Below, piece by piece: positions 1-64,000 of a DNA stretch of 64,000 nt. Every line of letters begins with the position of its first letter. The first letter of the stretch is position 1. The notes beneath the pieces are model-generated. The model saw only the letters and a program-made list of their open reading frames with translations, did no database searches and had not been told where the DNA came from. The DNA is from a virus: IMG/VR virus record IMGVR_UViG_3300045988_082903, positions 1 through 64,000 of that record; one strand, given 5' to 3'. The translations under genes were made by a program, and so were the position numbers.

Positions 1-15
1 CTCCCATTTTTTCTC

Positions 16-1728
16 TTATAGTGCTAAAAGGTACTTATATTTGAAAAATACCATATCTTGTGTCTTAATGCAAGTTTTCCTACTAAATATCTTGTGTTGT
101 TCTGAATGTAGAGTAAAAATCATATCGTCAGAACGGCGCAAGGGAAACCCCCATTTTTCAAGGCTTCCAGACCTCAATTGAAATGTTAGTGTTGCACATG
201 TAACCGCCAACGGTTCAACGGTAATTTTCTCAAAAAGTTCATTAACAATCTGTCTGTTAATATCTTGTGGAGTAACACCTTTGAACTTTTCTAGCTGTTC
301 TTTAATAGCACTTAATTGTATTTCTACTGGCTCTGGACTTTTGGTATTTTGGATTTCTAGAATATGACTCTCAATCTGCTTTATCTGCTTCACGTATTCT
401 TTATTTCTTGAAATAAATTCATCATCAGATATTTTTCCATCCAGATTATATTCCAGTATTTTTTCACGTTTTTGTTTTAACAGATCAATCTGTTTTTCAA
501 GTCGTGAGATTTCGTTTTTATTGTCTGGAATGTTTTTGATCGAGGACTGCAAAATTTCAAAATATTCCTCCAAAATGCTGTCAATATTTTCAGAAGATTT
601 ATTTATCAATTCTGCAATTATTTCTTTCAGTTCTGATTCTGCCAGCCCGAACGAATTGCAAGAAGCTGCTCCGTTTTTTATTTTATAGCTGCACACCCAT
701 CGAACATCCTCTTTTCCTCTGATATAATGTTGCTTCATCCAGTATGGTGCTCCGTCATTTGCGCAGAAAAGTTTTCCAGTGAAAATATTTTCGCTTTTAA
801 AAGAGGTTCTTCTTGATTTTATGGCTTCTCCACGCTCTCTTAAATATGCGTTTGCCTTTTCCCAGGTAGCTTCATCAATGATCTGCGGTACTCTTGAACC
901 ATCATCCTTAAACATTATCCATTCTGACTGCGGAAGAAATTCTTGTTTCTTGGTGAACATATCGACAACCTTTACTTTTCCTCCACAATAGTATCCTTTG
1001 TATTTTGGATTCCGAATAATATTTTTTATGACATCCCGGTTGATTTTCCCACCTTTGAAACTTCTGTATCCCATATCCCAGAGCTTTTTTTCGATTCTTG
1101 GCGTAGATATTCCGGAAGCGTAATCTTGAAAAATCATTCGAACCATGTCCGCTTCTTCTGGAACCAGTTCGAGCTTTCCTTGATTGTTTGAGTATCCATA
1201 CATTCTGTGCCCGAGAACAACACCATTTTTGATTGACTGTGCGTGTCCAAATTTTACTCTTGAAGAAAGCTTGCGGATTTCGTCCTGCGCTACCCCAGCC
1301 ATAATAGTAAGTCGGAACTCACTATCATCATCAATAGTGTTAATTCCATCGTTTTGGAACCACACGCATACGCCATAAGATAACAATTCCCTGGTATATT
1401 GGATGCTGTCAAGAGTATTTCGTGCAAATCTTGAAATTTCTTTCGTAATAATCATGTCAATTTTTCCGAGCTTTGCATCTCTGAGCATTCTTTGAAATTC
1501 TTCTCTTTTATCCGCATGTATTCCAGAAATACCATCATCAATGTAAGAACCAGCAAACTTCCATCTGTTGTTAGAATGTATCAGATCTTCAAAATGTTCC
1601 TCCTGGTGCTTAATGGATGCTTGCTGTTCAACTTTTTCAGTAGAAACCCTGGCATAATAAGCAACATTTAGTTCAATGTCGTAAATAGAGCAATTTCTTA
1701 ATTTTTCTCTGACATAATAAATATTCAT
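16..1728 (-). CDS. Large serine recombinase (phage integrase)
   Basis: ORF 16..1785; resolvase-type N-terminus (YYARVSTEKVEQQ), recombinase domain, Cys-rich zinc-ribbon region and C-terminal coiled coil; start moved to ATG 1726-1728 behind GGGAGA. Confidence 0.9.
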   Translation of the reverse strand: MNIYYVREKLRNCSIYDIELNVAYYARVSTEKVEQQASIKHQEEHFEDLIHSNNRWKFAGSYIDDGISGIHADKREEFQRMLRDAKLGKIDMIITKEISRFARNTLDSIQYTRELLSYGVCVWFQNDGINTIDDDSEFRLTIMAGVAQDEIRKLSSRVKFGHAQSIKNGVVLGHRMYGYSNNQGKLELVPEEADMVRMIFQDYASGISTPRIEKKLWDMGYRSFKGGKINRDVIKNIIRNPKYKGYYCGGKVKVVDMFTKKQEFLPQSEWIMFKDDGSRVPQIIDEATWEKANAYLRERGEAIKSRRTSFKSENIFTGKLFCANDGAPYWMKQHYIRGKEDVRWVCSYKIKNGAASCNSFGLAESELKEIIAELINKSSENIDSILEEYFEILQSSIKNIPDNKNEISRLEKQIDLLKQKREKILEYNLDGKISDDEFISRNKEYVKQIKQIESHILEIQNTKSPEPVEIQLSAIKEQLEKFKGVTPQDINRQIVNELFEKITVEPLAVTCATLTFQLRSGSLEKWGFPLRRSDDMIFTLHSEQHKIFSRKTCIKTQDMVFFKYKYLLAL

Positions 1729-1809
1729 AGTGCATTTCTCCCTTAATAAACAGGGAGTGGAATCATATAAAGTATAACACCTCATATAAATCCACTCAAT
1801 ACATTGTCG

Positions 1810-1995
1810 TTACTTTCTAATGCTGATTTCAGCTTTAATTTTATCTCTTGTTTTCTCATCTATCAGACCAAGTGAGAACATTCTTTCGTTTATGGCATAC
1901 AATATAGCTTTTTCCATTAATTGTCCCTCCATATAATTATCTCGTTTTAAGCGCTGTTTTTCTTTATCTTTTGTATGCCCTATAATTTCTACCAT
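1810..1995 (-). CDS. Hypothetical small protein
   Basis: 61-aa ORF packed between neighbours on the coding strand; no recognisable motif. Confidence 0.45.
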   Translation of the reverse strand: MVEIIGHTKDKEKQRLKRDNYMEGQLMEKAILYAINERMFSLGLIDEKTRDKIKAEISIRK

Positions 1996-2046
1996 TATTC
2001 TCTTTTGAACGATTCTGCACTATTTTAAGTATACAATTATCACGTT

Positions 2047-2259
2047 TTACAACAAATCAAAGATGTTTACCTGTCCATCAATCAGAGATTTTTCCAGGTT
2101 GTAAAATTTACAGGCTATATAATCTGGGTTCCAATCAATTTCCAGTTCGTATTGTAAACACCGCGGATGCTTACCACCACGGAAGAATCTGCATTCCGAA
2201 CAGGTATGCTGATAAGCTGTACCTCCAGATCGCTTATACATTTCGCTTATCTTCCTCAT
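2047..2259 (-). CDS. Hypothetical Cys-rich small protein
   Basis: 70-aa ORF with CxxC...C...C pattern, abuts upstream gene. Confidence 0.5.
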   Translation of the reverse strand: MRKISEMYKRSGGTAYQHTCSECRFFRGGKHPRCLQYELEIDWNPDYIACKFYNLEKSLIDGQVNIFDLL

Positions 2260-2498
2260 AGAATCACTCGCTTTACTCTTGACTTTCCTCTCGCTTTCTT
2301 CTTGAAGATACCATTTTTAACACAATCCCTCGGATCACATCCTCTGCTATGTTCTTCAATTAAGATATAATCACAGGTTGCATTTGTGCTCCATGCATTT
2401 TCGCTCTTGCTGTAATAGTCGCATTTTGAGCATTGTCTCCGCTTTAAGCCTATAATTTCAGTGCTTTTTAATTCTCTCCATGGTTTTCTATCTGGCAA
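2256..2498 (-). CDS. Hypothetical Cys-rich small protein
   Basis: 80-aa ORF, TTG start 7 nt after GGGAGGTG; CSKCDYY...C motifs. Confidence 0.5.
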   Translation of the reverse strand: MPDRKPWRELKSTEIIGLKRRQCSKCDYYSKSENAWSTNATCDYILIEEHSRGCDPRDCVKNGIFKKKARGKSRVKRVIL

Positions 2499-3028
2499 TT
2501 TTCCGCACCTCCCAATCTGGCAGTATCTATAATTTTTAAAAGGTCTGGACTTAGTTTTCTTCGTTCTTGTTCTCTTTGTACTTCTGCCCGGTAAGTCCTT
2601 TGGAAATTAGACTGAACTACACTCCACCATGTGCCATCTATATTCCCTGATTTCGCCCATTCTTCTAACTGCCCCGGACTTGATACTGCTTTCTGAACTA
2701 TTTCTGGAAGTTTAGAAAATTCTTCTTCCGCATGGTATATAGAGTTCCAAATTGCCCTTGATACCAGATTCCAAGCTTCTGTTTCGTTCAGTTCGTCAGA
2801 CTGTGGCGCAAGGCTCTGCGCGCATTGCCGTAATGCAGCTATTGTAGGTTCTTTCCATTCAGTTTGCATATATTTCTTCAACCCAAAACTTAAAAGCTTG
2901 TAATCTAGGTCTTTCAAAAGTCCGTACCAAGTATCAAAAGCATATTGATCTGGCAGAAATGATGGAGAAGTGTACACAGCTTTCATTGCCTTTACCAGTA
3001 CCGCCCATTCTTCTCTTGTCATACCCAA
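2468..3028 (-). CDS. Probable helicase-loader type replication protein (G39P-like)
   Basis: 186 aa directly after replisome organiser; N-terminus TREEWAVLVKAMKAVY..FDTWYGLLKDLDY recalls the G39P loader family (memory-based); start TTG 3028 or ATG 3022 after GAGGTGG. Confidence 0.5.
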   Translation of the reverse strand: MGMTREEWAVLVKAMKAVYTSPSFLPDQYAFDTWYGLLKDLDYKLLSFGLKKYMQTEWKEPTIAALRQCAQSLAPQSDELNETEAWNLVSRAIWNSIYHAEEEFSKLPEIVQKAVSSPGQLEEWAKSGNIDGTWWSVVQSNFQRTYRAEVQREQERRKLSPDLLKIIDTARLGGAENCQIENHGEN

Positions 3029-3939
3029 TTATCCACCTCGCTTACCCTGTTTTGGATTTTCTCCATGTAGCTTTGAGGCTTGTTGCCGGATTTATCAAGA
3101 TAGTTCCCTTCAAATACCTTTGCAAAGTTACCGGGCTTTAAGAACCAATCGAAAGTTATCATCCAGCCTTCTTTGTTCTGCCCTTGTAAGAAGCTGCTAT
3201 GGCGAATGTTTTCAATGGCTTCTAAGATATCGTCCATATGGTTCTGACGGATTCTAGCTTTTACTGCCTGTTCTCGTTTTGGTGTCATTCTTTTTACAGG
3301 AGTGATACCAAATTCTTCCAGAGTATTCCATTCATCAATGATTCGTTGGACGTCAGTCTGACGAATAGTATCTTTAGATACTATTAAATCATTCTCTTCT
3401 TCTATTTCTTTTTCTTTATTATCTAATTCTTTATTATCTAGTTCTTTATTATATACTTCTGCCGAGCTAACGTTAGTTTTACTGTTAACTTTACCGTAAA
3501 GTTTACTGTTAGTTTTACACTCTATTTTGTCTTTCTGCTTTTTTCGATATTCTTGCATATAGTTTCGCATATATTGGCTTTTTTGCTCAATTTTATCAAG
3601 ATTTTGATATTTTCCCCAGTTCGGAATTGTGTAAACTCCGGAAACAATTTCGATCATTCCGTAGTTCTCAAATGTTTTTAACGCTAATCGAACCGTGTTA
3701 ATATCTCTCCTGAATACTGTTGCCAACATTTCATCAGTATATGCAATCTTATCGTTTAGGATAAAAACACCGCTGTTGTTATTTTTTCCGGCTAAGCACA
3801 ACAATTTAAACCAGATTACGATAATGCTGTCCGCACTTGGCAAATTTTCAATTAGCATTATTTTTTCATCATCAAAAATGTCTGAACATATTTTTATCCA
3901 TTTTACAGTGCTTGCCAATTTTGAAATTCCTTTCTCCAA
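3019..3939 (-). CDS. Phage replisome organiser (DnaD-like C-terminal region)
   Basis: 306 aa; KWIKICSDIFDDEKI..LPSADSIIVIWFKLLCLAGK..AYTDEMLA matches replisome-organiser N-terminal domain pattern. Confidence 0.75.
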   Translation of the reverse strand: MEKGISKLASTVKWIKICSDIFDDEKIMLIENLPSADSIIVIWFKLLCLAGKNNNSGVFILNDKIAYTDEMLATVFRRDINTVRLALKTFENYGMIEIVSGVYTIPNWGKYQNLDKIEQKSQYMRNYMQEYRKKQKDKIECKTNSKLYGKVNSKTNVSSAEVYNKELDNKELDNKEKEIEEENDLIVSKDTIRQTDVQRIIDEWNTLEEFGITPVKRMTPKREQAVKARIRQNHMDDILEAIENIRHSSFLQGQNKEGWMITFDWFLKPGNFAKVFEGNYLDKSGNKPQSYMEKIQNRVSEVDNWV

Positions 3940-3961
3940 TCTCTGGATTTTTAAAAAGTGT

Positions 3962-5083
3962 TTATTTTAATTCAACTTCAATTCCATTGATTTTCAGTTC
4001 TCCATTTACCGGAACCACAAGAGATGGAACGCCGTTTATTTCTTTCAATTCAATCAGAGCAATTTTATCCGGCTGGATGCAGATTGTTGCATCTGGTGTT
4101 ACAATTTTTGCAGTTTTTGAATTGTGGATATTGTCAAGTGCAGCAGGCTCATTACTGAAATACGTTTCCCAGTTTTCCTTGAAATCTGATAACTTCTCGC
4201 CTGGAACTCCGCAATATTCAAAAATCTGTTCCATTTCATCACATGATACAGTTATCATCTCCGGGCTGTCTTTCTTCTGTTCTCTTACTTCCTGCAAAGA
4301 TTCAATTAGGCTTTCAGTGAAATTGAATGTTGTGTTTCCTTCGAAATTGTCCATGATAAAATCTGAAAAGACATTGATCTCATTTCCCGGTATACGTGGA
4401 ATTGGTGTGCCAAGAACGTTTTCGATGAAGTCTGGATGAATATTCTTTATGTTTTTGTTGAAATACAAAGTTCCATGAATATCAGTACTTCTGTCATTGA
4501 ATACAGGGAATAAGAATCCTGTTTCTGGTCTTGAGACTACCCAATCACGAATTCTGCCTTTGATGTTATTTTCAGCCACATCATAGCTAAGCCCAGCCTT
4601 TGAAAGATTTACTGGACAAATGCTGCACAGAATGTGTTCATAAATTTCTTCTGATGCATCGTGCATTTCGGTTCCATCAGAAGCTTTTCCTGGAATATCA
4701 TATACTGCATGAATGAGAACTATGTAGTAATTTTCTGGATAATCGTAATTTTCAATCACTTTGTCGTAAAACTCATCCAAAAGATCATCATCTTTAAGCT
4801 TACTTGCTCTGATCCGCATAAGAAATTCCTGTGTTCCACCCTCTTTTTCCTGTGCTAATGGGAATTCAAGATTCATAAGGCTTTTTCCAAGTCTGCCAGA
4901 CATGGTTTTCTTGAAAATGTCAAAATACTTAAACATTTCTTCCTCTGGAAGGGAAAGGAAAGCTTCTTTAATTTTGGTTTTCTTATTTTTTTCTGCATCC
5001 ACATAACAACCACAAATGCGTGTGATTGCACAATTGGCTGGTGTAAACTGCTTCTTGATCTCTGTGATTTCTTTCTTATTCAT
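3962..5083 (-). CDS. DUF4317-like protein
   Basis: 373 aa; N-terminus MNKKEITEIKKQFTPANCAITRICGCYVD resembles DUF4317 family (memory-based). Confidence 0.6.
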   Translation of the reverse strand: MNKKEITEIKKQFTPANCAITRICGCYVDAEKNKKTKIKEAFLSLPEEEMFKYFDIFKKTMSGRLGKSLMNLEFPLAQEKEGGTQEFLMRIRASKLKDDDLLDEFYDKVIENYDYPENYYIVLIHAVYDIPGKASDGTEMHDASEEIYEHILCSICPVNLSKAGLSYDVAENNIKGRIRDWVVSRPETGFLFPVFNDRSTDIHGTLYFNKNIKNIHPDFIENVLGTPIPRIPGNEINVFSDFIMDNFEGNTTFNFTESLIESLQEVREQKKDSPEMITVSCDEMEQIFEYCGVPGEKLSDFKENWETYFSNEPAALDNIHNSKTAKIVTPDATICIQPDKIALIELKEINGVPSLVVPVNGELKINGIEVELK

Positions 5084-5085
5084 GA

Positions 5086-5463
5086 TTAATCCTCCCTATT
5101 TCTATTTTTATTTTTGATTTTTTCATAATAAAAAGTCACATCATCTGTAACAATTCTAACAATTCCAAACCTTTCTCCTACTTGAAACGGAATGCTATCC
5201 CTCATAAGTCTTTTTGGAATCCCAGAAAGATATTTTCTAAATTCTTCTGGTTTTAAAGCTGATTTGTAATGATTGCAAGAGCGACACGCAGGAAGCATAT
5301 TGGAAATATCGTCCTCTCCGTCACAACGTATAGGATTTACGTGGTCTACTTGCATATCTTTATATTCCAATGCGCAACCACAGTAAGCGCAATACCCTTT
5401 GCATTTTTCATATACTTTCATGCGCTCTTCTTTTGATAATTTTCGCCTTTTTGGAATTTTCAT
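5086..5463 (-). CDS. HNH endonuclease
   Basis: CAYCGC...DHVNPI...ACRSCNHYK HNH/zinc motif. Confidence 0.85.
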   Translation of the reverse strand: MKIPKRRKLSKEERMKVYEKCKGYCAYCGCALEYKDMQVDHVNPIRCDGEDDISNMLPACRSCNHYKSALKPEEFRKYLSGIPKRLMRDSIPFQVGERFGIVRIVTDDVTFYYEKIKNKNRNRED

Positions 5464-5614
5464 ATTTTCGCTTCCAGATTGTTATTTTTGATAGTATGAA
5501 CAGACTATAAATAGAATCCAAAATGCACATAAGCACAATGCGTTTTCAATGTAATAAATTCTAATAGACACAGTAACAGCGGCTAAAATCCATACAATTG
5601 TTTTGACGATGCAG

Positions 5615-5905
5615 CTATAATAATTCTTTTTGACTAATTCTTTTTACCTCTCTCGCCTGTTTCTTCTCAATCCACTTATTGATTTTTTCATCGGAAATCA
5701 TGTACATTTGCTTTAACATTTCGATGCAGATCAACACATCTGCAATTTCTTCTATCATGTTATCACGGTTGATTTTTCCGCGCTTTGCCTTACTGATTGC
5801 TTGGATAAGTTCTGCGCATTCCTCCATGCAGACGGTTGCCTGAATTTCTTCTCCGTAATGGTCAACGCTTCTAGCAATAACGCTTTCGTCAATGTTATAT
5901 GTCAT
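5615..5905 (-). CDS. MazG-like nucleotide pyrophosphohydrolase
   Basis: EECAELIQAISK...EEIADVLICIEML paired-EExxE motifs; start taken at ATG 5903-5905. Confidence 0.7.
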   Translation of the reverse strand: MTYNIDESVIARSVDHYGEEIQATVCMEECAELIQAISKAKRGKINRDNMIEEIADVLICIEMLKQMYMISDEKINKWIEKKQAREVKRISQKELL

Positions 5906-6182
5906 TTTCTTCGCTCCAATCCAGTTTCTGCCCACACCTAGTACAGTATTTACCAACAATATCTATGTTGTAATTACAATTTGGGCAGTTACCGTAAGCA
6001 CCAACTTTTATTTTTTTACCTATCCCGAAGTCCATGTATATTTCACATAAGTTGTCTACTTTCTTCGGAATCTGCTTTTCAAGCGCCTTAATAGCTTTTT
6101 GTCTAGTTTCTAAATCAACCATAACTAACCCGTCTGGAAGTTCTGGGTATCTTAATTTTTTTAATGCTTCTTCTGGTTTCAT
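5895..6182 (-). CDS. Hypothetical zinc-ribbon protein
   Basis: Start ATG 6180-6182 after AGGAGG; C-terminal CPNC...CTRC ribbon. Confidence 0.55.
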   Translation of the reverse strand: MKPEEALKKLRYPELPDGLVMVDLETRQKAIKALEKQIPKKVDNLCEIYMDFGIGKKIKVGAYGNCPNCNYNIDIVGKYCTRCGQKLDWSEENDI

Positions 6183-6192
6183 ATTAATCCTC

Positions 6193-6459
6193 CTAATGAT
6201 TGTTTTTCTTGGAGAAATCATAGTCAATAAACAGTGTTTCCTTTTTGCCACATTTCTTACATACCAATTTGGTTTCCCCATTTCTGCACCAATGCCATTC
6301 AATTTCATATACATGTGGTTTACAAAGACATTTAATCTTGCAGCCATTCTTGCGCCATCTGTTGAATTTGTTGATTATTGTGCAGAACAATCCGTAAATA
6401 ATAACACCAGCTACGCACGTTCCCAACGCCATAAGAATTTCTTTTATCGCTTCAATCAT
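6193..6459 (-). CDS. Hypothetical membrane/zinc-ribbon protein
   Basis: 88 aa; N-terminal hydrophobic helix then C..C...CKKC. Confidence 0.5.
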   Translation of the reverse strand: MIEAIKEILMALGTCVAGVIIYGLFCTIINKFNRWRKNGCKIKCLCKPHVYEIEWHWCRNGETKLVCKKCGKKETLFIDYDFSKKNNH

Positions 6460-6940
6460 TCTTCATCTCCTCCAGCTGTTTTACTGCTTTTCTACAATCT
6501 CTATTTGCAGACCGGAACATCATCAAAAGTATTTCAGACACAGGTCTTGTCCGATTTCTTCGCTTTGCTTTTTTGATGCATGTAAGATCATTTGCTTCTG
6601 GTACATATATTCCTACATAATGTGGAATTTCAAGGGATACCGCAGCGCATGTATCTGTTGGCATAACCAGGTAGTTATAATCGCCAATAAAATTCAACCC
6701 ATGACCAGAACGAAAATCTTCAGCTGATGATTTAATCTCATAACAATAGCAGTCACCTTTTTCTATCCCGGACACACTATTATTTGCTGGCACGAACCGC
6801 ATATAATCCACTCTGACCGCATGATCTGTCGAATAATCAAATGTAACTTCCTTAGCCCAATAAATACGTGGATCATTGTGAGGATTGATTTTCTTTTCGA
6901 TCATTGCTGATAGTTCTGCTGTAATCTCAGGTCTTGTCAT
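6452..6940 (-). CDS. PD-(D/E)XK-type nuclease-like protein (MmcB-like)
   Basis: VDYMRF...CYCYEIKSSAEDF...NYLVMP resembles D..ExK nuclease core. Confidence 0.5.
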   Translation of the reverse strand: MTRPEITAELSAMIEKKINPHNDPRIYWAKEVTFDYSTDHAVRVDYMRFVPANNSVSGIEKGDCYCYEIKSSAEDFRSGHGLNFIGDYNYLVMPTDTCAAVSLEIPHYVGIYVPEANDLTCIKKAKRRNRTRPVSEILLMMFRSANRDCRKAVKQLEEMKND

Positions 6941-7155
6941 TTCTTCATCTCCTCCAGCTTCTTCTCGGCTTCTTCACGAGTGAGGAACCATGTTTTTCCG
7001 TATTCTACGTCAACACAAATAACGTTTGGGGCATAAATACTGTCTTTATCACACTGTACAAGCCAACCACTTTGTGAAAATACAATGCTGTAAACTTTTT
7101 GATGATACACTCTGTTATTTACTTTATATCCATTCAGCCCATTTACCATTATCAA
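6937..7155 (-). CDS. Hypothetical protein
   Basis: 72-aa ORF overlapping neighbours by 4 nt. Confidence 0.5.
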   Translation of the reverse strand: MIMVNGLNGYKVNNRVYHQKVYSIVFSQSGWLVQCDKDSIYAPNVICVDVEYGKTWFLTREEAEKKLEEMKK

Positions 7156-7182
7156 TCCGCTTTGCCTTAAAAAGAATTTCTC

Positions 7183-7437
7183 TCATTCAACTCCACCACC
7201 TTCTAAGATTCTAATAGCGTAATCTATAGCTCTGTTCCACTCCAAGTCCTCATCATTGGAAACAACACGAAATCTGTTCATAAGCGATTCCGTAACTTTT
7301 TCCGCATCAAAAGCTGTCGGCTGATTGTCAATTACTTTAGCAAGTTCACTCAATGACACACATTTGAAAAAATCTTCAAATTCGCCTGTGCACTTGCAGT
7401 TTTTCTTTAATAAGTCTGCATCTATTAATCTACCCAT
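7183..7437 (-). CDS. Hypothetical protein, tandem paralogue 2
   Basis: RLIDADLLKK...QPTAFDAEKV...EGGG shared with adjacent 7438..7695. Confidence 0.6.
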   Translation of the reverse strand: MGRLIDADLLKKNCKCTGEFEDFFKCVSLSELAKVIDNQPTAFDAEKVTESLMNRFRVVSNDEDLEWNRAIDYAIRILEGGGVE

Positions 7438-7695
7438 TCAATTTCCACCACCTTTCACGATTTCTATCGCCCTGCTCAACCCAGCATTGTATCCTTGATG
7501 TACATCAGATAAGATACATTCCGATTCAATGAATTTATCTCTTTTCAACTCACCAACAACCTTGTCCACATCAAAAGCTGTCGGTTGCTCGTCCACAATA
7601 TGTATATATCTGTCTATAATATTCTGTATTGGTTCTCCTAAAATATTTTGAAGCAGTATATCTTTTTTTAATTTATCTGCGTCGATTAACCGCAT
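7438..7695 (-). CDS. Hypothetical protein, tandem paralogue 1
   Basis: RLIDADKLKK...QPTAFDVDKV...KGGG shared with 7183..7437. Confidence 0.6.
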   Translation of the reverse strand: MRLIDADKLKKDILLQNILGEPIQNIIDRYIHIVDEQPTAFDVDKVVGELKRDKFIESECILSDVHQGYNAGLSRAIEIVKGGGN

Positions 7696-7698
7696 TCC

Positions 7699-8091
7699 TT
7701 AATCCTCCTTATACGGTTCTGGAAGTGGTCGCCATGCCGTAATATCAATCCAATCATAATTGCTATCAAGATAATATCCGTCACAATCAATGAAGCACGT
7801 ATCTTGCCATGTTGTTTCTCCGTTAGTAACCAATATTTCTTGTCCGTCATCTGGCATTTTGCAGTCAAGCATATACTGTATATCAGTTGATATGGATTCT
7901 TCCGCACGTTCTTTTTCTGATATCTGATGATATTTTACCGGAATCCACCCATTTTCTTTCTCGTCCTGTTCCAGATCGTCCAGAAGACTATTTACGATAT
8001 CCAGCGCACTCCCTGGAAGCCCATGCTTATACTGCGATTTCTTTTCTATCTCAGCTTTGTATTGCTCTAATCTGGTTCGTACTCTGCTCAT
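7699..8091 (-). CDS. DUF551-like protein
   Basis: GWIPVKY...ITAWRPLPEPYKE C-terminal signature typical of DUF551. Confidence 0.5.
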   Translation of the reverse strand: MSRVRTRLEQYKAEIEKKSQYKHGLPGSALDIVNSLLDDLEQDEKENGWIPVKYHQISEKERAEESISTDIQYMLDCKMPDDGQEILVTNGETTWQDTCFIDCDGYYLDSNYDWIDITAWRPLPEPYKED

Positions 8092-8381
8092 GCTTCCACC
8101 TCCTCATAAGTTTCTCTAAATATATCTGGCTTACACGGATAAAATTCTCCGTGAACACCACGGATGATATAATCACCAATATTCGCCAGATGTTCGCCCT
8201 CGAGTGTTTTAATAACCAGACCACCCGGAACCTTCCAATGGTCAATATAGAAATTCTTGCCTTCTGCCGATATGTACTGGTCTGTACACTGATAGTCCGT
8301 CAGGAAATCGAACATTTCTCTATGATTTGTACAAGTCCACTGAAGTGCATCAATTACAACTGGTTTCTTTCTGTACTTCAT
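8088..8381 (-). CDS. Hypothetical phage protein
   Basis: 97-aa ORF, MKYRKKPVVIDALQW start, 4-nt overlaps. Confidence 0.55.
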   Translation of the reverse strand: MKYRKKPVVIDALQWTCTNHREMFDFLTDYQCTDQYISAEGKNFYIDHWKVPGGLVIKTLEGEHLANIGDYIIRGVHGEFYPCKPDIFRETYEEVEA

Positions 8382-8737
8382 GCTTCCACCTCGCTATCCT
8401 CTGGCATCTGGAACGTCATTCCTTTTTTGAGCATTTCTCCAATTTCTCCTGCATGCGCTTTGTTTTCTTCCGTTTTTGGCTTCATACTTAATGTCCTGCA
8501 TACTTCTGGAATTACATATTTTGTGTATTCCGAATCTCCATATGCTTCCTGGATCATATCCAGTACTTTCATGGCTTTTTCTTTGGTGGAATATTTTCCT
8601 AAAATAAGATATCCTCCATTTCTCTGTGCATCCTGCAAACTCCAACATATAACATTCAACGAATCTGGGAGCTTTAGATTTATTACAATGTTTTCAAACT
8701 TTACCAGTGCTGTTTTATCCTGGCTTCTGATTAACAT
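8378..8737 (-). CDS. Hypothetical protein (paralogue of 15080..15433)
   Basis: Shares MLIRSQD / ..YSTKEKAMKVL.. / FQMPEDSEVE pattern with 15080..15433. Confidence 0.55.
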   Translation of the reverse strand: MLIRSQDKTALVKFENIVINLKLPDSLNVICWSLQDAQRNGGYLILGKYSTKEKAMKVLDMIQEAYGDSEYTKYVIPEVCRTLSMKPKTEENKAHAGEIGEMLKKGMTFQMPEDSEVEA

Positions 8738-8749
8738 TTTGTGTCCTCC

Positions 8750-9313
8750 TTATTCGATAAAATTTGTTCCGCACTGACAATGATAACTAATATGTCCGTT
8801 ATACTTGCTTACATTTGCTATCACCTTTCTACCGCATGAAAAACAAGTTACCTCTTTTGTCAGCGGCTTTTCGTATTCTTCTACTTCTTTATCTTGAATA
8901 AACCTCTGACCGCACCAGTGGCACTGCTTAGTGCTGTACGGCCTCTCTCCACAAATAGGACATTCTGGAATTATTCCGTAACCATCATTTATGATTGGGA
9001 GTTTTATCGGCTCTCGCTTTGAATAGATATTCCAGAGTTCTTTTCTGCGGTTTTCTCCGTCTTGCTCTATTAAAGCCTTGTACTTCTCTTCCTCTTCTTT
9101 GTCCCAGTAAATGACACAGGCTTTGTCTTCTGGTGAAATGTCTTTGGTGTACGGCTGTGTCGTGCAATGATAGCCTGTTTCGCCCTTCCTTTTTCTTGAC
9201 TGACATCTCATGCAGCCACCGCATTTTTTATCCATCAATTCTTCTGGATAAATGCTTGTGCTGGAACGTCTTGCTCTTTCTGGCATTCCGTCACTGAATT
9301 TAATTTCACTCAT
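8750..9313 (-). CDS. Multi-zinc-ribbon protein
   Basis: 187 aa with four or more CxxC pairs (CGGC, CPIC..CHWC, CFSC..CQC). Confidence 0.55.
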   Translation of the reverse strand: MSEIKFSDGMPERARRSSTSIYPEELMDKKCGGCMRCQSRKRKGETGYHCTTQPYTKDISPEDKACVIYWDKEEEEKYKALIEQDGENRRKELWNIYSKREPIKLPIINDGYGIIPECPICGERPYSTKQCHWCGQRFIQDKEVEEYEKPLTKEVTCFSCGRKVIANVSKYNGHISYHCQCGTNFIE

Positions 9314-9372
9314 TATTTACCCTCCTTTTTCAACATCGGAAATAGCCATCCGGTCTTTTCGTTCAATGCAAT

Positions 9373-9501
9373 TCAATAAAAATTTAGCTCTGATAATTGG
9401 TACTCTTTATTGCATCTTTCACAGGTGAATCCTTTCGTTTTACTGTATTGCCCTATAATTCCACCGCATCCACATCTACAGTGTTTATAATCTATTTCCA
9501 T
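9373..9501 (-). CDS. Possible 42-aa zinc-ribbon peptide
   Basis: ATG 9499-9501; CRCGC...CERC; fills gap, but the SD abuts the start codon. Confidence 0.3.
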   Translation of the reverse strand: MEIDYKHCRCGCGGIIGQYSKTKGFTCERCNKEYQLSELNFY

Positions 9502-9507
9502 CCTCAC

Positions 9508-9894
9508 TTACGCTCCAAATCTTCTGACCAATTCTTTATTCAAATCTGGAATCCGCACATCTGTTTCAGATTCCAACTCTTCAACCATGTTCATAAAACT
9601 TCTTTCTCCACGGTTCGCTTGGCCTACAAACTCATTTGCACAATTAATTACGTCCAAAAGCCTTTTAGTGGAAAAGCCATGCAATTTCCGTAATGCCAGC
9701 ATGGTTGTTACCGTGTTAATTGTATTCGCCCAGTCGTCACCAGTACTGAATCCATCGTTGTAAGCCTGATCTTGCATAAATTCAAGCTCTTTTCTCGAAT
9801 TCTGCATGGCTCTGGCGAATGCCTGTGACATTTGATTGTCACAAGCCAGCACCCTATTTTTCTTTGGTGCTTTCATCTTTAATTTGCTTCCCAT
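9508..9894 (-). CDS. Hypothetical protein
   Basis: 128 aa; ATG 9892-9894 five nt after GAAAGGGA. Confidence 0.5.
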   Translation of the reverse strand: MGSKLKMKAPKKNRVLACDNQMSQAFARAMQNSRKELEFMQDQAYNDGFSTGDDWANTINTVTTMLALRKLHGFSTKRLLDVINCANEFVGQANRGERSFMNMVEELESETDVRIPDLNKELVRRFGA

Positions 9895-10153
9895 ATTTTT
9901 CCCTTTCGTATCTGTATTCCGTCAAACGGTATGCTCTCGATATTCCCGGATGTTCTGTGGCAATCAGAGAATCCATCTCCAATTGCCGCATATGTCTCTG
10001 GACGGTACATTTTGTAAGGTCTGTTCCATCCATGATTTCTTCATAAGAAGGCATATATCCGTGTTTCTCAAAATACTTGACAAGAAATCTGTAAATATCG
10101 TTTCTGGCAGATTGCCCCTCATTATATTTCCTCTGGCGGTAATTCATACGCAA
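9854..10153 (-). CDS. Winged-helix DNA-binding protein (LexA-N-like)
   Basis: YRFLVKYFEKHGYMPSYEEIMDGTDLTKCTVQRHMRQLE resembles LexA-type wHTH. Confidence 0.55.
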   Translation of the reverse strand: MRMNYRQRKYNEGQSARNDIYRFLVKYFEKHGYMPSYEEIMDGTDLTKCTVQRHMRQLEMDSLIATEHPGISRAYRLTEYRYEREKYGKQIKDESTKEK

Positions 10154-10461
10154 AACGGCTCTTCTGCCGCAGTATTACTTTTTTCTGCACGCATTTTATT
10201 TAATCTTTCCGCAGCTTTCTTTTTCGCTTCATCGGAATATTTTCTTGGTGGATTGATTTTAATGTAGGAATACGGCAAGTGGGCGAAAATAGATCCATCA
10301 TTATTTCTGGCAAGAATTTTCACATCATCTGGAAATTCCTTTTCTAATTCCTCACATCTGTTCTTCCAGGTGCTCCCATTCTTAGCAGTAAGCCCTACAT
10401 AATCTCTTCCTGGAATCCACTCAATTACGCATTCGTTTGTGTTTTCTGACACAAAACTCAC
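10144..10461 (-). CDS. Hypothetical protein
   Basis: 105-aa ORF in operon context. Confidence 0.5.
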   Translation of the reverse strand: MSFVSENTNECVIEWIPGRDYVGLTAKNGSTWKNRCEELEKEFPDDVKILARNNDGSIFAHLPYSYIKINPPRKYSDEAKKKAAERLNKMRAEKSNTAAEEPFCV

Positions 10462-10524
10462 CTCTATTCATTTTTTTATTTTTATCTTTGGAATTTAGCC
10501 AGTAGAACTACTGGTGTGTTAGAA

Positions 10525-11115
10525 TCAGTGATAGTTTTCTTCGTTGAGTAAGTCGTTAAATTTTTCCAACGCCTTAATAGATACTTTGTTATTTGCTTTT
10601 TCTGGTCTGATTGATACGTTTAAATGGATATCAATGATGTGTTTTAGTTCTCTTGCAAGGGTTATTTTCCCCTGTTGGATTCCATCTCTATATCCTTTTG
10701 CTGGACGAAATTCATTGATTTTTTCTTTCCCTTCCCCTTGGCTCCCAGAGGTTTTATTATATCTGCATTGATATCCTTTTTTGGTATACTCTAATATCCA
10801 GTATTGTTCCATTTTATCAAGCTGTTCGACAGGATAATGGATAAAATTTATTTTCCACCCAAAAGGATTTTCTTCGCTGTAAAATCCTCTTTTCTTAATT
10901 GATAGGTCTATGTGCTGATACCCAGTAAGGTGTGAGCACATCCTCTGAATTATATGTACTGCCTGACCTATATAAAAGTATGAGATTTCGTTTTCATCAG
11001 TTCTGGTTAAAAAATATATTCCGCTCCCATCATCAAGCTTTGGATTGATCTTCATGAGTCTTTTTCGATTCGTTGTTTCAATAGCTTTTGCCTGTCTAAG
11101 CTTTTTATAATCCAC
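10525..11115 (-). CDS. GIY-YIG nuclease domain protein
   Basis: GIYFL..(11)..YIGQA..IIQR..H...YWILEY...YNKTSG. Confidence 0.7.
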   Translation of the reverse strand: MDYKKLRQAKAIETTNRKRLMKINPKLDDGSGIYFLTRTDENEISYFYIGQAVHIIQRMCSHLTGYQHIDLSIKKRGFYSEENPFGWKINFIHYPVEQLDKMEQYWILEYTKKGYQCRYNKTSGSQGEGKEKINEFRPAKGYRDGIQQGKITLARELKHIIDIHLNVSIRPEKANNKVSIKALEKFNDLLNEENYH

Positions 11116-11121
11116 CCAGAA

Positions 11122-11547
11122 TCACTCCTTTTCAATCTGGTCAATGAGTTTTTTGCACTCAGCTTTGACATAAGCAAGTGAGTGAATTTTGCAATCTGGA
11201 TTTTTGTTTAATTCTCGCCAGTAATCTCCCATTATTTTAAGCATTTTTTTGAAGTCTGGTTCTTCCCCGAAATACTGTTCTGCTATCTCAATATCATAAC
11301 CATCGAAACAATGAGCGCAGTCAAATCCAATCCACCATGTATCATCATCGTCACAATCGTGTAGAAATGGTTCTGAATAAGTAACTCCACCATGACAGTC
11401 AAGATAACCTAAATCATCAACACTTTTCTTTGCTAACTTATGGCTGTAAGGTATACCAACATATCCGCATCTGTATGCTCCTGGCATAAACAGAACCACA
11501 TATGGATAACCTTTGTATGTAGACTTTGTTTCTAAAACTGGTTTCAT
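11122..11547 (-). CDS. Hypothetical protein
   Basis: 141-aa ORF. Confidence 0.5.
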   Translation of the reverse strand: MKPVLETKSTYKGYPYVVLFMPGAYRCGYVGIPYSHKLAKKSVDDLGYLDCHGGVTYSEPFLHDCDDDDTWWIGFDCAHCFDGYDIEIAEQYFGEEPDFKKMLKIMGDYWRELNKNPDCKIHSLAYVKAECKKLIDQIEKE

Positions 11548-11551
11548 TTAA

Positions 11552-11998
11552 TCACTCCCATTCACTCTCGTATTCATCTTCGCCCTCATCATAGTAACCA
11601 TTTTCCATGATTTCTTTGAATGCAGCTATTGCCTTTCTGAACCTGTCACGCAAAACCTGTTCTTTCTGTTCAAGATCATCAATAACCTTTTTTCTTTCTG
11701 CGATTTCTTCTAAAAGAGATTTATTCTCTTCTTCAAGATTGTATCTGGCAATGCGTTTCATGGTTGTTGGATCAAGTTTTACAAGTTCCTTTCCAGTAAC
11801 GTAAAGAGTTGTTGGATTCATTATTGCCGGCGCATACGTTCTTGTCTCGCCATAAACCGATGTAGTTTCTATTTGTTCTGGCGGTTCAGTAATATCCTCA
11901 ATAGATTCAACATCAAAGCACATCATTTTCTGATTGCTAAAATAAATAATCTGTCCTGTTTGTACCATTTCATCACTCCTAACTAAACGGAAATTCAT
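11552..11998 (-). CDS. Hypothetical protein
   Basis: 148-aa ORF with acidic C-terminus. Confidence 0.5.
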   Translation of the reverse strand: MNFRLVRSDEMVQTGQIIYFSNQKMMCFDVESIEDITEPPEQIETTSVYGETRTYAPAIMNPTTLYVTGKELVKLDPTTMKRIARYNLEEENKSLLEEIAERKKVIDDLEQKEQVLRDRFRKAIAAFKEIMENGYYDEGEDEYESEWE

Positions 11999-12411
11999 CT
12001 TCCATACTGCCTAAATCTGGCACATCCATGAAACTAGGTTCCGGCGGCGGTACTGGTCGTGTATCTGGTTTCTGTGGATTCTCTGTCTGACCTTTGTTTT
12101 CTGCAAAATCATGTGATTCCACAAAACAGTCATTTGTGTATATTTTTTCACCATTTTGGTTCGTATAACTTCCAGTCTGCCATTTCCCTCTAATATTAAT
12201 TTTCATTCCTTTTTTTCAGAAATTTCTCAACAAATTCTGCATTCTTTCCAAGTGCTACGCATGGTATAAAGTCGGCTTTACGCTCTGTGTTCTTTCTTTT
12301 TTCTCTATCAACCGCCAATGTGTATCTGGCAATCTTAGTGTCGTTAGTTCCCATTCGTATTTCCGGGTCAGCTGTCAGCCGCCCGGATAATACAACTACA
12401 TTAAATCCCAT
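11979..12411 (-). pseudogene. ssb: Canonical single-stranded DNA-binding protein interrupted by a +1 nt homopolymer frameshift
   Basis: N-part MGFNVVVLSGRLTADPEIR...ADFIPCVALGKNAEFVEKFLKK stops at 12196. C-part (G)MKINIRGKWQTGSY...EDEFPFS is in the next frame. Removing one A from the A7 run (T7 at 12210-12216 on plus) restores FLKKGMKINIRGKWQ. Confidence 0.8.
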
Positions 12412-12415
12412 ACAA

Positions 12416-12604
12416 TCACCTCTCAATCTGAATGTCGCATCTAATAAGTGCGTGTTTGATTTTCTTTGTATTTCCTGTTACAGTTTCTTCTTTCCCGATA
12501 ACAAAGGAAATATCATCTTCTGTTACGTTGAATCCTTTTGTTTTGATATGCTCCATGATGATTTCTTTAATTTCATCTGTGCCGATTCCGATTGTTATTT
12601 CCAA
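12416..12604 (-). CDS. Hypothetical small protein
   Basis: TTG 12602-12604 eight nt after GGGAGG, right after the upstream stop; the longer ORF to 12697 would overlap the upstream gene. Confidence 0.4.
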   Translation of the reverse strand: MEITIGIGTDEIKEIIMEHIKTKGFNVTEDDISFVIGKEETVTGNTKKIKHALIRCDIQIER

Positions 12605-12609
12605 TGGTG

Positions 12610-12966
12610 TTACCTCCCTGGTTTGTATACTGGTGGCATTGGTTGCCATGCAATGACTGGGTAATATGCAATTCCGTGTTCTTCTACCATGCCCCATCTT
12701 CCACCGCCTAAATATGTAAGGGTTGTTGGTAACTCGGCGTCTTTTATGGTAACGTTGTATTTTATCTTATCTTCTGGGCTTTCTCTCACATCTGGCTCTG
12801 GCGGTAACTTCACATCTGTTGGAATCCACATATCCGCAGGACTGTAGGAACAGATCAGTTCTTCAACTTTCTTGATTGCGTCATTCCAACCTTTGTCGTA
12901 CTTACATTCCTGTTCGGAAGGTTCTGGCTTTTTCAGTTTGTTAAGTGTTTTTAAGAAGATTTTCAT
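12610..12966 (-). CDS. DUF551-like protein
   Basis: MWIPTDVKLPPEPD...VIAWQPMPPVYKP signature. Confidence 0.5.
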   Translation of the reverse strand: MKIFLKTLNKLKKPEPSEQECKYDKGWNDAIKKVEELICSYSPADMWIPTDVKLPPEPDVRESPEDKIKYNVTIKDAELPTTLTYLGGGRWGMVEEHGIAYYPVIAWQPMPPVYKPGR

Positions 12967-12969
12967 TGG

Positions 12970-13299
12970 TTAATCCTCCTTAACTTTCTCGACAGTTTCT
13001 TTTATCGCTTCTTTCACAGCCTTGGTTTTAATCATCTTATCTGCCAAGGCTTTTGCCGCTTCCTGTACGATCACGCTTTCATTCTTTTCTAGTATCTCGG
13101 AAATATGAGAATGTATCATCCTACACAGCGGCTCATTGGTTTCTCTACTACCATATAACTCTTTTTTATAAATAACTCCTTTGATTTCTTTAGTAATTTT
13201 TTCAACTACCCTGTCCTCAACATTTTTACGGATTTCCTTGGCAATTTCTTCCTCATTAACACCAATCGTTACTGGTACACTGAATACGCTCATTTTCAA
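12970..13299 (-). CDS. Hypothetical protein
   Basis: 109-aa ORF. Confidence 0.5.
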   Translation of the reverse strand: MKMSVFSVPVTIGVNEEEIAKEIRKNVEDRVVEKITKEIKGVIYKKELYGSRETNEPLCRMIHSHISEILEKNESVIVQEAAKALADKMIKTKAVKEAIKETVEKVKED

Positions 13300-13778
13300 T
13301 TTCCCTCCCCTATAGCTATCACATCACATCCAATAAATACCAATTCCTCATGTTCACTCATTCCATAGCCGACAGATTTTCTTCCTACTTTAAAAAATAC
13401 ATTATTTGTATTAACCGTAACTCCTTCAGTTTTTTCCATATAATCAGAAACAATAGCTTTCAAAATATCTTCATTTAAGAAAGTTTTTCTTTCGACTATC
13501 GGATGTTCTTTTGGCATATATTCAAGCCATGTCTCTATACCTTTGTATTCTTTTCCTTCTGTGTCAGTCCATTCGCCATTTCCAGTATATGCAAGCATGA
13601 TGATTCTTTCAGAGTTTTTCAGCTTTACATAATACAAACATGCGGTATCATCAGTTGGAGCTTCTGGAAGCATATCTCTTACTGAGCGCCATGCACTAGT
13701 TGAAGGAATTGTTTTTCCTGCTTTACGGTCTACATGCTCCTGTCCTTTAATTACATAGTTTCTAAATTTTTTTGGCAT
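13296..13778 (-). CDS. Hypothetical protein with DUF551-like N-terminal part
   Basis: AWRSVRDMLPEAP...GEWTD...ETWLEYMPKE. Confidence 0.45.
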   Translation of the reverse strand: MPKKFRNYVIKGQEHVDRKAGKTIPSTSAWRSVRDMLPEAPTDDTACLYYVKLKNSERIIMLAYTGNGEWTDTEGKEYKGIETWLEYMPKEHPIVERKTFLNEDILKAIVSDYMEKTEGVTVNTNNVFFKVGRKSVGYGMSEHEELVFIGCDVIAIGEGN

Positions 13779-13795
13779 TAATTTTCTCCTTTCAA

Positions 13796-14071
13796 TTATT
13801 CAGTCGAATTGTTTTCCTTATCATCTTCAACTGCTTTCCAAATACAATCCATAACAGATGCATAATCAAGCAGTATTTCTCTTTCTCTGATGTTTCTTCC
13901 GTCTTTTTCATGCCAATCTCTCACTATATAAAGTTCGGCATTTGCAGAAAGAATATCTGTTTTCATGTCCCAGTATTTAATATGGATTTCATAAGCTGCA
14001 TTCGCAGAAATTGGATTTACGTAAATTCCTTTTGTTACTTCTTTCCAATCTTTCAAGTCAATTGATACCAT
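13796..14071 (-). CDS. Hypothetical protein
   Basis: 91-aa ORF. Confidence 0.5.
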   Translation of the reverse strand: MVSIDLKDWKEVTKGIYVNPISANAAYEIHIKYWDMKTDILSANAELYIVRDWHEKDGRNIREREILLDYASVMDCIWKAVEDDKENNSTE

Positions 14072-14083
14072 CTACTTCTCCTT

Positions 14084-14851
14084 TCAAAACGGACATAAGT
14101 CCAAGTTAATTTCCAGTCCAGGTGTTGCAATCTGGAAGATTGTATCAGCACCAGACGTTTCTTGTGTCTCACTCAAAATCTGTTCCGGGTCAGCTGCTTC
14201 ATTACTCAAATGCACCAATGTTACCGTCCGTAATGCTGCCGTATGGTTCATATTTACCAAGCTTTTGCAAGTATCTAAGGAACAATGCCCTTTAAGCCTG
14301 TGCGTGTAATTTTCAGCTGTTTTGTCAACCAATTCTTTACAATAGTTGCACTCAATAACTAAGTGGTTCAGTCGCATTGCCTTGAAATTGTATCGGCAAA
14401 ACTCAAAGTCTGTCATATACAACAGCTTTCCCATCTCTTTATGTTCCACGATATACCCATAATTGAAACACGGAATAAGTTGCCCTGTATCCTTGTCCCT
14501 TGTAGTATGTGGCAAATAGAACGGTATTACTGTAAACGAGCCAACCCGAAATGGTCTTTTCTCTGGAACACCTTTCATCAGCTCACCAGTGATGATTTGC
14601 AGATGTTCCACGGTTTCATCATTGGTGTAAATCTGAATGCCGGCGTTCATCAGTTCCCGAAATGATTTGATGTGATCTCCATGCTCATGACTAAGCAATA
14701 CGCCAGAAACATCACTTGTTCTGTAATCAATAGCTCTTAAAATGTCTTTGTATCTGCATCCACAGTCCAGAACAAGCATTTCTCCGCTGTTGGATTTCAA
14801 AACATAGCAGTTCCCATGGGCGCTTCCTGTGTTTACTACTCGCATGAACAA
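14084..14851 (-). CDS. Metallo-beta-lactamase-fold hydrolase (likely nuclease partner of RecT)
   Basis: LLSHEHGDH motif; TTG start six nt after GAGGTGA; sits in the recombination module. Confidence 0.8.
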   Translation of the reverse strand: MFMRVVNTGSAHGNCYVLKSNSGEMLVLDCGCRYKDILRAIDYRTSDVSGVLLSHEHGDHIKSFRELMNAGIQIYTNDETVEHLQIITGELMKGVPEKRPFRVGSFTVIPFYLPHTTRDKDTGQLIPCFNYGYIVEHKEMGKLLYMTDFEFCRYNFKAMRLNHLVIECNYCKELVDKTAENYTHRLKGHCSLDTCKSLVNMNHTAALRTVTLVHLSNEAADPEQILSETQETSGADTIFQIATPGLEINLDLCPF

Positions 14852-14873
14852 TTTTCATCACCTCGCTTTCTGT

Positions 14874-15083
14874 TTATTTGTAGCTATTTAAAATTGAAGA
14901 AGCAGTTTCTCCAATCATATTTTTATCGTCCTGCTGATATGGAGGAGCTCCGCTCCATAATTCTTTCATATCTTTTAAATCTGTAGCCACCATTGCGTCC
15001 CTTATTAATTGAAGCTCTTTAAGCGATAATTCCACAGTTACAATAGAATCCCAATTAATTCTCTTTCTTCCTATCTCTTTCAT
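14874..15083 (-). CDS. Hypothetical protein
   Basis: 69-aa ORF. Confidence 0.5.
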   Translation of the reverse strand: MKEIGRKRINWDSIVTVELSLKELQLIRDAMVATDLKDMKELWSGAPPYQQDDKNMIGETASSILNSYK

Positions 15084-15433
15084 ACTTCATCATCCTCCGG
15101 GAACTGAAATACAATGTTTGCCGGTTCGAATTTCATTTCATCTCCACTTGTAAAAGTTCTTATGATTCCAAACCCTTTGGTTGACACCATTTCTAAGAAC
15201 TTTTTTTCATCATTTTCCGTAATGTGCATGTTTTGTGAAAAGAATGTTCCTGTATATGTGTTATGTAACATTTTCATAGCATTCTCAGCTTTTTCATCTG
15301 TCAAATAACGAGCCATGACTGTTCCTTTTTCACCTACCATTGGCACATATGCTCTTATGATATTTCCAGTTCTGCTTAATGATGTGATTTCATAAGGAAC
15401 ATCAAACTCTCCGTTCTGTGAAACTAATCTCAT
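15080..15433 (-). CDS. Hypothetical protein (paralogue of 8378..8737)
   Basis: MRLVSQN..., ..YLTDEKAENAMKML.., FQFPEDDEV shared pattern. Confidence 0.55.
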   Translation of the reverse strand: MRLVSQNGEFDVPYEITSLSRTGNIIRAYVPMVGEKGTVMARYLTDEKAENAMKMLHNTYTGTFFSQNMHITENDEKKFLEMVSTKGFGIIRTFTSGDEMKFEPANIVFQFPEDDEV

Positions 15434-15435
15434 TC

Positions 15436-15849
15436 CTACTCACCTCCGAAAAAAGTTTCTCTCATATCAACAGGCTTATATTTTTTATGCATTAAAGCTT
15501 TGTTCTTTCTGGCTCCCTGTGGGTCATTGCAGACAAATGATTTGCATATCTCCGGTCTAACAGGGTAGATTGAACATTTCTCTTTTGCCTTATCGTCCAT
15601 CAGAAACGGACAGGTTAAATCCATTAATGAAGCAGTGAAATTATGTCTGCATTCCTTGATATGGTGTTTGCGAATATACCACTTGATCTGTTTGATTTCC
15701 TTGGATGATATCGGTAGAAAATTTGAACAACACGAACCGCATTCTGAACATTTCCCATCTACCGTGAAATCATAAAGTCCGCTGTTCATATTGCTTACAA
15801 CTTCTTTAATTGTTTCAATTACACTGCTACTCATGTCAGTTTTCCTCAT
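15436..15849 (-). CDS. YkgJ-type cysteine-cluster protein
   Basis: CSECGSCCSNF...C..YPVRPEICKSFVC pattern. Confidence 0.65.
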   Translation of the reverse strand: MRKTDMSSSVIETIKEVVSNMNSGLYDFTVDGKCSECGSCCSNFLPISSKEIKQIKWYIRKHHIKECRHNFTASLMDLTCPFLMDDKAKEKCSIYPVRPEICKSFVCNDPQGARKNKALMHKKYKPVDMRETFFGGE

Positions 15850-16120
15850 TTACGACAATACCGCCGTGGATAATAACTCTCTTTCCGTCCGAATCGTCAA
15901 AATAAACTTCATTTTCAGATTCGGAAACATCGAACTTTCCAGACCAGGACTTAATTTTACCACCGTTGTAATCGTAAACAGTTACGGTACGGTTCAGACC
16001 ACCGTCAATATCACTGGATAGTGATTTTAATGATCTGCTACAGGAAGAACAACCACTAAACATTGTGATTGCTATAACCCCTGTGACTAATACTGCTGTC
16101 TTAATACATTTATGCTTCAT
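15836..16120 (-). CDS. Putative lipoprotein
   Basis: Signal peptide ending in lipobox-like MFSGC. Confidence 0.6.
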   Translation of the reverse strand: MKHKCIKTAVLVTGVIAITMFSGCSSCSRSLKSLSSDIDGGLNRTVTVYDYNGGKIKSWSGKFDVSESENEVYFDDSDGKRVIIHGGIVVNEEN

Positions 16121-16133
16121 TTTGGCTCTCCTT

Positions 16134-16295
16134 TTACATTGTAAGTCGGATTATAATGAGTACCACATATGTAATAACATTTAAAAGAATAATTAAATTG
16201 GTTCGATTGTATTCATTTTTTCGAATAAAAGTTACTATCCATCCCAAAAGTGATATTAAAAGCAAAATAATAAGCACAATTGTGGAGGTTTCCAT
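16134..16295 (-). CDS. Small two-helix membrane protein (53 aa, below ORF-track cutoff)
   Basis: Hand translation METSTIVLIILLLISLLGWIVTFIRKNEYNRTNLIILLNVITYVVLIIIRLTM; AGGAGG eight nt upstream; fills gap exactly. Confidence 0.5.
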   Translation of the reverse strand: METSTIVLIILLLISLLGWIVTFIRKNEYNRTNLIILLNVITYVVLIIIRLTM

Positions 16296-16296
16296 C

Positions 16297-17244
16297 CTAC
16301 ATTTCCTCCTGGCTCATAAATGACGGAATTTCTGTTTCCACTGGCTCTGATTCCGGAACTGGTTCTTTTTCTGTTGTTTTTACGGTTTCGGCTACGGTTG
16401 GCTGCTTTGGCTTTTCTTCGATTGTTTCTGGCTGTGGAATGAATGCTTCTGTATTTGCATTCTCACTAATTTCATAAGCAACGTCTTGTTCAATAATATC
16501 CTGTTTTGGAATATCCTCTGTATTCTCGTCAGCTTCCTGTACAAAAACATCACCGTGGCTGTTGATGATCTGCTTTAATGCACGATTGATAACTGTTTTC
16601 TTTGCCATTTGATCGGTAAACTTCTGGTGTGCTCCATTACCGTTTTCTTTGTACCCATAGCCCTGTAACCAAGATTGTTTGATCTGCTTCATATTCATAA
16701 CTTCCAGGTGTTTTGTTCCATCTTCCATTTGAACTACCGCATATGCGCCAAGAATTTTATCATTATCAATATTCATAAAGTCCTGTTCATGGGAATCAAG
16801 CACCTTGTTTCCATCTTCAATGTGGTATTTGAACTTATCTCCTTGGTAGATGATCTCTGCGTGAATATCTTTCATTCCGTACCTTCTGGCAATCGTTATA
16901 TTTCCGAAATATGATCTCTGGAACTGACACTGATTTCCGTAAGAAATAAAATATCCTTGCTTTTTCTGCACTGAAAGACCAAGTGTTGCCATGTTCATAA
17001 GGCTGTTTGCAATGCTGATCTGGCTACAAGATTCCAGAATCGGCTTATTATTTTTGTCTTTTGTTTCTTTCAGAATCAGATATGCCCCCATGAGCGCATT
17101 GCTGAGGTTGTAGTCTTTTGGGAACGAAAGACCGTATTCGCATTTTTTTTCAAGCTGCTTAACCAATCCATCAATGAATGAATTGTTGATTACAATTGCC
17201 GCCTGTTGTTCTCCTGCTGTTGCTAACTGTGTTTTTCCTGCCAT
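16297..17244 (-). CDS. recT: RecT-family single-strand annealing recombinase
   Basis: CSQISIANSLMNMATLGLSV..GYFISYGN.CQFQRSYFG RecT-like core; start ATG 17242-17244 after AAGGAGA. Confidence 0.8.
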   Translation of the reverse strand: MAGKTQLATAGEQQAAIVINNSFIDGLVKQLEKKCEYGLSFPKDYNLSNALMGAYLILKETKDKNNKPILESCSQISIANSLMNMATLGLSVQKKQGYFISYGNQCQFQRSYFGNITIARRYGMKDIHAEIIYQGDKFKYHIEDGNKVLDSHEQDFMNIDNDKILGAYAVVQMEDGTKHLEVMNMKQIKQSWLQGYGYKENGNGAHQKFTDQMAKKTVINRALKQIINSHGDVFVQEADENTEDIPKQDIIEQDVAYEISENANTEAFIPQPETIEEKPKQPTVAETVKTTEKEPVPESEPVETEIPSFMSQEEM

Positions 17245-17300
17245 TTTAATTCTCCTTTTCTTTTTTATATTTGCTAACACGCTGTTGCGTGATTGCATCA

Positions 17301-17401
17301 GTTTCGTACTTATGTCATTTGATATACCTCTCAACTAATCGAAATAAGTAACCAATTAACAGAGATGTTTCGTACCTGTGCTATTTGATATACATCTCAA
17401 C
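17301..17401. repeat. Two 35-nt imperfect direct repeats, 66 nt apart, in the RecT leader
   Basis: gtttcgtacttatgtcatttgatatacctctcaac (17301-17335) versus gtttcgtacctgtgctatttgatatacatctcaac (17367-17401). Confidence 0.8.
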
Positions 17402-17483
17402 CCCCAAATTCCATTTCACAGGTAGCACAGGTTTTGGTGAGTGATTATTTTCCTCACATTCCAGGTGCAAAATCACCTGTGAC

Positions 17484-17512
17484 TTGATTAAGCCAATTAT
17501 TTTTGATATTAT
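17484..17512 (+). promoter_or_regulatory. Sigma70-like promoter on the non-coding-sense strand
   Basis: TTGATT - 17 nt - TGaTATTAT. Confidence 0.35.
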
Positions 17513-17547
17513 TTAAGCAAATATAGTTTCTTCTATATTTCATATGG

Positions 17548-17590
17548 AACAGCCAGCCTGTCGCCAAACATTTGCTGGCTGTTTCTTTAT
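17548..17590 (+). terminator. Intrinsic terminator oriented for the plus strand
   Basis: AACAGCCAGC / GCTGGCTGTT 10-bp stem, then TCTTTATTT; the minus-strand reading lacks a U tract. Confidence 0.6.
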
Positions 17591-19618
17591 TTACAATTCT
17601 TTCACCATCAAATCATCATCCGTCACTCTTAGGACAATCATCTGCTGTTCGGTGTTAGGAAGCCTGGTTGTGTTAATTGACTCTGAATTGTCAACAAAAA
17701 TCGGCAAATTCAAACCGTTCAAAGCCTGTAAGCCTCTAAGCAAATCAATGTCACACAAGATTTTGTCAGAATAATTCAAACCATCGAAGTAATTCACTCC
17801 ATTACAGATCATCTTGCAAGTTTCCACTGGATTTCCCTCAATCGTGTAATCAAGGAAACTGAATTGGAAATGATGGAAAAATGGATTGATTTTCTCTGCC
17901 AGTGCCTTATTCTTCTGAATTGAGAAGTTAAGAACGGTGTCAATGTTCTTTTCAATATCAGCTTGAACCTGTCCAAGGCTTTTCAGTTCTTCATTCAGTT
18001 CGGATACTCGCTTTTCTTTCTCTGTGACTGCTGCCTGTGCAATCTTAATGTCTGCATCCACATTGGAAATCTGTTTCATAACATTGCTGATCTGCATTCT
18101 TAATTCCTGTTTCTTTCCAGGAACATCATCAAATGATTTCAGTTTCTCTTCAAGATCTGCAATTCTCGCTGTAACCGCAAGATATTCTTCATCATTTGAC
18201 ATATCTACAGATTCTGGAAGCTCCGTAAATTTGGACTGTTCTTCCTCGATTTGTTTAGTAAGTTCAGCAACTTCATCCTGCGCCGCACTGATTTCCGACT
18301 GTAATTTTTTTATTTCCTCGTTAGTTTTCTTTAATTTTGCAGCGGAAGTATTTCCAAGGTCGCAGACATATTTAAGTTTTTCCTGCTTCTCCGATTCAAA
18401 AGATTCTTTTACTTTCAACTGTGCTTCAATTCTGGCTTTCTTTTTTTCTTCAAAGGAAGCTCTCAATTCGGCAACCTGTTCTTCTGACAGTTCCTGTCCA
18501 CAGGTCGGGCAAATAGTTTCTGAATCATTGAATGTTTCAGCTTCAATAGCTTTCAGTCCAGAATCATCCCACTCCATTTCCTTGATTCTCGGATAGTCCT
18601 GTCTGGCTCTATCCAAGTCAGCTTTTTCCTGTTGTCCTGCTCTTATGTGGTTATCCAGTTCCATTCCAATAATACGAATGCTTGATTCCTTTTCTGATTT
18701 TTTTAACCTAAGTTCGGAAACTGTATCAGAAATGAATTTTTGCCTGGCCCTTAACCATTCATTCGCCTTGCTAACAAGTCCATCCCTGGAGGATTTCAGC
18801 CCTCGGATTTCATATGAAAGGCTGTCATAGCCTTTTGCTGAATCTTCAAGAATCTGTTCCTGTTCTTCCAGTTTGGAAAGGTCCGCATTAAGCTCCTGTT
18901 TTTTGGATTCCAGGGAAGAAGTATCTTCTGCTTCAACAGTCCGATTGGTTTCATATGCAATCTCCGTGTTTTTGGCATCCACCTTTTTCTTCTGTGCATT
19001 CAGTTCCTTTCGGAGCTTCTTCAAGGTATCCTCTACGGAATGCCCCTTTGTGATTTCTTCCACATGAGCGTACTGTGGATTCTCTTCCATAAACTGAGCA
19101 ATATCGAAACCAGACATTTTTTCCAGTACCTTTCTGGATTCTGCGGTTGACTTCTGTAATGTATCCAGAAATGGTTTTGGATTACTGCACATCAGAAGCG
19201 TTGAAGATTCTGTTATTGACTGGATGAACTCGGTATAATCCTTTGATTTAGCTGGGAATCCGTCAATTTCATAAGAAGTTTCATTTCCATAGAACACCTC
19301 TTCGGACTGTCCTTTTGGTTTTCTCCACTTTTGCTTTGTGATTTTGCGGATCACTTTTTCTTTCCCATTAATCGCAAGTGTAAGCTCTCTTACAACATCA
19401 ACCTTTGGCACTTCCACGCCATTTTCTTTTCTACGAATAGAAGTCGGTTCTGTACCATTCGCCATCTTTCCTGTCAGAACGTCCAAATATGCGTCCTGCA
19501 ATGTGGATTTTCCTTCTCTGTTTCTGCCAGAAATCTCTGTTCTTGGAAACAAATCTACAGACTTACTCGGAAACTTCTTGTAATTCTCCAAGTAAATTTT
19601 TTTTACTTCCACTTTCAT
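17591..19618 (-). CDS. Rad50/SbcC-like SMC-type ATPase
   Basis: N-terminal Walker A GRNREGKST, long coiled coil with CPTC zinc-hook-like motif, C-terminal LPIFVDNSE Walker B-like. Confidence 0.75.
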   Translation of the reverse strand: MKVEVKKIYLENYKKFPSKSVDLFPRTEISGRNREGKSTLQDAYLDVLTGKMANGTEPTSIRRKENGVEVPKVDVVRELTLAINGKEKVIRKITKQKWRKPKGQSEEVFYGNETSYEIDGFPAKSKDYTEFIQSITESSTLLMCSNPKPFLDTLQKSTAESRKVLEKMSGFDIAQFMEENPQYAHVEEITKGHSVEDTLKKLRKELNAQKKKVDAKNTEIAYETNRTVEAEDTSSLESKKQELNADLSKLEEQEQILEDSAKGYDSLSYEIRGLKSSRDGLVSKANEWLRARQKFISDTVSELRLKKSEKESSIRIIGMELDNHIRAGQQEKADLDRARQDYPRIKEMEWDDSGLKAIEAETFNDSETICPTCGQELSEEQVAELRASFEEKKKARIEAQLKVKESFESEKQEKLKYVCDLGNTSAAKLKKTNEEIKKLQSEISAAQDEVAELTKQIEEEQSKFTELPESVDMSNDEEYLAVTARIADLEEKLKSFDDVPGKKQELRMQISNVMKQISNVDADIKIAQAAVTEKEKRVSELNEELKSLGQVQADIEKNIDTVLNFSIQKNKALAEKINPFFHHFQFSFLDYTIEGNPVETCKMICNGVNYFDGLNYSDKILCDIDLLRGLQALNGLNLPIFVDNSESINTTRLPNTEQQMIVLRVTDDDLMVKEL

Positions 19619-20219
19619 GCTCGATTATCCTCCCTATTGATACCTCATATGCAGTTCTAAGCTCTACTTCATCACCAGATAATTTTTTATGATAAATCCG
19701 GCTCTGGATTCTTCCGATTATTTTTACGAAATCTCCAACCTTGAAATCAGCAGCTTCTCTGGCTTCATTCCACCATGCGATACATGGGATATAATCTGTT
19801 CTTTGCAAGTCATATTCGTTGCAGGCAATCATCAAATCACAGATTTCTTTTCCTATTGGTGTTTTGCGGTAAATAGGCGATTTGCAAAGATAACCTTCCA
19901 GAATGATTTTGTTTTCATCTTCTACGCTTCCATCTCCATCCAATAATGTTTCTGCTTTAACTTCCAATATTAAATGTGATTTTCCATTTTCCTTTTTATT
20001 GTATGAAGTGTATTTTCCCTCAATATAGATGTGTTCTCCAATTTTCCAGTTTTCTGCCATTCTTTCTGGTATTGCTACTGGAAGTAAATCTACGTTTCCA
20101 CTGGTACGCTTTGCACCAATATAGAATCTTACAAACTTTTCTCCGTCCTTGAAAAATGTTCCCGGCTGAATGTCCATTATTACGCCAGATATCTGAACTT
20201 CATTTTTATTGTTCTTCAT
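19563..20219 (-). CDS. Tandem-OB-fold SSB-like protein (paralogue B)
   Basis: Two SSB-like halves; second half TDYIPCIAWWNEAREAA..GDFVKIIGRIQSRIY; 3' end overlaps the ATPase start by 56 nt. Confidence 0.6.
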   Translation of the reverse strand: MKNNKNEVQISGVIMDIQPGTFFKDGEKFVRFYIGAKRTSGNVDLLPVAIPERMAENWKIGEHIYIEGKYTSYNKKENGKSHLILEVKAETLLDGDGSVEDENKIILEGYLCKSPIYRKTPIGKEICDLMIACNEYDLQRTDYIPCIAWWNEAREAADFKVGDFVKIIGRIQSRIYHKKLSGDEVELRTAYEVSIGRIIEHESGSKKNLLGELQEVSE

Positions 20220-20826
20220 CCTCCAATTTCTCCATTTCTTTTACGGAAATCTCATATACACTTTCCGTTTCTTCCACATTAACATAAACATCACGGCTCA
20301 TTAACCTGCCAGTTACTTTAATGTAATCATTCCTTTTAACGTCTACCGCCAGATCAGCACCTTTTCCCCATAAAGTGCAGCGAGTAAAGTCGGCTCTTTC
20401 TGAAAAATCTCTTGGAATTGCCACAAAAAGGTTCAAAACTTTCCTGTGCGTTACTGGTGTAAGTTTTGCATATGGCTCTTTTGTGCAACTTCTGGCAATA
20501 AACTCTACTTCGTTTATATCACCATCTGGAACCTGTTCATCCAGGATTTCCACCTCGTCAGCTGCGATATAATTAGCATTGTGGTGCTTATTTGGATTTT
20601 TAGAAGTGTCCATGCTTCTGATTGCCCCTGTTACAACAACTTCTTTTCCGTTATAATCATTGTCACGTACAATGGAATCTTCGATAACAATTGGGAACAT
20701 ATCTACTGCACCGCTTTTACGAATGACTGTCAGCATGAATTTGTAATAGTATCTTCCGTAATGTTCGTGGCTGAACACTATTTCCCCGGCTCTACCGGAT
20801 AATCTTACTTTATTTAATCTTTGCAT
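20206..20826 (-). CDS. Tandem-OB-fold SSB-like protein (paralogue A)
   Basis: LNKVRLSGRAGE... and ADFTRCTLWGKGADLA..DYIKVTGRLMSRDVY. Confidence 0.6.
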   Translation of the reverse strand: MQRLNKVRLSGRAGEIVFSHEHYGRYYYKFMLTVIRKSGAVDMFPIVIEDSIVRDNDYNGKEVVVTGAIRSMDTSKNPNKHHNANYIAADEVEILDEQVPDGDINEVEFIARSCTKEPYAKLTPVTHRKVLNLFVAIPRDFSERADFTRCTLWGKGADLAVDVKRNDYIKVTGRLMSRDVYVNVEETESVYEISVKEMEKLEDEEQ

Positions 20827-21003
20827 TTACTTTTCCTCCGTTCCTAATATAATAGGAAGAAACACTATTGAGAATAAGACTGCTGATACGAAGAACACCC
20901 CGATAACATCAAATGATGTAAGCATCCATGTAATTGAGAAGATTACTGTAAACATCCATATTCCTACAAATATTTCTCCTATTGTCTTTACCACCTCTTT
21001 CAT
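20827..21003 (-). CDS. Small membrane protein (58 aa)
   Basis: Hand translation MKEVVKTIGEIFVGIWMFTVIFSITWMLTSFDVIGVFFVSAVLFSIVFLPIILGTEEK; stop abuts the next ATG. Confidence 0.45.
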   Translation of the reverse strand: MKEVVKTIGEIFVGIWMFTVIFSITWMLTSFDVIGVFFVSAVLFSIVFLPIILGTEEK

Positions 21004-21010
21004 TTTGTCC

Positions 21011-21145
21011 TCACTTTCTTCTGGATGTGGTTACTGCAAGTGCAGTTGCCAGAATAGCGATAATTACATTTCTTGCCATCAGCTTTTCTTCCAGATCAGC
21101 AATGATTTCACTGGAAAGTGGCTGATTTTCGCCATTTTTTTGCAT
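21011..21145 (-). CDS. Small protein (44 aa) with C-terminal hydrophobic segment
   Basis: ATG 21143-21145 after CAGGAGGAC; MQKNGENQPLSSEIIADLEEKLMARNVIIAILATALAVTTSRRK. Confidence 0.4.
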   Translation of the reverse strand: MQKNGENQPLSSEIIADLEEKLMARNVIIAILATALAVTTSRRK

Positions 21146-21171
21146 AAAAAGTCCTCCTGTTATATTTTTGT

Positions 21172-21200
21172 TTGTCAAATACAGGAGGTTGTGTTATAAT
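21172..21200 (+). promoter_or_regulatory. Promoter-like element pointing antisense into 21274..22002
   Basis: TTGTCA - 17 nt - TGtTATAAT. Confidence 0.3.
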
Positions 21201-21273
21201 AATCCTGTATTTAACTAACTCATTCTTAGTTAGATACCGTCCTGGTTGGTGTGACCGCACCTTCCAGGGCAAC

Positions 21274-22002
21274 TTAATCTACTTCTACAAATTTTCCGTC
21301 TTTCAACATATAGAAAGTATCTTCTTTAATGTTTTCTCCATCTACTTTTGCTGATTTAATATCTACAATATGATATTCATTATTAATTTCTTTCCACTCA
21401 GTCAGAACAATAAAACATCCGATTTTTCCCTTAGCTTTTGATTTAATTCCTGTAGCTAACGCAATGCTTTCTTTTCCTTCGACAATTGCCGCTGACTGAT
21501 ATCCGGTATTGGTTGCCGCTGACTGATCTCCGGTATTGGTTGCTGCTGACCGATATCCGGTATTGGTTGCCGCTGAATAATCTCCGGTATTGGTTGCCGC
21601 TGACTGATCTCCGGTATTGGTTGCTGCTGACCGATCTCCGGTATTGGTTGCCGCTGACTGATATCCGGTATTGGTTGCCTTATCATCTTCCCAATCAACT
21701 TGCTCTTTTATATATTCAACGCCAGCTTTTATAATTCCGGCAATTCCAATTTCTGCTTTTACGGAAATTTTCTTTCCAACTCTCTTGCTATCATCAGATG
21801 ATTTCTGGCCATTCTCTTCAAGCTCAACTTCACAATATCTGGAATCTGAAGGTGGATAATAACCGAATACATCCATCGGAAATTCGCAAGCATGGAATCC
21901 ACAATTACAAATGTCTGCTTTTTCTTCTGTGTATTCTTTTCCAATTTCATAATGGAAATCTCTACACTTTAAATCTTTGTCAAAGCCTTTAAAGCATTTC
22001 AT
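21274..22002 (-). CDS. Repeat protein: conserved Cys/His N-domain plus seven SAATNTG(D/Y)x nonapeptide repeats
   Basis: N-terminus KGFDKDLKCRDFHYEIGKEY..CNCGFHACEFPMDVFGYY; I recall similar phage proteins with SAATxxG repeats (possibly DUF7666; unverified). Confidence 0.7.
   Translation of the reverse strand: MKCFKGFDKDLKCRDFHYEIGKEYTEEKADICNCGFHACEFPMDVFGYYPPSDSRYCEVELEENGQKSSDDSKRVGKKISVKAEIGIAGIIKAGVEYIKEQVDWEDDKATNTGYQSAATNTGDRSAATNTGDQSAATNTGDYSAATNTGYRSAATNTGDQSAATNTGYQSAAIVEGKESIALATGIKSKAKGKIGCFIVLTEWKEINNEYHIVDIKSAKVDGENIKEDTFYMLKDGKFVEVD
21488..21676. repeat. 7 x 27-nt tandem repeat inside CDS
   Basis: Unit gccgctgactgatatccggtattggtt; variation confined to a few positions; open in all three minus frames. 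Confidence 0.9.
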
Positions 22003-22187
22003 TCTTTCTTTTCCTCCTTTGATTTTTCTGCATCAAGCCCAAGCATTCTAAATGCCATTTTCTTTGTGAAATCATAATCGTTCACGCTATTCGCCCAAGC
22101 TTCAAATGCCTTTAATCTTCCAACCAGAAGTGCGTATTCCTCATTGGCGTTCTCTGGAATATAATCTGTGCTTTTGGTTTCTCCCAT
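21999..22187 (-). CDS. Hypothetical protein
   Basis: 62-aa ORF, 4-nt overlap. Confidence 0.5.
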   Translation of the reverse strand: MGETKSTDYIPENANEEYALLVGRLKAFEAWANSVNDYDFTKKMAFRMLGLDAEKSKEEKKE

Positions 22188-22189
22188 GA

Positions 22190-22480
22190 TTAGTCCTCCT
22201 TATCTTTTGCTCCAAATGTTTTAAGCATTTCTTCCAGAAGCGAAACAATCGGAATAATTGCATCTACCTGTTTGAACTTTTCCTTGATTTCTTTGTCAAA
22301 TTCTTCCTCATTCATAAGACCATGCTCGAAAGAATGTCTAAGCTGCTCTTTTACGTCTTTCTCTTCTCCACCATTTTTTACGAACATCTCTTTAATTTCA
22401 TGGGTGATAACTGCATACTCTGAAAGAATATCAATCCCTTTACCAGAAATATTAACTAAGCCGTTTTCAAATTTAATCAT
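22190..22480 (-). CDS. Hypothetical protein
   Basis: 96-aa ORF. Confidence 0.5.
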   Translation of the reverse strand: MIKFENGLVNISGKGIDILSEYAVITHEIKEMFVKNGGEEKDVKEQLRHSFEHGLMNEEEFDKEIKEKFKQVDAIIPIVSLLEEMLKTFGAKDKED

Positions 22481-22500
22481 TGTTTTTCCTCCCTATTTTC

Positions 22501-22529
22501 TTTTATTATCTCCCTCTGAATGGTATAAT
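22501..22529 (+). promoter_or_regulatory. Extended -10 promoter for 22555..22788
   Basis: TGgTATAAT at 22521-22529, weak -35 TTTTAT. Confidence 0.4.
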
Positions 22530-22554
22530 GTGTTCAGAAAGGAGGTGTGTTAAA

Positions 22555-22788
22555 ATGTTTCTCAAATTAAAAGTTTCCTGTACTTGTCATTGTGATTACT
22601 ATATAAGTGAAAGAATAAGTACAGACAAGGTTGTGTGCCCGAATTGCGGAAAGGAACATCCTTATTCTCATAAAATAATTTCAATGCTTCATGCCGCAAA
22701 TGAGATTGATGATGGCAATGTTCCCGGAGCAGAAACAATAAAAACTTCCGTTATTTCTGAATGGGAAGATGTGACTGAGCGTCAATAA
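22555..22788 (+). CDS. Opposite-strand zinc-ribbon small protein (moron-like)
   Basis: ATG 22555 nine nt after AGGAGGTG; CTCHC...CPNC. Confidence 0.55.
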   Translation: MFLKLKVSCTCHCDYYISERISTDKVVCPNCGKEHPYSHKIISMLHAANEIDDGNVPGAETIKTSVISEWEDVTERQ

Positions 22789-22969
22789 CAATCTTCATGT
22801 ACTCTAAAAAGCCTTTCGCTTCAGTGGCGGACAGACCGCATTCGGCAATTTCGTTTTTTACTTTTTCTACAAGGTCGCTTGCCTTCTGTCCGTTTTTGTG
22901 GCGATATAACTGATATATTTTGGAATCATAATCGGATAACCTTTCAGCAACGTAATCATCTGCTAACAT
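22751..22969 (-). CDS. Hypothetical protein
   Basis: Start ATG 22967-22969 eight nt after GGAGGTG; 3' end overlaps the convergent plus-strand gene by 38 nt. Confidence 0.45.
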   Translation of the reverse strand: MLADDYVAERLSDYDSKIYQLYRHKNGQKASDLVEKVKNEIAECGLSATEAKGFLEYMKIVIDAQSHLPIQK

Positions 22970-22985
22970 TCTTTGTTCACCTCCC

Positions 22986-23258
22986 CTATTCAATAATTGT
23001 AAGATCTTCATCCACCGCAAATGGTTCAGTAACAAATATTCCATCTTCTTTAAAGAGAAGATCAATTTCAACATGTTGCTTATTTGCACACTTCACAACA
23101 ACTACATTCTCATTTTCTTCTTTGGTATGTGTGAACAAAATATCTGCAATTTCAAAACCTACAAGAGAATGAAAAATTTCTGGATTATCTCCATAAAATT
23201 CGTAGCTTTTAATATCTTTCACTGTTTTACCCTCATTTTCTTTCTGAATTAATATCAT
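22986..23258 (-). CDS. Hypothetical protein
   Basis: 90-aa ORF. Confidence 0.5.
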   Translation of the reverse strand: MILIQKENEGKTVKDIKSYEFYGDNPEIFHSLVGFEIADILFTHTKEENENVVVVKCANKQHVEIDLLFKEDGIFVTEPFAVDEDLTIIE

Positions 23259-23935
23259 AATTGCAATCGCGAATCTGCATTTTTGTATTTGTACACGGTT
23301 GCCATCCCTTGATGTACTTCACAGCTTCCTCATATCTTAATTTTGGAATGTTGTTTCTTGCGTTTACACCGAAATAAGATTTCACATCTCGATTACATTC
23401 TGCGAATACTTTCTTTCCGATTTCTGAATAGGCATTGGAATTCTTTCCGCCCAACGCTTCAATAACCACTAGCGAAACCAGATCCCCAAGATATTTTTGC
23501 TGACCGTAGTCAATTGTCATTGTATTTTCAAGTTTTTCGATTCTTTCCTCATGATCTGCTGTGCCCTGGGCAAGAATCTGAATTTGTTCGGCAACCGTCA
23601 ATGGTTTTCTGTAGGAACCTGTCTTTCGAATTTCTGGGAGAACTTTACTTGTCACCCAGTCTGTAAACCTTTCGGCAGATTCTTTTCTGCTCTGGAAAAT
23701 CAATTTATACATATTGGGTTCATTTACAAAGTTAGCATTCTGCTTTCTCCCGATACCATCAATGACCTCATTTGTAATGACCCCCATCTGCATTTAACCT
23801 TGTCTTTGCCTGGCTCGGATTTGAAATTTCTAATGCTTTGCATATATCAATCATGCAAAACCAAGGTTCATTATCAATAGTTATTGTCCGAATATCTCCG
23901 AACTCTGGCGAATTAAAAATCTGTAATTCGTTCAT
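23233..23935 (-). pseudogene. Bro-N family antirepressor-like gene split by a +1 nt frameshift in a G5 run
   Basis: N-part MNELQIFNSPEFGDIRTITIDNEPWFCMIDICKALE..RLNADG (23768..23935). It continues as VITNEVIDGIGRKQ...FTDWVTSKVLPEIRKTGSY in ORF 23233..23793. Deleting one C of C5 at 23781-23785 (plus strand) fuses them. Confidence 0.75.
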
Positions 23936-23963
23936 TAGTCTCCTTTCTGTGATATAATCTCCT

Positions 23964-24188
23964 TTAGGAAGGTGTAATCTCTTTTACATAGAGCACATCT
24001 ACTTGGTTAAATTTCAAGCAATATTGCTTTCCGTTGTCATCCCATTCCAAACGTATCAGTTGATCTCTAATGTCTGGTTTCACAATATCATCCGGGAACA
24101 CACACGGAATTTCGATTGTTTCCCCATTTTTAAATTTGATAATTGTCATCTTCTCCTTATAATCTCTCCTTTCTTGTGTTATACTCAC
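23964..24188 (-). CDS. Hypothetical protein
   Basis: ORF with GTG start; internal ATG at 24149 behind AAGGAG is an alternative start. Confidence 0.45.
   Translation of the reverse strand: MSITQERRDYKEKMTIIKFKNGETIEIPCVFPDDIVKPDIRDQLIRLEWDDNGKQYCLKFNQVDVLYVKEITPS
24136..24163 (+). promoter_or_regulatory. Sigma70-like promoter for the plus-strand 62-aa ORF
   Basis: TTGATA - 16 nt - TATAAT. Confidence 0.45.
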
Positions 24189-24211
24189 TATAAGAGTGGA
24201 GGTGATGATTA

Positions 24212-24400
24212 TTGGTATTTAATGGTTTCTGCGATAAGCAGAACAAAAATTATTCCATTGAAGCTTCTCTCATTAATACTGGATCATTGGATGATTTGAC
24301 GCCTAATTACACAATAGGTCGAATTAAGTGTAATTATGCAAGCAAAACTGGATGTTGTTCAAATCCGAAACAATGTTCCATTTTAAAAGCTTCAAAATAA
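24212..24400 (+). CDS. Opposite-strand Cys-rich 62-aa peptide
   Basis: TTG start nine nt after GGAGGTGA, in a 240-nt gap with no minus-strand ORF; C-terminal part KCNYASKTGCCSNPKQC. Confidence 0.45.
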   Translation: MVFNGFCDKQNKNYSIEASLINTGSLDDLTPNYTIGRIKCNYASKTGCCSNPKQCSILKASK

Positions 24401-24429
24401 TTCTGTTTGGCTCTCTGAGATATGGGAGC

Positions 24430-24702
24430 CTATTCTGTTTGAAATTTCAGCATCCTTGGTGAATCTTTAAACTTGATTCCCTCAATTTCCCCGATACCTT
24501 TCTGGTTCACCTGCAACATCTGCAAGTCCGTGGATAAATTTAAAGCATTCAGATCAATGGAAAGAATAGGTTCTGAATCTCCAACTCCCTGTTTCAGCTC
24601 AAAGCTTCTTACTCCTTCGAGTTTGTGACCATCTACAAGGATTTCTGTAAATATTCCACATTCGCCATTTACTTGCTGGATTTCGATTTTTGATACTTTC
24701 AT
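24430..24702 (-). CDS. Hypothetical protein
   Basis: 90-aa ORF. Confidence 0.5.
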   Translation of the reverse strand: MKVSKIEIQQVNGECGIFTEILVDGHKLEGVRSFELKQGVGDSEPILSIDLNALNLSTDLQMLQVNQKGIGEIEGIKFKDSPRMLKFQTE

Positions 24703-24872
24703 TAGTCTCCTTTCTGATCTAAATCAACAGTTTCTTTTTTATCTGTTTTTTGTTCCAGGTTGTTATCAGAAAAACTTTCCACTTTCCCAAGAATGTAGCC
24801 TTTATCAAATTCCGACATCTTAGGAATTGCTTCTTTCAGCTTTTCTACGATTTTTTTTTCTTTTTCTGACAT
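24702..24872 (-). CDS. Small acidic protein (56 aa)
   Basis: ATG 24870-24872 after GAAAGGAAG; MSEKEKKIVEKLKEAIPKMSEFDKGY...; TAATG overlap with the next gene. Confidence 0.45.
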   Translation of the reverse strand: MSEKEKKIVEKLKEAIPKMSEFDKGYILGKVESFSDNNLEQKTDKKETVDLDQKGD

Positions 24873-24894
24873 TATCTATTTCACTTCCTTTCTT

Positions 24895-25716
24895 CTACGC
24901 ACAATATTTAATTTCGTATTCAGTTACGATTTTGGAGAAAATCTCTCGCAGCTTTTTATCGTCATCGATGACGTCCATTTTGTTTAGTGAATTAATTTCT
25001 GTTTTGGTGCAACCATTTTCAGCCATGCGTTTTCGCTTATTTCTTAATCTTGTATTCAGATCACATCCAGCCCGGCGTTCCAATTCTGCGTACATTTCTG
25101 TTCTAAGCATTTTAAACTCTGCTCCGGCACCTTTTTGTATGCGATTGAATTTAGAATTAATTTCTGAACGCCAGTTATCAAATACAGGCTTAACCGCTTC
25201 TTTGATGTTCTCTGTAGTTGCAACAGCTTTATCTGCGGTTTCTTTGGCAATTAAAATCTGCCTGTCTCTTTCTTTGTCGGCAAGTTCTTTCTCTACCATT
25301 TGTGAAAGTAGTCCCTGTAACATTTGAAGTTCTGGTGACAATGCCCTTTTTACAGTTTCTTTGGTTTTAAAGTACCCATTTACAAGCTGTCTCTGAACAT
25401 CCCATGCTAAATCGTCTGTGAAAGACTTTACTAACATTAGATATCCTTGTCCTGTGGCAAGGACAACTTTTTCTGGGACGCCGCCTTGTGGTCTTTCCAA
25501 ACCAAGCGTCCGAATTTCGGACGGCTGAGTTATAACGAAGAAATCTTCTCCTTCAATAAAGTGATTTCGATTGTCGTTGAATCTCTTCCTTGCCGTTCCG
25601 TCTGGTCTGCCGTGTACCATGTCAATATCTTTCAATGTAACAACTCGCTGACCGTTATACTCTTTTATTGAGATATCTGAATTTCCAATATGTACTAACT
25701 TATTCGTGTTTATCAC
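24895..25716 (-). CDS. ORF6N/ORF6C-type antirepressor-like protein
   Basis: IKEYNGQRVVTLKDIDMVHGRPDGTARKRFNDN..FIEGEDFF N-domain; C-terminal RRAGCDLNTRLRN...NGCTK shared with 39102..39905. Confidence 0.7.
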   Translation of the reverse strand: MINTNKLVHIGNSDISIKEYNGQRVVTLKDIDMVHGRPDGTARKRFNDNRNHFIEGEDFFVITQPSEIRTLGLERPQGGVPEKVVLATGQGYLMLVKSFTDDLAWDVQRQLVNGYFKTKETVKRALSPELQMLQGLLSQMVEKELADKERDRQILIAKETADKAVATTENIKEAVKPVFDNWRSEINSKFNRIQKGAGAEFKMLRTEMYAELERRAGCDLNTRLRNKRKRMAENGCTKTEINSLNKMDVIDDDKKLREIFSKIVTEYEIKYCA

Positions 25717-25751
25717 TCCTTTCTTAATCTGATTTTCAATTCCGTTTTGTG

Positions 25752-25780
25752 TTGAAAATATTTTTCCTATGTGTTAAAAT
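25752..25780 (+). promoter_or_regulatory. Sigma70-like promoter in the ORF-free gap
   Basis: TTGAAA - 17 nt - TGtTAAAAT. Confidence 0.4.
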
Positions 25781-26095
25781 TCTTTCATACCCAAATAATG
25801 GGCAATGAAAGGAGTTGTTTGCTTTGACCCAACTTTTGAATTTGCCCTGTTCCTTATTGTAGGTCGCAGGCAGAGTGAACTGCGTTACCAAAGTACGTTA
25901 AGCAATTTCGTTCACCGCATTGAACAAAATTCCTACATTCGCCAACTAATGGGCAGCTAATCTTTTTTCACTCAATCGCAGAACTAAAACTGCGTAAGTG
26001 GCGAAGTGTTTCAAGAAACATTTGGTGCTGCTTATGTGACTGAACAAGTGTGTTCAGTCTGCAAAACACATAAGGTAAACAAATTTAGGCAAGAA

Positions 26096-26126
26096 CTGAT
26101 AGGACAGCACTCCTGTCAGTTTTTTT
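26096..26126 (+). terminator. Intrinsic terminator oriented for the plus strand
   Basis: CTGATAGG / CCTGTCAG 8-bp stem (one G-U), 8-nt loop, then T7. Confidence 0.6.
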
Positions 26127-26127
26127 G

Positions 26128-26325
26128 CTATTCTTCTTTAAACAGATATTCCAGATCATATTCTGGGAAAAGTTCCTTTTTAGAAAGGACTGCTTCTGGA
26201 TACGTAAAAGGTGTTTTCCCCTTTATCTTGTTCTGAATAGTCCTTTCATCAACACCAAGAACCTTTGCAAACGCTCTGATTGTAATCCCTTTATCATCAA
26301 GAACTTTCTTCAAGTTATTTAACAC
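26128..26325 (-). CDS. Cro-like HTH regulator
   Basis: GTG 26323-26325 five nt after AGGAGGGAGG; KGITIRAFAKVLGVDERTIQNKIKGK HTH; divergent from the repressor. Confidence 0.7.
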   Translation of the reverse strand: MLNNLKKVLDDKGITIRAFAKVLGVDERTIQNKIKGKTPFTYPEAVLSKKELFPEYDLEYLFKEE

Positions 26326-26345
26326 TTTAACCTCCCTCCTTTCTT

Positions 26346-26362
26346 TGTTTACCTTGTAAACA
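26346..26362. promoter_or_regulatory. Operator O1: perfect palindrome TGTTTAC-N3-GTAAACA
   Basis: Lies immediately downstream of the -10 of the leftward promoter. Confidence 0.7.
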
Positions 26363-26363
26363 C

Positions 26364-26392
26364 AGTATAGTCCCTGAGATAACATTTGTCAA
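26364..26392 (-). promoter_or_regulatory. Early leftward promoter (PR-like)
   Basis: TTGACA - 17 nt - TATACT on the minus strand. Confidence 0.7.
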
Positions 26393-26400
26393 TAGTTTTT

Positions 26401-26417
26401 TGTTGACTTTGTAAACA
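26401..26417. promoter_or_regulatory. Operator O2: TGTTGAC-N3-GTAAACA (one mismatch)
   Basis: Overlaps the -35 of the rightward promoter; centre is 55 bp from O1. Confidence 0.6.
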
Positions 26418-26431
26418 TTTTATGGTACTAT
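26403..26431 (+). promoter_or_regulatory. Repressor-gene promoter (PRM-like)
   Basis: TTGACT - 17 nt - TGgTACTAT. Confidence 0.6.
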
Positions 26432-26454
26432 ATTTTCAGAAAGGAGGAATTAAA

Positions 26455-26817
26455 TTGAAAGACAGATTTAAAGAGTTGCGAAAAAAATTGAACGTAACTC
26501 AGCAAGAATTTGCAGATAAGCTGAAAATAAGTAGGAATTTTGTAGCGCAAATTGAAATAGGAAACAAAGTTCCCTCAGATCGAACAATTGATGATGTTTG
26601 TAAAGAATTTAATGTTCGTGAAGAATGGCTTAAAAATGGCGAAGGCGAGATGTTTTATCCAGTTAAAAGGAATGATGAAATTTCGAAATTACTTGGATAT
26701 GTTACAAAAGCTGATGATGACGATTTTAAATATCGTCTCATAAATGCTTTAGCAAGGCTTGATGATTCTGGATGGGATAAATTAGAAAAGCTAATCGATG
26801 CAATTTCAGCAAAATAA
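26455..26817 (+). CDS. XRE-family HTH repressor (CI-like)
   Basis: TTG 26455 after AAAGGAGG; LNVTQQEFADKLKISRNFVAQIEIGNKVPS HTH. Confidence 0.8.
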   Translation: MKDRFKELRKKLNVTQQEFADKLKISRNFVAQIEIGNKVPSDRTIDDVCKEFNVREEWLKNGEGEMFYPVKRNDEISKLLGYVTKADDDDFKYRLINALARLDDSGWDKLEKLIDAISAK

Positions 26818-26822
26818 AAGAA

Positions 26823-26862
26823 AAGACAAGGGCAATGCGCAAACCCTTGTCTTTTTCTTTTT
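26823..26862 (+). terminator. Intrinsic terminator after the repressor gene
   Basis: AAGACAAGGG / CCCTTGTCTT stem followed by a T-rich run. Confidence 0.8.
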
Positions 26863-26959
26863 ATTCAACTAATGTTTTTATAAATACGTATATTGTTCTT
26901 AACCAACGAGCGTTTTCTATTTTTTCTATCATCTCAATAATTTCTTTCTTGTAATCCAC
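26861..26959 (-). CDS. Possible 32-aa peptide
   Basis: GTG after GGGAGGG; (M)DYKKEIIEMIEKIENARWLRTIYVFIKTLVE; weak support only. Confidence 0.25.
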   Translation of the reverse strand: MDYKKEIIEMIEKIENARWLRTIYVFIKTLVE

Positions 26960-27004
26960 GTAAATCCCTCCCAATATTCCAAACATTTGTTCTCATTTAT
27001 TAAA

Positions 27005-27361
27005 TTATATCATGTTTTTATAACCATATACTGGGATAGAATTGTTTCCGCTTAAATCTTTCCTGGCAAACTGATTTATTCTGATTTTTCTATGAATTAT
27101 AAGTTTTTTTGTGTAAATATTGTGATTTTTGCTTTTCCAAATCGTAATAATAATAGATAGAAATAAAGGGGCTGGATGCTTGTCAGCGAGGGATTTATAG
27201 CGCTCATGGCCAACCTGTTTTACCTCTGCTTTTGCAATTGCGATAGTTTTACCCCTCCCAAAGATAATACTATGCTCCGGGCAGAAGTAAACATATTGAA
27301 TCAAGAGCACATGCACGAATATCAGTATAAACACAATTATGATTTTTTTATGTTTCTCCAT
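27005..27361 (-). CDS. Hypothetical protein with N-terminal signal/TM helix
   Basis: ATG seven nt after AAAGGGGA; KKIIIVFILIFVHVLLI; divergent from the LytTR gene. Confidence 0.5.
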   Translation of the reverse strand: MEKHKKIIIVFILIFVHVLLIQYVYFCPEHSIIFGRGKTIAIAKAEVKQVGHERYKSLADKHPAPLFLSIIITIWKSKNHNIYTKKLIIHRKIRINQFARKDLSGNNSIPVYGYKNMI

Positions 27362-27439
27362 GAATCCATCCCCTTTACACTATCATCTTAATGTATTACA
27401 ATAACATTGTATCAAAAAATATACAATTACACAGAAAAT

Positions 27440-27469
27440 GGCGAAATTAGCACCTCTGGTGGCGAATTT
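27440..27469. promoter_or_regulatory. 9-12-9 direct repeat (GGCGAAATT-N12-GGCGAATTT), LytTR-site architecture
   Basis: Read directly; ends 22 nt upstream of the LytTR gene start codon. Confidence 0.55.
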
Positions 27470-27491
27470 TACATGAAAAGGGATGATTTGA

Positions 27492-28193
27492 ATGCGAATT
27501 GCAATATGTGATGATAACGAAATCCAGATTGGTATATTTATGCATCGGATTAATAATTTTCTCAAACGAAATGGTGATATAAAAGCATTGATTACTCCGT
27601 ATGATAAAGGACAGCCACTTATTGATGATGTGGCAGATGGCGAATGGTATGATATTGTAGTTTTGGATATCGTTTTGAGAGAAGAAAATGGAATTGAAGT
27701 TGCAAAGGAATTGAGATTAAATGGCTATGATGGAAATATTATTTTCTGGACAGCCCACAAAGAGTATGTTTTTGAAGCTCTTGATTTACTCCCAATTCAC
27801 TATATTATAAAAGGATCTGAAAATGGCAGAATGTATACTGCTTTCAATCATGCTCTGGAACATATCAGCAAAAGCACTCTTATGATAAAAGGAAAAGACT
27901 TTATTCATCGGGTGGAATTTCAAAATATAGAATATATTGAGAGCCAAAACAAATACATCATTATTCACTGCACTTGCGGTATAGTTTATATGGAACGATG
28001 TAAAATGTCTGATATTGAAGAATTACTGGATTCCAGATTCTTGAGATGTCACCAGAGCTACATAATAAACATGGATGAGGTAAAAGAAATAAATACTTCG
28101 TTCCTTATGTTTTCTGGGAATACTGTGCCAATCAGAAGAAAAGACTTTGCGAAAATAAGAAACGAATTTGAAGAATATACGACATTTAAGTAG
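27492..28193 (+). CDS. Orphan LytTR-family response regulator
   Basis: Receiver domain (MRIAICDDN...VVLDIVL) plus C-terminal LytTR domain (FLRCHQSYIINMD...VPIRR); no kinase in window. Confidence 0.85.
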   Translation: MRIAICDDNEIQIGIFMHRINNFLKRNGDIKALITPYDKGQPLIDDVADGEWYDIVVLDIVLREENGIEVAKELRLNGYDGNIIFWTAHKEYVFEALDLLPIHYIIKGSENGRMYTAFNHALEHISKSTLMIKGKDFIHRVEFQNIEYIESQNKYIIIHCTCGIVYMERCKMSDIEELLDSRFLRCHQSYIINMDEVKEINTSFLMFSGNTVPIRRKDFAKIRNEFEEYTTFK

Positions 28194-28215
28194 CTCCCGG
28201 GGAAAGCCCCGGGAG
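28194..28215. terminator. GC-rich hairpin between convergent LytTR and endolysin genes
   Basis: CTCCCGGGG aaag CCCCGGGAG, T-rich on the plus side. Confidence 0.75.
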
Positions 28216-28220
28216 TATTA

Positions 28221-29027
28221 TTATTTCAGTAATTCATTGACTTTTTTCTGCACTTCTGTGTAGTTGTAGCCAGCAGCTTCCAGGCGGTCTCGTCTATCTT
28301 GTCCATTTCCCCATTCACCGTTGATTACCTCTTTTGCAACCTTGTCTACACTTTTCTTTGCTGTTACAGAATACACTGCTTTCCCATTCCAGTCAAAAAC
28401 AGAGTAACCGGCTTTGCAAGCCTTCTTTGCATTTTTCAGTGACTTGTAAGCCCCGATCTGGCTCTTGGAATCCTTCCAGGTCTTACGAATTCGGTAATAC
28501 TTATCAACCTTTACCGTAGGCTTTGTGGTTGGCACTGTCACGGTTTCACTGGAAATGAGCTTCTTGAATCTCGCCCAGTCACCCTTTCCACGGATAACGG
28601 ATGGACAATTCTTAGCGCACACATCGTAGTGCTGCACTACTCGGCTTGCTGGGATTCCGTATTTCTTCATAAGCTGCTTGCACACATCAACGGTATTCTG
28701 GAATGCTTTTTCGTAGTTATATCCAGCATTCATGCACATTTCAATTCCAATAGAGTTGTGATTGTTTACAGTTCCAAAAAGCTTACCGCCGTAATTTACT
28801 CCAACGTGCCAAGCTCCACGATTATACGGCAAGGCTTGGTATGCTGACTTATCGTCAACGAATACGTGGGCTGAATAGCCATGAAAATTGCCATTATGCT
28901 GTGCGGTGGCGTGTGCCTTAGCGTCTGCTGTCTTGGCTGTATTATCCGTATTATGAATGACAATATACAGAGGTGTTTGTCCTGCGTAGCTGTTGTTGTT
29001 GCTAATTAATGAGGTATTGATATTCAT
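28221..29027 (-). CDS. Endolysin: N-acetylmuramoyl-L-alanine amidase with Cpl-7-like C-terminal repeat
   Basis: Amidase_2-type N-domain (YIVIHNTDN...HVGV...SIGIEMC); C-terminal GEWGNGQDRRDRLEAAGYNYTEVQKKVNELL. Confidence 0.9.
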   Translation of the reverse strand: MNINTSLISNNNSYAGQTPLYIVIHNTDNTAKTADAKAHATAQHNGNFHGYSAHVFVDDKSAYQALPYNRGAWHVGVNYGGKLFGTVNNHNSIGIEMCMNAGYNYEKAFQNTVDVCKQLMKKYGIPASRVVQHYDVCAKNCPSVIRGKGDWARFKKLISSETVTVPTTKPTVKVDKYYRIRKTWKDSKSQIGAYKSLKNAKKACKAGYSVFDWNGKAVYSVTAKKSVDKVAKEVINGEWGNGQDRRDRLEAAGYNYTEVQKKVNELLK

Positions 29028-29062
29028 GTATGGTCTCCTTTCATGTTTGGGTTAAAAAGTGC

Positions 29063-29090
29063 ATAATAAAAAGCACCCCAAATGGGATGC
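29063..29090 (-). terminator. Intrinsic terminator between the GIY-YIG gene and the endolysin
   Basis: Minus strand GCATCCC attt GGGGTGC then TTTTTATTAT; only about 35 nt remain before the endolysin start. Confidence 0.6.
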
Positions 29091-29166
29091 TCTTTAGCAT
29101 AAACTCTTTATACAATATATCTCTTATGATTAAATTTCACAGAATCGTGGCTGATTTTAGCATAAA

Positions 29167-30177
29167 TCATTGTGGTATCAATTCTTTATATCTCCAAATA
29201 TAGCCGTTTGCAGTTTTACGTATTCCTTTGCATACATTATTAATTTCTTTTCTATCTACTTTTGCTTTCTTGGATGCTTCTAACACTGATTCAAATTCAG
29301 CTATATAATTCATATCTTCATCAAATTGAATAACTGCTTTTCTCTGATGGTGTATTGTGTGTGCTTCTTTAACAATATTATTTATTACACTATTATTACC
29401 TCTTATTTCTTCATACTCTTCTTCATATATCCAAATGTATCCACCAGAAGTTTTTAATTTATGAATACAGTTATAATTAATTCCATTTCTTCTTACACCT
29501 GTTGTTTTTGATGCTTTACAAATATTATCGAATCTAGCAATAAAATTCATTTGAAGATCAAGTTGGACTACAGGTCTTGCATTTGGATGTTCAAATTCCT
29601 TATTAACCAAACTTAATATTTTCTCTTTATTATAGCGGTTACTCAAGTATTCGTTTTCGTGTAGCCAAATATATCCTCCGGCAGTATAGTATCCTTCTCT
29701 ATGCTTACACACAAGTGAAATTTTACTTAAATCTATATCGTTTGCTTCACTTGCTTCTTTTATAGAGTCATAGCGGTTTAAGTAATTAAAACTTTTGTCA
29801 AACTGAACAACCGGAACCATAAGAGATAAATTTTTAGCGCCTTCACCGCCAGTGCAAATATTATAACCGTATTTAGAATCAGTTGTCTTTAATTCTGAAA
29901 TTGTTTTAATTTCAAATTTATTTGCTTCTTCTAGGCTTAAATTATCATACAATATTTTTGCTTCGAAATTTTCAATTCCATATTTTTGAATAGCATTATA
30001 AAAACGTATGCAATGTTTATATCCTTGCCCCTTTTTACTCCCAGCTCTAATTTTTAATGTTCTGCAAGTCTGACCAACATACTTTTTCCCGTTTATTTTA
30101 TTGGTATAAACATACACTTTATAATTATTCTTCTTTAAAATTCTTTGTTCCATTTTATTTTCCCTATTATTTTCCAT
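29167..30177 (-). CDS. Free-standing GIY-YIG homing-endonuclease-like protein with three repeated DNA-binding modules
   Basis: KVYVYTN..KKYVGQT..R......YNAIQKYG..NF; three copies of V(V/I)QFD..MN(Y/F)I..F.S...AS......I...C......GGYIW. Confidence 0.8.
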   Translation of the reverse strand: MENNRENKMEQRILKKNNYKVYVYTNKINGKKYVGQTCRTLKIRAGSKKGQGYKHCIRFYNAIQKYGIENFEAKILYDNLSLEEANKFEIKTISELKTTDSKYGYNICTGGEGAKNLSLMVPVVQFDKSFNYLNRYDSIKEASEANDIDLSKISLVCKHREGYYTAGGYIWLHENEYLSNRYNKEKILSLVNKEFEHPNARPVVQLDLQMNFIARFDNICKASKTTGVRRNGINYNCIHKLKTSGGYIWIYEEEYEEIRGNNSVINNIVKEAHTIHHQRKAVIQFDEDMNYIAEFESVLEASKKAKVDRKEINNVCKGIRKTANGYIWRYKELIPQ

Positions 30178-30198
30178 AAAAAATACCCTCCTTTTGGG

Positions 30199-30227
30199 TT
30201 CACAAAGGGAGAGTACTGTGCTATAAT
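30199..30227 (+). promoter_or_regulatory. Promoter-like element antisense to the GIY-YIG leader
   Basis: TTCACA - 17 nt - TGcTATAAT. Confidence 0.4.
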
Positions 30228-30251
30228 AATACTGTACCCTTTGTGGTGCTT

Positions 30252-30300
30252 GGAGCTGAGTTTTTTGATTGGTAGTCGGGAACTCAGCTCCATTTTTGTT
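30252..30300 (+). terminator. Intrinsic terminator oriented for the plus strand
   Basis: GGAGCTGAGTT / AACTCAGCTCC perfect 11-bp stem, then ATTTTTGTT. Confidence 0.6.
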
Positions 30301-30774
30301 ATTCCGATTTTGATATGCTGATTATAGCATATTCATTTTATGTTTGGTAGTGTTTTGTTATTTTTTCTTGCTTCTCTAACAAACTCTATAGTGACAGAAA
30401 TTTTTTTATAAATTCACAAAGCAACACATATGACAATTTTGAAGCGGTATTTAATAAATGTTTGAAACTCTCAATCATCGGAGTAGAAAAAGTTTTCTGT
30501 GCAAATATAAAATCACTTGAAAGTTATTGTATCGTAAAATTCTACAAACGTTCCGATGATTCGGCAAAGATGATTGTATTTAGGTACGACGGTATTACTA
30601 TTGTTGACGGAGCTACAAATTCATTACTTATAAAATCAATCGTTGCAGAATAAAGTGAAAAAGCAAACAACATATTTTCACGAAATCAAGAATTTTTATC
30701 GCTTCTTACCACAAAACTATATGTCAGAAATAAATTCGAAAATATTTGGAATGAGTGGAAAGAAAAATAATTAT

Positions 30775-31230
30775 TTATCCGATTCTTTTACAAGAGACCC
30801 AAACACCACTTGATTTATATGCTATGGTAATCTGTGTAGAATTGGCACAAAGTAAACAGGCGTCAGAACCTCCGCTGCTTGGTAAAAATATTCCAAAAGA
30901 CCATGATGGAATTTTTTCACCTGTACTACCCACATCAATACCAGTGCTACCTATTGATATTAATTTAGCTTTATTTCCATCCGGTAATTGTGTAATGTTT
31001 TCTGTCTTTCGTGATAATGAGTCACTATTTAGTACATTTATTGCCCCGATGATTGTCTTGTTATTTGTCTCCAATTTCGAGATCACAGCCGTTGCCATTT
31101 TACCAACGACATAATCCCAAAACTTGCTCATTAATCCGCGCTTATTCGCTCTCCCAGTTGCGTCATACAGCATTACTTCGTCATTATCCGCTAACGTATC
31201 TTTTGATGTGTATTCCGACCATTTCGGCAT
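30775..31230 (-). CDS. Hypothetical tail-associated protein
   Basis: 151-aa ORF downstream of the tail fibre gene. Confidence 0.5.
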   Translation of the reverse strand: MPKWSEYTSKDTLADNDEVMLYDATGRANKRGLMSKFWDYVVGKMATAVISKLETNNKTIIGAINVLNSDSLSRKTENITQLPDGNKAKLISIGSTGIDVGSTGEKIPSWSFGIFLPSSGGSDACLLCANSTQITIAYKSSGVWVSCKRIG

Positions 31231-31244
31231 GTTGTTTCCCTCCT

Positions 31245-31451
31245 TTAATTCAACTGATTTTTATTGATATAATCTTCAATTGCCTTAACGTTTGCAGAAA
31301 TCCCCTCGTCAAAAATGAGAAAATTTCCTTTCTCATTCTGGCTCAAAACCTTTCCACTTTCGGTATCAATCGTTGAGTAGGTAAAGGCGATTCTATCACC
31401 CTCTCCTGTTGACAGTTTCATAAATGATGTAAGCTTTTTAATCATGCTCAT
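31245..31451 (-). CDS. Hypothetical small protein
   Basis: 68-aa ORF overlapping the fibre gene by 4 nt. Confidence 0.5.
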   Translation of the reverse strand: MSMIKKLTSFMKLSTGEGDRIAFTYSTIDTESGKVLSQNEKGNFLIFDEGISANVKAIEDYINKNQLN

Positions 31452-34400
31452 AATAATTCTCCTTCCATTTCTTGTATGATTTTTTCACGTTCTTCGAACA
31501 TTACATTTTCAAGGTTGACTGTTTCAAAATTCACTTCTCTGTCTTCTTTTCCGGCATTGAAACGGATATACTCTTTGTTCTTCTGTTTAGCTTTCAGCTC
31601 CCATGCAAACCGCAATCCTGGGGTTCCCTTTACAACAAAATAGGTATCTGACTTTTCAGATACCCAAGATTGCCCCTCGCCCTCGTTCTGAAGGAACACA
31701 TAGTATTCAATTGCTGTTTCTGTAGATTCCTGGAATATATCATCAATTGAGATGATTGCCATTCCGTCTTTCCCAATTACTCCACCGCCAAAATCTCCCA
31801 AAGTCGGGGTTGGGGTTTCATAGCAATAAAATAGCTGTTCTCCATAGTTGTCTGTTTCTGCTTTTATGGATTTTGTGCCAGAAACCGAGAAATCCCCAAG
31901 TATATTAACATCTGAGTTAAATTGTGTACGTCCTAAATAATGCTTTGAGCCGTCTGTAAATCCATCTTCTGTAACTGTATTATGTAGTACTAAATTTAGC
32001 GAATTAGCGTAAGAAGATACAATACCGCTTGCACTGTATTTAATAAATTCTCCTTGCGCATCCATAGCAAGTACTGAGGGCGAATTATATTCATCTCCTA
32101 CTTTAATCTGTAGTAATCCGTTTTTTTCATTATAAATTCGGTTGTTTTGAATCGTAAATCCGCCTATAGTGGCTCCAATTGCCGCAAGCTCCGTAACGGA
32201 CATTTTTTCAGCCGTGACCGCTTTTGCGGCTAATTTTTCTGCGGTTACTGCACCAGCTGCTATAGCATTAGCGGCTATACTCAACGCTTTAATAAATTGT
32301 CCATTTATATAGATATTTCCTCTTGTATCTAAGTAAATGCCTTGTGCAGTTCCGTTTTTTGTGAGTTTGTTGAAAATATCTGTTTGTGTCTGTCCGGAAA
32401 CTGCAGTACTAGCAGAAGAATCTGCAATTTCCTTTACCGTTTTCCCTTGTAAGGAAAAAGTTTTTGGAGCTAGTATGACGTTTCCTTTACTATCGATTTC
32501 TAAAGTTACTTTATTGTTATCATCAATAACTTTTAGCCCTCTACCGTTAATTCTCTCACCGGCAAGCAATCCAGCTAAAATGTATTTTGCATTGATATAT
32601 ACTTTTCCGTCTTGAATATAGATTCCCTGTTCCGTTCCGCCTTTTGTGAGTTTATTGAACACTTCATCCTGTCCAAGACTGGTGTCGTAATTGTCAATTG
32701 CATTTTTGATATCATCTTTGTCTGCATACTTGAAATCTATCCAATCAGATGCGTCAAAATCTCCATCAACACGATTTACATTGGAGGTTTTGAGGGAAGC
32801 CTTTCCTTCACTGTTGGTTGTTACCCACAAGTCACCTTTGTAATATGGTGGTTTCGGCTGAACCATATAGACAGATGATTTACCGTCTATCTTGTCCAAT
32901 AATTCATCTGGAATAGATTGTGGCTGCCAGATTCCAGATTTGTATATCCATTGTGTGTTATCAGAAGTATTGTGCCAAAGGTCTCCTTCATGCTCTACTT
33001 TCTCTGATTCCCAAATTAGAACGATTTCATTTCCACTGGTGTCCAGTATCTTATTTCCATCTATATCAATCCATGGTTTTTCTTCTACTCTTGTCCAGTC
33101 TAGTGAAGGATCACTAGACTGATACCAGGTTTCTATTTTTCCATCTATCTGTGTCTTTAAAGAATTAAGAGAATCTTTAAAAACTCCATTGATAAATAAG
33201 TCCAAAGAGCTATCATCCGTATATTTTGAAGCTTTTTCCCAATCAGAAGAGTCATAAGAACCGCTTGCTCTAGCAACTCTACATCTCATCAAGTCACCAT
33301 TAGAGCCTTGCGTCCATAAGTCTCCAATGTCATAAGGTGGCTCTGGCTGAACGACGAATACTCTGCGCTTATGGTTTGCTGTGTCCTGTGCTTTTTCTGC
33401 AGAGGCAAGTGCTAACGTGATATCGGTATCTTGTACCAATTGCCACTTCCATGTTGCCCCATCTTGCATAAAACGGTAAGCATATCCCTTGGATTTCCAG
33501 TAAAACAAGTCACCCTCATGTTTCTTTCGTTCTTCGTTTGTAGTCCATCCAGAAGCCGGGATATTCTGTAAGGTTGGTTCATAGTCATAAAAAAAAGTCT
33601 CAATCTGTCCGTCGATTTGAGACTGTAAATTATTAATATCAGTTGTGTATGTATTGCTGATAAAATTATTTACTTCTGTTTCTGCTTTTTCCTTTGCAAT
33701 CGCATTAACATCTTTTCCCTTGATTTGTACAGAATCTGCATTAATAATAACCCTTCCTGTTGTTACATCAACCAGGAAAGTTGTGTTTCCATCTTTATCA
33801 ATAGCCTTAATGGTTCCCGTATTAATCCAGTCAGCATTAACACCTGTAGCCGTAAGGATTCTGGCAATCACATCACCATCAACAGTCATACCGCCATTCC
33901 AATGTTGTCCACCATCTGTAGAAACAGCCCACGCTTCCGCAGTCATTTTCCATACAATATCAGAATCGGACAACTGTGGCTTGTTATGAAGATAATAGAT
34001 GTTGCTTCCGTCCGGCTGTGTTTCTACTGTCGTGTATGTTCCAGAAGATTCCGCAAGGCGTTTCGATAATTCTTCCAGTGCCTTTTCTCTGGCGGTACGT
34101 TCATCCCTTAAATTCTTTTTGTTTTCAGCTTGCACCTGTTGACCAAGTGTATACTGTTTCTGCTTATTCCTAGATACACTCTTAGCACTGCATTCAAGTT
34201 GCTCAAATGTGCCTGGATTCAAAGCAACAGAAGTTAGAAAACTCTTATACTGTTTCCCGTTTCTGTCAGAAATCTCAATGGTGTCACCAGCTTCCCATGC
34301 TATATTAGTCAATGCGCCTGTGGTAAATGGTCTGAATTTCAGCCCCACGCACCTGTCTGCGATAATTTGACAGATTTTCTCGCCAGAGCCCTCTTGAATT

Positions 34401-35317
34401 AGTTTATTATCACTGATTTCGATAACGTATCCAGATTTCCCCGACTGATATGTTTTCGCTTCATTTTGAGAAGAATTTTCAACGTATTCTGTAACTTTTA
34501 TGCCTGTTATTTCAACATCATATAACCATGGTGTGAATCCATTCGTATCTATGGCTGTAATACCCTTTTGCATAACAGTGATAATCTGTGCGCCAGTGGT
34601 ATCTAAGATATCTTTCCCTTCAATATCTTTCCATGGTACTTCTTCCTTATTATAAAAATCGTCTGGCACTTCATTTTTATACCAGCCAAGGCACAATCTG
34701 CCGTATGCATCTGTTTTCGCCCACTGACAGCCCATCTGTGCTATCCATGCAATTACCTGTCTGAAGGTAATACTGCTATCATCTGGTCGATTCTGTATTA
34801 TCAAATCATCGTTATCAAACCTTGTAGATTGAAGTGTTACTCCGCACACCTCGCAAGCATCCTGGATGATTTGAAGTCTTGTTGCCGGATAAGTCAGTTT
34901 ACTATCAGAATAATCACGATCAAATAATCGCATGGAATCTTCGCAAGTTAGGCTGATAATAGCTGTGTTCTGATATGGTGCATCTGTTACTGTCATGGTA
35001 CAGATACGGATTTTTTCAATACCAGTAGACAATTCAAGCCCAATATGGCAAACGACTCTCGCTCCGTCCCAGATGTAATCTGTGTAGTTGCTAGAAAAGT
35101 TGTTGATCTGTAATGTCAGCTTATTTACGATAGCAGCTCCAATATCAAAGGAACCGCTTTGCGATACTGCATCCTCAAACTTGAAGCCATTAGACCATAA
35201 ATCTTTGTCAGTAATGGATAATTTGCTTCCGTCCGTAAAGGTAAAATCTGCATATTTCAAATAGTTACGGTTCCCACTATTCTGTTGTTCTTTAAATTCC
35301 GTTGATAAATTTCGCAT
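31448..35317 (-). CDS. Large tail protein (Tal / tail fibre, host-recognition)
   Basis: 1289 aa after the small tail protein; internal duplicated modules (QIDGxIET...HEGDL..W...V(F/Y).VQP.PPY..GDLW...DW twice; FNKLTK.GT.QGIY twice). Confidence 0.8.
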   Translation of the reverse strand: MRNLSTEFKEQQNSGNRNYLKYADFTFTDGSKLSITDKDLWSNGFKFEDAVSQSGSFDIGAAIVNKLTLQINNFSSNYTDYIWDGARVVCHIGLELSTGIEKIRICTMTVTDAPYQNTAIISLTCEDSMRLFDRDYSDSKLTYPATRLQIIQDACEVCGVTLQSTRFDNDDLIIQNRPDDSSITFRQVIAWIAQMGCQWAKTDAYGRLCLGWYKNEVPDDFYNKEEVPWKDIEGKDILDTTGAQIITVMQKGITAIDTNGFTPWLYDVEITGIKVTEYVENSSQNEAKTYQSGKSGYVIEISDNKLIQEGSGEKICQIIADRCVGLKFRPFTTGALTNIAWEAGDTIEISDRNGKQYKSFLTSVALNPGTFEQLECSAKSVSRNKQKQYTLGQQVQAENKKNLRDERTAREKALEELSKRLAESSGTYTTVETQPDGSNIYYLHNKPQLSDSDIVWKMTAEAWAVSTDGGQHWNGGMTVDGDVIARILTATGVNADWINTGTIKAIDKDGNTTFLVDVTTGRVIINADSVQIKGKDVNAIAKEKAETEVNNFISNTYTTDINNLQSQIDGQIETFFYDYEPTLQNIPASGWTTNEERKKHEGDLFYWKSKGYAYRFMQDGATWKWQLVQDTDITLALASAEKAQDTANHKRRVFVVQPEPPYDIGDLWTQGSNGDLMRCRVARASGSYDSSDWEKASKYTDDSSLDLFINGVFKDSLNSLKTQIDGKIETWYQSSDPSLDWTRVEEKPWIDIDGNKILDTSGNEIVLIWESEKVEHEGDLWHNTSDNTQWIYKSGIWQPQSIPDELLDKIDGKSSVYMVQPKPPYYKGDLWVTTNSEGKASLKTSNVNRVDGDFDASDWIDFKYADKDDIKNAIDNYDTSLGQDEVFNKLTKGGTEQGIYIQDGKVYINAKYILAGLLAGERINGRGLKVIDDNNKVTLEIDSKGNVILAPKTFSLQGKTVKEIADSSASTAVSGQTQTDIFNKLTKNGTAQGIYLDTRGNIYINGQFIKALSIAANAIAAGAVTAEKLAAKAVTAEKMSVTELAAIGATIGGFTIQNNRIYNEKNGLLQIKVGDEYNSPSVLAMDAQGEFIKYSASGIVSSYANSLNLVLHNTVTEDGFTDGSKHYLGRTQFNSDVNILGDFSVSGTKSIKAETDNYGEQLFYCYETPTPTLGDFGGGVIGKDGMAIISIDDIFQESTETAIEYYVFLQNEGEGQSWVSEKSDTYFVVKGTPGLRFAWELKAKQKNKEYIRFNAGKEDREVNFETVNLENVMFEEREKIIQEMEGELL

Positions 35318-35320
35318 ATC

Positions 35321-35686
35321 TTACCTCTCGATAAAATCAAAACTAAGTCCTTCCATGCGCTCATTGCCTATCCACCAACACTTAAAAGGGGATTCCCTGT
35401 CGCCAACATAGAATGTTCTGGTTTCGTGCTTATTTGCAGATAGCAAGTCTGGATATGTGACCTGTATGTACTCTGGATTTACTGCCTGTATAATTTTGCA
35501 AGCAGTGTCCCAGTCTGGGCCATTCCAACCTACAGACAGCTTTCGTTTCTGTCCAACTCTGTTTTTATGCATGGTCGTATCGTCTGTTCTGCCGGATTCT
35601 GATGCCGATATATCCTGTAATCCCCATGTAAAAGAAGAAGGACAGGGCAATGCTACCCCATCCACTTTAAGAAATACTTCTGCCAT
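35321..35686 (-). CDS. Small tail component preceding the large tail protein (distal-tail-like; DUF6711-like from memory)
   Basis: 121 aa, SFTWGLQDISASESGRTDDTTMHKNRVGQKRKLSVGW; position-based. Confidence 0.5.
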   Translation of the reverse strand: MAEVFLKVDGVALPCPSSFTWGLQDISASESGRTDDTTMHKNRVGQKRKLSVGWNGPDWDTACKIIQAVNPEYIQVTYPDLLSANKHETRTFYVGDRESPFKCWWIGNERMEGLSFDFIER

Positions 35687-35729
35687 ATATTCACCTACTT
35701 TAGCACTCTGATTTCAAATTAGAGTGCTC

Positions 35730-36446
35730 TCAAGCAATCATTTTAGTTGCTTCACTTTGAACAAATTCTTTAATTTGCTGATATCCCCATCCGCAATTAA
35801 TAAGGCTGCTTACAAGCATTTCCATATTTTGTACTTTTGCTAAGTCATCACCTGTGAAGAAATCTCTAAGATTTTCTTTTGCTTTTACCCCATAATCACT
35901 TTCAAGCTCTTTGGCTGTTTTTCCGAATAAATTACGATAAATTAAATTTGTGTAATTTGGATAAGCAAATCTTTTATTTTGGCTTTCCGTTATTTTCATC
36001 TTAATTGTATCTGTTAGGATATGTCGAATAACAACACCCTTGTCACGCTCGATTTGCCATTGCTGACGTTCTGTATGAATTCTTTTTAATTCAGATTCCA
36101 TTTTATTAAAAGCGTCAATGTATTTAAGTTTCCACTGTAATGCTTTTTCACCATTAAATCCCATGGCTAACAAGGAAAATCCATCTCTTGTTATAAGGTA
36201 TTCGGTATACTCACGATTGTTTTCTCCGATATAAGAAGTTTTTATAAAATAATCAGAAAGGGGGATATCTCCCCTTTGAGAAATCTGTGTTACAAGACCT
36301 AAATGTTTGGTTTTACCCTCTGCGTCAACTTGTCCTTCAATTGCCCTTATTACTTCCTTGTGCTCTTTTTCGAAAGATTCTGCGATTTTTCTTGACGTAG
36401 TAAGTAACTTTTCTTCGTATCTTTTTCCAACGATTTCTACCAGCAT
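35730..36446 (-). CDS. Rha-family phage regulatory protein
   Basis: LTTSRKIAESFEKEHKEVIRAIE...YLITRDGFSLLAMGFNGEKALQWKLKYIDAFN. Confidence 0.75.
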   Translation of the reverse strand: MLVEIVGKRYEEKLLTTSRKIAESFEKEHKEVIRAIEGQVDAEGKTKHLGLVTQISQRGDIPLSDYFIKTSYIGENNREYTEYLITRDGFSLLAMGFNGEKALQWKLKYIDAFNKMESELKRIHTERQQWQIERDKGVVIRHILTDTIKMKITESQNKRFAYPNYTNLIYRNLFGKTAKELESDYGVKAKENLRDFFTGDDLAKVQNMEMLVSSLINCGWGYQQIKEFVQSEATKMIA

Positions 36447-36480
36447 AAATTCATATCTCCTTTATGATTTATTTTTTGGC

Positions 36481-36514
36481 AACAAAAAAGCGCCTACCCC
36501 GAAAGGTAAACGCT
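36481..36514 (-). terminator. Promoter-proximal intrinsic terminator (late cassette a)
   Basis: Minus strand AGCGTTTACC tttcgg GGTAGGCGCT then TTTTTTGTT. Confidence 0.7.
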
Positions 36515-36540
36515 TTAAAAATTGCTTATTATGATTTTAT

Positions 36541-36586
36541 AGTATAACATACGGCGAAAGTATCATTCAGTATACTTTGGTATCAT
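36541..36586 (-). promoter_or_regulatory. Late-promoter-like cassette a: 27-bp conserved box + extended -10
   Basis: Minus strand ATGATACCAAAGTATACTGAATGATAC - 8 nt - TATGTTATACT. Confidence 0.6.
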
Positions 36587-36704
36587 TTCACTGTTTTTAA
36601 AACTTCCTCTAAGTACAGATATTCGAGCAACTTATATGTTCTTTTGAGATCATAATAATCATCTACTTTTTCCAAAAGTTTCTTGATTTCTTCTTTATAG
36701 TCAA

Positions 36705-37001
36705 TCATTCTACAATTCCTCCCAACACTCTAATCAACTTCTGTTTGCGGTTATACTTCAAAATCTCGGAAATCTGCCCCATCATATCATCCATTGTCAT
36801 GTTGCTCTTCATGCTGTTGCATCGCTTACACGCCAGTTGCAGATTCTTAATATCATTGGTGCCGCCCCGGGACAACGGCGTAATGTGGTCGATTGTCATT
36901 TTCTTGAATTTGACAGGCTTACCGCATATCGCACATTTTCCGTTGCACTTGGCGTACACGCTCTTTTTCTGAAAGTCATTGAACTGGATTCTATTTGCCA
37001 T
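36705..37001 (-). CDS. HNH endonuclease
   Basis: CAICGK...DHITPLSRGG.N...NLQLACKRCNSMK. Confidence 0.85.
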   Translation of the reverse strand: MANRIQFNDFQKKSVYAKCNGKCAICGKPVKFKKMTIDHITPLSRGGTNDIKNLQLACKRCNSMKSNMTMDDMMGQISEILKYNRKQKLIRVLGGIVE

Positions 37002-37005
37002 AATA

Positions 37006-37188
37006 TCACGCTTCCCCGATTAACTGTTTGGTAAAGAGATACATTCCCTTTAATTTTGACAGGTCTTTCAAATTGATAAGATTTTCAATGATTCTCTGTC
37101 TGTACATATACTCATCCAGAAGCACTAAGCACTCGTTGTTATCTGCGTTCAGTTCGTCGATTGTTTTCTGTAATTCAGCCTTTGTCAT
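37006..37188 (-). CDS. Hypothetical small protein
   Basis: 60-aa ORF. Confidence 0.45.
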   Translation of the reverse strand: MTKAELQKTIDELNADNNECLVLLDEYMYRQRIIENLINLKDLSKLKGMYLFTKQLIGEA

Positions 37189-37224
37189 TTTATTTTCCTC
37201 CTGTGTATCCCTGTAAAAATCTAA

Positions 37225-37965
37225 TTAAAAGAATCTTTGCTGTGCGTTTTCGTTGTCAATCAGTTCTGCCAGATAAATTGGTGGCTTGTAATCTTCAACC
37301 AATTTTACCGCTTTTTCGCACTGTTTACGCTTGATTGCCTTATATGTAGTCACGCCAAACTGTCTGCGCACCTCATTATGAATATCTCTATACAGCTTTG
37401 CTCTCAAGGAACCATTCTTATAGGCGTTGCTAGACTTTCCACCCAAGACTTTTGTTCCTTTTGATTTCACGGCATTTGTTACCTTATCCATTTCTACTCC
37501 AAGAAGCGGTAAATCCTGTTTAAAATCTTCCAATTCTTGTTTCACTGTATCAACTTTTTTCTCTACCTGGGTTACTCGCTTGTCTACTACGATAACTGCC
37601 TGTAATTCTTTGGAGATTCCAGAAAGAGCTGGATAATCATAGGTTCCTGTCTTTCTAATAGATGGCAATACTTCTTTTGTAACCCACGACTTAAATTTCT
37701 TTGCAGATTCTAGCTTGCTTCCGAAAATAAGGGCGTAAAGACCAGACTCGTTAATAAAGATGGTTTCCTGTATTCTTCCGAGAGAATCGGTGAGTCCCTG
37801 TTTCAGGGAATCATCTTCTTCAACGTGACTTGCAATAGCACCTAATGGTTTTGCGTACCCCAAAGATAAAGCCACATCTTTTCCAACAAACCAAGGTTCT
37901 CCGTCAATCATAGTTGTTCTGATATTTCCAAATTCTGGATTATTAAAAATCTATAACTCATTCAT
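37225..37965 (-). pseudogene. Bro-N family antirepressor-like gene with in-frame TAG at codon 5
   Basis: ATG AAT GAG TTA TAG ATT TTT AAT AAT CCA GAA TTT..; the paralogue at 23935 has CAG (Gln) at the same codon; remaining ORF 37225..37911 intact (GEPWFVGKDVA...FKSWVTKEVLPSIRKTGTY). Confidence 0.7.
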
Positions 37966-37972
37966 ATAAAAA

Positions 37973-38038
37973 ATCTCCTTTCGGTGTTTACAATTACACC
38001 GAAGGGAGATATAATAACAATATCAACCACTTCGGTGT
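37973..38038 (-). promoter_or_regulatory. Leader with mutually exclusive hairpins around the Bro SD
   Basis: RNA elements A ACACCGAAGTGG, B ATCTCCCTTCGGTGT, C ACACCGAAAGGAGAT (contains the SD); B can pair with C or with A. Confidence 0.5.
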
Positions 38039-38087
38039 GTTGAGTGCTTAAAGGGTTCCGACTTTTCCAGGGTGCGGGAATCCTTTT

Positions 38088-38291
38088 TTATTTGTTTGCT
38101 TTTAACATATTCTTGATTTCGATAATTTCCTGTAAGATTTTATCCTCTTTGTCTGCACGAATATCTCCATCAATTAATCTGCGAATATAATCGTTTTTAC
38201 TCACCCCCATTTCTTTTGCTTTCTCACTGACAAAATCAAGCTGTTCTTCTGTCAGTCTTAACGTAAATGTTTTAATACTCATTAGTAGCAT
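38088..38291 (-). CDS. Ribbon-helix-helix (CopG-like) regulator
   Basis: KTFTLRLTEEQLDFVSEKAKEMGVSKNDYIRRLI. Confidence 0.7.
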   Translation of the reverse strand: MLLMSIKTFTLRLTEEQLDFVSEKAKEMGVSKNDYIRRLIDGDIRADKEDKILQEIIEIKNMLKANK

Positions 38292-38303
38292 TTCTCCTTT
38301 CTT

Positions 38304-38357
38304 GAAGTCATATTGACTTCTTGCTTATAATATACCATGAAGTCATTTAGAAGTCAA
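38304..38357. promoter_or_regulatory. RHH-gene promoter with four GAAGTCA operator half-sites
   Basis: Palindrome GAAGTCAtatTGACTTC 38304-38320; direct GAAGTCA at 38339 and 38350 (11-bp spacing); minus-strand TTGACT - 17 nt - TGgTATATT. Confidence 0.6.
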
Positions 38358-38485
38358 TATCATTTTCTGTTTTTTTAAAATCTTTGCTATTAAAAATAAT
38401 AGCAGAAATTTATTGACATTTCACTAAAAATTCTATAATATAATAATGCAATCAAAAACAATAGCATTATGAAAGGAGAGAAAGT

Positions 38486-38962
38486 ATGCTAGTAAGAAAT
38501 AAAAAACAAGTGCAAAAATCTTTTAGAATTGACGAAGATGTTGAAAGAGATTTAGGGCTACTGTCACAGATCACAGGAAGAAGCCAAAATGAATTGGCGA
38601 ATGTTGCGCTTGAAGAACTGCTGCAAGATAACAGTATTCATTTTCTAAATATTGCAATATTGGAGCATTATGAAAGTGAAGTTGAAAATGCGGATGAAAT
38701 AGCACCTTTTATATTGGGAGGACTAGAAGTTCAGTTTGCCCCTGTTGACGGAACAAGTGAAATTGAAATTACAAGCATTGTTAGGGACGGAGAAAAAGAA
38801 CTTGATAGGTATACAAAGAGAATAGATGAATGCAACGGTAATGAACTTGAAAATTATCTTATGTCTTTAAGTATGTATATAGATGTAAAGGCAGAAGATA
38901 CTGTACAGTATTTGAAAGATAGAACGGATTATAGAGATTATGTAAAAGTAAGAAACAAATAA
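38486..38962 (+). CDS. RHH-N-terminal domain protein
   Basis: KSFRIDEDVERDLGLLSQITGRSQNELANVALEELL then an unknown domain; SD AAAGGAGAG. Confidence 0.55.
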   Translation: MLVRNKKQVQKSFRIDEDVERDLGLLSQITGRSQNELANVALEELLQDNSIHFLNIAILEHYESEVENADEIAPFILGGLEVQFAPVDGTSEIEITSIVRDGEKELDRYTKRIDECNGNELENYLMSLSMYIDVKAEDTVQYLKDRTDYRDYVKVRNK

Positions 38963-39101
38963 AAATAAGAGATTCCGTACCAACCAAAGTTAAGAATCTC
39001 TTAAATGATTCTGCCACCAAATAGGAGGCTATACAAATTATAACACTGTATGCCTCCTGTTTGCAAATGAAAATTAAAATTTCACAGGAGGATTTTTATA
39101 T

Positions 39102-39905
39102 ATGAATGAATTACAAAAAGTAGAATGTAATGGAATTATTGTTCTTACAACACAGCAGATTGCAGAAGCGTATGGAACTGATACCAAAATTGTTTCATAC
39201 AACTTCAATCATAACAAAGATAGATATGAAGAAGGAAAGCATTTTATTTGTTTAACCGGGAATGAACTTCGGGCGTTTCGTGAAAATCACGATTTGCCAA
39301 ATAACTTAAATAAAATCTATCTCTGGACAGAAAAAGGGGCTTTCCTTCACGCTAAATCTCTGAACACCGATAAAGCGTGGGAAGTATATGACGCACTTGT
39401 GGATAATTATTTCGAGAAGAAAAAAGAAGAAATTAATGTAAATCAGCTGTCCCCCGAACTGCAAATGTTCAATCAGATTTTCCAACAGGTAGCCAAGACT
39501 GAACTGGAACAGAAGAAACTTGCGGAACGTGCCGACCAACAAGAGGAAAACATGAAAACCATTATTGATACCTTTAAAGGAACGGATTCTGATGTTGGCA
39601 CAGAGAAATGGGTAAACAGATGTATTTCAAAGATTGCCGAGAGTGATGATTTCTCTTACTCATTCGGAAATAAATATGCCGCCGCCAGAAACGAAAGCTA
39701 CCGCAGATTATCAGACAGAGCTGGTTGCCGATTAGATCAGAAACTTAGAAATGCAATTTCCAGAGCTGAGGAAAGAGGTTGCACAAAAGAACTGATTAAC
39801 CAAATTAATAAACTTTCCGTGATTATGCAAGATAAGCGACTGAAAGAAATTTACATTGGCGTGATTAAAGAAATGATGATTGCATACAGAGTAGAAATTG
39901 CATGA
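39102..39905 (+). CDS. ORF6N/ORF6C-type antirepressor-like protein
   Basis: Paralogue of 24895..25716 (N-domain GIIVLTTQQIAEAYG...; C-terminal DRAGCRLDQKLRN..ERGCTK). Confidence 0.7.
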   Translation: MNELQKVECNGIIVLTTQQIAEAYGTDTKIVSYNFNHNKDRYEEGKHFICLTGNELRAFRENHDLPNNLNKIYLWTEKGAFLHAKSLNTDKAWEVYDALVDNYFEKKKEEINVNQLSPELQMFNQIFQQVAKTELEQKKLAERADQQEENMKTIIDTFKGTDSDVGTEKWVNRCISKIAESDDFSYSFGNKYAAARNESYRRLSDRAGCRLDQKLRNAISRAEERGCTKELINQINKLSVIMQDKRLKEIYIGVIKEMMIAYRVEIA

Positions 39906-39912
39906 TTGCTGT

Positions 39913-39942
39913 AGAGCCAAGAATCCTTGGCTCTATTTTATA
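39913..39942 (+). terminator. Intrinsic terminator after the plus-strand operon
   Basis: AGAGCCAAG aatc CTTGGCTCT then ATTTTAT. Confidence 0.7.
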
Positions 39943-39944
39943 AT

Positions 39945-39979
39945 AACAAAAGAGGCTAGAGATTATTTCTCCCTAGCCT
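39945..39979 (-). terminator. Terminator after the Big_2 gene
   Basis: AGGCTAG..CTAGCCT stem with a U-rich tail on the minus strand. Confidence 0.55.
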
Positions 39980-39989
39980 AATTTTTCTT

Positions 39990-41096
39990 TTACCATTCTG
40001 GTGCTGGCATATCACGAACATCGTATGACATATTTACGTATACTTCATAACGATCTGGAATTATTGTATTATAATTTAAATCAGTTGGAAAATATGATTG
40101 TAAGTAATCAACACTTCCTTTTCTTTGAACATTAGCAAACAAACCATCGTCACATCCAATTATTCTATTATTTTTATAGTATACAACTGCCATATGGGTT
40201 CCACGATTGTTTTTTCCGTTATTCTTAACTGTTAAAACAACACCCTCCGTTCCCAAATTTGATGTATACGTAATATTCTTTGCATTAAAATCAAAATATG
40301 ATACGTTTTCTGTTTTTAGATTAATTTTTACAGAATCCCATTGACTTCCATAATTTGTCATTAATGTAGCATATTTCATCCCTGGCTCAATTACACACGT
40401 ATCATACTGATTGCTTACTGAAACTATTTGTCCATTCAAACAAAAAGCACAGCTAATATCAACAGAAACCGCATAATTGTAATTATTTTGAAGAATTATA
40501 ACTTCTCCCCTTGGCGTTGCTTCTGCGTGATACGTTACATTGTTTTTGGATGTATTCGTATTTCCGCTAAATCCACCATTAGAAGATTTTTTCACAGTAA
40601 CCTTACAGGTAAATTTCTTTCCAAGAATGGTTGCTGTAATATTGGCGGTTCCTGCCTTTTTCGCAGTAATTTTTCCATTTTTTACGGTCGCAACGCTTTT
40701 CTTTGATGATTTCCATTTTACAGTCTGCTTAGTTCCTTTTACTTTTATGGTACTTGTCTTTCCAACTTTTAAAGTAAGGCTTTTCTTGCTAAGTTTTGGA
40801 GATTCCACAGTTACTTTGCAAGTATACTTCTTTTTACCCACTTTTGCAGTGATTGTAGCAGAACCCGATTTCTTGGCTGTTACTTTCCCAGAACCACTTA
40901 CCGTTGCCACAGATTTCTTGCTGGAAGTCCATTTTGTCTTTCCTTTTGTTCCAGACAATTTCAGTTTCAAGGTTTGTCCAGTAAGTAACGTTGCCTTATT
41001 CTTACTAATCTTCCCTGCCGCAGATACTGGAACTGCCATACAGACAATCAATAGCATGACTGCCAGAACCGATAGTAACTTTTTCACTTTCTTCAT
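39990..41096 (-). CDS. Secreted protein with two Big_2 (Ig-like) domains and an unknown C-terminal domain
   Basis: Signal peptide ..AVPVSA/AG; two copies of L..G.T..L........W.SS..SVATV...G.VTA.K.G.A.ITA. Confidence 0.8.
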   Translation of the reverse strand: MKKVKKLLSVLAVMLLIVCMAVPVSAAGKISKNKATLLTGQTLKLKLSGTKGKTKWTSSKKSVATVSGSGKVTAKKSGSATITAKVGKKKYTCKVTVESPKLSKKSLTLKVGKTSTIKVKGTKQTVKWKSSKKSVATVKNGKITAKKAGTANITATILGKKFTCKVTVKKSSNGGFSGNTNTSKNNVTYHAEATPRGEVIILQNNYNYAVSVDISCAFCLNGQIVSVSNQYDTCVIEPGMKYATLMTNYGSQWDSVKINLKTENVSYFDFNAKNITYTSNLGTEGVVLTVKNNGKNNRGTHMAVVYYKNNRIIGCDDGLFANVQRKGSVDYLQSYFPTDLNYNTIIPDRYEVYVNMSYDVRDMPAPEW

Positions 41097-41159
41097 ACAC
41101 TCATACCTCCCAATAATTGATACCCATATTGTACCACCTTGGGACGTATTCTGGAAGCA

Positions 41160-41393
41160 CTATTTCGCTTTTCTATCAATTTCCGCAGTTACGGCAATCA
41201 AAAGAGCTTCGGCAAATTTTGCGCCGGCCGAATCAGAGTATTTATCGTGAATCTGCTTTGCTTCCATGGTGAGATTTTCCCACTGCGGAATATCGTCCTT
41301 TGAGATAAAGGCGTATTTCTTGTGGAGATTCCATATTTCTTGCCAGATGGAAAAATAAGTCTGTTTAAAGTCCATCAACGTAAAGCACTCCAT
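41160..41393 (-). CDS. Hypothetical protein
   Basis: Start uncertain (ATG 41393 or 41375). Confidence 0.4.
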
Positions 41394-41652
41394 GATATTT
41401 CTCAAGCCTATATTTCTGCTTGATATTTGGATATTTTTCGTGATCCACTTCACTGTAAAACATATTTTTCGGTCTGGCAAATAATTTCTTGTCACCATAC
41501 AATGCCTTGTATATCACCAAGGCTTCTCCTGTTTCCGTATGTTGAGCAAATCCAACAATCTTATACAAATACTCGTTGTTGCGTGGCTCCTTGATGGTTT
41601 CTCTCTTAAAGTGCTGTACAATGTCTCCTGGTTCAAATAATGGTCTGTTCAT
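41365..41652 (-). CDS. DUF1653-like protein
   Basis: [10 protein letters not shown]...[32 protein letters not shown]. Confidence 0.6.
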
Positions 41653-41675
41653 TATATTTTCACATCTCCTTTTCG

Positions 41676-42008
41676 TTAATACCACTTCTCCTTCAGCTGA
41701 TTAATTGGTGTTCCGGCAACTCCGGCACTTTCTCCGCTGTCTGTTGTCTTGAAGTATGCACCCGGAATTTGAGGATACATAAACTCAAACATCAAATAAT
41801 TAGCTGCATCGCAAAGATATTCTGTGTTTCCTGTCTCACGATACTTTTTGATGCACATATCGTGGGATTCCAAGGCGTTTACCAACTTCTCCCCGAAGTT
41901 ATCCTTTGCTGTACCATATTTGTAAAAACTTACCTCAACCCTATTCTGGCGTAATTCATCGAAACGGTCTGAATATTCTGTCGGAAGTTCTGTTCCTATT
42001 TGGCTCAT
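41676..42008 (-). CDS. Hypothetical protein
   Basis: 110-aa ORF. Confidence 0.5.
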
Positions 42009-42127
42009 ATGCTTTAATTCTCCACAATTAGTTGATTTCTTTGTTCAAATTTCAATTTTATTGGCTTGCGCCTATATTTTTCTGGTGAGATGTTTTTGAA
42101 ACTGATTTGGTTATTTTATCATGTCAA

Positions 42128-42571
42128 TTAATTGCCCTCATATGTCTCATAATCAATCGTTCCCAGATCACCATACACATCTGGATAATAAATTCCAACC
42201 CAGAAGTTATCTTCCATTACTTTGTAGTAAGTTACATTTACATTCCATCTCTGTACCTCGTCAACAATTTCTTTGTTTAGAAGTCCGAATTGATCTCGGC
42301 AAGCTTCACTTTCCAGTTTGTAAGTCAATGCTTTGTATTTCTCTGCATTTGCCTGTCTGGTGGCGGTAACCGTAGTCTGGCTTATTGCTAAAAGCAATCC
42401 AGCGATCAAAAGATATACCGCACCGATAAAAGCCACTGCTACGCCCAAAACAAGCACGGTTGCGCTCACATTCGAATACTCATATTCGTAGCTTAAAGAT
42501 TCTCCTATTCTATTTGCAATCAGAATAACAACGCCGACTGCAAAAATGATTATTGATAGCCAAAATATCAT
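42128..42571 (-). CDS. Membrane protein (two to three TM helices)
   Basis: ATG after GGGAGGAC; hydrophobic N-terminal half. Confidence 0.6.
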   Translation of the reverse strand: MIFWLSIIIFAVGVVILIANRIGESLSYEYEYSNVSATVLVLGVAVAFIGAVYLLIAGLLLAISQTTVTATRQANAEKYKALTYKLESEACRDQFGLLNKEIVDEVQRWNVNVTYYKVMEDNFWVGIYYPDVYGDLGTIDYETYEGN

Positions 42572-42598
42572 AGTGTGTCCTCCCTTTTCTCATTCTGC

Positions 42599-42614
42599 GT
42601 CAGATTTATCTGAC
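42599..42614. promoter_or_regulatory. Palindrome GTCAGAT-N2-ATCTGAC upstream of the membrane protein gene
   Basis: Read directly. Confidence 0.5.
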
Positions 42615-42666
42615 ATAATAATATCGTTAGATATTATTCAAAATATAATTCTTTCTCTTTTTCTTA

Positions 42667-42738
42667 ATCTAAATCTATATCTAAATCTATATCTTAATCT
42701 ATATCTTAATCTAAACCTTTATCTAAACCTTAATCTGA
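42667..42738. repeat. Twelve tandem hexamers ATCT(A/T)(A/T)-like
   Basis: atctaa atctat atctaa atctat atctta atctat atctta atctaa accttt atctaa acctta atctga. Confidence 0.9.
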
Positions 42739-42770
42739 GTGCGTCTACTATGCGTCTTTTGTGCGTCTAA
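42739..42770. repeat. Three TGCGTCT direct repeats at exact 11-bp spacing (iteron-like)
   Basis: Starts at 42740, 42751 and 42762; followed by an A7 run. Confidence 0.85.
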
Positions 42771-42785
42771 AAAAATTAATTTATT

Positions 42786-44003
42786 TTAAGGTCTAAAATC
42801 ATGCTTTTTTCTTTCCTCGCTTTCATATTCTGCACATTTTTCGGCGCAAATAGTCCCTCCACAGGAAAACATAGCTTCTGGCATTTGCACTTTTTCATCA
42901 TATTCTTTGCCTAATTTAAGCATTGAAAACATATTACCATAGTCTTCTCTAGTAACACAATTTGACCAATATTTATTTGACGCATAATGATTTAAAAGTC
43001 TTAATCCTTGTTCGGTAGTTAAAACTGGGTGAGGTTCATTGTATGTTTGATAGTATTCCCTGTAATATTCTCTTAGCAATTCTGTGAAACCATTAAGGTA
43101 CGGAATTAAGCTAACTCTATTTTGCGGCGAATATCTTTCAGAAAAGAAATATCCATTATTTTCTAAATCAAGCCCATATTTAATATTTTTTATGCTCTTT
43201 TCGCCGTCAATATCTAGTATTCCTACAAAACATTTATCCATCATATAGTTTTGTGCAAATTTATCCTTATCAAATTTAACGCTTGGATATTTGACAAATA
43301 TCTTCAAATACCGTTTATTTTTCTTTTCCTCCGCAAAATCTTCTTCTGTGATTAAATATGTTTCAACATAATATTTTAAAAGTTTCGGATTAAACTCTAT
43401 TCCTCGTGATGTTAAAACTTTCTTGATATAATTGAAATAATAATTTGACTTATTATCCCCCTTTGAGTGATTAATACACACTCCTGGTATTTTTGAAAAT
43501 GCCATTACAATTTCATCGTATGAAAATTCTTTACAATATGATTTTACGGATTTTTCCATTGCGTCCATAATTTTATCTGCTGAAAATCTTTTCAACCAGA
43601 TTCCTATTTCTTTGCGTCCGTTATCGTTTACATCACACCCTGTCAATTGTTCAAAATATTCGGTTAGCATGTTTACTGCCATATTATCATAATCGAGTAG
43701 CTCTTTCTTCCATTCAGCAATCATTTCCAACTGTTCTTTTTTCTCTGCAAGATCTTTTAATGCTTCCTGTTGTAATGATATTGCTTTGGAATCTGAAATT
43801 CTAGTTTTGCCTTTTCCTCTATTACAATCGCGACACGAAGTAATTAAATTTGTAATCTCATCATCTCCGCCCTCTGCTACTGGCTCAATATGGTCTACTT
43901 CCAAAATTACGTCTGGTGACATTCGTCCACAATATTGACATGTGAATTTGTCTCTTTTGAATACTTCAAATCTGATTTTCTTGCTAAGTGGTTTTCTTGC
44001 CAT
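42786..44003 (-). CDS. HNH endonuclease fused to a roughly 300-aa unknown domain
   Basis: N-terminus CQYCGR...DHIEPVAEGG.D...NLITSCRDCNRGK; the C-part has a weak DnaD-like feel (WLKRFSADKIMDAMEKSV..YYFNYIKKVL), unverified. Confidence 0.7.
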   Translation of the reverse strand: MARKPLSKKIRFEVFKRDKFTCQYCGRMSPDVILEVDHIEPVAEGGDDEITNLITSCRDCNRGKGKTRISDSKAISLQQEALKDLAEKKEQLEMIAEWKKELLDYDNMAVNMLTEYFEQLTGCDVNDNGRKEIGIWLKRFSADKIMDAMEKSVKSYCKEFSYDEIVMAFSKIPGVCINHSKGDNKSNYYFNYIKKVLTSRGIEFNPKLLKYYVETYLITEEDFAEEKKNKRYLKIFVKYPSVKFDKDKFAQNYMMDKCFVGILDIDGEKSIKNIKYGLDLENNGYFFSERYSPQNRVSLIPYLNGFTELLREYYREYYQTYNEPHPVLTTEQGLRLLNHYASNKYWSNCVTREDYGNMFSMLKLGKEYDEKVQMPEAMFSCGGTICAEKCAEYESEERKKHDFRP

Positions 44004-44129
44004 AGATTAATACCTGCCTTTCGTATAAAAGAGTGCCTTGAACTGTATGTAAATCAACAGGCAGGCGGCAAGGCATTTCCGCTTTTCGATGATCGGTCTA
44101 GCCTGTTGGTTTTACCAAAATTAACGGTT

Positions 44130-44203
44130 AAAATAAAAAAGAGCCGCCAAGTAAGATAAAAATTCCTCAAAATCGAGAAATGTTAATTTCTTCTTAGCGG
44201 CTC
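44130..44203 (-). terminator. Structured element with U tract after the tape measure gene
   Basis: GAGCCGCtAAG ... CTTgGCGGCTC outer stem enclosing a GAAAT..ATTTC hairpin, then TTTTTTATTTT. Confidence 0.45.
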
Positions 44204-44240
44204 AAAAATTCAAGACCGTGTGTACTTCTTCATTGAAGAA

Positions 44241-44269
44241 ATTATACCACACAATCAGTCAAAAATCAA
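44241..44269 (-). promoter_or_regulatory. Promoter-like element overlapping the tape-measure stop
   Basis: TTGATT - 17 nt - TGgTATAAT on the minus strand. Confidence 0.4.
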
Positions 44270-47200
44270 TATGCCGGGGACGGATTGAAACGGCTGTCAC
44301 GGTTTTCTTTCGCTTTTGTAACAATTTTTGCGAACTCGTCCCCATCAATTGAAATGCTGTTCATGATGTACTGCGGATTCTTATTTCCATTGTTTGTACT
44401 CATTGCCATTGCAACTCCCTGTGCTACTGCTTTTGCCATTTCTTCTTTTGTAAGTCCCATGCTTCCGTCCGAACTGGAAACAATGCTGTCTGCAATCTTC
44501 TTCATGGTTCGTGGATTTTCCAGCGGAAGAACTGCTTCGGAACCGGCTTCACCGATACCGATTACCTGTGCACCATTGAAAAGACCACCTTTCGCGTACC
44601 AATTAGGCTTGTAAACTGGTGTAGAACTGGTTCTTCCACCGCCAAGATCATGTTTTCTCCACTCTGAAATATAATAAGTCAGAGTTGGTAAATGCACTTG
44701 TTTCATGCCGTCAGCGAATGATTGAGCAGTTTCCCGACCAATTGATGTAAGATTAACATTAAATAGCCTTTTAATTTTATCCGAAATCCCAGACAAATTA
44801 GATTCTGTGTAGGTTTTCATTTTTCCGGTTTCCGTGTCAACTTTACCAGAAGCCTTTTCCAAAATCTGGTTTGTATTAATCAGAACGGAAGACCAATAGC
44901 TTTGAATAGTTGTCATAACCTTACCCATTACATCTTTTGTATCGGTGTCCATGGTTCCGAGAGCTGTTGATACTGCATTTGCGGAATTTCCCCAGTTTGT
45001 TTTAGAGTTGGTTTCAACATCATCATTTGTGTTCTTTATCTTCGACCAAATGGAAGGCATTGTGCTTTCTGTGCTTTTTTTCATCCCAGCCATTGCAGTG
45101 CTTACGGCGGTATTGGCGAGACCAAAGCCAGTTTTTGTCTTGGATGATACGGAGCTAGAAGCATTTGCAACAGCGGTAGTAATACCTCCCACTGCTGTTT
45201 TCACAGATGTATTCATTCCATCGAAAGAATTCTTTGCACTTGTTTCCATTGTGACAACTGCATCTGGAAAATCTTTTCTGAGTTTTTCATCTAATTCATC
45301 TAACGGAACGCCAGCATTTTTTAATGACGTATAAACTGCGTCTAGTGCTTCTTCTGTATTAGCATATGTTCTTCCAGATATTGCACTATCAAGAGCATCT
45401 TTAGCAGTTAAGTAGTCTCCACTAAATTGATCAGAGCTAAGACTTAAAAGATAAAGTTCGTCTTTCAAATCAGATATACTGATTTTGGTTGTATCAAATT
45501 TTCCTGCTGATTCAGATACACCATCTCCAAGGGCTACAGCTTTGTCATTCATATCTTCCAAAAATCCAGTTGATATGCCCGCCTGTGCGCCGTATTTTTC
45601 GAGAATTTTTCTTGCATCTTCGGTTGATACGCCGAATTCTCCAAGTTTCTGAATGAAACTATCGTACATTTCAGAATTTGATTTTCCGGCACTTTCATCT
45701 GCTTCAATTAACTTCCAAAGCTCTTCTGCTTGATCTTGCGTTATTTTATGCGCGCTTTCCATCTCGCCTGCATAATCATGGAGATAACCACCTGTTTGTG
45801 TGAGAATACCATTTCCACCTTGCGCAGCTTCTGTAATACTTGCAATTCCTTTAGCAAGTTTAACAGATAATGCCGTTGCAACAAATACAATCCCAGCGGT
45901 TCCAAATATAGCACCAAGTGTTGAAGAAAACGTTTTAAGTCCGCCTGTTGAAGCTGTTTCCGCTGCATCTCCAACTCCCTTTATTGCTTCACTTGCCGCA
46001 CTTGTACCATTTCCTATCACATCCGCAAGTTTATCTGCAATTAGTTCTGCATTTTTCTTTTCAGCTATTTTGCCTGCAATATGTCCCACAAGTGAACCAA
46101 CAAGAGTTCCAATACCTGTAATATTTGCTATTTTTACTGCAATAAACGCTTTTGTAAGCCATTCTGCAATATGTCCGGCTATCGGGTGTTTTTCCTCTAA
46201 TCCATCAAACAATCCGTTTAATGCGCTGGTAAGACCAGTCAATAACAAATCAGCCGCAGTACTAAGTATTTCACCCCATGGTAATTCGCCAAGGAATGTT
46301 CCAACACCTTGTCCAAATTCATAGAAAGTGTCTTTTGTAAGCGTATTTTTCAACGCCGTACACAGGTGAGATATGAAATCTCCAAGTGCTTGTCCATTTT
46401 CTTTCCAGTTTGTATCTTTGATGAACTTAGCGATTCCATCTCTGATTTTCGTTGCTAGATCATCCCAATTAAATGTTTCGGTAAATGACTTTAAGCTTTC
46501 AAATGCTCCATTCAGTAAGCCGGAAAGTGCATCTGCAATGGTGTTCATGTCTATCTTTTCGATTGCACCATTTAAGGCATTTCCAAGTGCAGTGCCAAGT
46601 TTACCCCATCCAGTAATTCCAGCACCATCCTTTTTAGACATATCCTTTACAAAGCCAGAAAGCATTTTCCAAGATGCCATAAAACTATTTCCGATTAAGT
46701 TTCCAAGACCTGTCCAGTCAATTTCCTTTATAGCGCCTTTTAAAAGTTGAGACAGTTTTGCCCCTATTCCAGAAAAATCTATTCCTCCCTCTCCGAGCAA
46801 CAGGTTTAGGGTATTTACTGCCGTGTTGATTCCAGCCCCAAGCAATCTTCCCATTAAGTCAAAATCTATACCTCTAACCATGGAATTGAATGCCGTGGTA
46901 AATGCATTTACAAATTCGGTTATTTTCGGGCCAACATTATTCCAATTAATAACTTCATATATTTTTTGCATTCCGACATTTATCATGTCTGCAATAGTAA
47001 AGCCTAGTCCCTGCCAGTCTTTATTGATAAATGCCTTTCTAATTTTAGCAGCCCATTTATTAATTGGTGTTTCATCAACAGTCAAAACTTCATCAAGTGA
47101 ATCTTGTATTCCAGCAAAACTATCTGCCAAATCTCCAAGCCCAGAACCAAGACTTTTAGATGCAGTTCCAGAATTATCAGAATTATCGGCAAGCTGATTT

Positions 47201-49005
47201 AATTGGTCAAATGGCAATACAGAAAGTGCCTTTTTCAGTTTCTTTGCAGATGATGTAGCGTCATCAAGCCCGGAGGAGGCATCGTCACCAGCTGTTTCTA
47301 TACCGCCTAAGTTAGATACAATATCACTAACTCCACTCTGTGAGCCTTTTAGTTTCTTACCCATCAATACATACATGAAGTTGCGAAATGCATTTGCGGC
47401 TTGCATAAGCTTTGACATGAGCGCATTAAGTGCTTGAATAGCCGGGAGAATTCCAGCGATTAAACCTTGCCCGATTACTGCAGAAAGTGACTGGAAATTC
47501 AGAGTGAGTAAACGAACCTGGTTCGCCCAGGTGCCAGATGTCCTTGCGAAATCCCCTTGCACATCTCCTGTAACTGACATTAAATAGTTATATCGAAGAG
47601 CAACTTTTTCAGCTTGAGACATTGCATTATAAGATGTTGTAATTCCCCTTGAAAGAGCATAAGCCTCCATATTTGCAACGGATAAATTAATACCCAATTG
47701 TCTTAAAGGCTCAATTTCCCCGGAAATTCCAGCGCGTATTTTCTGAAAAGCAGTATCGGTATCAATGTTGTAAAATGATGCAATATCCCCGGCTAATCCA
47801 GCAAGAGAAATTGACATTTTAGAAGCTGCATCTTGCGCAACACCAGATGATTTCATCATTGCCATCATGGTTCCAGAATATTGCTTTGCTGCCAATTCGG
47901 ATAATCCAAATTGTTCTTTAGCCGTAGAAGCAAATTTGTAGGCTTCATCTGCCATGCTTCCAAAGGAAACATCTACAACATTTTCGATTTCTGTAATAGC
48001 AGAGCCAAAACCAATTGCACTTTTTCCTAAATTTGCCAGACCACGAATAGCCTTAAAACCGATAGCAGTTTTAAGCAAATTTCCGAGATTAAAAGAAGCG
48101 GTTTTAATTCCAGAACTACTATTCCCGAGACGTTGAAACCATCCAATAATGCCTTTTACCCCGGTTCCAATTATAGAAGAAGTTTTACTAACAATATTAC
48201 CAAGGCTAGATGTTGCAGATGATAATTTAGAAAACGCACTGGATATAGAATTTGTAGCGGAATTTACCTTTCCCCCTGCATTAGCCAACTTTGCCAGTGC
48301 TTCCGTCATGCGGATTGTGTTATCACTGATTTTTGGTGCGGTTTTCATTACATCAAAGAAAGATAATACTTCCTTTGCTAGTGTTCCAAGCTGGCTTGAC
48401 GTTTGTCCGATTTTATTTCCAGAGCTTGCCAATTGTGCAATAGACTGAACTAACCTATTTACAGGTTCAGATATATCGCCAACGCTCGTAAAACTCTCTA
48501 CGATTGATTTAAGATTTCTTCCAAGCCCAGGCAATTCAGCCGATACATTTGCAATATATTCACCGGAATTGGCTAGTCTAGCCATTGAATTGACAAAACG
48601 ATTAACACTGGTAGATACATCTGGTATTTCCGATAAACCTGATAATTTAGTGATTATTTCTCCGAGTTTTCCTGTGTCAAAACTACTTATATCAACCTGG
48701 CTAAGCCTGTTGATTGAGTTGATAACTGCATTCAGTCCAGAACCTTTATAATCTACTCCGCCCATTGTCTTTATGGAATTTGAGAATTTTCCAATTCCAT
48801 CAGCAATGCTTGTCATTTTCCCTATATCAAGTTCTTTTAGTTTTCCAAGTTCCCTTACACAACCACGTAATCCGTTTGTATTAACTCCGCTTAATGCGGA
48901 ATTAACTTCTGTGAGTTTATTTGAAAGATTAGTCAGCGCACGTACTGCTTTTTCTGTACTACTGCTAATTTGTATATCAAGGGTATCAATGGTATTTTCA
49001 GCCAT
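44266..49005 (-). CDS. Tail tape measure protein
   Basis: 1579 aa, Ala/Gly/Ser-rich and helical, follows the chaperone pair; ATG 49005 after GGAGGG. Confidence 0.9.
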   Translation of the reverse strand: MAENTIDTLDIQISSSTEKAVRALTNLSNKLTEVNSALSGVNTNGLRGCVRELGKLKELDIGKMTSIADGIGKFSNSIKTMGGVDYKGSGLNAVINSINRLSQVDISSFDTGKLGEIITKLSGLSEIPDVSTSVNRFVNSMARLANSGEYIANVSAELPGLGRNLKSIVESFTSVGDISEPVNRLVQSIAQLASSGNKIGQTSSQLGTLAKEVLSFFDVMKTAPKISDNTIRMTEALAKLANAGGKVNSATNSISSAFSKLSSATSSLGNIVSKTSSIIGTGVKGIIGWFQRLGNSSSGIKTASFNLGNLLKTAIGFKAIRGLANLGKSAIGFGSAITEIENVVDVSFGSMADEAYKFASTAKEQFGLSELAAKQYSGTMMAMMKSSGVAQDAASKMSISLAGLAGDIASFYNIDTDTAFQKIRAGISGEIEPLRQLGINLSVANMEAYALSRGITTSYNAMSQAEKVALRYNYLMSVTGDVQGDFARTSGTWANQVRLLTLNFQSLSAVIGQGLIAGILPAIQALNALMSKLMQAANAFRNFMYVLMGKKLKGSQSGVSDIVSNLGGIETAGDDASSGLDDATSSAKKLKKALSVLPFDQLNQLADNSDNSGTASKSLGSGLGDLADSFAGIQDSLDEVLTVDETPINKWAAKIRKAFINKDWQGLGFTIADMINVGMQKIYEVINWNNVGPKITEFVNAFTTAFNSMVRGIDFDLMGRLLGAGINTAVNTLNLLLGEGGIDFSGIGAKLSQLLKGAIKEIDWTGLGNLIGNSFMASWKMLSGFVKDMSKKDGAGITGWGKLGTALGNALNGAIEKIDMNTIADALSGLLNGAFESLKSFTETFNWDDLATKIRDGIAKFIKDTNWKENGQALGDFISHLCTALKNTLTKDTFYEFGQGVGTFLGELPWGEILSTAADLLLTGLTSALNGLFDGLEEKHPIAGHIAEWLTKAFIAVKIANITGIGTLVGSLVGHIAGKIAEKKNAELIADKLADVIGNGTSAASEAIKGVGDAAETASTGGLKTFSSTLGAIFGTAGIVFVATALSVKLAKGIASITEAAQGGNGILTQTGGYLHDYAGEMESAHKITQDQAEELWKLIEADESAGKSNSEMYDSFIQKLGEFGVSTEDARKILEKYGAQAGISTGFLEDMNDKAVALGDGVSESAGKFDTTKISISDLKDELYLLSLSSDQFSGDYLTAKDALDSAISGRTYANTEEALDAVYTSLKNAGVPLDELDEKLRKDFPDAVVTMETSAKNSFDGMNTSVKTAVGGITTAVANASSSVSSKTKTGFGLANTAVSTAMAGMKKSTESTMPSIWSKIKNTNDDVETNSKTNWGNSANAVSTALGTMDTDTKDVMGKVMTTIQSYWSSVLINTNQILEKASGKVDTETGKMKTYTESNLSGISDKIKRLFNVNLTSIGRETAQSFADGMKQVHLPTLTYYISEWRKHDLGGGRTSSTPVYKPNWYAKGGLFNGAQVIGIGEAGSEAVLPLENPRTMKKIADSIVSSSDGSMGLTKEEMAKAVAQGVAMAMSTNNGNKNPQYIMNSISIDGDEFAKIVTKAKENRDSRFNPSPAY

Positions 49006-49053
49006 TTTATTTATCCCTCCTTTTTTTACAAAAAAATAAAGGGCAGACAAGAC

Positions 49054-49380
49054 TTATTCATCCTGCCTGCCCTTTTCATGGTTAAGTTCAAAGTTTGCCT
49101 GCATGAGTTGCAAGCTTGCCAAAAGTGCGTTTCTCTGTTTTTTCTTTTCTTCTTCGGAAAGTATGCCTTCCTGTTTACGCTTTTCTTCCTCTGCTGATTC
49201 CAGTAAAGGTTTTTTCAAATACTCTGCTTTAGATTTTTTCCCCATTAAAGCATTCGCAACAGCCGTGAATGTGGCTGATGTTTCATAAATGCCAGCTTGC
49301 CATAATTCGGCATCTTTCCTCTTTTGGCGTATCTTTTCAGCTTCGAGATAAGGTTTTAATTCAGCTGGCGTAGAATCCAT
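49054..49380 (-). CDS. Tail assembly chaperone extension (T-like), probably made as a -1 frameshift fusion
   Basis: Its frame stays open upstream to the slippery site at 49461-49467. Confidence 0.6.
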   Translation of the reverse strand: MDSTPAELKPYLEAEKIRQKRKDAELWQAGIYETSATFTAVANALMGKKSKAEYLKKPLLESAEEEKRKQEGILSEEEKKKQRNALLASLQLMQANFELNHEKGRQDE

Positions 49381-49451
49381 AAATTCTTCTTTGGATACAC
49401 CGATAGAGAGGTATAACGGAAGAATCTCTTGGTAAACAGCTTCTCGAAAAG

Positions 49452-49880
49452 TTAATTTTTCTTTTTGTGATCCTGTGGGAGCTTCGTTGCATTCTTCTCC
49501 ACTGCCTGCGCTTCTGCTACTGCATTCAGCAGACCGGATAAAAAACCATTTTTCTCCAATTCTTTGTCGAGAAGTTGGTATAAATCAAATCCGCTTTTCG
49601 GATTTTCCTCAGTCCCTTCATCTTCGTAATCATCCAAAAGGTCACAGACTTTATTAAGAACAGCTTCTTTTTCAGAATCACTTTCATACCCAAACTCTTC
49701 CTTGTGTTTCTTTTGAAGTCCGGCAAGAAGCAGTTCCGGGAGAAGAGAAATCATCTTCTGAAGGCTTCTCTCTTTTCCATCTGTAATCCCCTGTACCTTG
49801 TCCAGCACATCTGTTTTTGTAAGAAGTCCATATCCAAATACAACCTTATACTCTTTTCCATGTACATTGAAAGTTACCAT
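49452..49880 (-). CDS. Tail assembly chaperone (G-like)
   Basis: 142 aa between major tail and tape measure. Confidence 0.65.
   Translation of the reverse strand: MVTFNVHGKEYKVVFGYGLLTKTDVLDKVQGITDGKERSLQKMISLLPELLLAGLQKKHKEEFGYESDSEKEAVLNKVCDLLDDYEDEGTEENPKSGFDLYQLLDKELEKNGFLSGLLNAVAEAQAVEKNATKLPQDHKKKN
49461..49467 (-). promoter_or_regulatory. Candidate -1 programmed frameshift site C AAA AAG
   Basis: Eight codons... read directly: CAC AAA AAG AAA AAT TAA; the -1 frame runs stop-free into 49054..49380. Confidence 0.5.
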
Positions 49881-49905
49881 TTTATAATCCTCCCGATATA
49901 TTTTG

Positions 49906-50436
49906 TTAGCTAAGTGCCATTGCGCCTGTGGAATCTGCTACTGCTTTTGCGGTGTCTAAAGCCTGTGTAAGCTCTTCGGAAACAACTTTTGTATCAAGAC
50001 CTTTATATTCCTGAATAATGAGAGACAGCGGAATTGTTGCTGCTTCATTCTGTCCAATATCAGACAATGGAATATTTTTTCCAGGGTCTGCGATAACAAA
50101 AAATGCATCAGCGAGGTCTGGAAATACAACTTCAAACCAAACTCTAAATCCTTTTGGCTTTCCTGTTGCCGCATCAGTCATAAGCTTCTTTAATGCTGTG
50201 ATAACATCAGCGTTAAGATTGAAGGTTACATCCCAAGTACCACCAGTATCCTGTCTACCGGACGCATACTGTGTAATGAAGTCTTCAAGAGCTGATACGT
50301 CAATCTGCTCTGTGTCAAGGGAAATTCCACCAATGGAACTACATCTTTTTAACCAGGTAAATGCAGTTGGCTTTGTTCCTTTAGCGGTTTCAACACCGTA
50401 ATGAAAAGTTACGCCAAGTGTTGTTAAATCTGCCAT
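49906..50436 (-). CDS. Major tail protein
   Basis: 176 aa immediately upstream of the chaperones; position plus beta-rich composition. Confidence 0.7.
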   Translation of the reverse strand: MADLTTLGVTFHYGVETAKGTKPTAFTWLKRCSSIGGISLDTEQIDVSALEDFITQYASGRQDTGGTWDVTFNLNADVITALKKLMTDAATGKPKGFRVWFEVVFPDLADAFFVIADPGKNIPLSDIGQNEAATIPLSLIIQEYKGLDTKVVSEELTQALDTAKAVADSTGAMALS

Positions 50437-50511
50437 TTTGATAGGCTCCTTTCTTTAATTCAAGTTTTATGCACGTAACCCTGTGCCGGGAGATAGCGGA
50501 TCACCGCCTTT

Positions 50512-50724
50512 CTACTCTTCTTTGTCTGTTTTCAGTTCTGGTAATCCTGCTACAGATGTAAGCAGTGATAAAAAGCCGGAAAGTAAAGACGCGGATAAAA
50601 CCATTTTCCAGTCAACACTGCCAATTACAGTTGCGGTTCCGATGGTTGCTATTGCTGTTTGTGCGACTGTTTTTACAGCTCTAATTCCTGCTGCTTTCAG
50701 CCAAAGTAATTTATCTGCTTTCAT
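50512..50724 (-). CDS. Holin-like two-TM protein
   Basis: ATG 50724 after AAAGGAGAA; AGIRAVKTVAQTAIATIG...LLSGFLSLLTSVAGLPE. Confidence 0.5.
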   Translation of the reverse strand: MKADKLLWLKAAGIRAVKTVAQTAIATIGTATVIGSVDWKMVLSASLLSGFLSLLTSVAGLPELKTDKEE

Positions 50725-50776
50725 TCGGCATTCTCCTTTCATATTTTTGGATAAAAAAATAGAAGCATTTCTGCTC

Positions 50777-51181
50777 CTAATCTAATAAAGTTCCTGTATA
50801 TATCCGGCTGTATCGGCTCACAAGCTTTTTGATTCCACTGTCACCAAAAAACATAGGCTCCGGGCCATATGTGCGGCGGAATCCCATGCTCACCATAACT
50901 TTATGACTTATCTTGTCCAATTCATACACTCTGGTTAATGCTTTGCTCCCAGATGTGAAGCAATTTACTTGAAACGATGGCATTGTTGCACATTCATCCC
51001 CTTCAAGGTCACCTCTTGCAATTGGATTTCCGAGCATATAAAGCTGTGCATATGCTTTTTTACCGGAAGCATTTGTCTCGCTACCATCCATGGAATAATT
51101 GTCTGCGCCAGTAATCTTAGAAACAGCCGCTCCCCACCTTGAAAAAACTTCCAATACAGGGGCTTCTATTGTGTCTGGCAT
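50777..51181 (-). CDS. Tail completion/terminator-like protein (position-based)
   Basis: ATG 51181 after GAGGTGA; first gene after late cassette b. Confidence 0.45.
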   Translation of the reverse strand: MPDTIEAPVLEVFSRWGAAVSKITGADNYSMDGSETNASGKKAYAQLYMLGNPIARGDLEGDECATMPSFQVNCFTSGSKALTRVYELDKISHKVMVSMGFRRTYGPEPMFFGDSGIKKLVSRYSRIYTGTLLD

Positions 51182-51194
51182 ATTCGTCACCTCA

Positions 51195-51230
51195 CAATAA
51201 AAAATGCACTCACCTTTATAGTGAATGCAT
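51195..51230 (-). terminator. Promoter-proximal intrinsic terminator (late cassette b)
   Basis: Minus strand ATGCATTCAC tataaag GTGAGTGCAT then TTTTTTATTG. Confidence 0.7.
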
Positions 51231-51259
51231 TGCATTTTATGCTACAATTTAACACTGTA

Positions 51260-51305
51260 ATCATAACATAATTGGTTGGTATCATTCAGTATACTTTGGT
51301 ATCAT
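51260..51305 (-). promoter_or_regulatory. Late-promoter-like cassette b
   Basis: Minus strand ATGATACCAAAGTATACTGAATGATAC - 8 nt - TATGTTATGAT. Confidence 0.6.
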
Positions 51306-51307
51306 CT

Positions 51308-51823
51308 TCAAGAAGAGAACACCTCTTTGGCGATTTTGCGGATATTCTGAATGATTTCTACGCTTGCCTTATACATTGGCATTGTAGCTTCTGTACCGTA
51401 AGAACGTACCCATTCGCCAGAATCAGATACATATACCCAGGAATCGTTTTTTCCTTTTCCTTGTCCGTAAGAACCGATTATATAACCAAATTCTTCTCCT
51501 TTTGGATGCGGACTAGAACCGGCTGCACCATTGTAGTGAATACCTGCACCGAATTCTATAAACAAAAGGTCTATTCCTTCACATATTAAATGAGCTTCTG
51601 CATAGTCCCCAAAACTGTTGATTTTGATATAAGTATTATGGTTCTTATCAGAATCGCCTTGTGCTGCCAAAATATTTTGGTCAATGACCGGAATCCCTAA
51701 TTCACATAATCTTTTTATGAAGATTTCATTTTTATTCCTTAAAGATTTTTGATAATTTTTTATTTCATCAATAGCTTTTTGGATTGATTTCTGTGATAAG
51801 GTACACTTTATTGTCTTACCCAT
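51308..51823 (-). CDS. Head-tail joining/tail component (position-based)
   Basis: ATG 51823 after GAGAGGAAA. Confidence 0.4.
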   Translation of the reverse strand: MGKTIKCTLSQKSIQKAIDEIKNYQKSLRNKNEIFIKRLCELGIPVIDQNILAAQGDSDKNHNTYIKINSFGDYAEAHLICEGIDLLFIEFGAGIHYNGAAGSSPHPKGEEFGYIIGSYGQGKGKNDSWVYVSDSGEWVRSYGTEATMPMYKASVEIIQNIRKIAKEVFSS

Positions 51824-52208
51824 CTTCGTTTCCTCTCTTAGAAATTCCGTATCTGGCAATATTGCCTTTTTGTGTGTCTAAAATCTTCTTTAGTGTGTAG
51901 TCTGGTAATACTGTTGGCTCTCCATTTTCATCCAAAATAAGGTTTCCATCCTCGCTTATTTGTGGGATTCTATCTATCCAAAATATGTCCGCTTCCTGTG
52001 GATGAAAATTTCGATTAAAGCTTGTAATATACCTGTCGTAATCTGGCACTATTCCGGCTGCAATTTCTTCCGTCGTTCCAGCAGTGGATGATACGGAAAA
52101 AGAGTATAAAACTGGTTTCTCATAAACTTTAATACGGTCTAATCCTTGTGTTTTCTCAGATATTCGTGACCAATATACCTTTTGCTTTTGACGGACTAAT
52201 CCTCTCAT
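51816..52208 (-). CDS. Head closure/adaptor-like protein (position-based)
   Basis: 130-aa ORF. Confidence 0.4.
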   Translation of the reverse strand: MRGLVRQKQKVYWSRISEKTQGLDRIKVYEKPVLYSFSVSSTAGTTEEIAAGIVPDYDRYITSFNRNFHPQEADIFWIDRIPQISEDGNLILDENGEPTVLPDYTLKKILDTQKGNIARYGISKRGNEDG

Positions 52209-52591
52209 GCAATCATCCTTTCTGCTCTAACAGGGGCTACATATGTGAATTGGTTTCCCAAAATATCTCTGGCCGTACCAATCACGAAATGGCCGTAGTC
52301 TGCCAGAATATTGCATACAAATTCCTCTGCGTCCACCCAATATCGTTTCTTGACCATGCGGTGAAGCTCTGGCAGTAAACCATAGCTGAACATCACGCAA
52401 TGACCTAATTCATGGATAAATACACGGTTCAGAAGTTCTCCATACAGGTTGTTTGCGATTGAAATTATCTTTGTTGAATAATCCGATACCGCAAGAGTTC
52501 TTTCGCCTGTGCGGTCAATTAACACGCTGTCGTGCGGAGATACGAACTGCACTCTCCATAGGTCTCCGTTCATATAAAATTGTCTTAGCAT
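52205..52591 (-). CDS. Small HExxH metallopeptidase-like protein 2
   Basis: FIHELGHCV motif. Confidence 0.55.
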   Translation of the reverse strand: MLRQFYMNGDLWRVQFVSPHDSVLIDRTGERTLAVSDYSTKIISIANNLYGELLNRVFIHELGHCVMFSYGLLPELHRMVKKRYWVDAEEFVCNILADYGHFVIGTARDILGNQFTYVAPVRAERMIA

Positions 52592-52609
52592 GGCTTATCA
52601 CCATCCATT

Positions 52610-52942
52610 TCAAATTAACTCAAGTTCTTTGAATACTTCAAAAATCTTCGGAGATTGAATCGCAAACCAATCAACTGTGGTTTCATCATGTCCGAACTGT
52701 TCCATATGTTGCCAATTGCACTGCAATCCACTTTCCGACAAGAATGCATGAATAATTTCGTGTCTCAACTGCTTTTTCTGTAAGAAGTCAAAATCACCAA
52801 CGTTATTTACGTTGTCCGTTCTGATAACAATTTCCTTTGCAGTATTATCTGTAAAGCCGTCAATATCTGCATTTTTAAGTTCTTTTGGAATAATTCTGTA
52901 ATTCGTTCCAAGAACATTTATTACACATTTTTCCATCATCAA
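52610..52942 (-). CDS. Small HExxH metallopeptidase-like protein 1
   Basis: LRHEIIHAF motif. Confidence 0.55.
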   Translation of the reverse strand: MMMEKCVINVLGTNYRIIPKELKNADIDGFTDNTAKEIVIRTDNVNNVGDFDFLQKKQLRHEIIHAFLSESGLQCNWQHMEQFGHDETTVDWFAIQSPKIFEVFKELELI

Positions 52943-53002
52943 TCTCCCTAATTAAAAAGCCCCTGCTACATTCCTGTAACAAGGGCAAAATTCATTTCAT
53001 AT

Positions 53003-53629
53003 TCAATTCATCTGCTGTATCAGACGAGTTAAGTCGGTTTTCATCGACTGTCTAAGAGTCGCATCTGCATCTGACCACATCTCTGTAAGATTTCTGACGA
53101 TATCGGATGTATATTCTTTCATAGAATCATCCATCTTACGCTTGGAATCAGAATCTTTGGAATCATGGTAATGTCTGCGGTTCTCGCTGTATCTGTCATA
53201 GCTTTCACCATATCTGGACTGCTTATGGTTCATTCCATCCATTCTCATATCACTACGGTCTGGATGATAACCCATGCGGTACATATTACGTTCGAACTCT
53301 GGATTGTTCAGATACTCGTCCATCCAGTCATCATCTTCCATGTACAGATATGGTTTATATCCCATACGACTTCCTTTGCCTTTCGGGGCAAATCTGCCGT
53401 TTGCGTAACGATACCTGTCATATCCCATGCGACCAAGATATTTCTCTTCCTGTTCGCATTCGTCCATAGCTTCTACGATTCTGTAATCTTTATCTGCACA
53501 AATCGCACACTTTACAGCTTCCATGCAGTCTTTCAAATCGTCCCAGTCTTGAGCGCTGAGATTATCAAAGCCATGTGTTTTGGCTTTTTCCATAGCCCAT
53601 TTTCCCATTTCCATTGCTGTCTTATGCAT
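53003..53629 (-). CDS. Charged protein with RMGY repeats
   Basis: GRMGYDRYRY, SRMGYKPYLY, YRMGYHPDRSDMRMDGM; no family recognised. Confidence 0.55.
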   Translation of the reverse strand: MHKTAMEMGKWAMEKAKTHGFDNLSAQDWDDLKDCMEAVKCAICADKDYRIVEAMDECEQEEKYLGRMGYDRYRYANGRFAPKGKGSRMGYKPYLYMEDDDWMDEYLNNPEFERNMYRMGYHPDRSDMRMDGMNHKQSRYGESYDRYSENRRHYHDSKDSDSKRKMDDSMKEYTSDIVRNLTEMWSDADATLRQSMKTDLTRLIQQMN

Positions 53630-54053
53630 TCACGATACCTCCCCTCTTCGAAGCCTGTACAACATTTTCTGCTGTTGGGGCTGTACCATTGATTGCAGTC
53701 AGATTGTTATTCGGACTACATGCCGGATTTCCTAACATTTTGAACGCTCCACCAGTAGCACTTGTTGCAACTCTGGTTGCATATTTTGTTCTGGTTCTTA
53801 CGCCACAAGCTGTTACCTGTGCGCAACAACGATTCTCCAATGGATATAAAGTTGTTCCTGTTCCTATCTGAATCATCACTGGGGCGGTAATTGTGGTTGT
53901 ATTCGGAATAGACTGTGCTAAAACAATGCAGTATTTTTCTCCATTATTGTAGCTTCCTTCCGGGATAGTAACCACAAGATTTCCACCTGTGAATGCAATC
54001 GCAGTAGACATCACAAGGTGATTGCAAAGCTTACAAACATTCTTACATGCCAT
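53622..54053 (-). CDS. Cys-containing beta-rich protein
   Basis: MACKNVCKLCNHL..., internal RCCAQVTACG; no family recognised. Confidence 0.55.
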   Translation of the reverse strand: MACKNVCKLCNHLVMSTAIAFTGGNLVVTIPEGSYNNGEKYCIVLAQSIPNTTTITAPVMIQIGTGTTLYPLENRCCAQVTACGVRTRTKYATRVATSATGGAFKMLGNPACSPNNNLTAINGTAPTAENVVQASKRGGIVNA

Positions 54054-54131
54054 ATCTTTTACCTCTCAATCAATAAGAGGTGAGCCGAAACCCACCTCTT
54101 AGAATTTAGTCAACCTCTAAGGGTGAGTTAC

Positions 54132-54938
54132 TTAGCAACAACCATTACCATATGTGCTACATCCTGCGTACGCATATGGAGCCGGAACCTGGAATGCAGG
54201 AATCGGAGCCGGATTGATTGCATTGATTAACTGCTGTGTCTGAGAAGCCATTGCAGTTGTGAGCAATGCAGACTGGCGATCCTGGGATGCAGCACGCTTC
54301 AGATCAGAATTCTCTGCCTGTAATGTTGCAATCTTATCCTGAGTTAAAAAGTCTAACAGCGCACGAGTGTTGCTGTTCTGATTTTCCAGAATGTCTCTGG
54401 TGTTGTTGTTCATTGTGTTCTGCAATGCACAAGTGTTGGTAGCCAGATTGTAATTTACGCCCTGGATAGCTTCTCTGGTCTCGCAGCAACAGTTCTGGAG
54501 CTGTGCCTGTAATGCATTGGTATTCTGCATACCGGCTACAGTATCAGCATTGATTGCCTGCTGAATTCCGTTGAATCCTTGAAGCATTCCAACATTCACG
54601 CCGTTGAAACCGCTCTGCATGGTATTGTTAAGCGCATATGTGCTATCGCAAATACCCTGCTGAATACCTCTAATACCATTCTGAATATCATTCAGAGCAA
54701 AGCCCTCATTGATATCTGCTCTGGTAGCCCATCCTTGGAAACCTGCACCATTTGTACCGTTTCCACCATTGCCGCCCCAGCCACCAAAGCCGCCGAAACC
54801 GCCCCAGCCGAAGATTGCAAAAATAAGGACAAGCCAGATAAGGGAAAAACCATCGCCGCCCCACATGTCGTTTGCACGGTTATTAGAGCCTGTAGCGGCT
54901 GCAATGTCGCTAAGACTATAATTTGAACCATTCATCAT
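54132..54938 (-). CDS. Gly/Asn/Gln-rich membrane-anchored protein with CCC and terminal GCC
   Basis: TM LIWLVLIFAIFGW then GGFGGFGGWGGNGGNG, N/Q-rich region with NCCCE, C-terminal CSTYGNGCC. Confidence 0.55.
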   Translation of the reverse strand: MMNGSNYSLSDIAAATGSNNRANDMWGGDGFSLIWLVLIFAIFGWGGFGGFGGWGGNGGNGTNGAGFQGWATRADINEGFALNDIQNGIRGIQQGICDSTYALNNTMQSGFNGVNVGMLQGFNGIQQAINADTVAGMQNTNALQAQLQNCCCETREAIQGVNYNLATNTCALQNTMNNNTRDILENQNSNTRALLDFLTQDKIATLQAENSDLKRAASQDRQSALLTTAMASQTQQLINAINPAPIPAFQVPAPYAYAGCSTYGNGCC

Positions 54939-55032
54939 GTTTTTAGTCTCCTTAAATTTTATTTACAATAGGAGACATCCGCGGCTGTCATCCCAAATTG
55001 TAGCGATTTTAAATCACCCAATTATGGGGAAG

Positions 55033-55281
55033 TTATTTCATCCCTAAAAATTTTTCCAAAATTCCTTCGGGAGAAAAATTCTTTTCTTTAAATATATTTT
55101 GCTGAACTTGGTGTAATTGTTCTGTATCACCATGTTTGTATAAATCCAAAGCATTTTTCAATGTTGGATTGTTACCTGCAAATTTACTCATATCGTTCAT
55201 CATGTTATCAACACTTCCGAACCTCTGAGAAATCATTTGCTGAATTTTTTGTTTCATTATTGTGTTTGGGTTGAAATTCAT
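55033..55281 (-). CDS. Hypothetical protein
   Basis: 82-aa ORF, 4-nt overlap. Confidence 0.5.
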   Translation of the reverse strand: MNFNPNTIMKQKIQQMISQRFGSVDNMMNDMSKFAGNNPTLKNALDLYKHGDTEQLHQVQQNIFKEKNFSPEGILEKFLGMK

Positions 55282-55766
55282 CTCTGATTACCTCCCTTCT
55301 GTGTCTTGGGCGGTTCAGATTGTATTGGCAATAATTCTTTAATTTCGGAAATCTCTGCGTGAACATCATCACGAAGTTGGTTAATCAGCGAAACAATATC
55401 AACTTGATTTGTCTTATTGCTTTCTGGTTGTTCTCCTTCATTTACAAGTCTATAAGTGAAAATTCGGCTTCTGCCATCTGCCTGTAACTGTTTTCGGTAA
55501 ACTTCTGTACCGTCAGTTTTTGGATAATAGACAGGGTTTCCAGACATATCTACGTCTTTTGCCTTTACGGTATCAATACCATCAACCATCTGTCCTTGCA
55601 ACATGGGGATTTGTGGTACTTGTGGCATTTGTTGTATTGGTTGCTGAATCTGTGCCTGTCCGTATGGCATTGCCTGCTGATAACTATTCTGCAATTGTGC
55701 TAATCTATCTTGATACGGCTGTATTTGTTGAAATGGTTGCGCAAAATACGGATTACCATACTGCAT
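55278..55766 (-). CDS. Protein with Q/P-rich low-complexity N-terminus
   Basis: QPFQQIQPYQDRLAQLQNSYQQAMPYGQAQIQQPIQQMPQVPQIP then a globular part. Confidence 0.55.
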   Translation of the reverse strand: MQYGNPYFAQPFQQIQPYQDRLAQLQNSYQQAMPYGQAQIQQPIQQMPQVPQIPMLQGQMVDGIDTVKAKDVDMSGNPVYYPKTDGTEVYRKQLQADGRSRIFTYRLVNEGEQPESNKTNQVDIVSLINQLRDDVHAEISEIKELLPIQSEPPKTQKGGNQR

Positions 55767-55824
55767 ATCTCAAACCTCCCTTGTTTTTATAACTATATTT
55801 TACAATAATAAGAGGTTGATTAAC

Positions 55825-55853
55825 ACGCCACGATAACGCCATAAATACGCCAC
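55825..55853. repeat. Three ACGCCA(C/T) direct repeats at exact 11-bp spacing
   Basis: Starts at 55825, 55836 and 55847, upstream of 55278..55766. Confidence 0.85.
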
Positions 55854-55856
55854 GTT

Positions 55857-56096
55857 TTATGAATACAAAGAAAAGCCCCGACAATACATCGGGGCGACTT
55901 TCATAATTTTCTTCTTTAATTTTCTGTTTATGCGGTCTACGGTTCTTGTGCTGTAGCCCATGATTTCTGAAGCTTCTGCAAGTGTTTTTTCTTCGTAAAC
56001 ACGCAATCGGAATAACTCTTTTTCTCTGGAATCAAATCCAGCTTCACGCAAATAGAAGATTCTTTCATCTTCCGAAAAGTCTTTATAATTATCCAT
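55857..56096 (-). CDS. Small sigma-70 region-4-like HTH protein
   Basis: ATG 56096 seven nt after GGGAGGA; REKELFRLRVYEEKTLAEASEIMGYSTRTVDRINRKLKKK. Confidence 0.6.
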   Translation of the reverse strand: MDNYKDFSEDERIFYLREAGFDSREKELFRLRVYEEKTLAEASEIMGYSTRTVDRINRKLKKKIMKVAPMYCRGFSLYS

Positions 56097-56127
56097 TCCA
56101 CCGTCCTCCCTGTTAGTGGAATCAATA

Positions 56128-56439
56128 TTACACCGGGAAAATGCCTTTAAGAGCAAAACCTAAAACAATACCAATTATTCCAGTTATAACATAAGCAATA
56201 ATTTTGTCCTGTAATTTTCCTGGCTTTTCCATGAGTGCTTTTAAATTGTCGTTCATTTCGTCAACTGTATCTTTGATGTGTCCCAGATCGTTGTTGTATA
56301 AAGCAATTTTCTGTTCTAGCGCATTGATACGATTAAAAAAGCCTTCATCCCTTTTGGAATGCTTTTCTTTCATCTCATGGACGGCACTTTCCAATTCTTG
56401 CAAGCGGTGTTCGTTGATACACTCGTGTTCACATCCCAT
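56128..56439 (-). CDS. XhlA-like coiled-coil protein with C-terminal TM anchor
   Basis: Coiled coil then IIAYVITGIIGIVLGFALKG. Confidence 0.45.
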   Translation of the reverse strand: MGCEHECINEHRLQELESAVHEMKEKHSKRDEGFFNRINALEQKIALYNNDLGHIKDTVDEMNDNLKALMEKPGKLQDKIIAYVITGIIGIVLGFALKGIFPV

Positions 56440-56546
56440 CGCTATTCCTTTCCATCACTCCCATTTTTTAGATATTGCTTCTACCCACCTAATTTGAAGC
56501 ACCCCTGCGATACGTGGGAGGATTGACGTATCACGCACACACCATC

Positions 56547-56867
56547 TTAGAATCCGATAAATGGAAAAACACCATGATTTACATAGATTTCAGTTTCGGA
56601 AGTCCAATTTCTGTTTACAGAAGATTCGGAATGTGATCCTTGGAATTCAGCTCCCTGTTTCACCAGAAAGAAAAGAGCCAAATCAAATATGCAATCATAG
56701 CAGTTTTCCATATCGGAATTTATTTTCTCATCACTGTAAGATGAAGGATAATTCCTTTTCTTCTTAAATGAACGAATAGCCCTCTTTGCCGAAAGAGGAA
56801 TCATCCTCGCAGTTTCTGCATCATCTTCAAGATAATTTGTCAAATCCTCTATAAGCTGTTCGTCCAT
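56547..56867 (-). CDS. Head-tail connector (gp6-like)
   Basis: 106 aa after the capsid gene; LIEDLTNYLEDDAE...AIRSF pattern. Confidence 0.6.
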   Translation of the reverse strand: MDEQLIEDLTNYLEDDAETARMIPLSAKRAIRSFKKKRNYPSSYSDEKINSDMENCYDCIFDLALFFLVKQGAEFQGSHSESSVNRNWTSETEIYVNHGVFPFIGF

Positions 56868-56875
56868 TTAATCAC

Positions 56876-56980
56876 CTACCTTTGCTGAGATAAAATCTCT
56901 GATATTATTCCAGCCTTATTAGTTGCTGTCAGGGCATAGCCGTTATCACTTGCGAGTTGTCTTAACTGAGATACAGTCAT
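56876..56980 (-). CDS. Possible 34-aa HeH/Rho-N-like peptide
   Basis: MTVSQLRQLASDNGYALTATNKAGIISEILSQQR; weak SD. Confidence 0.35.
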   Translation of the reverse strand: MTVSQLRQLASDNGYALTATNKAGIISEILSQQR

Positions 56981-57075
56981 ATTAGATAACTCGCTTTCTG
57001 TATACTTATGTATTGATTCATTATAAACACTTGCTACAGATGGTGACTGGCTGTTTTCATCGAGACTATGCCCGG

Positions 57076-58113
57076 TTATTCCCCCGCCTTGGTACCGATA
57101 ACGATACCGCCGTTAGCTTTTGGTGCAACAGGAACAAACATACCAGACGCTTTTGTCCATACTGCAACTGGGTCTGGTGTAGCCCACATGGAAAGAGTTA
57201 CGAAAGAACGGTTCTCTTCCTGGATGAACTGTCTGTATTCCGTTTCCTCTGGAGTTACGCCCCAGAGACCAACACCGAAGGATCCGTCGGCATCTGCTTC
57301 ATACAGAGTAAATACATCCTCTTTGAAGAATCTGGCTGTTTTCATAGTTCCATCTGCTTTTCTAAAATTGAATTTCTCATCACAACGATCAATTGTGATT
57401 TCATATTCCTGCATAAGCAGATTTGCAAGTTCCTGCTTTGTGAGAAGTCTCTTATTTGCAGCACCCAGAACAGCTGTCTGCATTGCAGTATTGTTCCGCA
57501 TATAGTTGATCATTTTAAGAGAAGTTACAGCCTTGTTTACTACATAGCCATTGCCTTCTGCTACAGCTACCATTTTTTGGATATCGCCCATGATATCTGA
57601 ATCTGGCTTAGACCAATCGGTAAGCGTTACTTTTGCACTTGCTGGAACTCCATAGTCAATTCCCATATCAACATGGTTCTCTTTGATTGTTACGGCACCG
57701 GTAGAAAGGAACTGTCCTTTCATAGCATTTGCTCTGGCAACAACGCCATCAAACAGGCCGGCTGCATCATTAAATACAAAGTTTTTCAGTGCTTCATTAT
57801 CCGGCACGCCGTTTTCAATTGCCTGCTGCAATCTTTCAGATTGATTGATTTTCCTCTTGATAAAGAGCTTTTCGGTCAGGACTTTTTCAAATCCAGGTCT
57901 TGTACCGATTTCTGCTTCGGTATCAAGAGCATGAACAAATGCAACTTCCGGGAGATTCTGTCCAGCCATAAGTCTGTAATACTCTGCTTTCAGATACTGG
58001 GTTTTTGTATCTGGGAAAATGGTATCGAGGATACCTGGTCTTTTAACGCTGAAATTCTGAGAGAAATTAAGTCTTTCTTCTTGGGTGATTGATTCTAAAA
58101 TATTAAATGGCAT
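57076..58113 (-). CDS. Major capsid protein
   Basis: 345 aa after scaffold and decoration-like genes; resembles the capsid protein E-type family (memory-based). Confidence 0.8.
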   Translation of the reverse strand: MPFNILESITQEERLNFSQNFSVKRPGILDTIFPDTKTQYLKAEYYRLMAGQNLPEVAFVHALDTEAEIGTRPGFEKVLTEKLFIKRKINQSERLQQAIENGVPDNEALKNFVFNDAAGLFDGVVARANAMKGQFLSTGAVTIKENHVDMGIDYGVPASAKVTLTDWSKPDSDIMGDIQKMVAVAEGNGYVVNKAVTSLKMINYMRNNTAMQTAVLGAANKRLLTKQELANLLMQEYEITIDRCDEKFNFRKADGTMKTARFFKEDVFTLYEADADGSFGVGLWGVTPEETEYRQFIQEENRSFVTLSMWATPDPVAVWTKASGMFVPVAPKANGGIVIGTKAGE

Positions 58114-58128
58114 ATTTCCTATACCTCC

Positions 58129-58473
58129 TTAAAATACTGGGTCTTCTGTGACTACAAAAACAATTCCTGCTTTTTCAAGCTCTGTTTTTGCAGTAGTGTC
58201 AACTGTTACTGGAAGTCTCTTTTCGAGAACACGTCCTGCGACAATCACGGAAATTGGTCTCTTGGTATCATCTGTCATATCAACATCTTCAAATACAATG
58301 CCGATTGCGCCTGTCGCATTTGTTGGATATACGGAACCTGCTTTAATAATTTTCTTAGTTCCAACTGTTTCAGCATTTGTCTGGTCTGCTGTGTAGGTTT
58401 TAAGTACAAGTCCGACCTCGGATTCGAGAATATTTGGAGTGGACTCATACTGCTCTGTTTTCATAAAAGCCAT
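58129..58473 (-). CDS. Capsid-associated small protein (decoration-like, position-based)
   Basis: 114-aa ORF between scaffold and capsid. Confidence 0.45.
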   Translation of the reverse strand: MAFMKTEQYESTPNILESEVGLVLKTYTADQTNAETVGTKKIIKAGSVYPTNATGAIGIVFEDVDMTDDTKRPISVIVAGRVLEKRLPVTVDTTAKTELEKAGIVFVVTEDPVF

Positions 58474-58491
58474 TATTTATATCTCCTTTAC

Positions 58492-59139
58492 TTAAATATT
58501 TACAGGGGCGTTATCGTCCGCTGATTTAGTTTCCTGGTTCATTTTTGCTGAGTAAGCTTTTGCAAATTCAGCAGCATCGCTTTTCACTGTAGGTTTGCCG
58601 CCGCTACCACCACCCGGATTCGGAGTGTTTTCTAATGCTTCTTTCTCCCAAGCTGCTTTTGCGGTATCAAGTGCTGTTTTATTTGCTTCGGAAACTCCCT
58701 TGACAAAAGTTTCAACTTCTTTCATTACATCCTCAGATTTCTCACAAGGCATGGACGCATATGCTTTAATAGCACTTGCGTAAGTTTCGCTTGAAAGTCC
58801 TGCGTTTGCGAACATGGAAGTAATTTCACTGGTAAGGGCTTTTTTGTTGGATTCTGCAAGCGCAGCTTTCAAATCAGCTAACTCCTTATCCACTGCTTCC
58901 TTTTCTTTCTTGCGTTCAGCTTCTAGCCGTTCTGCTTCGGTCATGTTCTGCTTTTTCAACTCTTCCAACTCTTTTTCCAGGGAATCTGCTTTTTCAGCTT
59001 TTTCCTTCAGAGAAACATTTTTGTCTTTCTCTTTCTTAGTTTCAGCAGAAATAGAATCAAGAAGCTTAGAAACCTGTTCCTCGGAAGGTTCTGCAACTCC
59101 CATACCGATAAGTACCTGTTTTGCCTGTTCTCTTGTCAT
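58492..59139 (-). CDS. Scaffolding protein
   Basis: ATG 59139 after GAAAGGAGA; Lys/Glu-rich coiled coil. Confidence 0.7.
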   Translation of the reverse strand: MTREQAKQVLIGMGVAEPSEEQVSKLLDSISAETKKEKDKNVSLKEKAEKADSLEKELEELKKQNMTEAERLEAERKKEKEAVDKELADLKAALAESNKKALTSEITSMFANAGLSSETYASAIKAYASMPCEKSEDVMKEVETFVKGVSEANKTALDTAKAAWEKEALENTPNPGGGSGGKPTVKSDAAEFAKAYSAKMNQETKSADDNAPVNI

Positions 59140-59304
59140 TGAAATCTCCTTTCTTCCAGTCCAATACGCTTTTTCAACACGGTTCGCTCCGCACATGGTC
59201 TGTACCCGATTTACGCTCACGGGCTGTTGCAATTTATTTGATTTTGGGTATTAAAAAAGAAGCCTTAGATTTCTCTAAAACTCCTTAAATAATCGAAATT
59301 TGGT

Positions 59305-60777
59305 TCATTCTTCGTTAGATGGAGAATTTGCCATTGGTTCTGTTTTGGACGGATTCTGAAATTTTTCATCCAGTAGTTGTTGAGCTTTCTTCATTTCCGC
59401 TTCCGGGTCTGCCAGTTCCGGGTAAATAGTTCCCAGATACGGTAAACTCATTTCGTAGACTTTCTGCGGATCACTAAATAGCCCACAAGTAATCAGTGCG
59501 ATAAGCGGATGGATTTTATTTTTGAACAGATAATCAAGTGCTTGTGCTTTTACAAGCATATTGTCTGTTGGGTTTCTGGTTATCTTTACATCGAAATCTC
59601 GAGTTGAGATATTAACATCATTTGATGTACCACGGATAATATTCAGAATAATTCTAGCAGATTCCTTTTCGGCTTCCTTGGTGAATGCTTCTACCAATTT
59701 TGCATCTCTCTCTGCGAAGTCCCATCCATTACGAAGGTATACGGCATTTCCTGTATCTCCTCCGCTATTGCTTTGTCGGTTTGGCATTGCTTCCACAATC
59801 AGCATATTATTGTAGATATCATCCTTTGCAACCTGGCTCTCTGATTGATTCAGTTCAGCGGTCATAAGTTCAACATCCGACTGACAGCCATTTCCAGTGT
59901 CTTTAACAGAGATAGCACCAAGTTTTACCATTTTCAAAAACTCGTTTTCGTCTACCTCGCAGTTTTTAAATTTCATAAAGGCTTGCACAAACTGTTCCAC
60001 GCCATTTAATCTATCAGACTGGTATTTGTTGATTGCATCAAATAAGGTGATTGCAATTTCAACGTCTGATAGTCTGTCGTGATTATTCGGGCATTCAACA
60101 ATAGGAATCCCGCCAAAACCATTGATGCCGTAGTTGGTTACTTTTCCATTCTTGATTTCAAAAAACTGGTTCTTTGAATAACATAAATAATATTGCTGTT
60201 CGTCTTCATCCTTTAAAATCTGAACGGACAGCATTGGTTTCCCGTTTCTCTGCGAATATACAATGTAACAATCACCTGGATATGGGATGAAAATTCTAAA
60301 CGGTGGTAAATCTCCGTTTTCTGTCCAGTCCTCTTCTTTCAGAATAGCCTTATAAGAAGTTCCTGTTGCACTCTGGTATATTGCCCTTTGGATGTTTCTT
60401 GCATCTGCATTGGCTTCATCCAAATAGTCATTCAGAAGGTCAACTTGCTCATTTATTTTTTCATCTGCATTTTTCTTTTTACATACATATTGAATTGGCT
60501 CCCCACAAATCTGTCCAGCTTTAAATTTTACAGTTTCAAACGCGTGATTTTCAACCACTCTGTTATTAACTTCTGGACGGACTATTTTGTTTCGGTATAA
60601 TATCGGCTGATCGCCTTTCATGTACCGATACAAGTAATCAATTAATGTTCGGTTTCTATTATGTATGCCAATTGTATCTGATACTACTTTTACTACATTT
60701 TGTGGAGTGATTCGGTCAACGCCTGTGTAGGCCACTTTTCGCCCGAACTCACCTCGGCATAAATCTACAAAATTCAT
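59305..60777 (-). CDS. Portal protein
   Basis: About 490 aa between the regulator/terminase and the scaffold; start ambiguous (ATG 60777, GTG 60789 or ATG 60801). Confidence 0.8.
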   Translation of the reverse strand: MNFVDLCRGEFGRKVAYTGVDRITPQNVVKVVSDTIGIHNRNRTLIDYLYRYMKGDQPILYRNKIVRPEVNNRVVENHAFETVKFKAGQICGEPIQYVCKKKNADEKINEQVDLLNDYLDEANADARNIQRAIYQSATGTSYKAILKEEDWTENGDLPPFRIFIPYPGDCYIVYSQRNGKPMLSVQILKDEDEQQYYLCYSKNQFFEIKNGKVTNYGINGFGGIPIVECPNNHDRLSDVEIAITLFDAINKYQSDRLNGVEQFVQAFMKFKNCEVDENEFLKMVKLGAISVKDTGNGCQSDVELMTAELNQSESQVAKDDIYNNMLIVEAMPNRQSNSGGDTGNAVYLRNGWDFAERDAKLVEAFTKEAEKESARIILNIIRGTSNDVNISTRDFDVKITRNPTDNMLVKAQALDYLFKNKIHPLIALITCGLFSDPQKVYEMSLPYLGTIYPELADPEAEMKKAQQLLDEKFQNPSKTEPMANSPSNEE

Positions 60778-60808
60778 TGTATTTCTCACGAGCCGAACCA
60801 TCCTTTCT

Positions 60809-60844
60809 GAAAAATAAAAAGCACTGGATATTTTAATCCAATGC
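60809..60844 (-). terminator. Promoter-proximal intrinsic terminator (late cassette c)
   Basis: Minus strand GCATTGGAT taaaat ATCCAGTGC then TTTTTATTTTT. Confidence 0.7.
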
Positions 60845-60854
60845 TCTACTTTAT

Positions 60855-60899
60855 ATTTTACACATATTGGCGGTATCATTCAGTATACTTCGGTATCAT
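60855..60899 (-). promoter_or_regulatory. Late-promoter-like cassette c
   Basis: Minus strand ATGATACCGAAGTATACTGAATGATAC - 6 nt - TATGTGTAAAAT; the box overlaps the stop codon of 60896..61318. Confidence 0.6.
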
Positions 60900-61318
60900 C
60901 TTTCAAAACCTTTTATCTTTTTTACTTCTGCCAAAGCTTTTAAGTGTTTTTTCTTAATATGTATTTCAGAATAACCCATCTCATCTGCAATGCGAACCAA
61001 AGATTTGTACTCAACATAGTGCTTAAATAATATGTCATATAGTAATGGATCTTCAACCTGTTCTATGGTTCGGACTATTTCTTGTCTTTTTTGTAAAAAT
61101 TCAGATATCATTTCTGAAATCTCTTCTCGCAGATCAAATATCTTCGCAATCATATCTCCCATCGGATCACGTTTTACAGAAGTTTGTACCTTTTCTCCAA
61201 CAGGAATTGCAGATACACTTGTGGAAAGAGAACTGAGCTGTTCTTCTTCGATAAGCTTGTTTTTGATTCTGTTATCATAATTTTCAATCTGGCGTAAATA
61301 TTGAGTTGCAGTCATCAT
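60896..61318 (-). CDS. Sigma-region-4-like late regulator candidate (DUF1492/ArpU-RinA-like)
   Basis: 140 aa; C-terminal YDILFKHYVEYKSLVRIADEMGYSEIHIKKKHLKAL HTH; N-terminal coiled region. Confidence 0.6.
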   Translation of the reverse strand: MMTATQYLRQIENYDNRIKNKLIEEEQLSSLSTSVSAIPVGEKVQTSVKRDPMGDMIAKIFDLREEISEMISEFLQKRQEIVRTIEQVEDPLLYDILFKHYVEYKSLVRIADEMGYSEIHIKKKHLKALAEVKKIKGFER

Positions 61319-61321
61319 ATT

Positions 61322-63064
61322 CTATCTCCTTCCCCACATAAAATTTTTGGTTGCTTTTACTTCTGCAAATCTTTTTCCAGCAAGTGTTATTGCAAGCTGT
61401 GTAACTCCATCTGCGGCGTCATCATGCTCATTATCGCCAATATATACAAAGGTCGTTAATTCATCCATAGCCTTTTGATACTGCTTGTCTTGATATTTCG
61501 GAGCCAAAAATATGAAATTCTGCTTAACATCCCCGGAATACTGATTTATTTTTTCTTTTTTTGCTTGTTTTGAAGGTGCTTTTGTACTTGTCGTGCTGCA
61601 AGCGTATTTATGTTCCTTCAACCGTTCATTTACATAATAGGCATACATATCTCCACCATTATTCGCTTCAAAATTAATGGATTGAATATTATTACCCATG
61701 ATTCTTCCAACAACTAATGGCAATGTTCCTTCTTTTGGCGCTGTGCTAAAAATCCAGTCATATATATACACATCTCCATTTTCGTATTCTGCACCCACTG
61801 GCATTGATAAGCTATCGCCACCACCCCACGCAACATCGCAAGCAGAAACATTTTTAACAAATCCACCTTCTGGAAGAACGCCGTTATAATATCTCAATTC
61901 GTCAGCTGCAAACACAATTCCTTCACGTAAGAAGGGCTTTTGCTGATATTTGGCTTCCCATTCGTTAGCGTCTAACCTAGCTTTCATATCGACATAATAT
62001 TTTGTTGAAAATCCAACGCCATACTCATAATCGAAATTCGATTTACCTTCATCATTCAAAGCTGGAATTTTTCTAAACCGATACATTGGATTATCGTGAT
62101 TTAGCTTCTCGATTTTTCCGAGAGGGTCATATAAATTCCATCTAGTTCCAACCATAAGCTCCCTTGCGCCGTCAATCTTACGGTCAACCATCTTATTCAG
62201 ATATTCTTGATATGTATTTTCTAATCGGGTGGGGCTTAATGAATGTTGTCTATCTCTTACAAGGTCATCCACGTACAAATACCCATCAGAAGAAATATCA
62301 ACGGCACCCGTCCAAGTTCCTTCAATACCACGGCAAGTCATTGTTGCAAATCTGTCTGGCTTGTCCAGGTTTATTTCAAAATCATCAGCACTCTGTTTTT
62401 GAAGTTTCGACTGTGGAAAAATTTCACTGTAGTTATATTCCTGTGTATTAATGAGATTAAGAAGTTCTCCGTAAAATCCTTTTGCCAGCTTTCCAGAATG
62501 ACCACCCATGGCACTATGGCTATTCGGTCTTTTACCCATTATCCAAGACATAAAGAAAATACACATAGTAGATTTTCCAACACGGCTTGGAAGCGATAAA
62601 CCATAAAACTCTATCTTTCTTTCTTCCAAATCTTGTAGGTCTTTGGCTACCACATGTAGTGTTTTTCTTCGTGGAATATAAAATTTCTTGCTGTCTGGTC
62701 TATTTTTTTCCATATAAAGCAAGTAACTTTCAAATAAATGTGGTGCTTCTAGTAACAAATACTGCCAGTAGATATCATCAAAATCACCACTGCCAGTTAA
62801 TGCGGCACACTTCTCTGCTATGTTATGTGAGTATTGACTTACTTTCATAGCCATTTTCCGTGCTTCTTGGTTCTTGTCGAAAGGAAGGTCAATATTCATA
62901 TTTAAGAGCAAATCAAGGCAATCTTTTTGATTCTGATAGATTGTCATGTCACTACTGATAATCTGATTTAGGACCGTCCGATACCATTCAAGCGAACCTT
63001 CTGTGAATTTTTGCATAAAAAAAGCCAGACCTCCTTTCATTTTAGGATTTAGTCTGGCTCTCAT
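61322..63064 (-). CDS. Terminase large subunit
   Basis: Walker A SRVGKST, C-terminal nuclease-like part; start uncertain (63064, 63040 or 63016). Confidence 0.85.
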   Translation of the reverse strand: MRARLNPKMKGGLAFFMQKFTEGSLEWYRTVLNQIISSDMTIYQNQKDCLDLLLNMNIDLPFDKNQEARKMAMKVSQYSHNIAEKCAALTGSGDFDDIYWQYLLLEAPHLFESYLLYMEKNRPDSKKFYIPRRKTLHVVAKDLQDLEERKIEFYGLSLPSRVGKSTMCIFFMSWIMGKRPNSHSAMGGHSGKLAKGFYGELLNLINTQEYNYSEIFPQSKLQKQSADDFEINLDKPDRFATMTCRGIEGTWTGAVDISSDGYLYVDDLVRDRQHSLSPTRLENTYQEYLNKMVDRKIDGARELMVGTRWNLYDPLGKIEKLNHDNPMYRFRKIPALNDEGKSNFDYEYGVGFSTKYYVDMKARLDANEWEAKYQQKPFLREGIVFAADELRYYNGVLPEGGFVKNVSACDVAWGGGDSLSMPVGAEYENGDVYIYDWIFSTAPKEGTLPLVVGRIMGNNIQSINFEANNGGDMYAYYVNERLKEHKYACSTTSTKAPSKQAKKEKINQYSGDVKQNFIFLAPKYQDKQYQKAMDELTTFVYIGDNEHDDAADGVTQLAITLAGKRFAEVKATKNFMWGRR

Positions 63065-63203
63065 GTGGCTCTCTTGACTTTTCTTTTTGTTTTTTGTATT
63101 CTAAATATTTTTCAAAACTATATTTTTCACAATATCTACAATTTTCTAATCCATCTGGTTATGGATGTATACACGGAATGTTTCTTAATTTGAACCATAC
63201 AAT

Positions 63204-63407
63204 TTAATCACTTAACTTTCTGCAAATTTCAATAAAATCTGACTTACTAAGTTCTTTCAGCTTGTCAGCATATTTTGGAAATTCATGTGTATATATCGGA
63301 TGACCTAAAAGTTTTTCTGCGTATTCGTATGCAAGTTTTCGGTCATCCCCTGTAAGCATACAAATTCCTGTATAGGTTTCAATTACTACGGCTTCTTGTT
63401 TTGTCAT
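63204..63407 (-). CDS. Hypothetical protein
   Basis: 67-aa ORF. Confidence 0.5.
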   Translation of the reverse strand: MTKQEAVVIETYTGICMLTGDDRKLAYEYAEKLLGHPIYTHEFPKYADKLKELSKSDFIEICRKLSD

Positions 63408-63428
63408 ACATATCCTTTCTTGATAAAA

Positions 63429-63623
63429 TCATCTTTTTAATTCTGAAAAAATATTTTCAATTACTTTCCACTCTGCGAATACTGCCATAAACAGTAATGG
63501 TACTGCCGAAAATCCCCAATGATTTTCAACCATTATTTGAATTGTGGCTATCAAATAATCTGCTACCCACTTGAATATAATAAAATTCGCAATTATCCAA
63601 CATATTTTTCTTGCCTTCTTCAC
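63429..63623 (-). CDS. Small membrane protein
   Basis: 64 aa with two hydrophobic helices. Confidence 0.45.
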   Translation of the reverse strand: MKKARKICWIIANFIIFKWVADYLIATIQIMVENHWGFSAVPLLFMAVFAEWKVIENIFSELKR

Positions 63624-63638
63624 TCAATAGACCTCCAT

Positions 63639-63920
63639 TTATTTCCACGGTATATTATCATTTTCGTGTTCCAAAAAGAAATCAACCTTGTCAACATATC
63701 CTTTAGCTATCAGTTTTTTTACACAATCATCAACTCTTACAGGAGATGTATACCTTGTAAATTCATTTGAATATACAGTCTTGGCTGTAATATTTCCGCA
63801 TATTTTGCATTTTTTTACAATATAAGCATTTATATGAGTACCATTTCCGTAATCTATTCTGTCATAGCATTTCCCAATTTCCTCATATAGGTGGGAACAT
63901 TTTTCTTTAAACCAATTCAT
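63639..63920 (-). CDS. Hypothetical zinc-ribbon protein
   Basis: 93 aa, C..H...CKIC. Confidence 0.5.
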   Translation of the reverse strand: MNWFKEKCSHLYEEIGKCYDRIDYGNGTHINAYIVKKCKICGNITAKTVYSNEFTRYTSPVRVDDCVKKLIAKGYVDKVDFFLEHENDNIPWK

Positions 63921-64000
63921 ACATTCACCTCACTGGAATCCCTAATTGTTTGTAGGTAAATACGGCAGTGTACTTCTTCCCACATTTGTAGCAAGTTTCT

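Follow-up and report, generated by a model that had tools for sequence, protein, structure and literature searches.

Gene content and regulatory elements of the locus

Seven minus-strand genes (g1 to g7, 53003-56439) lie between a connector-like and a head-closure-like gene in the window, the 64,000-nucleotide stretch of viral DNA analysed here (IMG/VR record IMGVR_UViG_3300045988_082903), and the question they raise is whether they help to complete the head or do something else. Our tentative answer is that they belong to a self-contained accessory module, the likeliest product of which is a membrane-anchored stalk-and-knob fibre and not a part for head completion. The first-pass annotation had described a seven-gene set with no recognisable standard virion protein; all seven ORFs and each sequence feature it listed were found as described (Table 1), g1 to g7 have no match to standard virion or head-completion families, and no homology of the set to head-completion proteins was detected. 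The module is not part of the head-completion pathway. Of the flanking genes, both putative in identity, the connector-like ORF gave zero Pfam or PHROG matches. Two small HExxH ORFs separate g7 from the head-closure gene and, since comparison with other loci suggests that they belong to the module, the unit probably extends to 52205. GC content is 45.6% across g5 as against about 37-40% nearby.

Table 1. Features of the module and its flanks (positions in the window)
Feature	Position	Strand	Description
Connector-like ORF	56547-56867		flank of the cluster; identity putative
g1	56128-56439	-	103 aa; XhlA-like, N-terminal coiled coil and C-terminal membrane anchor
g2	55857-56156	-	99 aa; small HTH, sigma-70 region-4 type
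Terminator-like hairpin, then T-run	55875-55895	-	overlaps the last g2 codons
Three phased TGGCGT direct repeats	55825-55852	-	11 nt apart
11-mer AAAATATAGTT	55791-55801	-	~25 nt upstream of the g3 start codon
g3	55278-55766	-	162 aa; Q/P/Y-rich low-complexity N-terminus, ~60-aa beta domain, C-terminal helix
g4	55033-55281	-	82 aa; N/Q/M-rich
g5	54132-54938	-	268 aa; core protein
g6	53622-54053	-	143 aa; Cys-rich beta-sandwich (model), starts MACKNVCKLCNHL, 8 Cys
g7	53003-53629	-	208 aa; helical ends, R/Y/G/D/M-rich low-complexity centre
Strong intrinsic-terminator-like hairpin	52959-52986	-	directly after g7
H1	52610-52942	-	small HExxH (HEIIH) zincin-like protein; phrog_1233, E=3e-19
H2	52205-52591	-	second small HExxH protein (HELGH)
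Head-closure-like ORF	51816-52208		other flank of the cluster; identity putative

The cluster had also been credited with its own HTH and with phased upstream repeats, and both are present. The g2 protein matches Sigma70_r4 (PF04545, E=7e-7) and TIGR02937 (E=9e-9) over region 4 alone, bears no resemblance to the other region-4-like ORF in the window (60896-61318), and is a putative activator of the g3-g7 unit. The two-copy TGGCGT pattern with 0 mismatches matches solely here in the whole window (two overlapping registers); with up to 2 mismatches it has 7 matches, a number reached in 0 of 100 shuffles. From these repeats, which are kept in a related locus (L067), we infer a likely regulator binding site. 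The 11-mer AAAATATAGTT has only 2 exact copies in the window, the second of which (63116-63126) is ~52 nt upstream of the gene for the large terminase subunit, making it a candidate late-promoter element. The two hairpin stems, each with 6 GC pairs, are 9 bp long at the end of g2 and 12 bp long after g7, and the sequences that follow them are TTTTCTTT and TTTTTAATTA, respectively; with terminators on both sides and the repeats and the 11-mer ahead of it, g3-g7 appears to be its own regulatory unit. A similar hairpin and T-run just upstream of g3 was seen in some other loci, in sequences read by eye.

Co-occurrence, genomic context and range

The co-occurrence of the genes outside this phage was examined in 40 dereplicated loci with adequate flanks, and proved strong. 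The order is near-invariant (HTH, Q/P-rich protein, ~80-aa protein, g5, ~140-aa beta protein, R/Y-rich protein) and is kept down to 37-45% g5 identity. Upstream of g5, a g2 homologue was found in 29/40 loci and a g3 homologue, directly adjoining, in 38/40; the g4 slot holds a 60-100-aa ORF in 32/40, 17 of them recognised by the g4 HMM, and slots 6 and 7 are occupied in 38/40 and 37/40, respectively. Some parts are interchangeable: g6 or a BclA_C-like protein, g7 or a DUF7841 protein that has only the NGR[YF]AP motif in common with it, and a papain-like protein (g0) or HExxH proteins. Because the co-occurrence is conserved across these loci, the cluster is far from a chance assembly.

Insertion between connector and head-closure genes, as first described, applies to this lineage only, whereas elsewhere the module sits between minor capsid and scaffold genes or after lysis genes. 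Three contexts were found: minor capsid protein/module/scaffold-major capsid; connector/module/head closure; and endolysin or tail fibre/module/integrase. In the commonest arrangement the minor capsid protein gene (Phage_min_cap2) immediately precedes the module and the scaffold gene follows it; about 12 loci have the module between lysis genes and the integrase gene, and in phages of Clostridium perfringens and Bacteroides it lies outside the structural block, adjoining anti-repressor or recombination genes. Clostridia, a class with spore-forming members, account for most hosts found, and their gut phages carry the module in the thousands. Diverged versions occur in isolated phages of C. perfringens, Butyrivibrio and Bacteroides as well as in crAss-like ones, and both Bacillota and Bacteroidota phages are represented; viruses assigned to methanogens have g5 alone. 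C. perfringens phage 17DYC has g3-g6 and phiCP39-O lacks them, with flanks 96-98% identical, and in this lineage the module is dispensable. Taken together, the sequences describe a conserved, horizontally mobile accessory module of gut phages, of which we found no description in the literature searched.

The same data bear on the notion that unrelated small morons or ORFans stand side by side by chance, or that the genes encode divergent head-completion proteins. Most of the proteins have no annotated relative and the window site is between neck genes, as this notion would have it; against it are the order kept in 40 loci and three context types, a sequenced C. perfringens phage (phiCP39-O) that does without the core, and the lack of matches to head-completion families. 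We consider it scarcely credible, and reject it on the co-occurrence and on the natural presence/absence pair. Among the closest known systems are the morons of HK97/lambda late operons, likewise terminator-bounded autonomous units between conserved genes, present or absent among close relatives and deviating in GC; unlike them, the module is far larger (7-9 genes) and internally modular, and its promoter element is like the late promoter of the phage itself and not like a constitutive prophage promoter.

A lysis cassette of the PBSX/SPbeta type is suggested by g1, which belongs to an XhlA-like PHROG family (phrog_937 "hemolysin", E=1.4e-14; unmatched in Pfam) and in C. perfringens phages directly follows amidase and holin genes. 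With its hydrophobic peak at residues 80-98, g1 is predicted to be the second membrane protein of the module beside g5. Unlike in such cassettes, the endolysin of the window is ~25 kb away; a g1 homologue within 4.5 kb upstream of g5 was found in only 7/40 loci, which marks g1 as an apparently optional member, and phiCP39-O has g1 and g2 yet no g3-g6. To our knowledge, g3-g7 have no counterpart in any known lysis cassette.

The core protein g5 and the exchangeable slot 6

The g5 protein (phrog_16490, E=5e-69; a family of at least 7996 clusters) has an acidic N-tail, one hydrophobic helix (residues 33-51), a Gly/aromatic-rich stretch and an N/Q/A-rich helical shaft. Beyond the shaft are a PxPAY motif and a C-terminal tail rich in Gly and Cys, with GNGCC as the last residues; the protein also has the motifs GGFGGFGGWGGNGGNG and NCCCE, and CCC and NTRD are invariant in the shaft (alignment A2). 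The hydrophobic helix is kept in 144 sequences of the family, crAss-like and C. perfringens phage homologues included, with a mean Kyte-Doolittle value of 2.16 over 15 residues, and both of its flanks are acidic. Homologues of g5 are present in crAss-like, Bacteroides and Methanomassiliicoccales viruses; in one assigned to Methanomassiliicoccales, read by eye, a hydrophobic stretch was seen too. Analysis of shaft periodicity gave a weak alpha-helical signal and no heptad signal. With a hydrophobic, Gly-rich segment near the N-terminus and then a long helical stretch that has conserved cysteines, g5 recalls i-spanins (Rz) and class I viral fusion proteins, and crAss-like homologues are auto-annotated "spike protein/glycoprotein"; but it lacks heptad periodicity and any sequence or profile match to these proteins, and as for i-spanins, no obvious lipoprotein partner was noticed and most hosts are monoderm.

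The AF2 model of g6 (core pLDDT 80-91) matches BFVD entries whose annotation is phage tail fibre or collagen-repeat protein (E 1e-5 to 1e-3) and has no significant match in the PDB; as modelled, the fold resembles the distal knobs of phage fibres. It also matches a 294-aa BFVD protein annotated as DUF7841-containing. The g6 family comprises 5008 clusters, and in 21/40 loci slot 6 holds, instead of a g6-type protein, one that matches nearly the whole BclA_C profile (PF18573, E=4e-7), all BclA_C scores falling below the Pfam threshold. No sequence relation of g6 itself to BclA_C was detectable. In one locus (L140) a BclA_C-like domain is joined to a Cys-rich N-terminus.

These matches invite comparison with BclA of the Bacillus exosporium and with TNF/C1q-type ligands, whose design is like the one proposed for the module: an extended stalk held by an anchor, with a small beta-sandwich knob at its far end. 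The loci with a BclA_C-matching knob add to the likeness. In the module, however, two polypeptides supply the stalk and the knob, the N/Q-rich stalk is helical instead of collagen, and a membrane helix serves as the anchor; g6 is not recognisably related to BclA_C in sequence, and the Bacteroides hosts do not sporulate. Lysogenic conversion, by which Clostridia lysogens would have their exosporium or cell surface altered by the Cys-, Tyr- and Gln-rich proteins and the BclA-like domain, would account for the BclA_C matches, for the mostly clostridial hosts and for the loci between lysis and integrase genes, the classic moron position; a composition of this kind is also like that of spore-coat proteins. 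We regard it as very improbable: the promoter element is common to the terminase operon, the DUF3992, DUF4183 and GerQ families are unmatched, and crAss-like and Bacteroides phages carry the module. Bacteroides is not an endospore-former, the hosts of the crAss-like phages do not sporulate either, and crAss-like phages are not known to lysogenise. Roles tied to the spore or to the Gram-positive wall are ruled out because Bacteroides phages carry the module, and the distribution largely refutes the spore surface as its general site of action.

A proposed membrane-anchored fibre and a possible virion appendage

The first-pass annotation had offered capsid or cell-surface decoration, a disulfide-linked assemblage, or lysis or exclusion as functions, and a mobile accessory set with a membrane anchor (g5) and a fibre-knob-like protein (g6) narrows these. 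In the mechanism we propose, g2 would turn on g3-g7 in step with the late genes; g5 would enter the cytoplasmic membrane of the infected cell by its single conserved hydrophobic helix, and its N/Q-rich shaft would oligomerise, probably as a trimer. The Cys-rich knob from slot 6 (g6 here, a BclA_C-like jelly roll elsewhere) would dock on the Gly/Cys-rich tail of g5, possibly through metal or disulfide bonds, to give an anchor-stalk-knob fibre to which the low-complexity proteins g3, g4 and g7 are added, and a small peptidase (H1 and H2 here, the papain-like protein elsewhere) would mature the complex. The bulk of it is probably assembled at the cytoplasmic face of the membrane, because g5 has an acidic N-tail and no clear export signal is seen in any partner protein. 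Candidate late-infection tasks there would be egress or lysis timing, exclusion, progeny tethering and post-lysis adhesion. The spread over Bacillota, Bacteroidota and, for g5, archaea-assigned viruses is easier to reconcile with a generic lipid anchor than with a docking site specific to one capsid type.

Several observations count against the membrane. A fibre knob is expected on the surface of a virion or cell and not at the cytoplasmic face; the orientation of g5 is a prediction, with both helix flanks acidic; and were its C-terminus outward, the knob and the low-complexity proteins would have no obvious export route. The absent heptad signal, the lack of any co-variation found between g5 tail and slot-6 type, and two database proteins in which the g5 shaft is fused to an SGNH esterase domain, an architecture typical of virion fibres, also speak against it, and location within the head-gene block (about 9/55 loci) and a late-type promoter both fit a virion role equally well.

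An optional appendage of the virion (a head, neck or side fibre) is accordingly a serious, if on balance unlikely, possibility. Here g5 would be a trimeric shaft with its N-terminal region on the particle, the slot-6 protein an exchangeable distal adhesin for glycans on hosts or in gut mucus, and the other proteins assembly factors. The promoter, the frequent position among head genes and the esterase fusions would be explained, as would the fibre-like fold of g6 and its BclA_C-like alternatives; unrelated knob families swapped in one slot are typical of receptor-binding modules, no partner protein would need export, crAss-like and Bacteroides phage homologues are auto-annotated, for example, as "outer capsid protein/viral fiber", and dispensability (17DYC versus phiCP39-O) is compatible with optional decoration. 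A strongly hydrophobic helix kept throughout the family would, however, be unusual for a fibre docking on a soluble capsid; decoration proteins normally co-evolve with their capsid, and the carriers here are very different (one Crassvirales phage, Clostridia phages with unrelated layouts, archaea-assigned viruses); in C. perfringens and Bacteroides phages the structural block does not include the module; and a virion part has no obvious need of its own regulator and peptidase.

Fibres with a separate tip adhesin or assembly protein, such as T2 gp37/gp38 and lambda stf/tfa, are a parallel: two genes encode a shaft and an exchangeable distal protein, the g6 fold is near that of BFVD proteins annotated as tail fibres, and unrelated tip families are swapped in the slot. 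Unlike these, g5 has a conserved hydrophobic helix of membrane type and no sequence homology to them, and the module travels with an HTH protein, three low-complexity proteins and a peptidase.

Low-complexity partners and probable peptidases

Three module proteins are largely of low complexity. The g3 protein (17% Q, 9% P) matches phrog_21718 (E=1e-18), and an alignment of diverse g3 proteins (A3) found no Pfam or PDB relative; g4 has a homologue in C. perfringens phage CPD1 (E=1e-15); and g7 has RMGY repeats at residues 67, 88 and 118 and the motif NGRFAPK. Such proteins could pass a tail unfolded, as would be required if the capsid carried the module's products as cargo and delivered them along with the DNA. 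In that case g5 would enter the recipient membrane by its hydrophobic, Gly-rich segment and a small peptidase would process the cargo, as proposed for MuF-linked polyvalent proteins. Zincin-like metallopeptidases are the most common domain among packaged polyvalent proteins, for which autoproteolytic processing has been proposed (PMC5512222). The commonest insertion site and the stand-alone zincin-like or papain-like peptidases that accompany the set point the same way. We nevertheless judge ejection improbable: the modelled compact knob would be a poor substrate, the module is often distant from head genes, no MuF fusion was seen, with the fusions inspected looking like assembly chimeras, and known ejection proteins show no similarity to the set.

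Within the module, H1 is a probable accessory peptidase. H2 matches phrog_1233 (E=1e-9) and phrog_13742 "peptidase" (E=1e-3). Several unrelated loci have HExxH genes after slot 7, never together with the papain-like g0, and in five (L117, L154, L116, L093 and L122) an H2-type gene is directly after g7. In Bacteroides phage C3_41T2LP the H2 counterpart, a weak match to the H2 HMM (E=6e-4), is annotated as a PolyVal metallopeptidase.

Gene content of the region

The seven minus-strand ORFs at 53003-56439 (g1 to g7) belong to a conserved, mobile and dispensable gene module with exchangeable parts and its own regulatory signals. They lie in a late operon, its gene roles assigned by reading the translated ORFs and by comparison with Pfam-annotated close relatives; the coordinates are collected in the table below. 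Translations, composition and profile scans recovered all the features that the first-pass annotation had listed for g1, g2, g3, g5, g6 and g7; in g3, Q makes up 17% and P 9% of the residues. Its remark that none of these is recognisable as a standard virion protein is borne out for head-completion families, in that none of g1-g7 has a connector, head-closure or adaptor match in Pfam, PHROGs or NCBIfam; the connector-like ORF itself has no match in Pfam or PHROGs. For g3-g7 nothing useful was returned by Pfam, NCBIfam or PADLOC. In PHROGs, g3 and g5 each fall into a family and g7 has a weak match, none of these carrying an assigned function; g4 and g6 have no match.

Table. Features of the late operon and of the module in the window, in order of transcription
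Feature	Position	Strand	Remark
Terminase large subunit	61322-63064	minus	First in late operon
Small region-4-like ORF		minus	Between terminase and portal genes
Portal	59305-60879	minus	Late operon
Scaffold, then 114-aa ORF		minus	Between portal and major capsid genes
Major capsid	57076-58113	minus	Late operon
Connector-like ORF	56547-56867	minus	Directly before g1-g7
g1, XhlA-like	56128-56439	minus	First of the seven
Terminator-like hairpin with T-run	55875-55895	minus	Overlaps end of g2
Three TGGCGT repeats, 11 nt apart	55825-55852	minus	Upstream of g3
AAAATATAGTT (11-mer)	55791-55801	minus	Upstream of g3
g7, R/Y-rich	53003-53629	minus	Last of the seven
Terminator-like hairpin, 12-bp stem	52959-52986	minus	After g7
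H1, small HExxH ORF (HEIIH)	52610-52942	minus	After g7
H2, small HExxH ORF (HELGH)	52205-52591	minus	After H1
Head-closure-like gene, then tail genes	51816-52208	minus	After H2

Co-occurrence across loci

An alignment of g5 (A2) was used to gather 80 viral and 80 genome loci, the genome records being mostly from Lachnospiraceae, Oscillospiraceae, Ruminococcus, Faecousia and other gut Clostridia. Iterated HMMs were run over all ORFs, and 40 dereplicated loci with enough flank, with g5 less than 75% identical between loci, were compared. By HMM, g3 was found directly upstream of g5 in 38 of the 40 loci, with g2 upstream in 29 and g1 in seven; an ORF of 60-100 aa occupies the g4 position in 32, a protein of ~130-160 aa the position of g6 (slot 6) in 38, and some slot-7 protein the position of g7 in 37. 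The cluster that had been pointed out in the window thus co-occurs as a set outside this phage. Wherever the source records name proteins of the g5 and g6 families they are called “hypothetical,” and most are unnamed.

Mobility, dispensability and distribution

The placement between connector and head-closure genes, to which the first-pass annotation drew attention, holds for the window lineage (major capsid, connector, module, head closure) and not elsewhere, as the flanking families in 55 loci define two other contexts. The module lies between terminase, portal and Phage_min_cap2 on one side and scaffold and major capsid on the other in at least nine of the 55, and between a tail fibre or Amidase_2 endolysin and an opposite-strand integrase in about 12.

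Several carriers are isolated phages. Butyrivibrio phage Ceridwen encodes g2, g3, g5, a slot-6 protein and g7, and the C. perfringens phages CPD1 and 17DYC encode g1-g6, each with an HMM E-value of 1e-9 to 1e-25; a g5 search also picked out XP41-N3, HMD-PC1, PMQ04 and CPQ4, of which XP41-N3 and CPQ4 have g6 matches as well. Phage phiCP39-O, a close relative, keeps g1 and g2 and lacks g3-g6, the core of the module, and its flanks share 96-98% identity with the 17DYC flanks; these C. perfringens phages can therefore be built without the core. There was no g5 match in phiCP26F, 13O, 34O and 9O, with ~61% of the region covered, and these probably lack the core too. Unlike head-completion proteins, then, the module varies in position and its core is absent from phiCP39-O, and together with the lack of homology to known head-completion families this led us to reject a head-completion role. 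As a moron might, it shows terminator-like hairpins and candidate promoter signals upstream of g3, a present/absent pair (17DYC versus phiCP39-O) and an atypical GC content (45.6% at 54-55 kb, the window maximum). A plasmid reservoir was considered and dropped, with one weak match only.

In CPD1 an ORF reading like a homing endonuclease (4603-5253 of its locus) splits the module between g4 and g5. Close relatives of the window phage (L004-L008) differ at the junction between the H2-type gene and head closure, which lies at ~12.7-15 kb in each locus, by inserts of 523, 405 or 58 aa and an opposite-strand ORF of 85 aa; this junction, next to the module, resembles a hotspot for cargo.

Homologues of g5 are also found in crAss-like phages (cr116_1, cr52_1, cr53_1, cr1_1 and others), where automatic annotation calls them “spike protein/glycoprotein” or “outer capsid protein/viral fiber.” Bacteroides uniformis phage C3_41T2LP carries one too, as do viruses assigned to Methanomassiliicoccales. 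The module layout is repeated among the g5 neighbours in cr116_1 and C3_41T2LP: the hydrophobic helix, CCC motif and PxPAY-Cys tail recur in g5, which is accompanied by a beta-rich Cys protein, an R/Y/E-rich peptide and a g3-like beta-domain/coiled-coil protein. HExxH genes stand one on each side in cr116_1 and one at the end in C3_41T2LP, and only the latter has a DUF7841 protein (E = 5e-16). In Caudoviricetes sp. vir215, whose host is given as Methanomassiliicoccales, the g5 homologue (4878-5759 of its locus, annotated phrog_16490) lies between an upstream reverse transcriptase gene and an integrase gene; the protein keeps the hydrophobic helix, with the CCC motif occurring twice, and lacks the Cys-rich tail, and the other module genes are missing.

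g1, g2 and transcription signals

Full-length g1 matches phrog_937, “hemolysin” (XhlA-like; E = 1.4e-14); the Pfam scan (E <= 0.1) returned weak coiled-coil families only. At 103 aa, and with a hydrophobic peak near the C-terminus at residues 80-98 (Kyte-Doolittle 2.23), it has the small-protein XhlA layout, in which a coiled coil at the N-terminus is followed by a membrane helix at the C-terminus. It does not adjoin holin or endolysin genes in the window, the endolysin (Amidase_2 and CW_7; 28221-29027, minus strand) lying ~25 kb from the module; in the C. perfringens phages CPD1, 17DYC and phiCP39-O it adjoins both. Against the PADLOC defence models g2-g7 had no match, and g1 only weak coiled-coil noise. 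Among the head-tail joining genes, at 50512-50742 (minus strand) and distant from the endolysin, lies one for a 76-aa protein of the r1t-type holin family (PF16945, E = 8e-13); in close relatives the equivalent ORF carries PF16079 (Phage_holin_5_2).

Both the HTH and the phased upstream repeats attributed to the cluster by the first-pass annotation are present. The 99-aa g2 matches Sigma70_r4 (E = 7e-7), with region 4 at residues 42-79 and no sigma-70 region 2 in Pfam or NCBIfam; since only region 4 matches, g2 is a region-4-type HTH and not a sigma factor. It was rejected as a paralogue of the other region-4-like ORF of the window, to which it has no similarity. Even as a two-copy pattern, the TGGCGT repeat upstream of g3 has no other exact match in the window. 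AAAATATAGTT has one other exact copy there, ~52 nt upstream of the terminase gene and inside a longer stretch of similarity. Given the terminators, the repeats and the AAAATATAGTT common to the terminase upstream region, g3-g7 seem to form a late-type transcription unit with a start of its own, of which g2 would be the putative activator. A generic sigma-70 promoter scan showed no enrichment (13 sites against 16 expected). Promoter k-mer comparison across the other loci was mostly uninformative, because the terminase regions fall beyond the locus flanks; among the loci compared, the g3-upstream motif recurs only upstream of the portal gene in Dulem virus 35.

An AgrA-like response regulator, combining a receiver domain with LytTR, is encoded at 27492-28193 (plus strand), adjoining the Amidase_2 and CW_7 endolysin gene on the opposite strand, and an AgrB-like gene with a borderline E-value of 4e-5 immediately precedes the module in four unrelated loci (L162, L149, L153 and L126); these hint that such phages may carry quorum-sensing-type genes.

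g5 and a possible action at the membrane

In g5 a hydrophobic segment (residues 33-51) is followed by GGFGGFGGWGGNGGNG, NCCCE and a terminal GNGCC. The family comprises at least 7996 clusters at 90% identity, and the hydrophobic helix is kept across 144 sequences, behind an acidic N-terminal tail (mean 3.35 D+E versus 0.97 K+R). N, Q, A and G abound in the C-terminal ~215 residues, which carry little charge, the whole protein having 10 K+R and 17 D+E. Periodicity in the shaft amounts to a weak signal at 3.6 residues and one at 11 residues, NT motifs lying at residues 168, 179 and 190; the 3.5-residue signal of a heptad coiled coil is absent, and that structure was rejected. Nor does g5 fit a holin, being 268 aa long and having no short, highly charged C-terminus, or an i-spanin, as no lipobox ORF was noticed by eye in the module translations and the hosts of the window lineage and of most relatives are Clostridia. 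PDB sequence and profile searches with g5, g6, g3 and the alternative slot-6 family gave noise only.

We lean, tentatively, towards an action of the module at the infected-cell membrane, which is favoured by the hydrophobic helix being the most conserved feature of the g5 family, by the portability of a lipid anchor among phages with unrelated virions, and by the location of the module outside the structural genes in several phages. On this reading g5 would serve as stalk and as membrane anchor, and the slot-6 protein would be a knob docked through the Cys-rich ends, and g3, g4 and g7 low-complexity partners in assembly, with H1 and H2, or g0 (a papain-like alternative), as putative maturation peptidases. 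No signal peptide was noticed in g3, g4, g6 and g7 when the sequences were read by eye.

Slot 6 and the virion-fibre alternative

The g6 protein opens with MACKNVCKLCNHL and gathered 3232 clusters in a single-sequence search and 5008 in a profile search (383 representatives at 50% identity). A first structural model from 28 sequences had a pLDDT of 47, making its fold search meaningless; the AF2 model rebuilt with 103 sequences is a beta sandwich with a pLDDT of 80-91 over residues 11-110. None of its PDB neighbours is significant, the best being a Pseudomonas phage baseplate/tail-fibre chain (E = 0.12). Beyond its own family, the BFVD matches are annotated as tail fibres or collagen-repeat proteins (E 1e-5 to 1e-3, query-normalised TM-score 0.42-0.51), and include a 294-aa crAss-like virus protein annotated as DUF7841-containing which, judging from the model, may connect slot 6 with slot 7.

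Slot 6 is occupied by the g6 type in 17 of the 40 loci and by an unrelated BclA_C-like family in 21. The best match of this alternative family to BclA_C (PF18573) scores 30.3 bits against a cut-off of 38 (E = 4e-7) and spans positions 13-127 of 128; further variants have weak BclA_C matches, and the one in L140 also has a Cys-rich N-terminus. A divergent BclA_C was rejected for g6, which has no match to PF18573 in Pfam and whose family aligned to the alternative one with 1% hhalign probability. An Ena protein was likewise rejected, there being no DUF3992 or DUF4183 match in Pfam at E <= 0.1 and no PDB match to the g6 profile. A spore coat, exosporium or Ena role, suspected from composition and the BclA_C matches, was dropped as a general role because the module is present in Bacteroides and crAss-like phages and shows no DUF3992, DUF4183 or GerQ matches. 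No co-variation between slot-6 type and the g5 C-terminal tail was evident.

The knob-like fold of g6 and the swapping of knob families in slot 6 are what an optional virion fibre would also show, and this is the main rival to membrane action; late expression and a possible fusion of g5 to an SGNH esterase point the same way. We regard a fibre as rather unlikely, given the unrelated virions and the non-structural locations among which the module moves. As for the fusion, most database proteins apparently joining module parts look like assembly chimeras, the partners of g6 reading by eye as terminase-, integrase- or cell-wall-hydrolase-like fragments; the g5-SGNH esterase fusion, in two variants, may be the sole real pair.

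Slot 7 and the associated putative peptidases

RMGY occurs in g7 at residues 67, 88 and 118. Slot 7 holds either g7 or an R/Y-rich low-complexity protein with a C-terminal DUF7841 (E down to 1e-34), and the motif NGR[YF]AP is the sole element shared by the two forms. DUF7841 is the only Pfam family tied to the module, and is absent from the window.

The g0 protein (~126 aa) has a conserved Asp-Cys...His...Asp pattern, papain-like in appearance, and is found with the module in 24 of the 37 loci with full flanks, and HExxH genes of the H1/H2 type do so in six, the two never occurring together in the same locus; H1 and H2 are assigned to the module on these grounds. Both match phrog_1233, and H2 also phrog_13742, “peptidase”; in Pfam the HExxH ORFs have DUF6782 alone (E = 0.078), and the H2 counterpart in C3_41T2LP was annotated by its depositors as a PolyVal metallopeptidase. 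Accompanying putative peptidases (PMC5512222), together with the position after the minor capsid gene, would suit a cargo packaged in the virion; we consider this improbable, the module lying outside the structural genes in several phages.

Likeness to known systems and significance

The module's resemblance to BclA/TNF-like ligands, fibre and adhesin pairs, morons, XhlA lysis cassettes and spanins is architectural only, and the literature searched contains no description of the module and no mention of DUF7841. Carried further, membrane action would mean that gut viruses of Bacillota and Bacteroidota share an exchangeable module that puts an anchor-stalk-knob spike on the infected-cell membrane, with g5 only extending to viruses assigned to methanogenic archaea. 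That full reading is a long shot; if true, prokaryotic viruses would have in this spike a counterpart to the glycoproteins on the surface of enveloped eukaryotic viruses, one that might act apart from the virion in adhesion, in membrane remodelling or in spread from cell to cell.

No member of the g5 (at least ~8000 clusters) or g6 (~5000) families has been named, structurally solved or functionally described. A self-regulated module of seven to nine genes moving among unrelated gut phages suggests a common, not yet understood need of gut viruses, an argument strengthened by its crossing of host phyla. The carriers among isolated phages (CPD1, 17DYC, Ceridwen and C3_41T2LP) and the natural knockout phiCP39-O make the finding directly testable, and the function, once worked out, would annotate thousands of hypothetical proteins of the human gut virome.

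Other features of the window

Two structured RNAs were matched: a full-length FuFi-1 RNA (RF02986) at 25938-26125 on the plus strand, where the strand bias of the window flips (138 bits against a gathering score of 59.6), and an int-alpA RNA (RF02996) at 44036-44108 on the minus strand, directly 3' of a 1594-aa tape-measure-like ORF (45 bits against 35.8). The late region is interrupted by an HNH endonuclease (42786-44003) and a NUMOD1-type homing endonuclease (29167-30177), both on the minus strand. Among the tail-region genes are a BRO-N/ORF6C protein (37225-37911) and a Rha regulatory protein (35730-36446), also on the minus strand, and near them, where the GC skew reverses, lies a plus-strand ORF pair at 38486-39905.

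Follow-up and report, generated by a model that had tools for sequence, protein, structure and literature searches.

Three copies of a predicted Ltr-type late promoter, each leading into a terminator, in a human-gut phage genome

A phage group that is very common in the human gut displays the Ltr system of late control in what appears to be a clean form, in which a 27-bp operator lies at a fixed distance from an extended -10 element, the combination is present three times per genome, and each copy leads into a terminator-like structure that late mRNA cannot avoid. Judged by the family of the regulatory protein encoded beside it, by repeats that begin at a stop codon, and by the co-variation of repeats and protein, the cassette is of the Ltr-type late promoter class, with binding and activation as predictions. 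In phages of Gram-positive bacteria, late control is ascribed to Ltr activators that work at a single promoter ahead of terS, and the mechanism is poorly understood, even for RinA.

Results

Genomic setting of the cassettes

The stretch analyzed here (the window, 64,000 nucleotides) constitutes most of a human-gut phage genome of about 82 kb, with about 37% G+C and transcription almost wholly on the minus strand. The genes run from terL through the gene for a 140-aa regulator, cassette c, the portal and head genes, a second sigma4-like gene and further late genes to cassette b. Between the tape measure gene and cassette a lies an island that encodes HNH endonucleases and an Ig-domain protein and also contains an antirepressor-like gene and two genes on the plus strand. 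A late block begins behind each cassette (Table 1), comprising portal and head genes for c, tail and tape measure genes for b, and tail tip genes for a. The portal gene is followed by one for a minor head protein homologue, which in relative L194 is MuF-like, and the protein encoded at 57076-58113 (345 aa) has a counterpart in L194 that matches the Phage_cap_E major-capsid family.

Table 1. Positions of the cassette elements and associated genes in the window; promoters and terminators are predictions.
Feature	Position	Strand	Description
terL (large terminase)	61322-63064
ltr gene	60896..61318	-	140-aa DUF1492 / sigma-region-4-like late regulator; TGA stop within box c
Box c	60873..60899	-	ATGATAC / AGTATAC / ATGATAC in 10-bp phase; predicted Ltr operator, about -51 to -25
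Extended -10, promoter c	60855..60866	-	TATGTG-TAAAAT; hexamer 60860-60855, 12 nt from box; predicted start near 60848
Terminator c	60810..60847	-	GCATTGGAT/ATCCAGTGC hairpin and UUUUUAUUUUU; begins at about +1 to +4 of predicted transcript
Portal gene (SPP1 gp6-like)	59305..60789	-	First gene behind cassette c
Second small sigma4-like gene	55857-56096		79 aa; inside late region
Box b	51279..51305	-	Starts 2 nt past stop codon of ORF 51308-51859
Extended -10, promoter b	51260..51270	-	TATGT-TATGAT; hexamer 51265-51260, 13 nt from box; predicted start near 51253
Terminator b	51196..51231	-	11-12 bp hairpin and U tract
First gene behind cassette b	50777..51181	-	Heads block running into tape measure
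Tape measure gene	44266-49050		Four small genes between cassette b and this gene
Box a	36560..36586	-	First repeat contains TGA stop of 41-aa ORF (36583-36708)
Extended -10, promoter a	36541..36550	-	ATGT-TATACT; hexamer 36546-36541, TATGT before it, 13 nt from box; predicted start near 36534
Terminator a	36481..36516	-	13-bp hairpin and UUUUUUGUUG
Rha-family gene	35730..36446	-	First gene behind cassette a
DUF6711 gene	35321-35686		PF20458, function unknown; after Rha-family gene
1289-aa tail protein gene	31448-35317		After DUF6711 gene

A box of three phased direct repeats

The original prediction described a 27-bp box that occurs three times on the minus strand and nowhere else in the window. 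A pattern search of the 64-kb window bears this out, recovering the 27-mer ATGATACC(A/G)AAGTATACTGAATGATAC at three minus-strand positions and no further copy with up to 3 mismatches allowed, while 100 shuffles yielded 0 matches. The three cassettes share one order of elements, beginning with the stop codon of an upstream ORF and proceeding through the box, a spacer of 12-13 nt that ends in TATGT(G), the -10 hexamer, a leader spanning about 10-30 nt, a hairpin with 9-13 pairs and its U tract, and a further 14-34 nt to the start codon. In copy c, the box starts at 60899 and the TGA stop of ltr occupies 60898-60896, within the first repeat.

The box had been described as two ATGATAC direct repeats flanking a palindrome. 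The direct repeats stand, and the element is better read as three repeats in 10-bp phase (ATGATACCAA / AGTATACTGA / ATGATAC, unit A[TG][GT]ATAC); a search with the repeat unit gave 6 overlapping matches versus 0.3 expected. The palindrome, AGTATACT, is the middle repeat only and is lost in the 70% lineage (lineages are designated here by the protein identity of their regulator to the 140-aa protein of the window), where the middle unit is TTGATAC and the corresponding sequence reads TTGATACCTTTTGATACTGAATGATAC. By this comparison, the palindrome in the middle is incidental.

An exact-pattern scan of IMG/VR found the box in at least 113 stretches. All 110 full-length matches listed lie in the same three intergenic contexts (type a, 49; type c, 34; type b, 27), each with an extended -10 element and a T run in the downstream leader, and no non-intergenic copy is present among them, in agreement with the earlier view of the box as an intergenic element heading late blocks. 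The box had no match in a host search of 185,579 species-representative genomes. The looser pattern of three TGATAC units retrieves mainly unrelated viruses from IMG/VR, with about seven relevant loci. A plus-strand promoter within the box was considered and rejected, since copy b contains TTGGTA-18-TATCAT and copy c offers such a pair only with another first hexamer and without TG.

Extended -10 elements at a fixed distance from the box

An extended -10 element follows each box as predicted, with TAAAAT, TATGAT or TATACT placed behind TATGT(G) and 12-13 nt between box and hexamer. The same interval, measured from the last repeat to a TGnTAnnnT -10, separates the elements in many distant prophages and homologues by inspection. 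The counterparts of promoter c in relatives read TGTATAAT with unchanged spacing, those of promoter a read TGCTATAAT or TGTTATAAT, and in relatives the -10 reaches the consensus TGnTATAAT, with the TRTG "-16" motif of Gram-positive promoters. No -35 hexamer is present at 16-18 bp from the -10 in the three cassettes, and the repeats, at about -51 to -25, overlap the usual site of sigma region 4. Comparison among relatives thus lends good support to the prediction that the box and the extended -10 together constitute a promoter. Start sites and terminator efficiencies are predictions throughout.

Past the -10, at a distance of 0-1 nt, each of the three cassettes has a further TAnnnT hexamer (TAAAGT, TAAAAT and TACAGT) that overlaps the predicted start instead of occupying +1 to +10, and position frequencies downstream of the -10 in 59 family sequences give an A-rich, (G/A)TAAAYTG-like consensus. 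The hairpin loops (TAAAAT in c, TATAAAG in b) were considered as the site of a concealed promoter and discarded, since these sequences are kept neither in copy a nor in relatives.

Predicted leader terminators that late mRNA must contain

A hairpin and U tract ahead of the first gene of each late block were also part of the original prediction, and both terminator scans and folding z-scores confirm them. The hairpins found by the scan extend from 60847 to 60818, followed by TTTTTATTTTT, in cassette c; from 51231 to 51203, followed by TTTTTTATTG, in b; and from 36516 to 36487, followed by TTTTTTGTTG, in a, and compared with shuffled sequences the three folds have z = -3.1 to -4.8. The hairpin sequences differ among the cassettes, and each has its U tract. 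Only 14-34 nt, occupied by the RBS alone, separate the U tract from the next start codon (GTG at 60789; ATG at 51181, 14 nt; ATG at 36446), with the RBS of the portal gene 20 nt past U tract c. The hairpin and U tract end 38-75 nt past the predicted starts, and there is no space for another promoter before the RBS. Because only an RBS fits between U tract and start codon, the mRNAs of the portal gene, the tape measure block and the tail tip block must all contain the terminator.

The hairpins have been maintained while their sequences changed. Hairpin c persists in 7 lineages; both partners have changed in 3 of its pairs, and the loop-closing pair is the only one lost, in 2 of the 7. Hairpin b shows a compensatory double change from A-T to G-C in close relatives, and in the 85% lineage a non-homologous hairpin takes its place at the same position. 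That the hairpins are conserved, terminator-like structures is therefore well supported by comparison. At gathering thresholds, Rfam gave no match at the cassettes, and the window's matches to FuFi-1 and int-alpA lie elsewhere. A search for an alternative antiterminator fold in the leaders found none, the minimum-free-energy structures containing the terminator hairpins only.

Further strong terminators with no promoter behind them reside inside the late region (52986-52959, 50779-50760 and 49075-49038), and some of these internal sites keep their position in the 85% lineage. Terminator-like sites exceed expectation in the late half of the window (29 versus 14.4 expected; 30 versus 11.8) and not in the 4-24 kb segment (14 versus 12.7 expected).

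An Ltr-family regulator that co-varies with the box

The 140-aa protein encoded beside copy c matches Pfam DUF1492 with 23.4 bits (cut-off 21.5), as well as Sigma70_r4 and PHROG 36 ("transcriptional regulator", 1.5e-18). DUF1492 is family III (LtrB) of the Ltr superfamily, which also contains RinA, ArpU and LtrC (PMC3753634, PMC3152322, PMC13123087). In the AF2 model (pLDDT 84), a long N-terminal helical hairpin is joined to a C-terminal three-helix sigma4 fold, and this C-terminal domain can be superposed at 1.2-2.8 A on region 4, the -35-binding part, of SigF, SigD, SigE and SigR. Over its full length, the model has TM values of 0.8-0.92 with DUF1492 phage proteins in BFVD. Similarity to RinA by hhalign is marginal (E 0.0026). 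The computed pI is 6.3 (23 K+R, 24 D+E), and only the C-terminal helix is lysine-rich. The protein is a member of the Ltr (RinA/ArpU/LtrB/LtrC) superfamily of late activators. In a separate search, 190 IMG/VR stretches were found to encode the regulator, and its protein cluster has 708 member sequences.

Membership in the Q family was rejected. The protein reaches none of the Q-family Pfam cut-offs (PF03589, PF06530, PF06323), its PF06530 score of 19.6 bits against a cut-off of 26 being confined to residues 80-127, which correspond to the helix-turn-helix only. Alignment with E. coli QuuD by hhalign has a probability of 1.1%, and no Q structure occurs among the Foldseek PDB matches of the model.

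The recognition helix of the regulator and the repeats of the box vary together. In the window, the helix EIHIKKKH is paired with ATGATAC/AGTATAC. The 85% lineage has ATGATAC/AATATAC/ATTATAC in copy c and AAGATAC/AATATAC/ATTATAC in copy b, so that the copies of one genome have changed in concert. In the 70% lineage, three TGATAC units in both c and b accompany the helix EVTIKRLH, and in the 51% lineage AGTATGC/ATCATAT/ATCATAT accompanies IQHIRSCH. More distantly, the repeats are ATGTCAT in the 44% lineage and ATGTCAC/ATGTCGT/TTGTCAC in the 35% lineage; WRQVMRIH and KRHTQRLH are further recognition helices among the lineages compared. The repeats begin at the regulator stop in 5 further lineages and in many prophages, and down to 35% identity the repeats are followed in constant geometry by 12-13 nt, the -10, the hairpin and the U tract. 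As helix and box change in parallel, these pairings form the strongest sequence evidence that the 140-aa protein reads the box, and the comparison suggests a repeat sequence specific to the C-terminal portion of this regulator. The protein encoded beside copy c is thus most likely the box binder, and the original proposal that it controls the box is well supported by the co-variation.

Promoter-then-terminator order in distant relatives

In the window and in close lineages, the regulator gene lies between terL and the portal gene, and in distant homologues (27-39% identity) it follows a helicase gene and precedes HNH/terS. The order of ltr stop, repeats, -10, hairpin with U tract, and RBS is found in 7 of 8 annotated phages whose regulators share 27-39% identity with that of the window, with hosts that include Ruminococcus, Oscillospirales, C. 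innocuum and Erysipelothrix; in Streptococcus phage Javan191, a 17-bp hairpin occupies the equivalent place and the U tract is absent. The nearest prophage homologues (42% identity) occur in Lachnospira, Eubacterium, Roseburia and other Clostridia. Among Clostridia prophage and MAG loci, 46 of 61 show the order versus 16% of same-strand background windows, and at 30 of these 46 the hairpin lies at most 110 nt past the TGnTAnnnT motif. The interval between rinA and terS of S. aureus 80alpha likewise contains repeats, a -10-like sequence and then a terminator. About one quarter of the family loci are devoid of a leader hairpin, as in L250, where a promoter with three TGATAC units runs straight into terS. 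By this comparison, the leader terminator is a widespread, conserved part of the Ltr promoter class and not merely the "terminator of the ltr gene".

The second sigma4-like gene of the window provides an internal contrast, with a hairpin (55895-55875) that precedes its TGGCGT repeats (55825-55853) and a -10 that comes last. Since this locus places the terminator first, the inverted order at the ATGATAC cassettes looks selected.

Discussion

Relation to known late control systems

The published Ltr proteins used for comparison are RinA of phi11/80alpha, ArpU, LtrB (DUF1492) and LtrC (Quiles-Puchalt 2013; Ferrer 2011; phi13 Ltr 2026). Ltr proteins are required and sufficient for late transcription and have their specificity in the C-terminal region (PMC3753634, PMC3152322, PMC13123087), and they bind direct repeats that lie just beyond their own genes, where they activate the late promoter (PMC3753634, PMC13123087). 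The window reproduces most of this arrangement, as it encodes a small protein with a sigma4-like C-terminal helix-turn-helix above the Pfam DUF1492 threshold, has direct repeats at or inside the regulator's stop codon whose sequence appears specific to the C-terminal helix, contains a sigma-A type -10, and places packaging and morphogenesis genes under predicted control; the succession of repeats, -10-like sequence and terminator is also that of 80alpha between rinA and terS. It departs from the published systems in its marginal similarity to RinA, in a regulator that is not basic overall, and in the location of the regulator gene between terL and portal rather than before terS. Whereas a single late promoter is described in staphylococcal phages, here the operator and promoter form three dispersed copies. 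The operator itself keeps a strict 10-bp phase that reaches about -25, 12-13 bp from the -10, compared with repeats at -107 to -42 for phi13 Ltr (PMC13123087). RinA depends on sequence located over 155 bp upstream of the late 5' end that was mapped, and the authors of that study considered the mechanism "more complex" than one of direct contact (PMC3152322). New relative to published systems are the compact operator, in which three repeats in 10-bp phase abut an extended -10, its three dispersed copies per genome, the position of the regulator gene, and the recognition of the leader terminator as a general component of this promoter class. The cassette could also serve as a compact, orthogonal part for Firmicutes, combining operator, promoter and insulator, for which natural specificity variants exist.

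Similar comparisons extend to less closely related systems. Alt of lactococcal phage TP901-1 binds a series of direct repeats at -76 to -32, as cited in PMC13123087 and PMC3152322. By operator layout, the cassette resembles this system in that a repeat operator abuts the polymerase site, and differs in that TP901-1 has a single promoter. To our knowledge, no leader terminator has been reported for the TP901-1 late promoter. At T4 middle promoters, which operate through a MotA box and AsiA in "sigma appropriation", the MotA box takes the place of the -35 element and lies about 12 bp before a -10 that is very good and often extended. The cassette likewise has an activator box in the place of the -35, about 12 bp from an extended -10, but the proteins are unrelated, three phased repeats stand in place of a single box, and an AsiA-like co-factor has not been identified here. 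As in lambda Q control, the regulator gene immediately precedes the promoter, the promoter contains a predicted DNA site for the regulator, a terminator comes soon after the start, and the late genes lie behind further terminators. The cassette differs from lambda in having three promoters rather than one, promoters that lack a -35 and look activator-dependent, no clearly placed sigma-dependent pause element, and no homology or fold of the Q family, of which the cassette is not a member.

Probable activated initiation with partial read-through

The original prediction offered two readings of a promoter that runs straight into a terminator, the lambda PR'-tR' layout under Q control or a box-binding activator combined with read-through. 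The second is the better supported; the Q reading is less probable, the protein being of the Ltr/DUF1492 and not the Q family. We accordingly lean, with some reservation, toward Ltr-type late promoters that work by activated initiation, the leader terminator being passed by partial read-through. In this scheme, the 140-aa protein would be made by upstream transcription along with the large terminase and, by analogy with the published Ltr proteins, would bind the three repeats at about -51 to -25 and activate the promoter, probably as an oligomer formed through the N-terminal helical hairpin. We infer that the bound protein would substitute for the missing -35 contact and recruit host sigma-A RNA polymerase to the TRTG-extended -10. 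The three copies would thereby turn on the portal and head genes, the tail assembly and tape measure genes, and the tail tip genes beyond the accessory-gene island. The leader terminator may halt polymerases arriving from upstream genes and hold basal expression down, and late mRNA would represent the fraction of promoter-initiated polymerases that read through, which may rise under heavy firing.

This explanation is preferred because the protein is a DUF1492 (LtrB) member with a sigma4 fold; because published Ltr proteins bind repeats just past their own gene and box c starts in the ltr stop; because box and recognition helix co-vary, which the second sigma4-like protein does not; because the 12-13-nt spacing to a TGnTAnnnT -10 recurs, with consensus TGnTATAAT in relatives; and because 110 of the 110 full-length IMG/VR matches listed share three contexts, with cassettes heading late blocks. 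Several features sit less easily with it. The terminators look efficient (stems of 9-13 bp, 6-11 U), so that passive leakage seems wasteful, and a terminator that serves to block upstream polymerases could precede the box, yet the promoter-first order is kept in every lineage examined. The overall pI of 6.3 is also unlike the basic character in the published Ltr description.

Possible promoter-loaded antitermination

A less probable but substantial alternative is that the box-bound Ltr protein, or the complex that forms at this promoter, renders the early polymerase terminator-resistant, following the logic of lambda Q with an unrelated protein. Here the promoters would fire with or without help, polymerase would stop at the leader terminator to give RNAs of 35-75 nt, and only the resistant polymerase would cross that terminator and those inside the late blocks. 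The order of promoter and terminator, present in all 3 cassettes, in lineages down to 35% identity, in 7/8 phages and in 46/61 prophages (versus 16%), speaks for such a mechanism, as do the 14-34 nt with an RBS past the U tract, which make the hairpin unavoidable for late mRNA, and the upkeep of the hairpin by compensatory changes and once by non-homologous replacement. The strong promoterless terminators within the late region, the excess of terminator-like sites in the late half, absent from 4-24 kb, and a regulator gene directly upstream of the promoter, like that of Q, point in the same direction. So does 80alpha, where the rinA-terS interval has the same order and the distant upstream sequence is needed by RinA (PMC3152322).

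Against this alternative, the protein is without Q homology or Q fold (PF06530 at 19.6, below 26; QuuD at about 1%), and published Ltr work favors initiation, as a phi13 P23 reporter extending to +50 still depends on Ltr and the -10 (PMC13123087). Furthermore, the quarter of the family that includes L250 has no leader terminator to overcome, and the -10-like hexamer of the cassettes overlaps the predicted start, unlike the placement of the lambda pause element. A literature search for RinA with antitermination, and with terS added, found no paper linking them. The recurrence of the order in Clostridia prophages and 80alpha raises the question of whether Ltr proteins only recruit polymerase or also carry it through terminators. 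It is conceivable, though less likely than not, that the Ltr-family regulators as a whole (RinA, ArpU, LtrB, LtrC) are promoter-loaded factors of terminator resistance, analogues of Q built on a different fold, with the leader terminator as the switch. If true, this would explain why RinA binds far upstream of the terminator and why the apparent late 5' end was mapped just past it (PMC3152322).

Other readings of the cassette

It is improbable that the hairpin acts mainly as RNA, whether as a 5' stabilizer or processing signal or within units that yield small RNAs, with termination being incidental. Hairpin c does begin at about +1 to +4, and the Javan191 hairpin would fit such a role in having no U tract, but the U-rich tract, present in all window cassettes and most relatives, is the signature of termination, and the hairpins of copies a and b, about 18-23 nt from the predicted start, are too distant for a 5'-terminal stabilizer. 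Nor do the three leaders have a common sequence that would suggest a shared small RNA, or the cassettes an Rfam match. A hairpin with a conserved base (GCCY...RGGGC) recurs ahead of HNH genes in many relatives, an arrangement that would be compatible with an RNA-level function there.

Binding of the box by a host factor, or by the 55857-56096 protein that the original prediction had put forward as a second candidate, is very unlikely. The latter protein has the clearer Sigma70_r4 match (29 bits) and sits in the late region. However, its helix-turn-helix hardly varies (79-95% identity overall) among lineages with entirely different boxes, and its gene is trailed by a conserved set of its own TGGCG(T/A) repeats in 11-12 bp phase; it was ruled out as box binder by this lack of co-variation and by these separate repeats.

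Finally, the notion that the cassette represents a mobile or recombinogenic repeat module devoid of regulatory function, such as a boundary for the exchange of gene blocks, can practically be dismissed, for although relatives diverge exactly past the U tract of cassette a and homing endonuclease genes lie nearby, the copies share the 27-bp box only and differ in spacers, leaders and hairpins, every copy has the same strand and the same geometry relative to the -10 and the next gene, and within a genome the boxes and the regulator have changed together.

Regulator-associated promoters and the sequence after the -10

An analog of the window cassettes lies between rinA and terS in the S. aureus phage 80alpha, where the elements occur in an identical order. 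Downstream of the rinA stop codon are TGGCAGT repeats, which are followed by a -10-like region (TTGATA-18-GATAGT / TATTATGAT) and, about 60 nt further on, by a 10-bp terminator hairpin with a T6 tract that is separated from terS by about 40 nt. The published RinA-dependent 5′ end, 23 nt ahead of the terS ATG (PMC3152322), falls just 3′ of this terminator.

Among 59 promoter loci of the Ltr family (RinA/ArpU/LtrB/LtrC), the sequence (G/A)TAAAYTG recurs immediately 3′ of the -10 hexamer, and similar segments are present in the window (see table). An A-rich stretch ending in G follows, as in TATAGT-GTAAACTG-AAAAAG. The segment is kept across lineages whose repeat boxes differ, and it may form the region around the start site or act as a pause element.

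In relatives, a hairpin also resides between the Ltr promoter and an HNH endonuclease gene. Comparison of the interval between the stop codon of ltr, the late regulator gene, and the HNH gene (L286, L288, L290, L291, L293, L310, L324, L349, L354 and other phage or prophage stretches) reveals that the hairpin, conserved at its base and co-varying within (GCCYnnnGG ... CCnnnRGGGC), is followed by TTTTnTTATGCC and then a ribosome-binding site (RBS). This hairpin was found repeatedly in phages of Ruminococcus, Erysipelothrix and C. innocuum and in many Clostridia prophages; the corresponding hairpin of Streptococcus phage Javan191 has no U tract.

A second sigma4-like gene, whose 3′ end contains a terminator-like hairpin, is followed on the minus strand by three direct repeats, then by TATTAT/TAAAAT, an RBS and the ATG at 55766. 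The repeat set has no second occurrence in the 64-kb window, and the 85%, 70% and 51% lineages (named by protein identity of the late regulator) keep both the repeats, as TGGCGW/TGACGT, and the helix-turn-helix of the encoded protein. From its sequence, 55766-56096 looks like a second Ltr-type regulator/promoter pair, although here, unlike in cassettes c, b and a, terminator precedes promoter in the conventional order.

Borders and interior of the late blocks

Relatives diverge 3′ of cassette a exactly where the U tract ends (36444-36490), continuing with GTTGCCAAAAAATAAATCATAAAGGAG and the Rha gene in some and with CGTGTGTAAAAATACATGAGGG in others; this border is a mosaic junction. In one cassette a variant, the spacer is that of cassette b (CAACCACC).

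Read on the plus strand (51276-51305), box b resembles a sigma-70 promoter (TTGGTA-18-TATCAT, with TG) directed back into the upstream gene. This reading is probably fortuitous, because copy c gives a weaker match with a different first hexamer and no TG (TTTATA-18-TATCAT).

Four strong terminator-like hairpins lie within the late blocks, each immediately adjoined by the next RBS or start codon, and no promoter-like sequence was found 3′ of any of them. The tape-measure gene begins within the 16-bp hairpin at 49075-49038. In L285, a relative of the window phage, two keep their positions, 3′ of the portal gene and 3′ of the first gene of block b.

RNA families and accessory genes

Two Rfam families score above their gathering thresholds, and the int-alpA match is just upstream of a 405-aa HNH-domain gene (42786-44003). 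The HNH or homing-endonuclease genes, the antirepressor-like genes and the plus-strand island break up the tail module between the tape-measure and tail-tip genes.

Features of the window and of the 80alpha comparison locus
Feature	Position	Strand	Remark
Second small sigma4-like gene	55857-56096	minus	
Terminator-like hairpin in its 3′ end	55895-55875	minus	
Three TGGCGT direct repeats	55825-55853	minus	11-12 bp phase; 3′ of the hairpin
(G/A)TAAAYTG-like segments	60848-60854, 36534-36540		
Late-block hairpins	52959-52986, 50760-50779, 49038-49075, 59257-59286	minus	
FuFi-1 RNA	25938-26125	plus	Rfam, 138 bits
int-alpA RNA	44036-44108	minus	Rfam, 45 bits
Three HNH or homing-endonuclease genes	29167-30177, 36705-37001, 42786-44003		
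Two antirepressor-like genes	35730-36446, 37225-37911		Bro-N/ORF6C and Rha (Rha, 35730-36446)
Two-gene island	38486-39905	plus	
80alpha rinA-terS layout	16169-16410 (80alpha record, L281)
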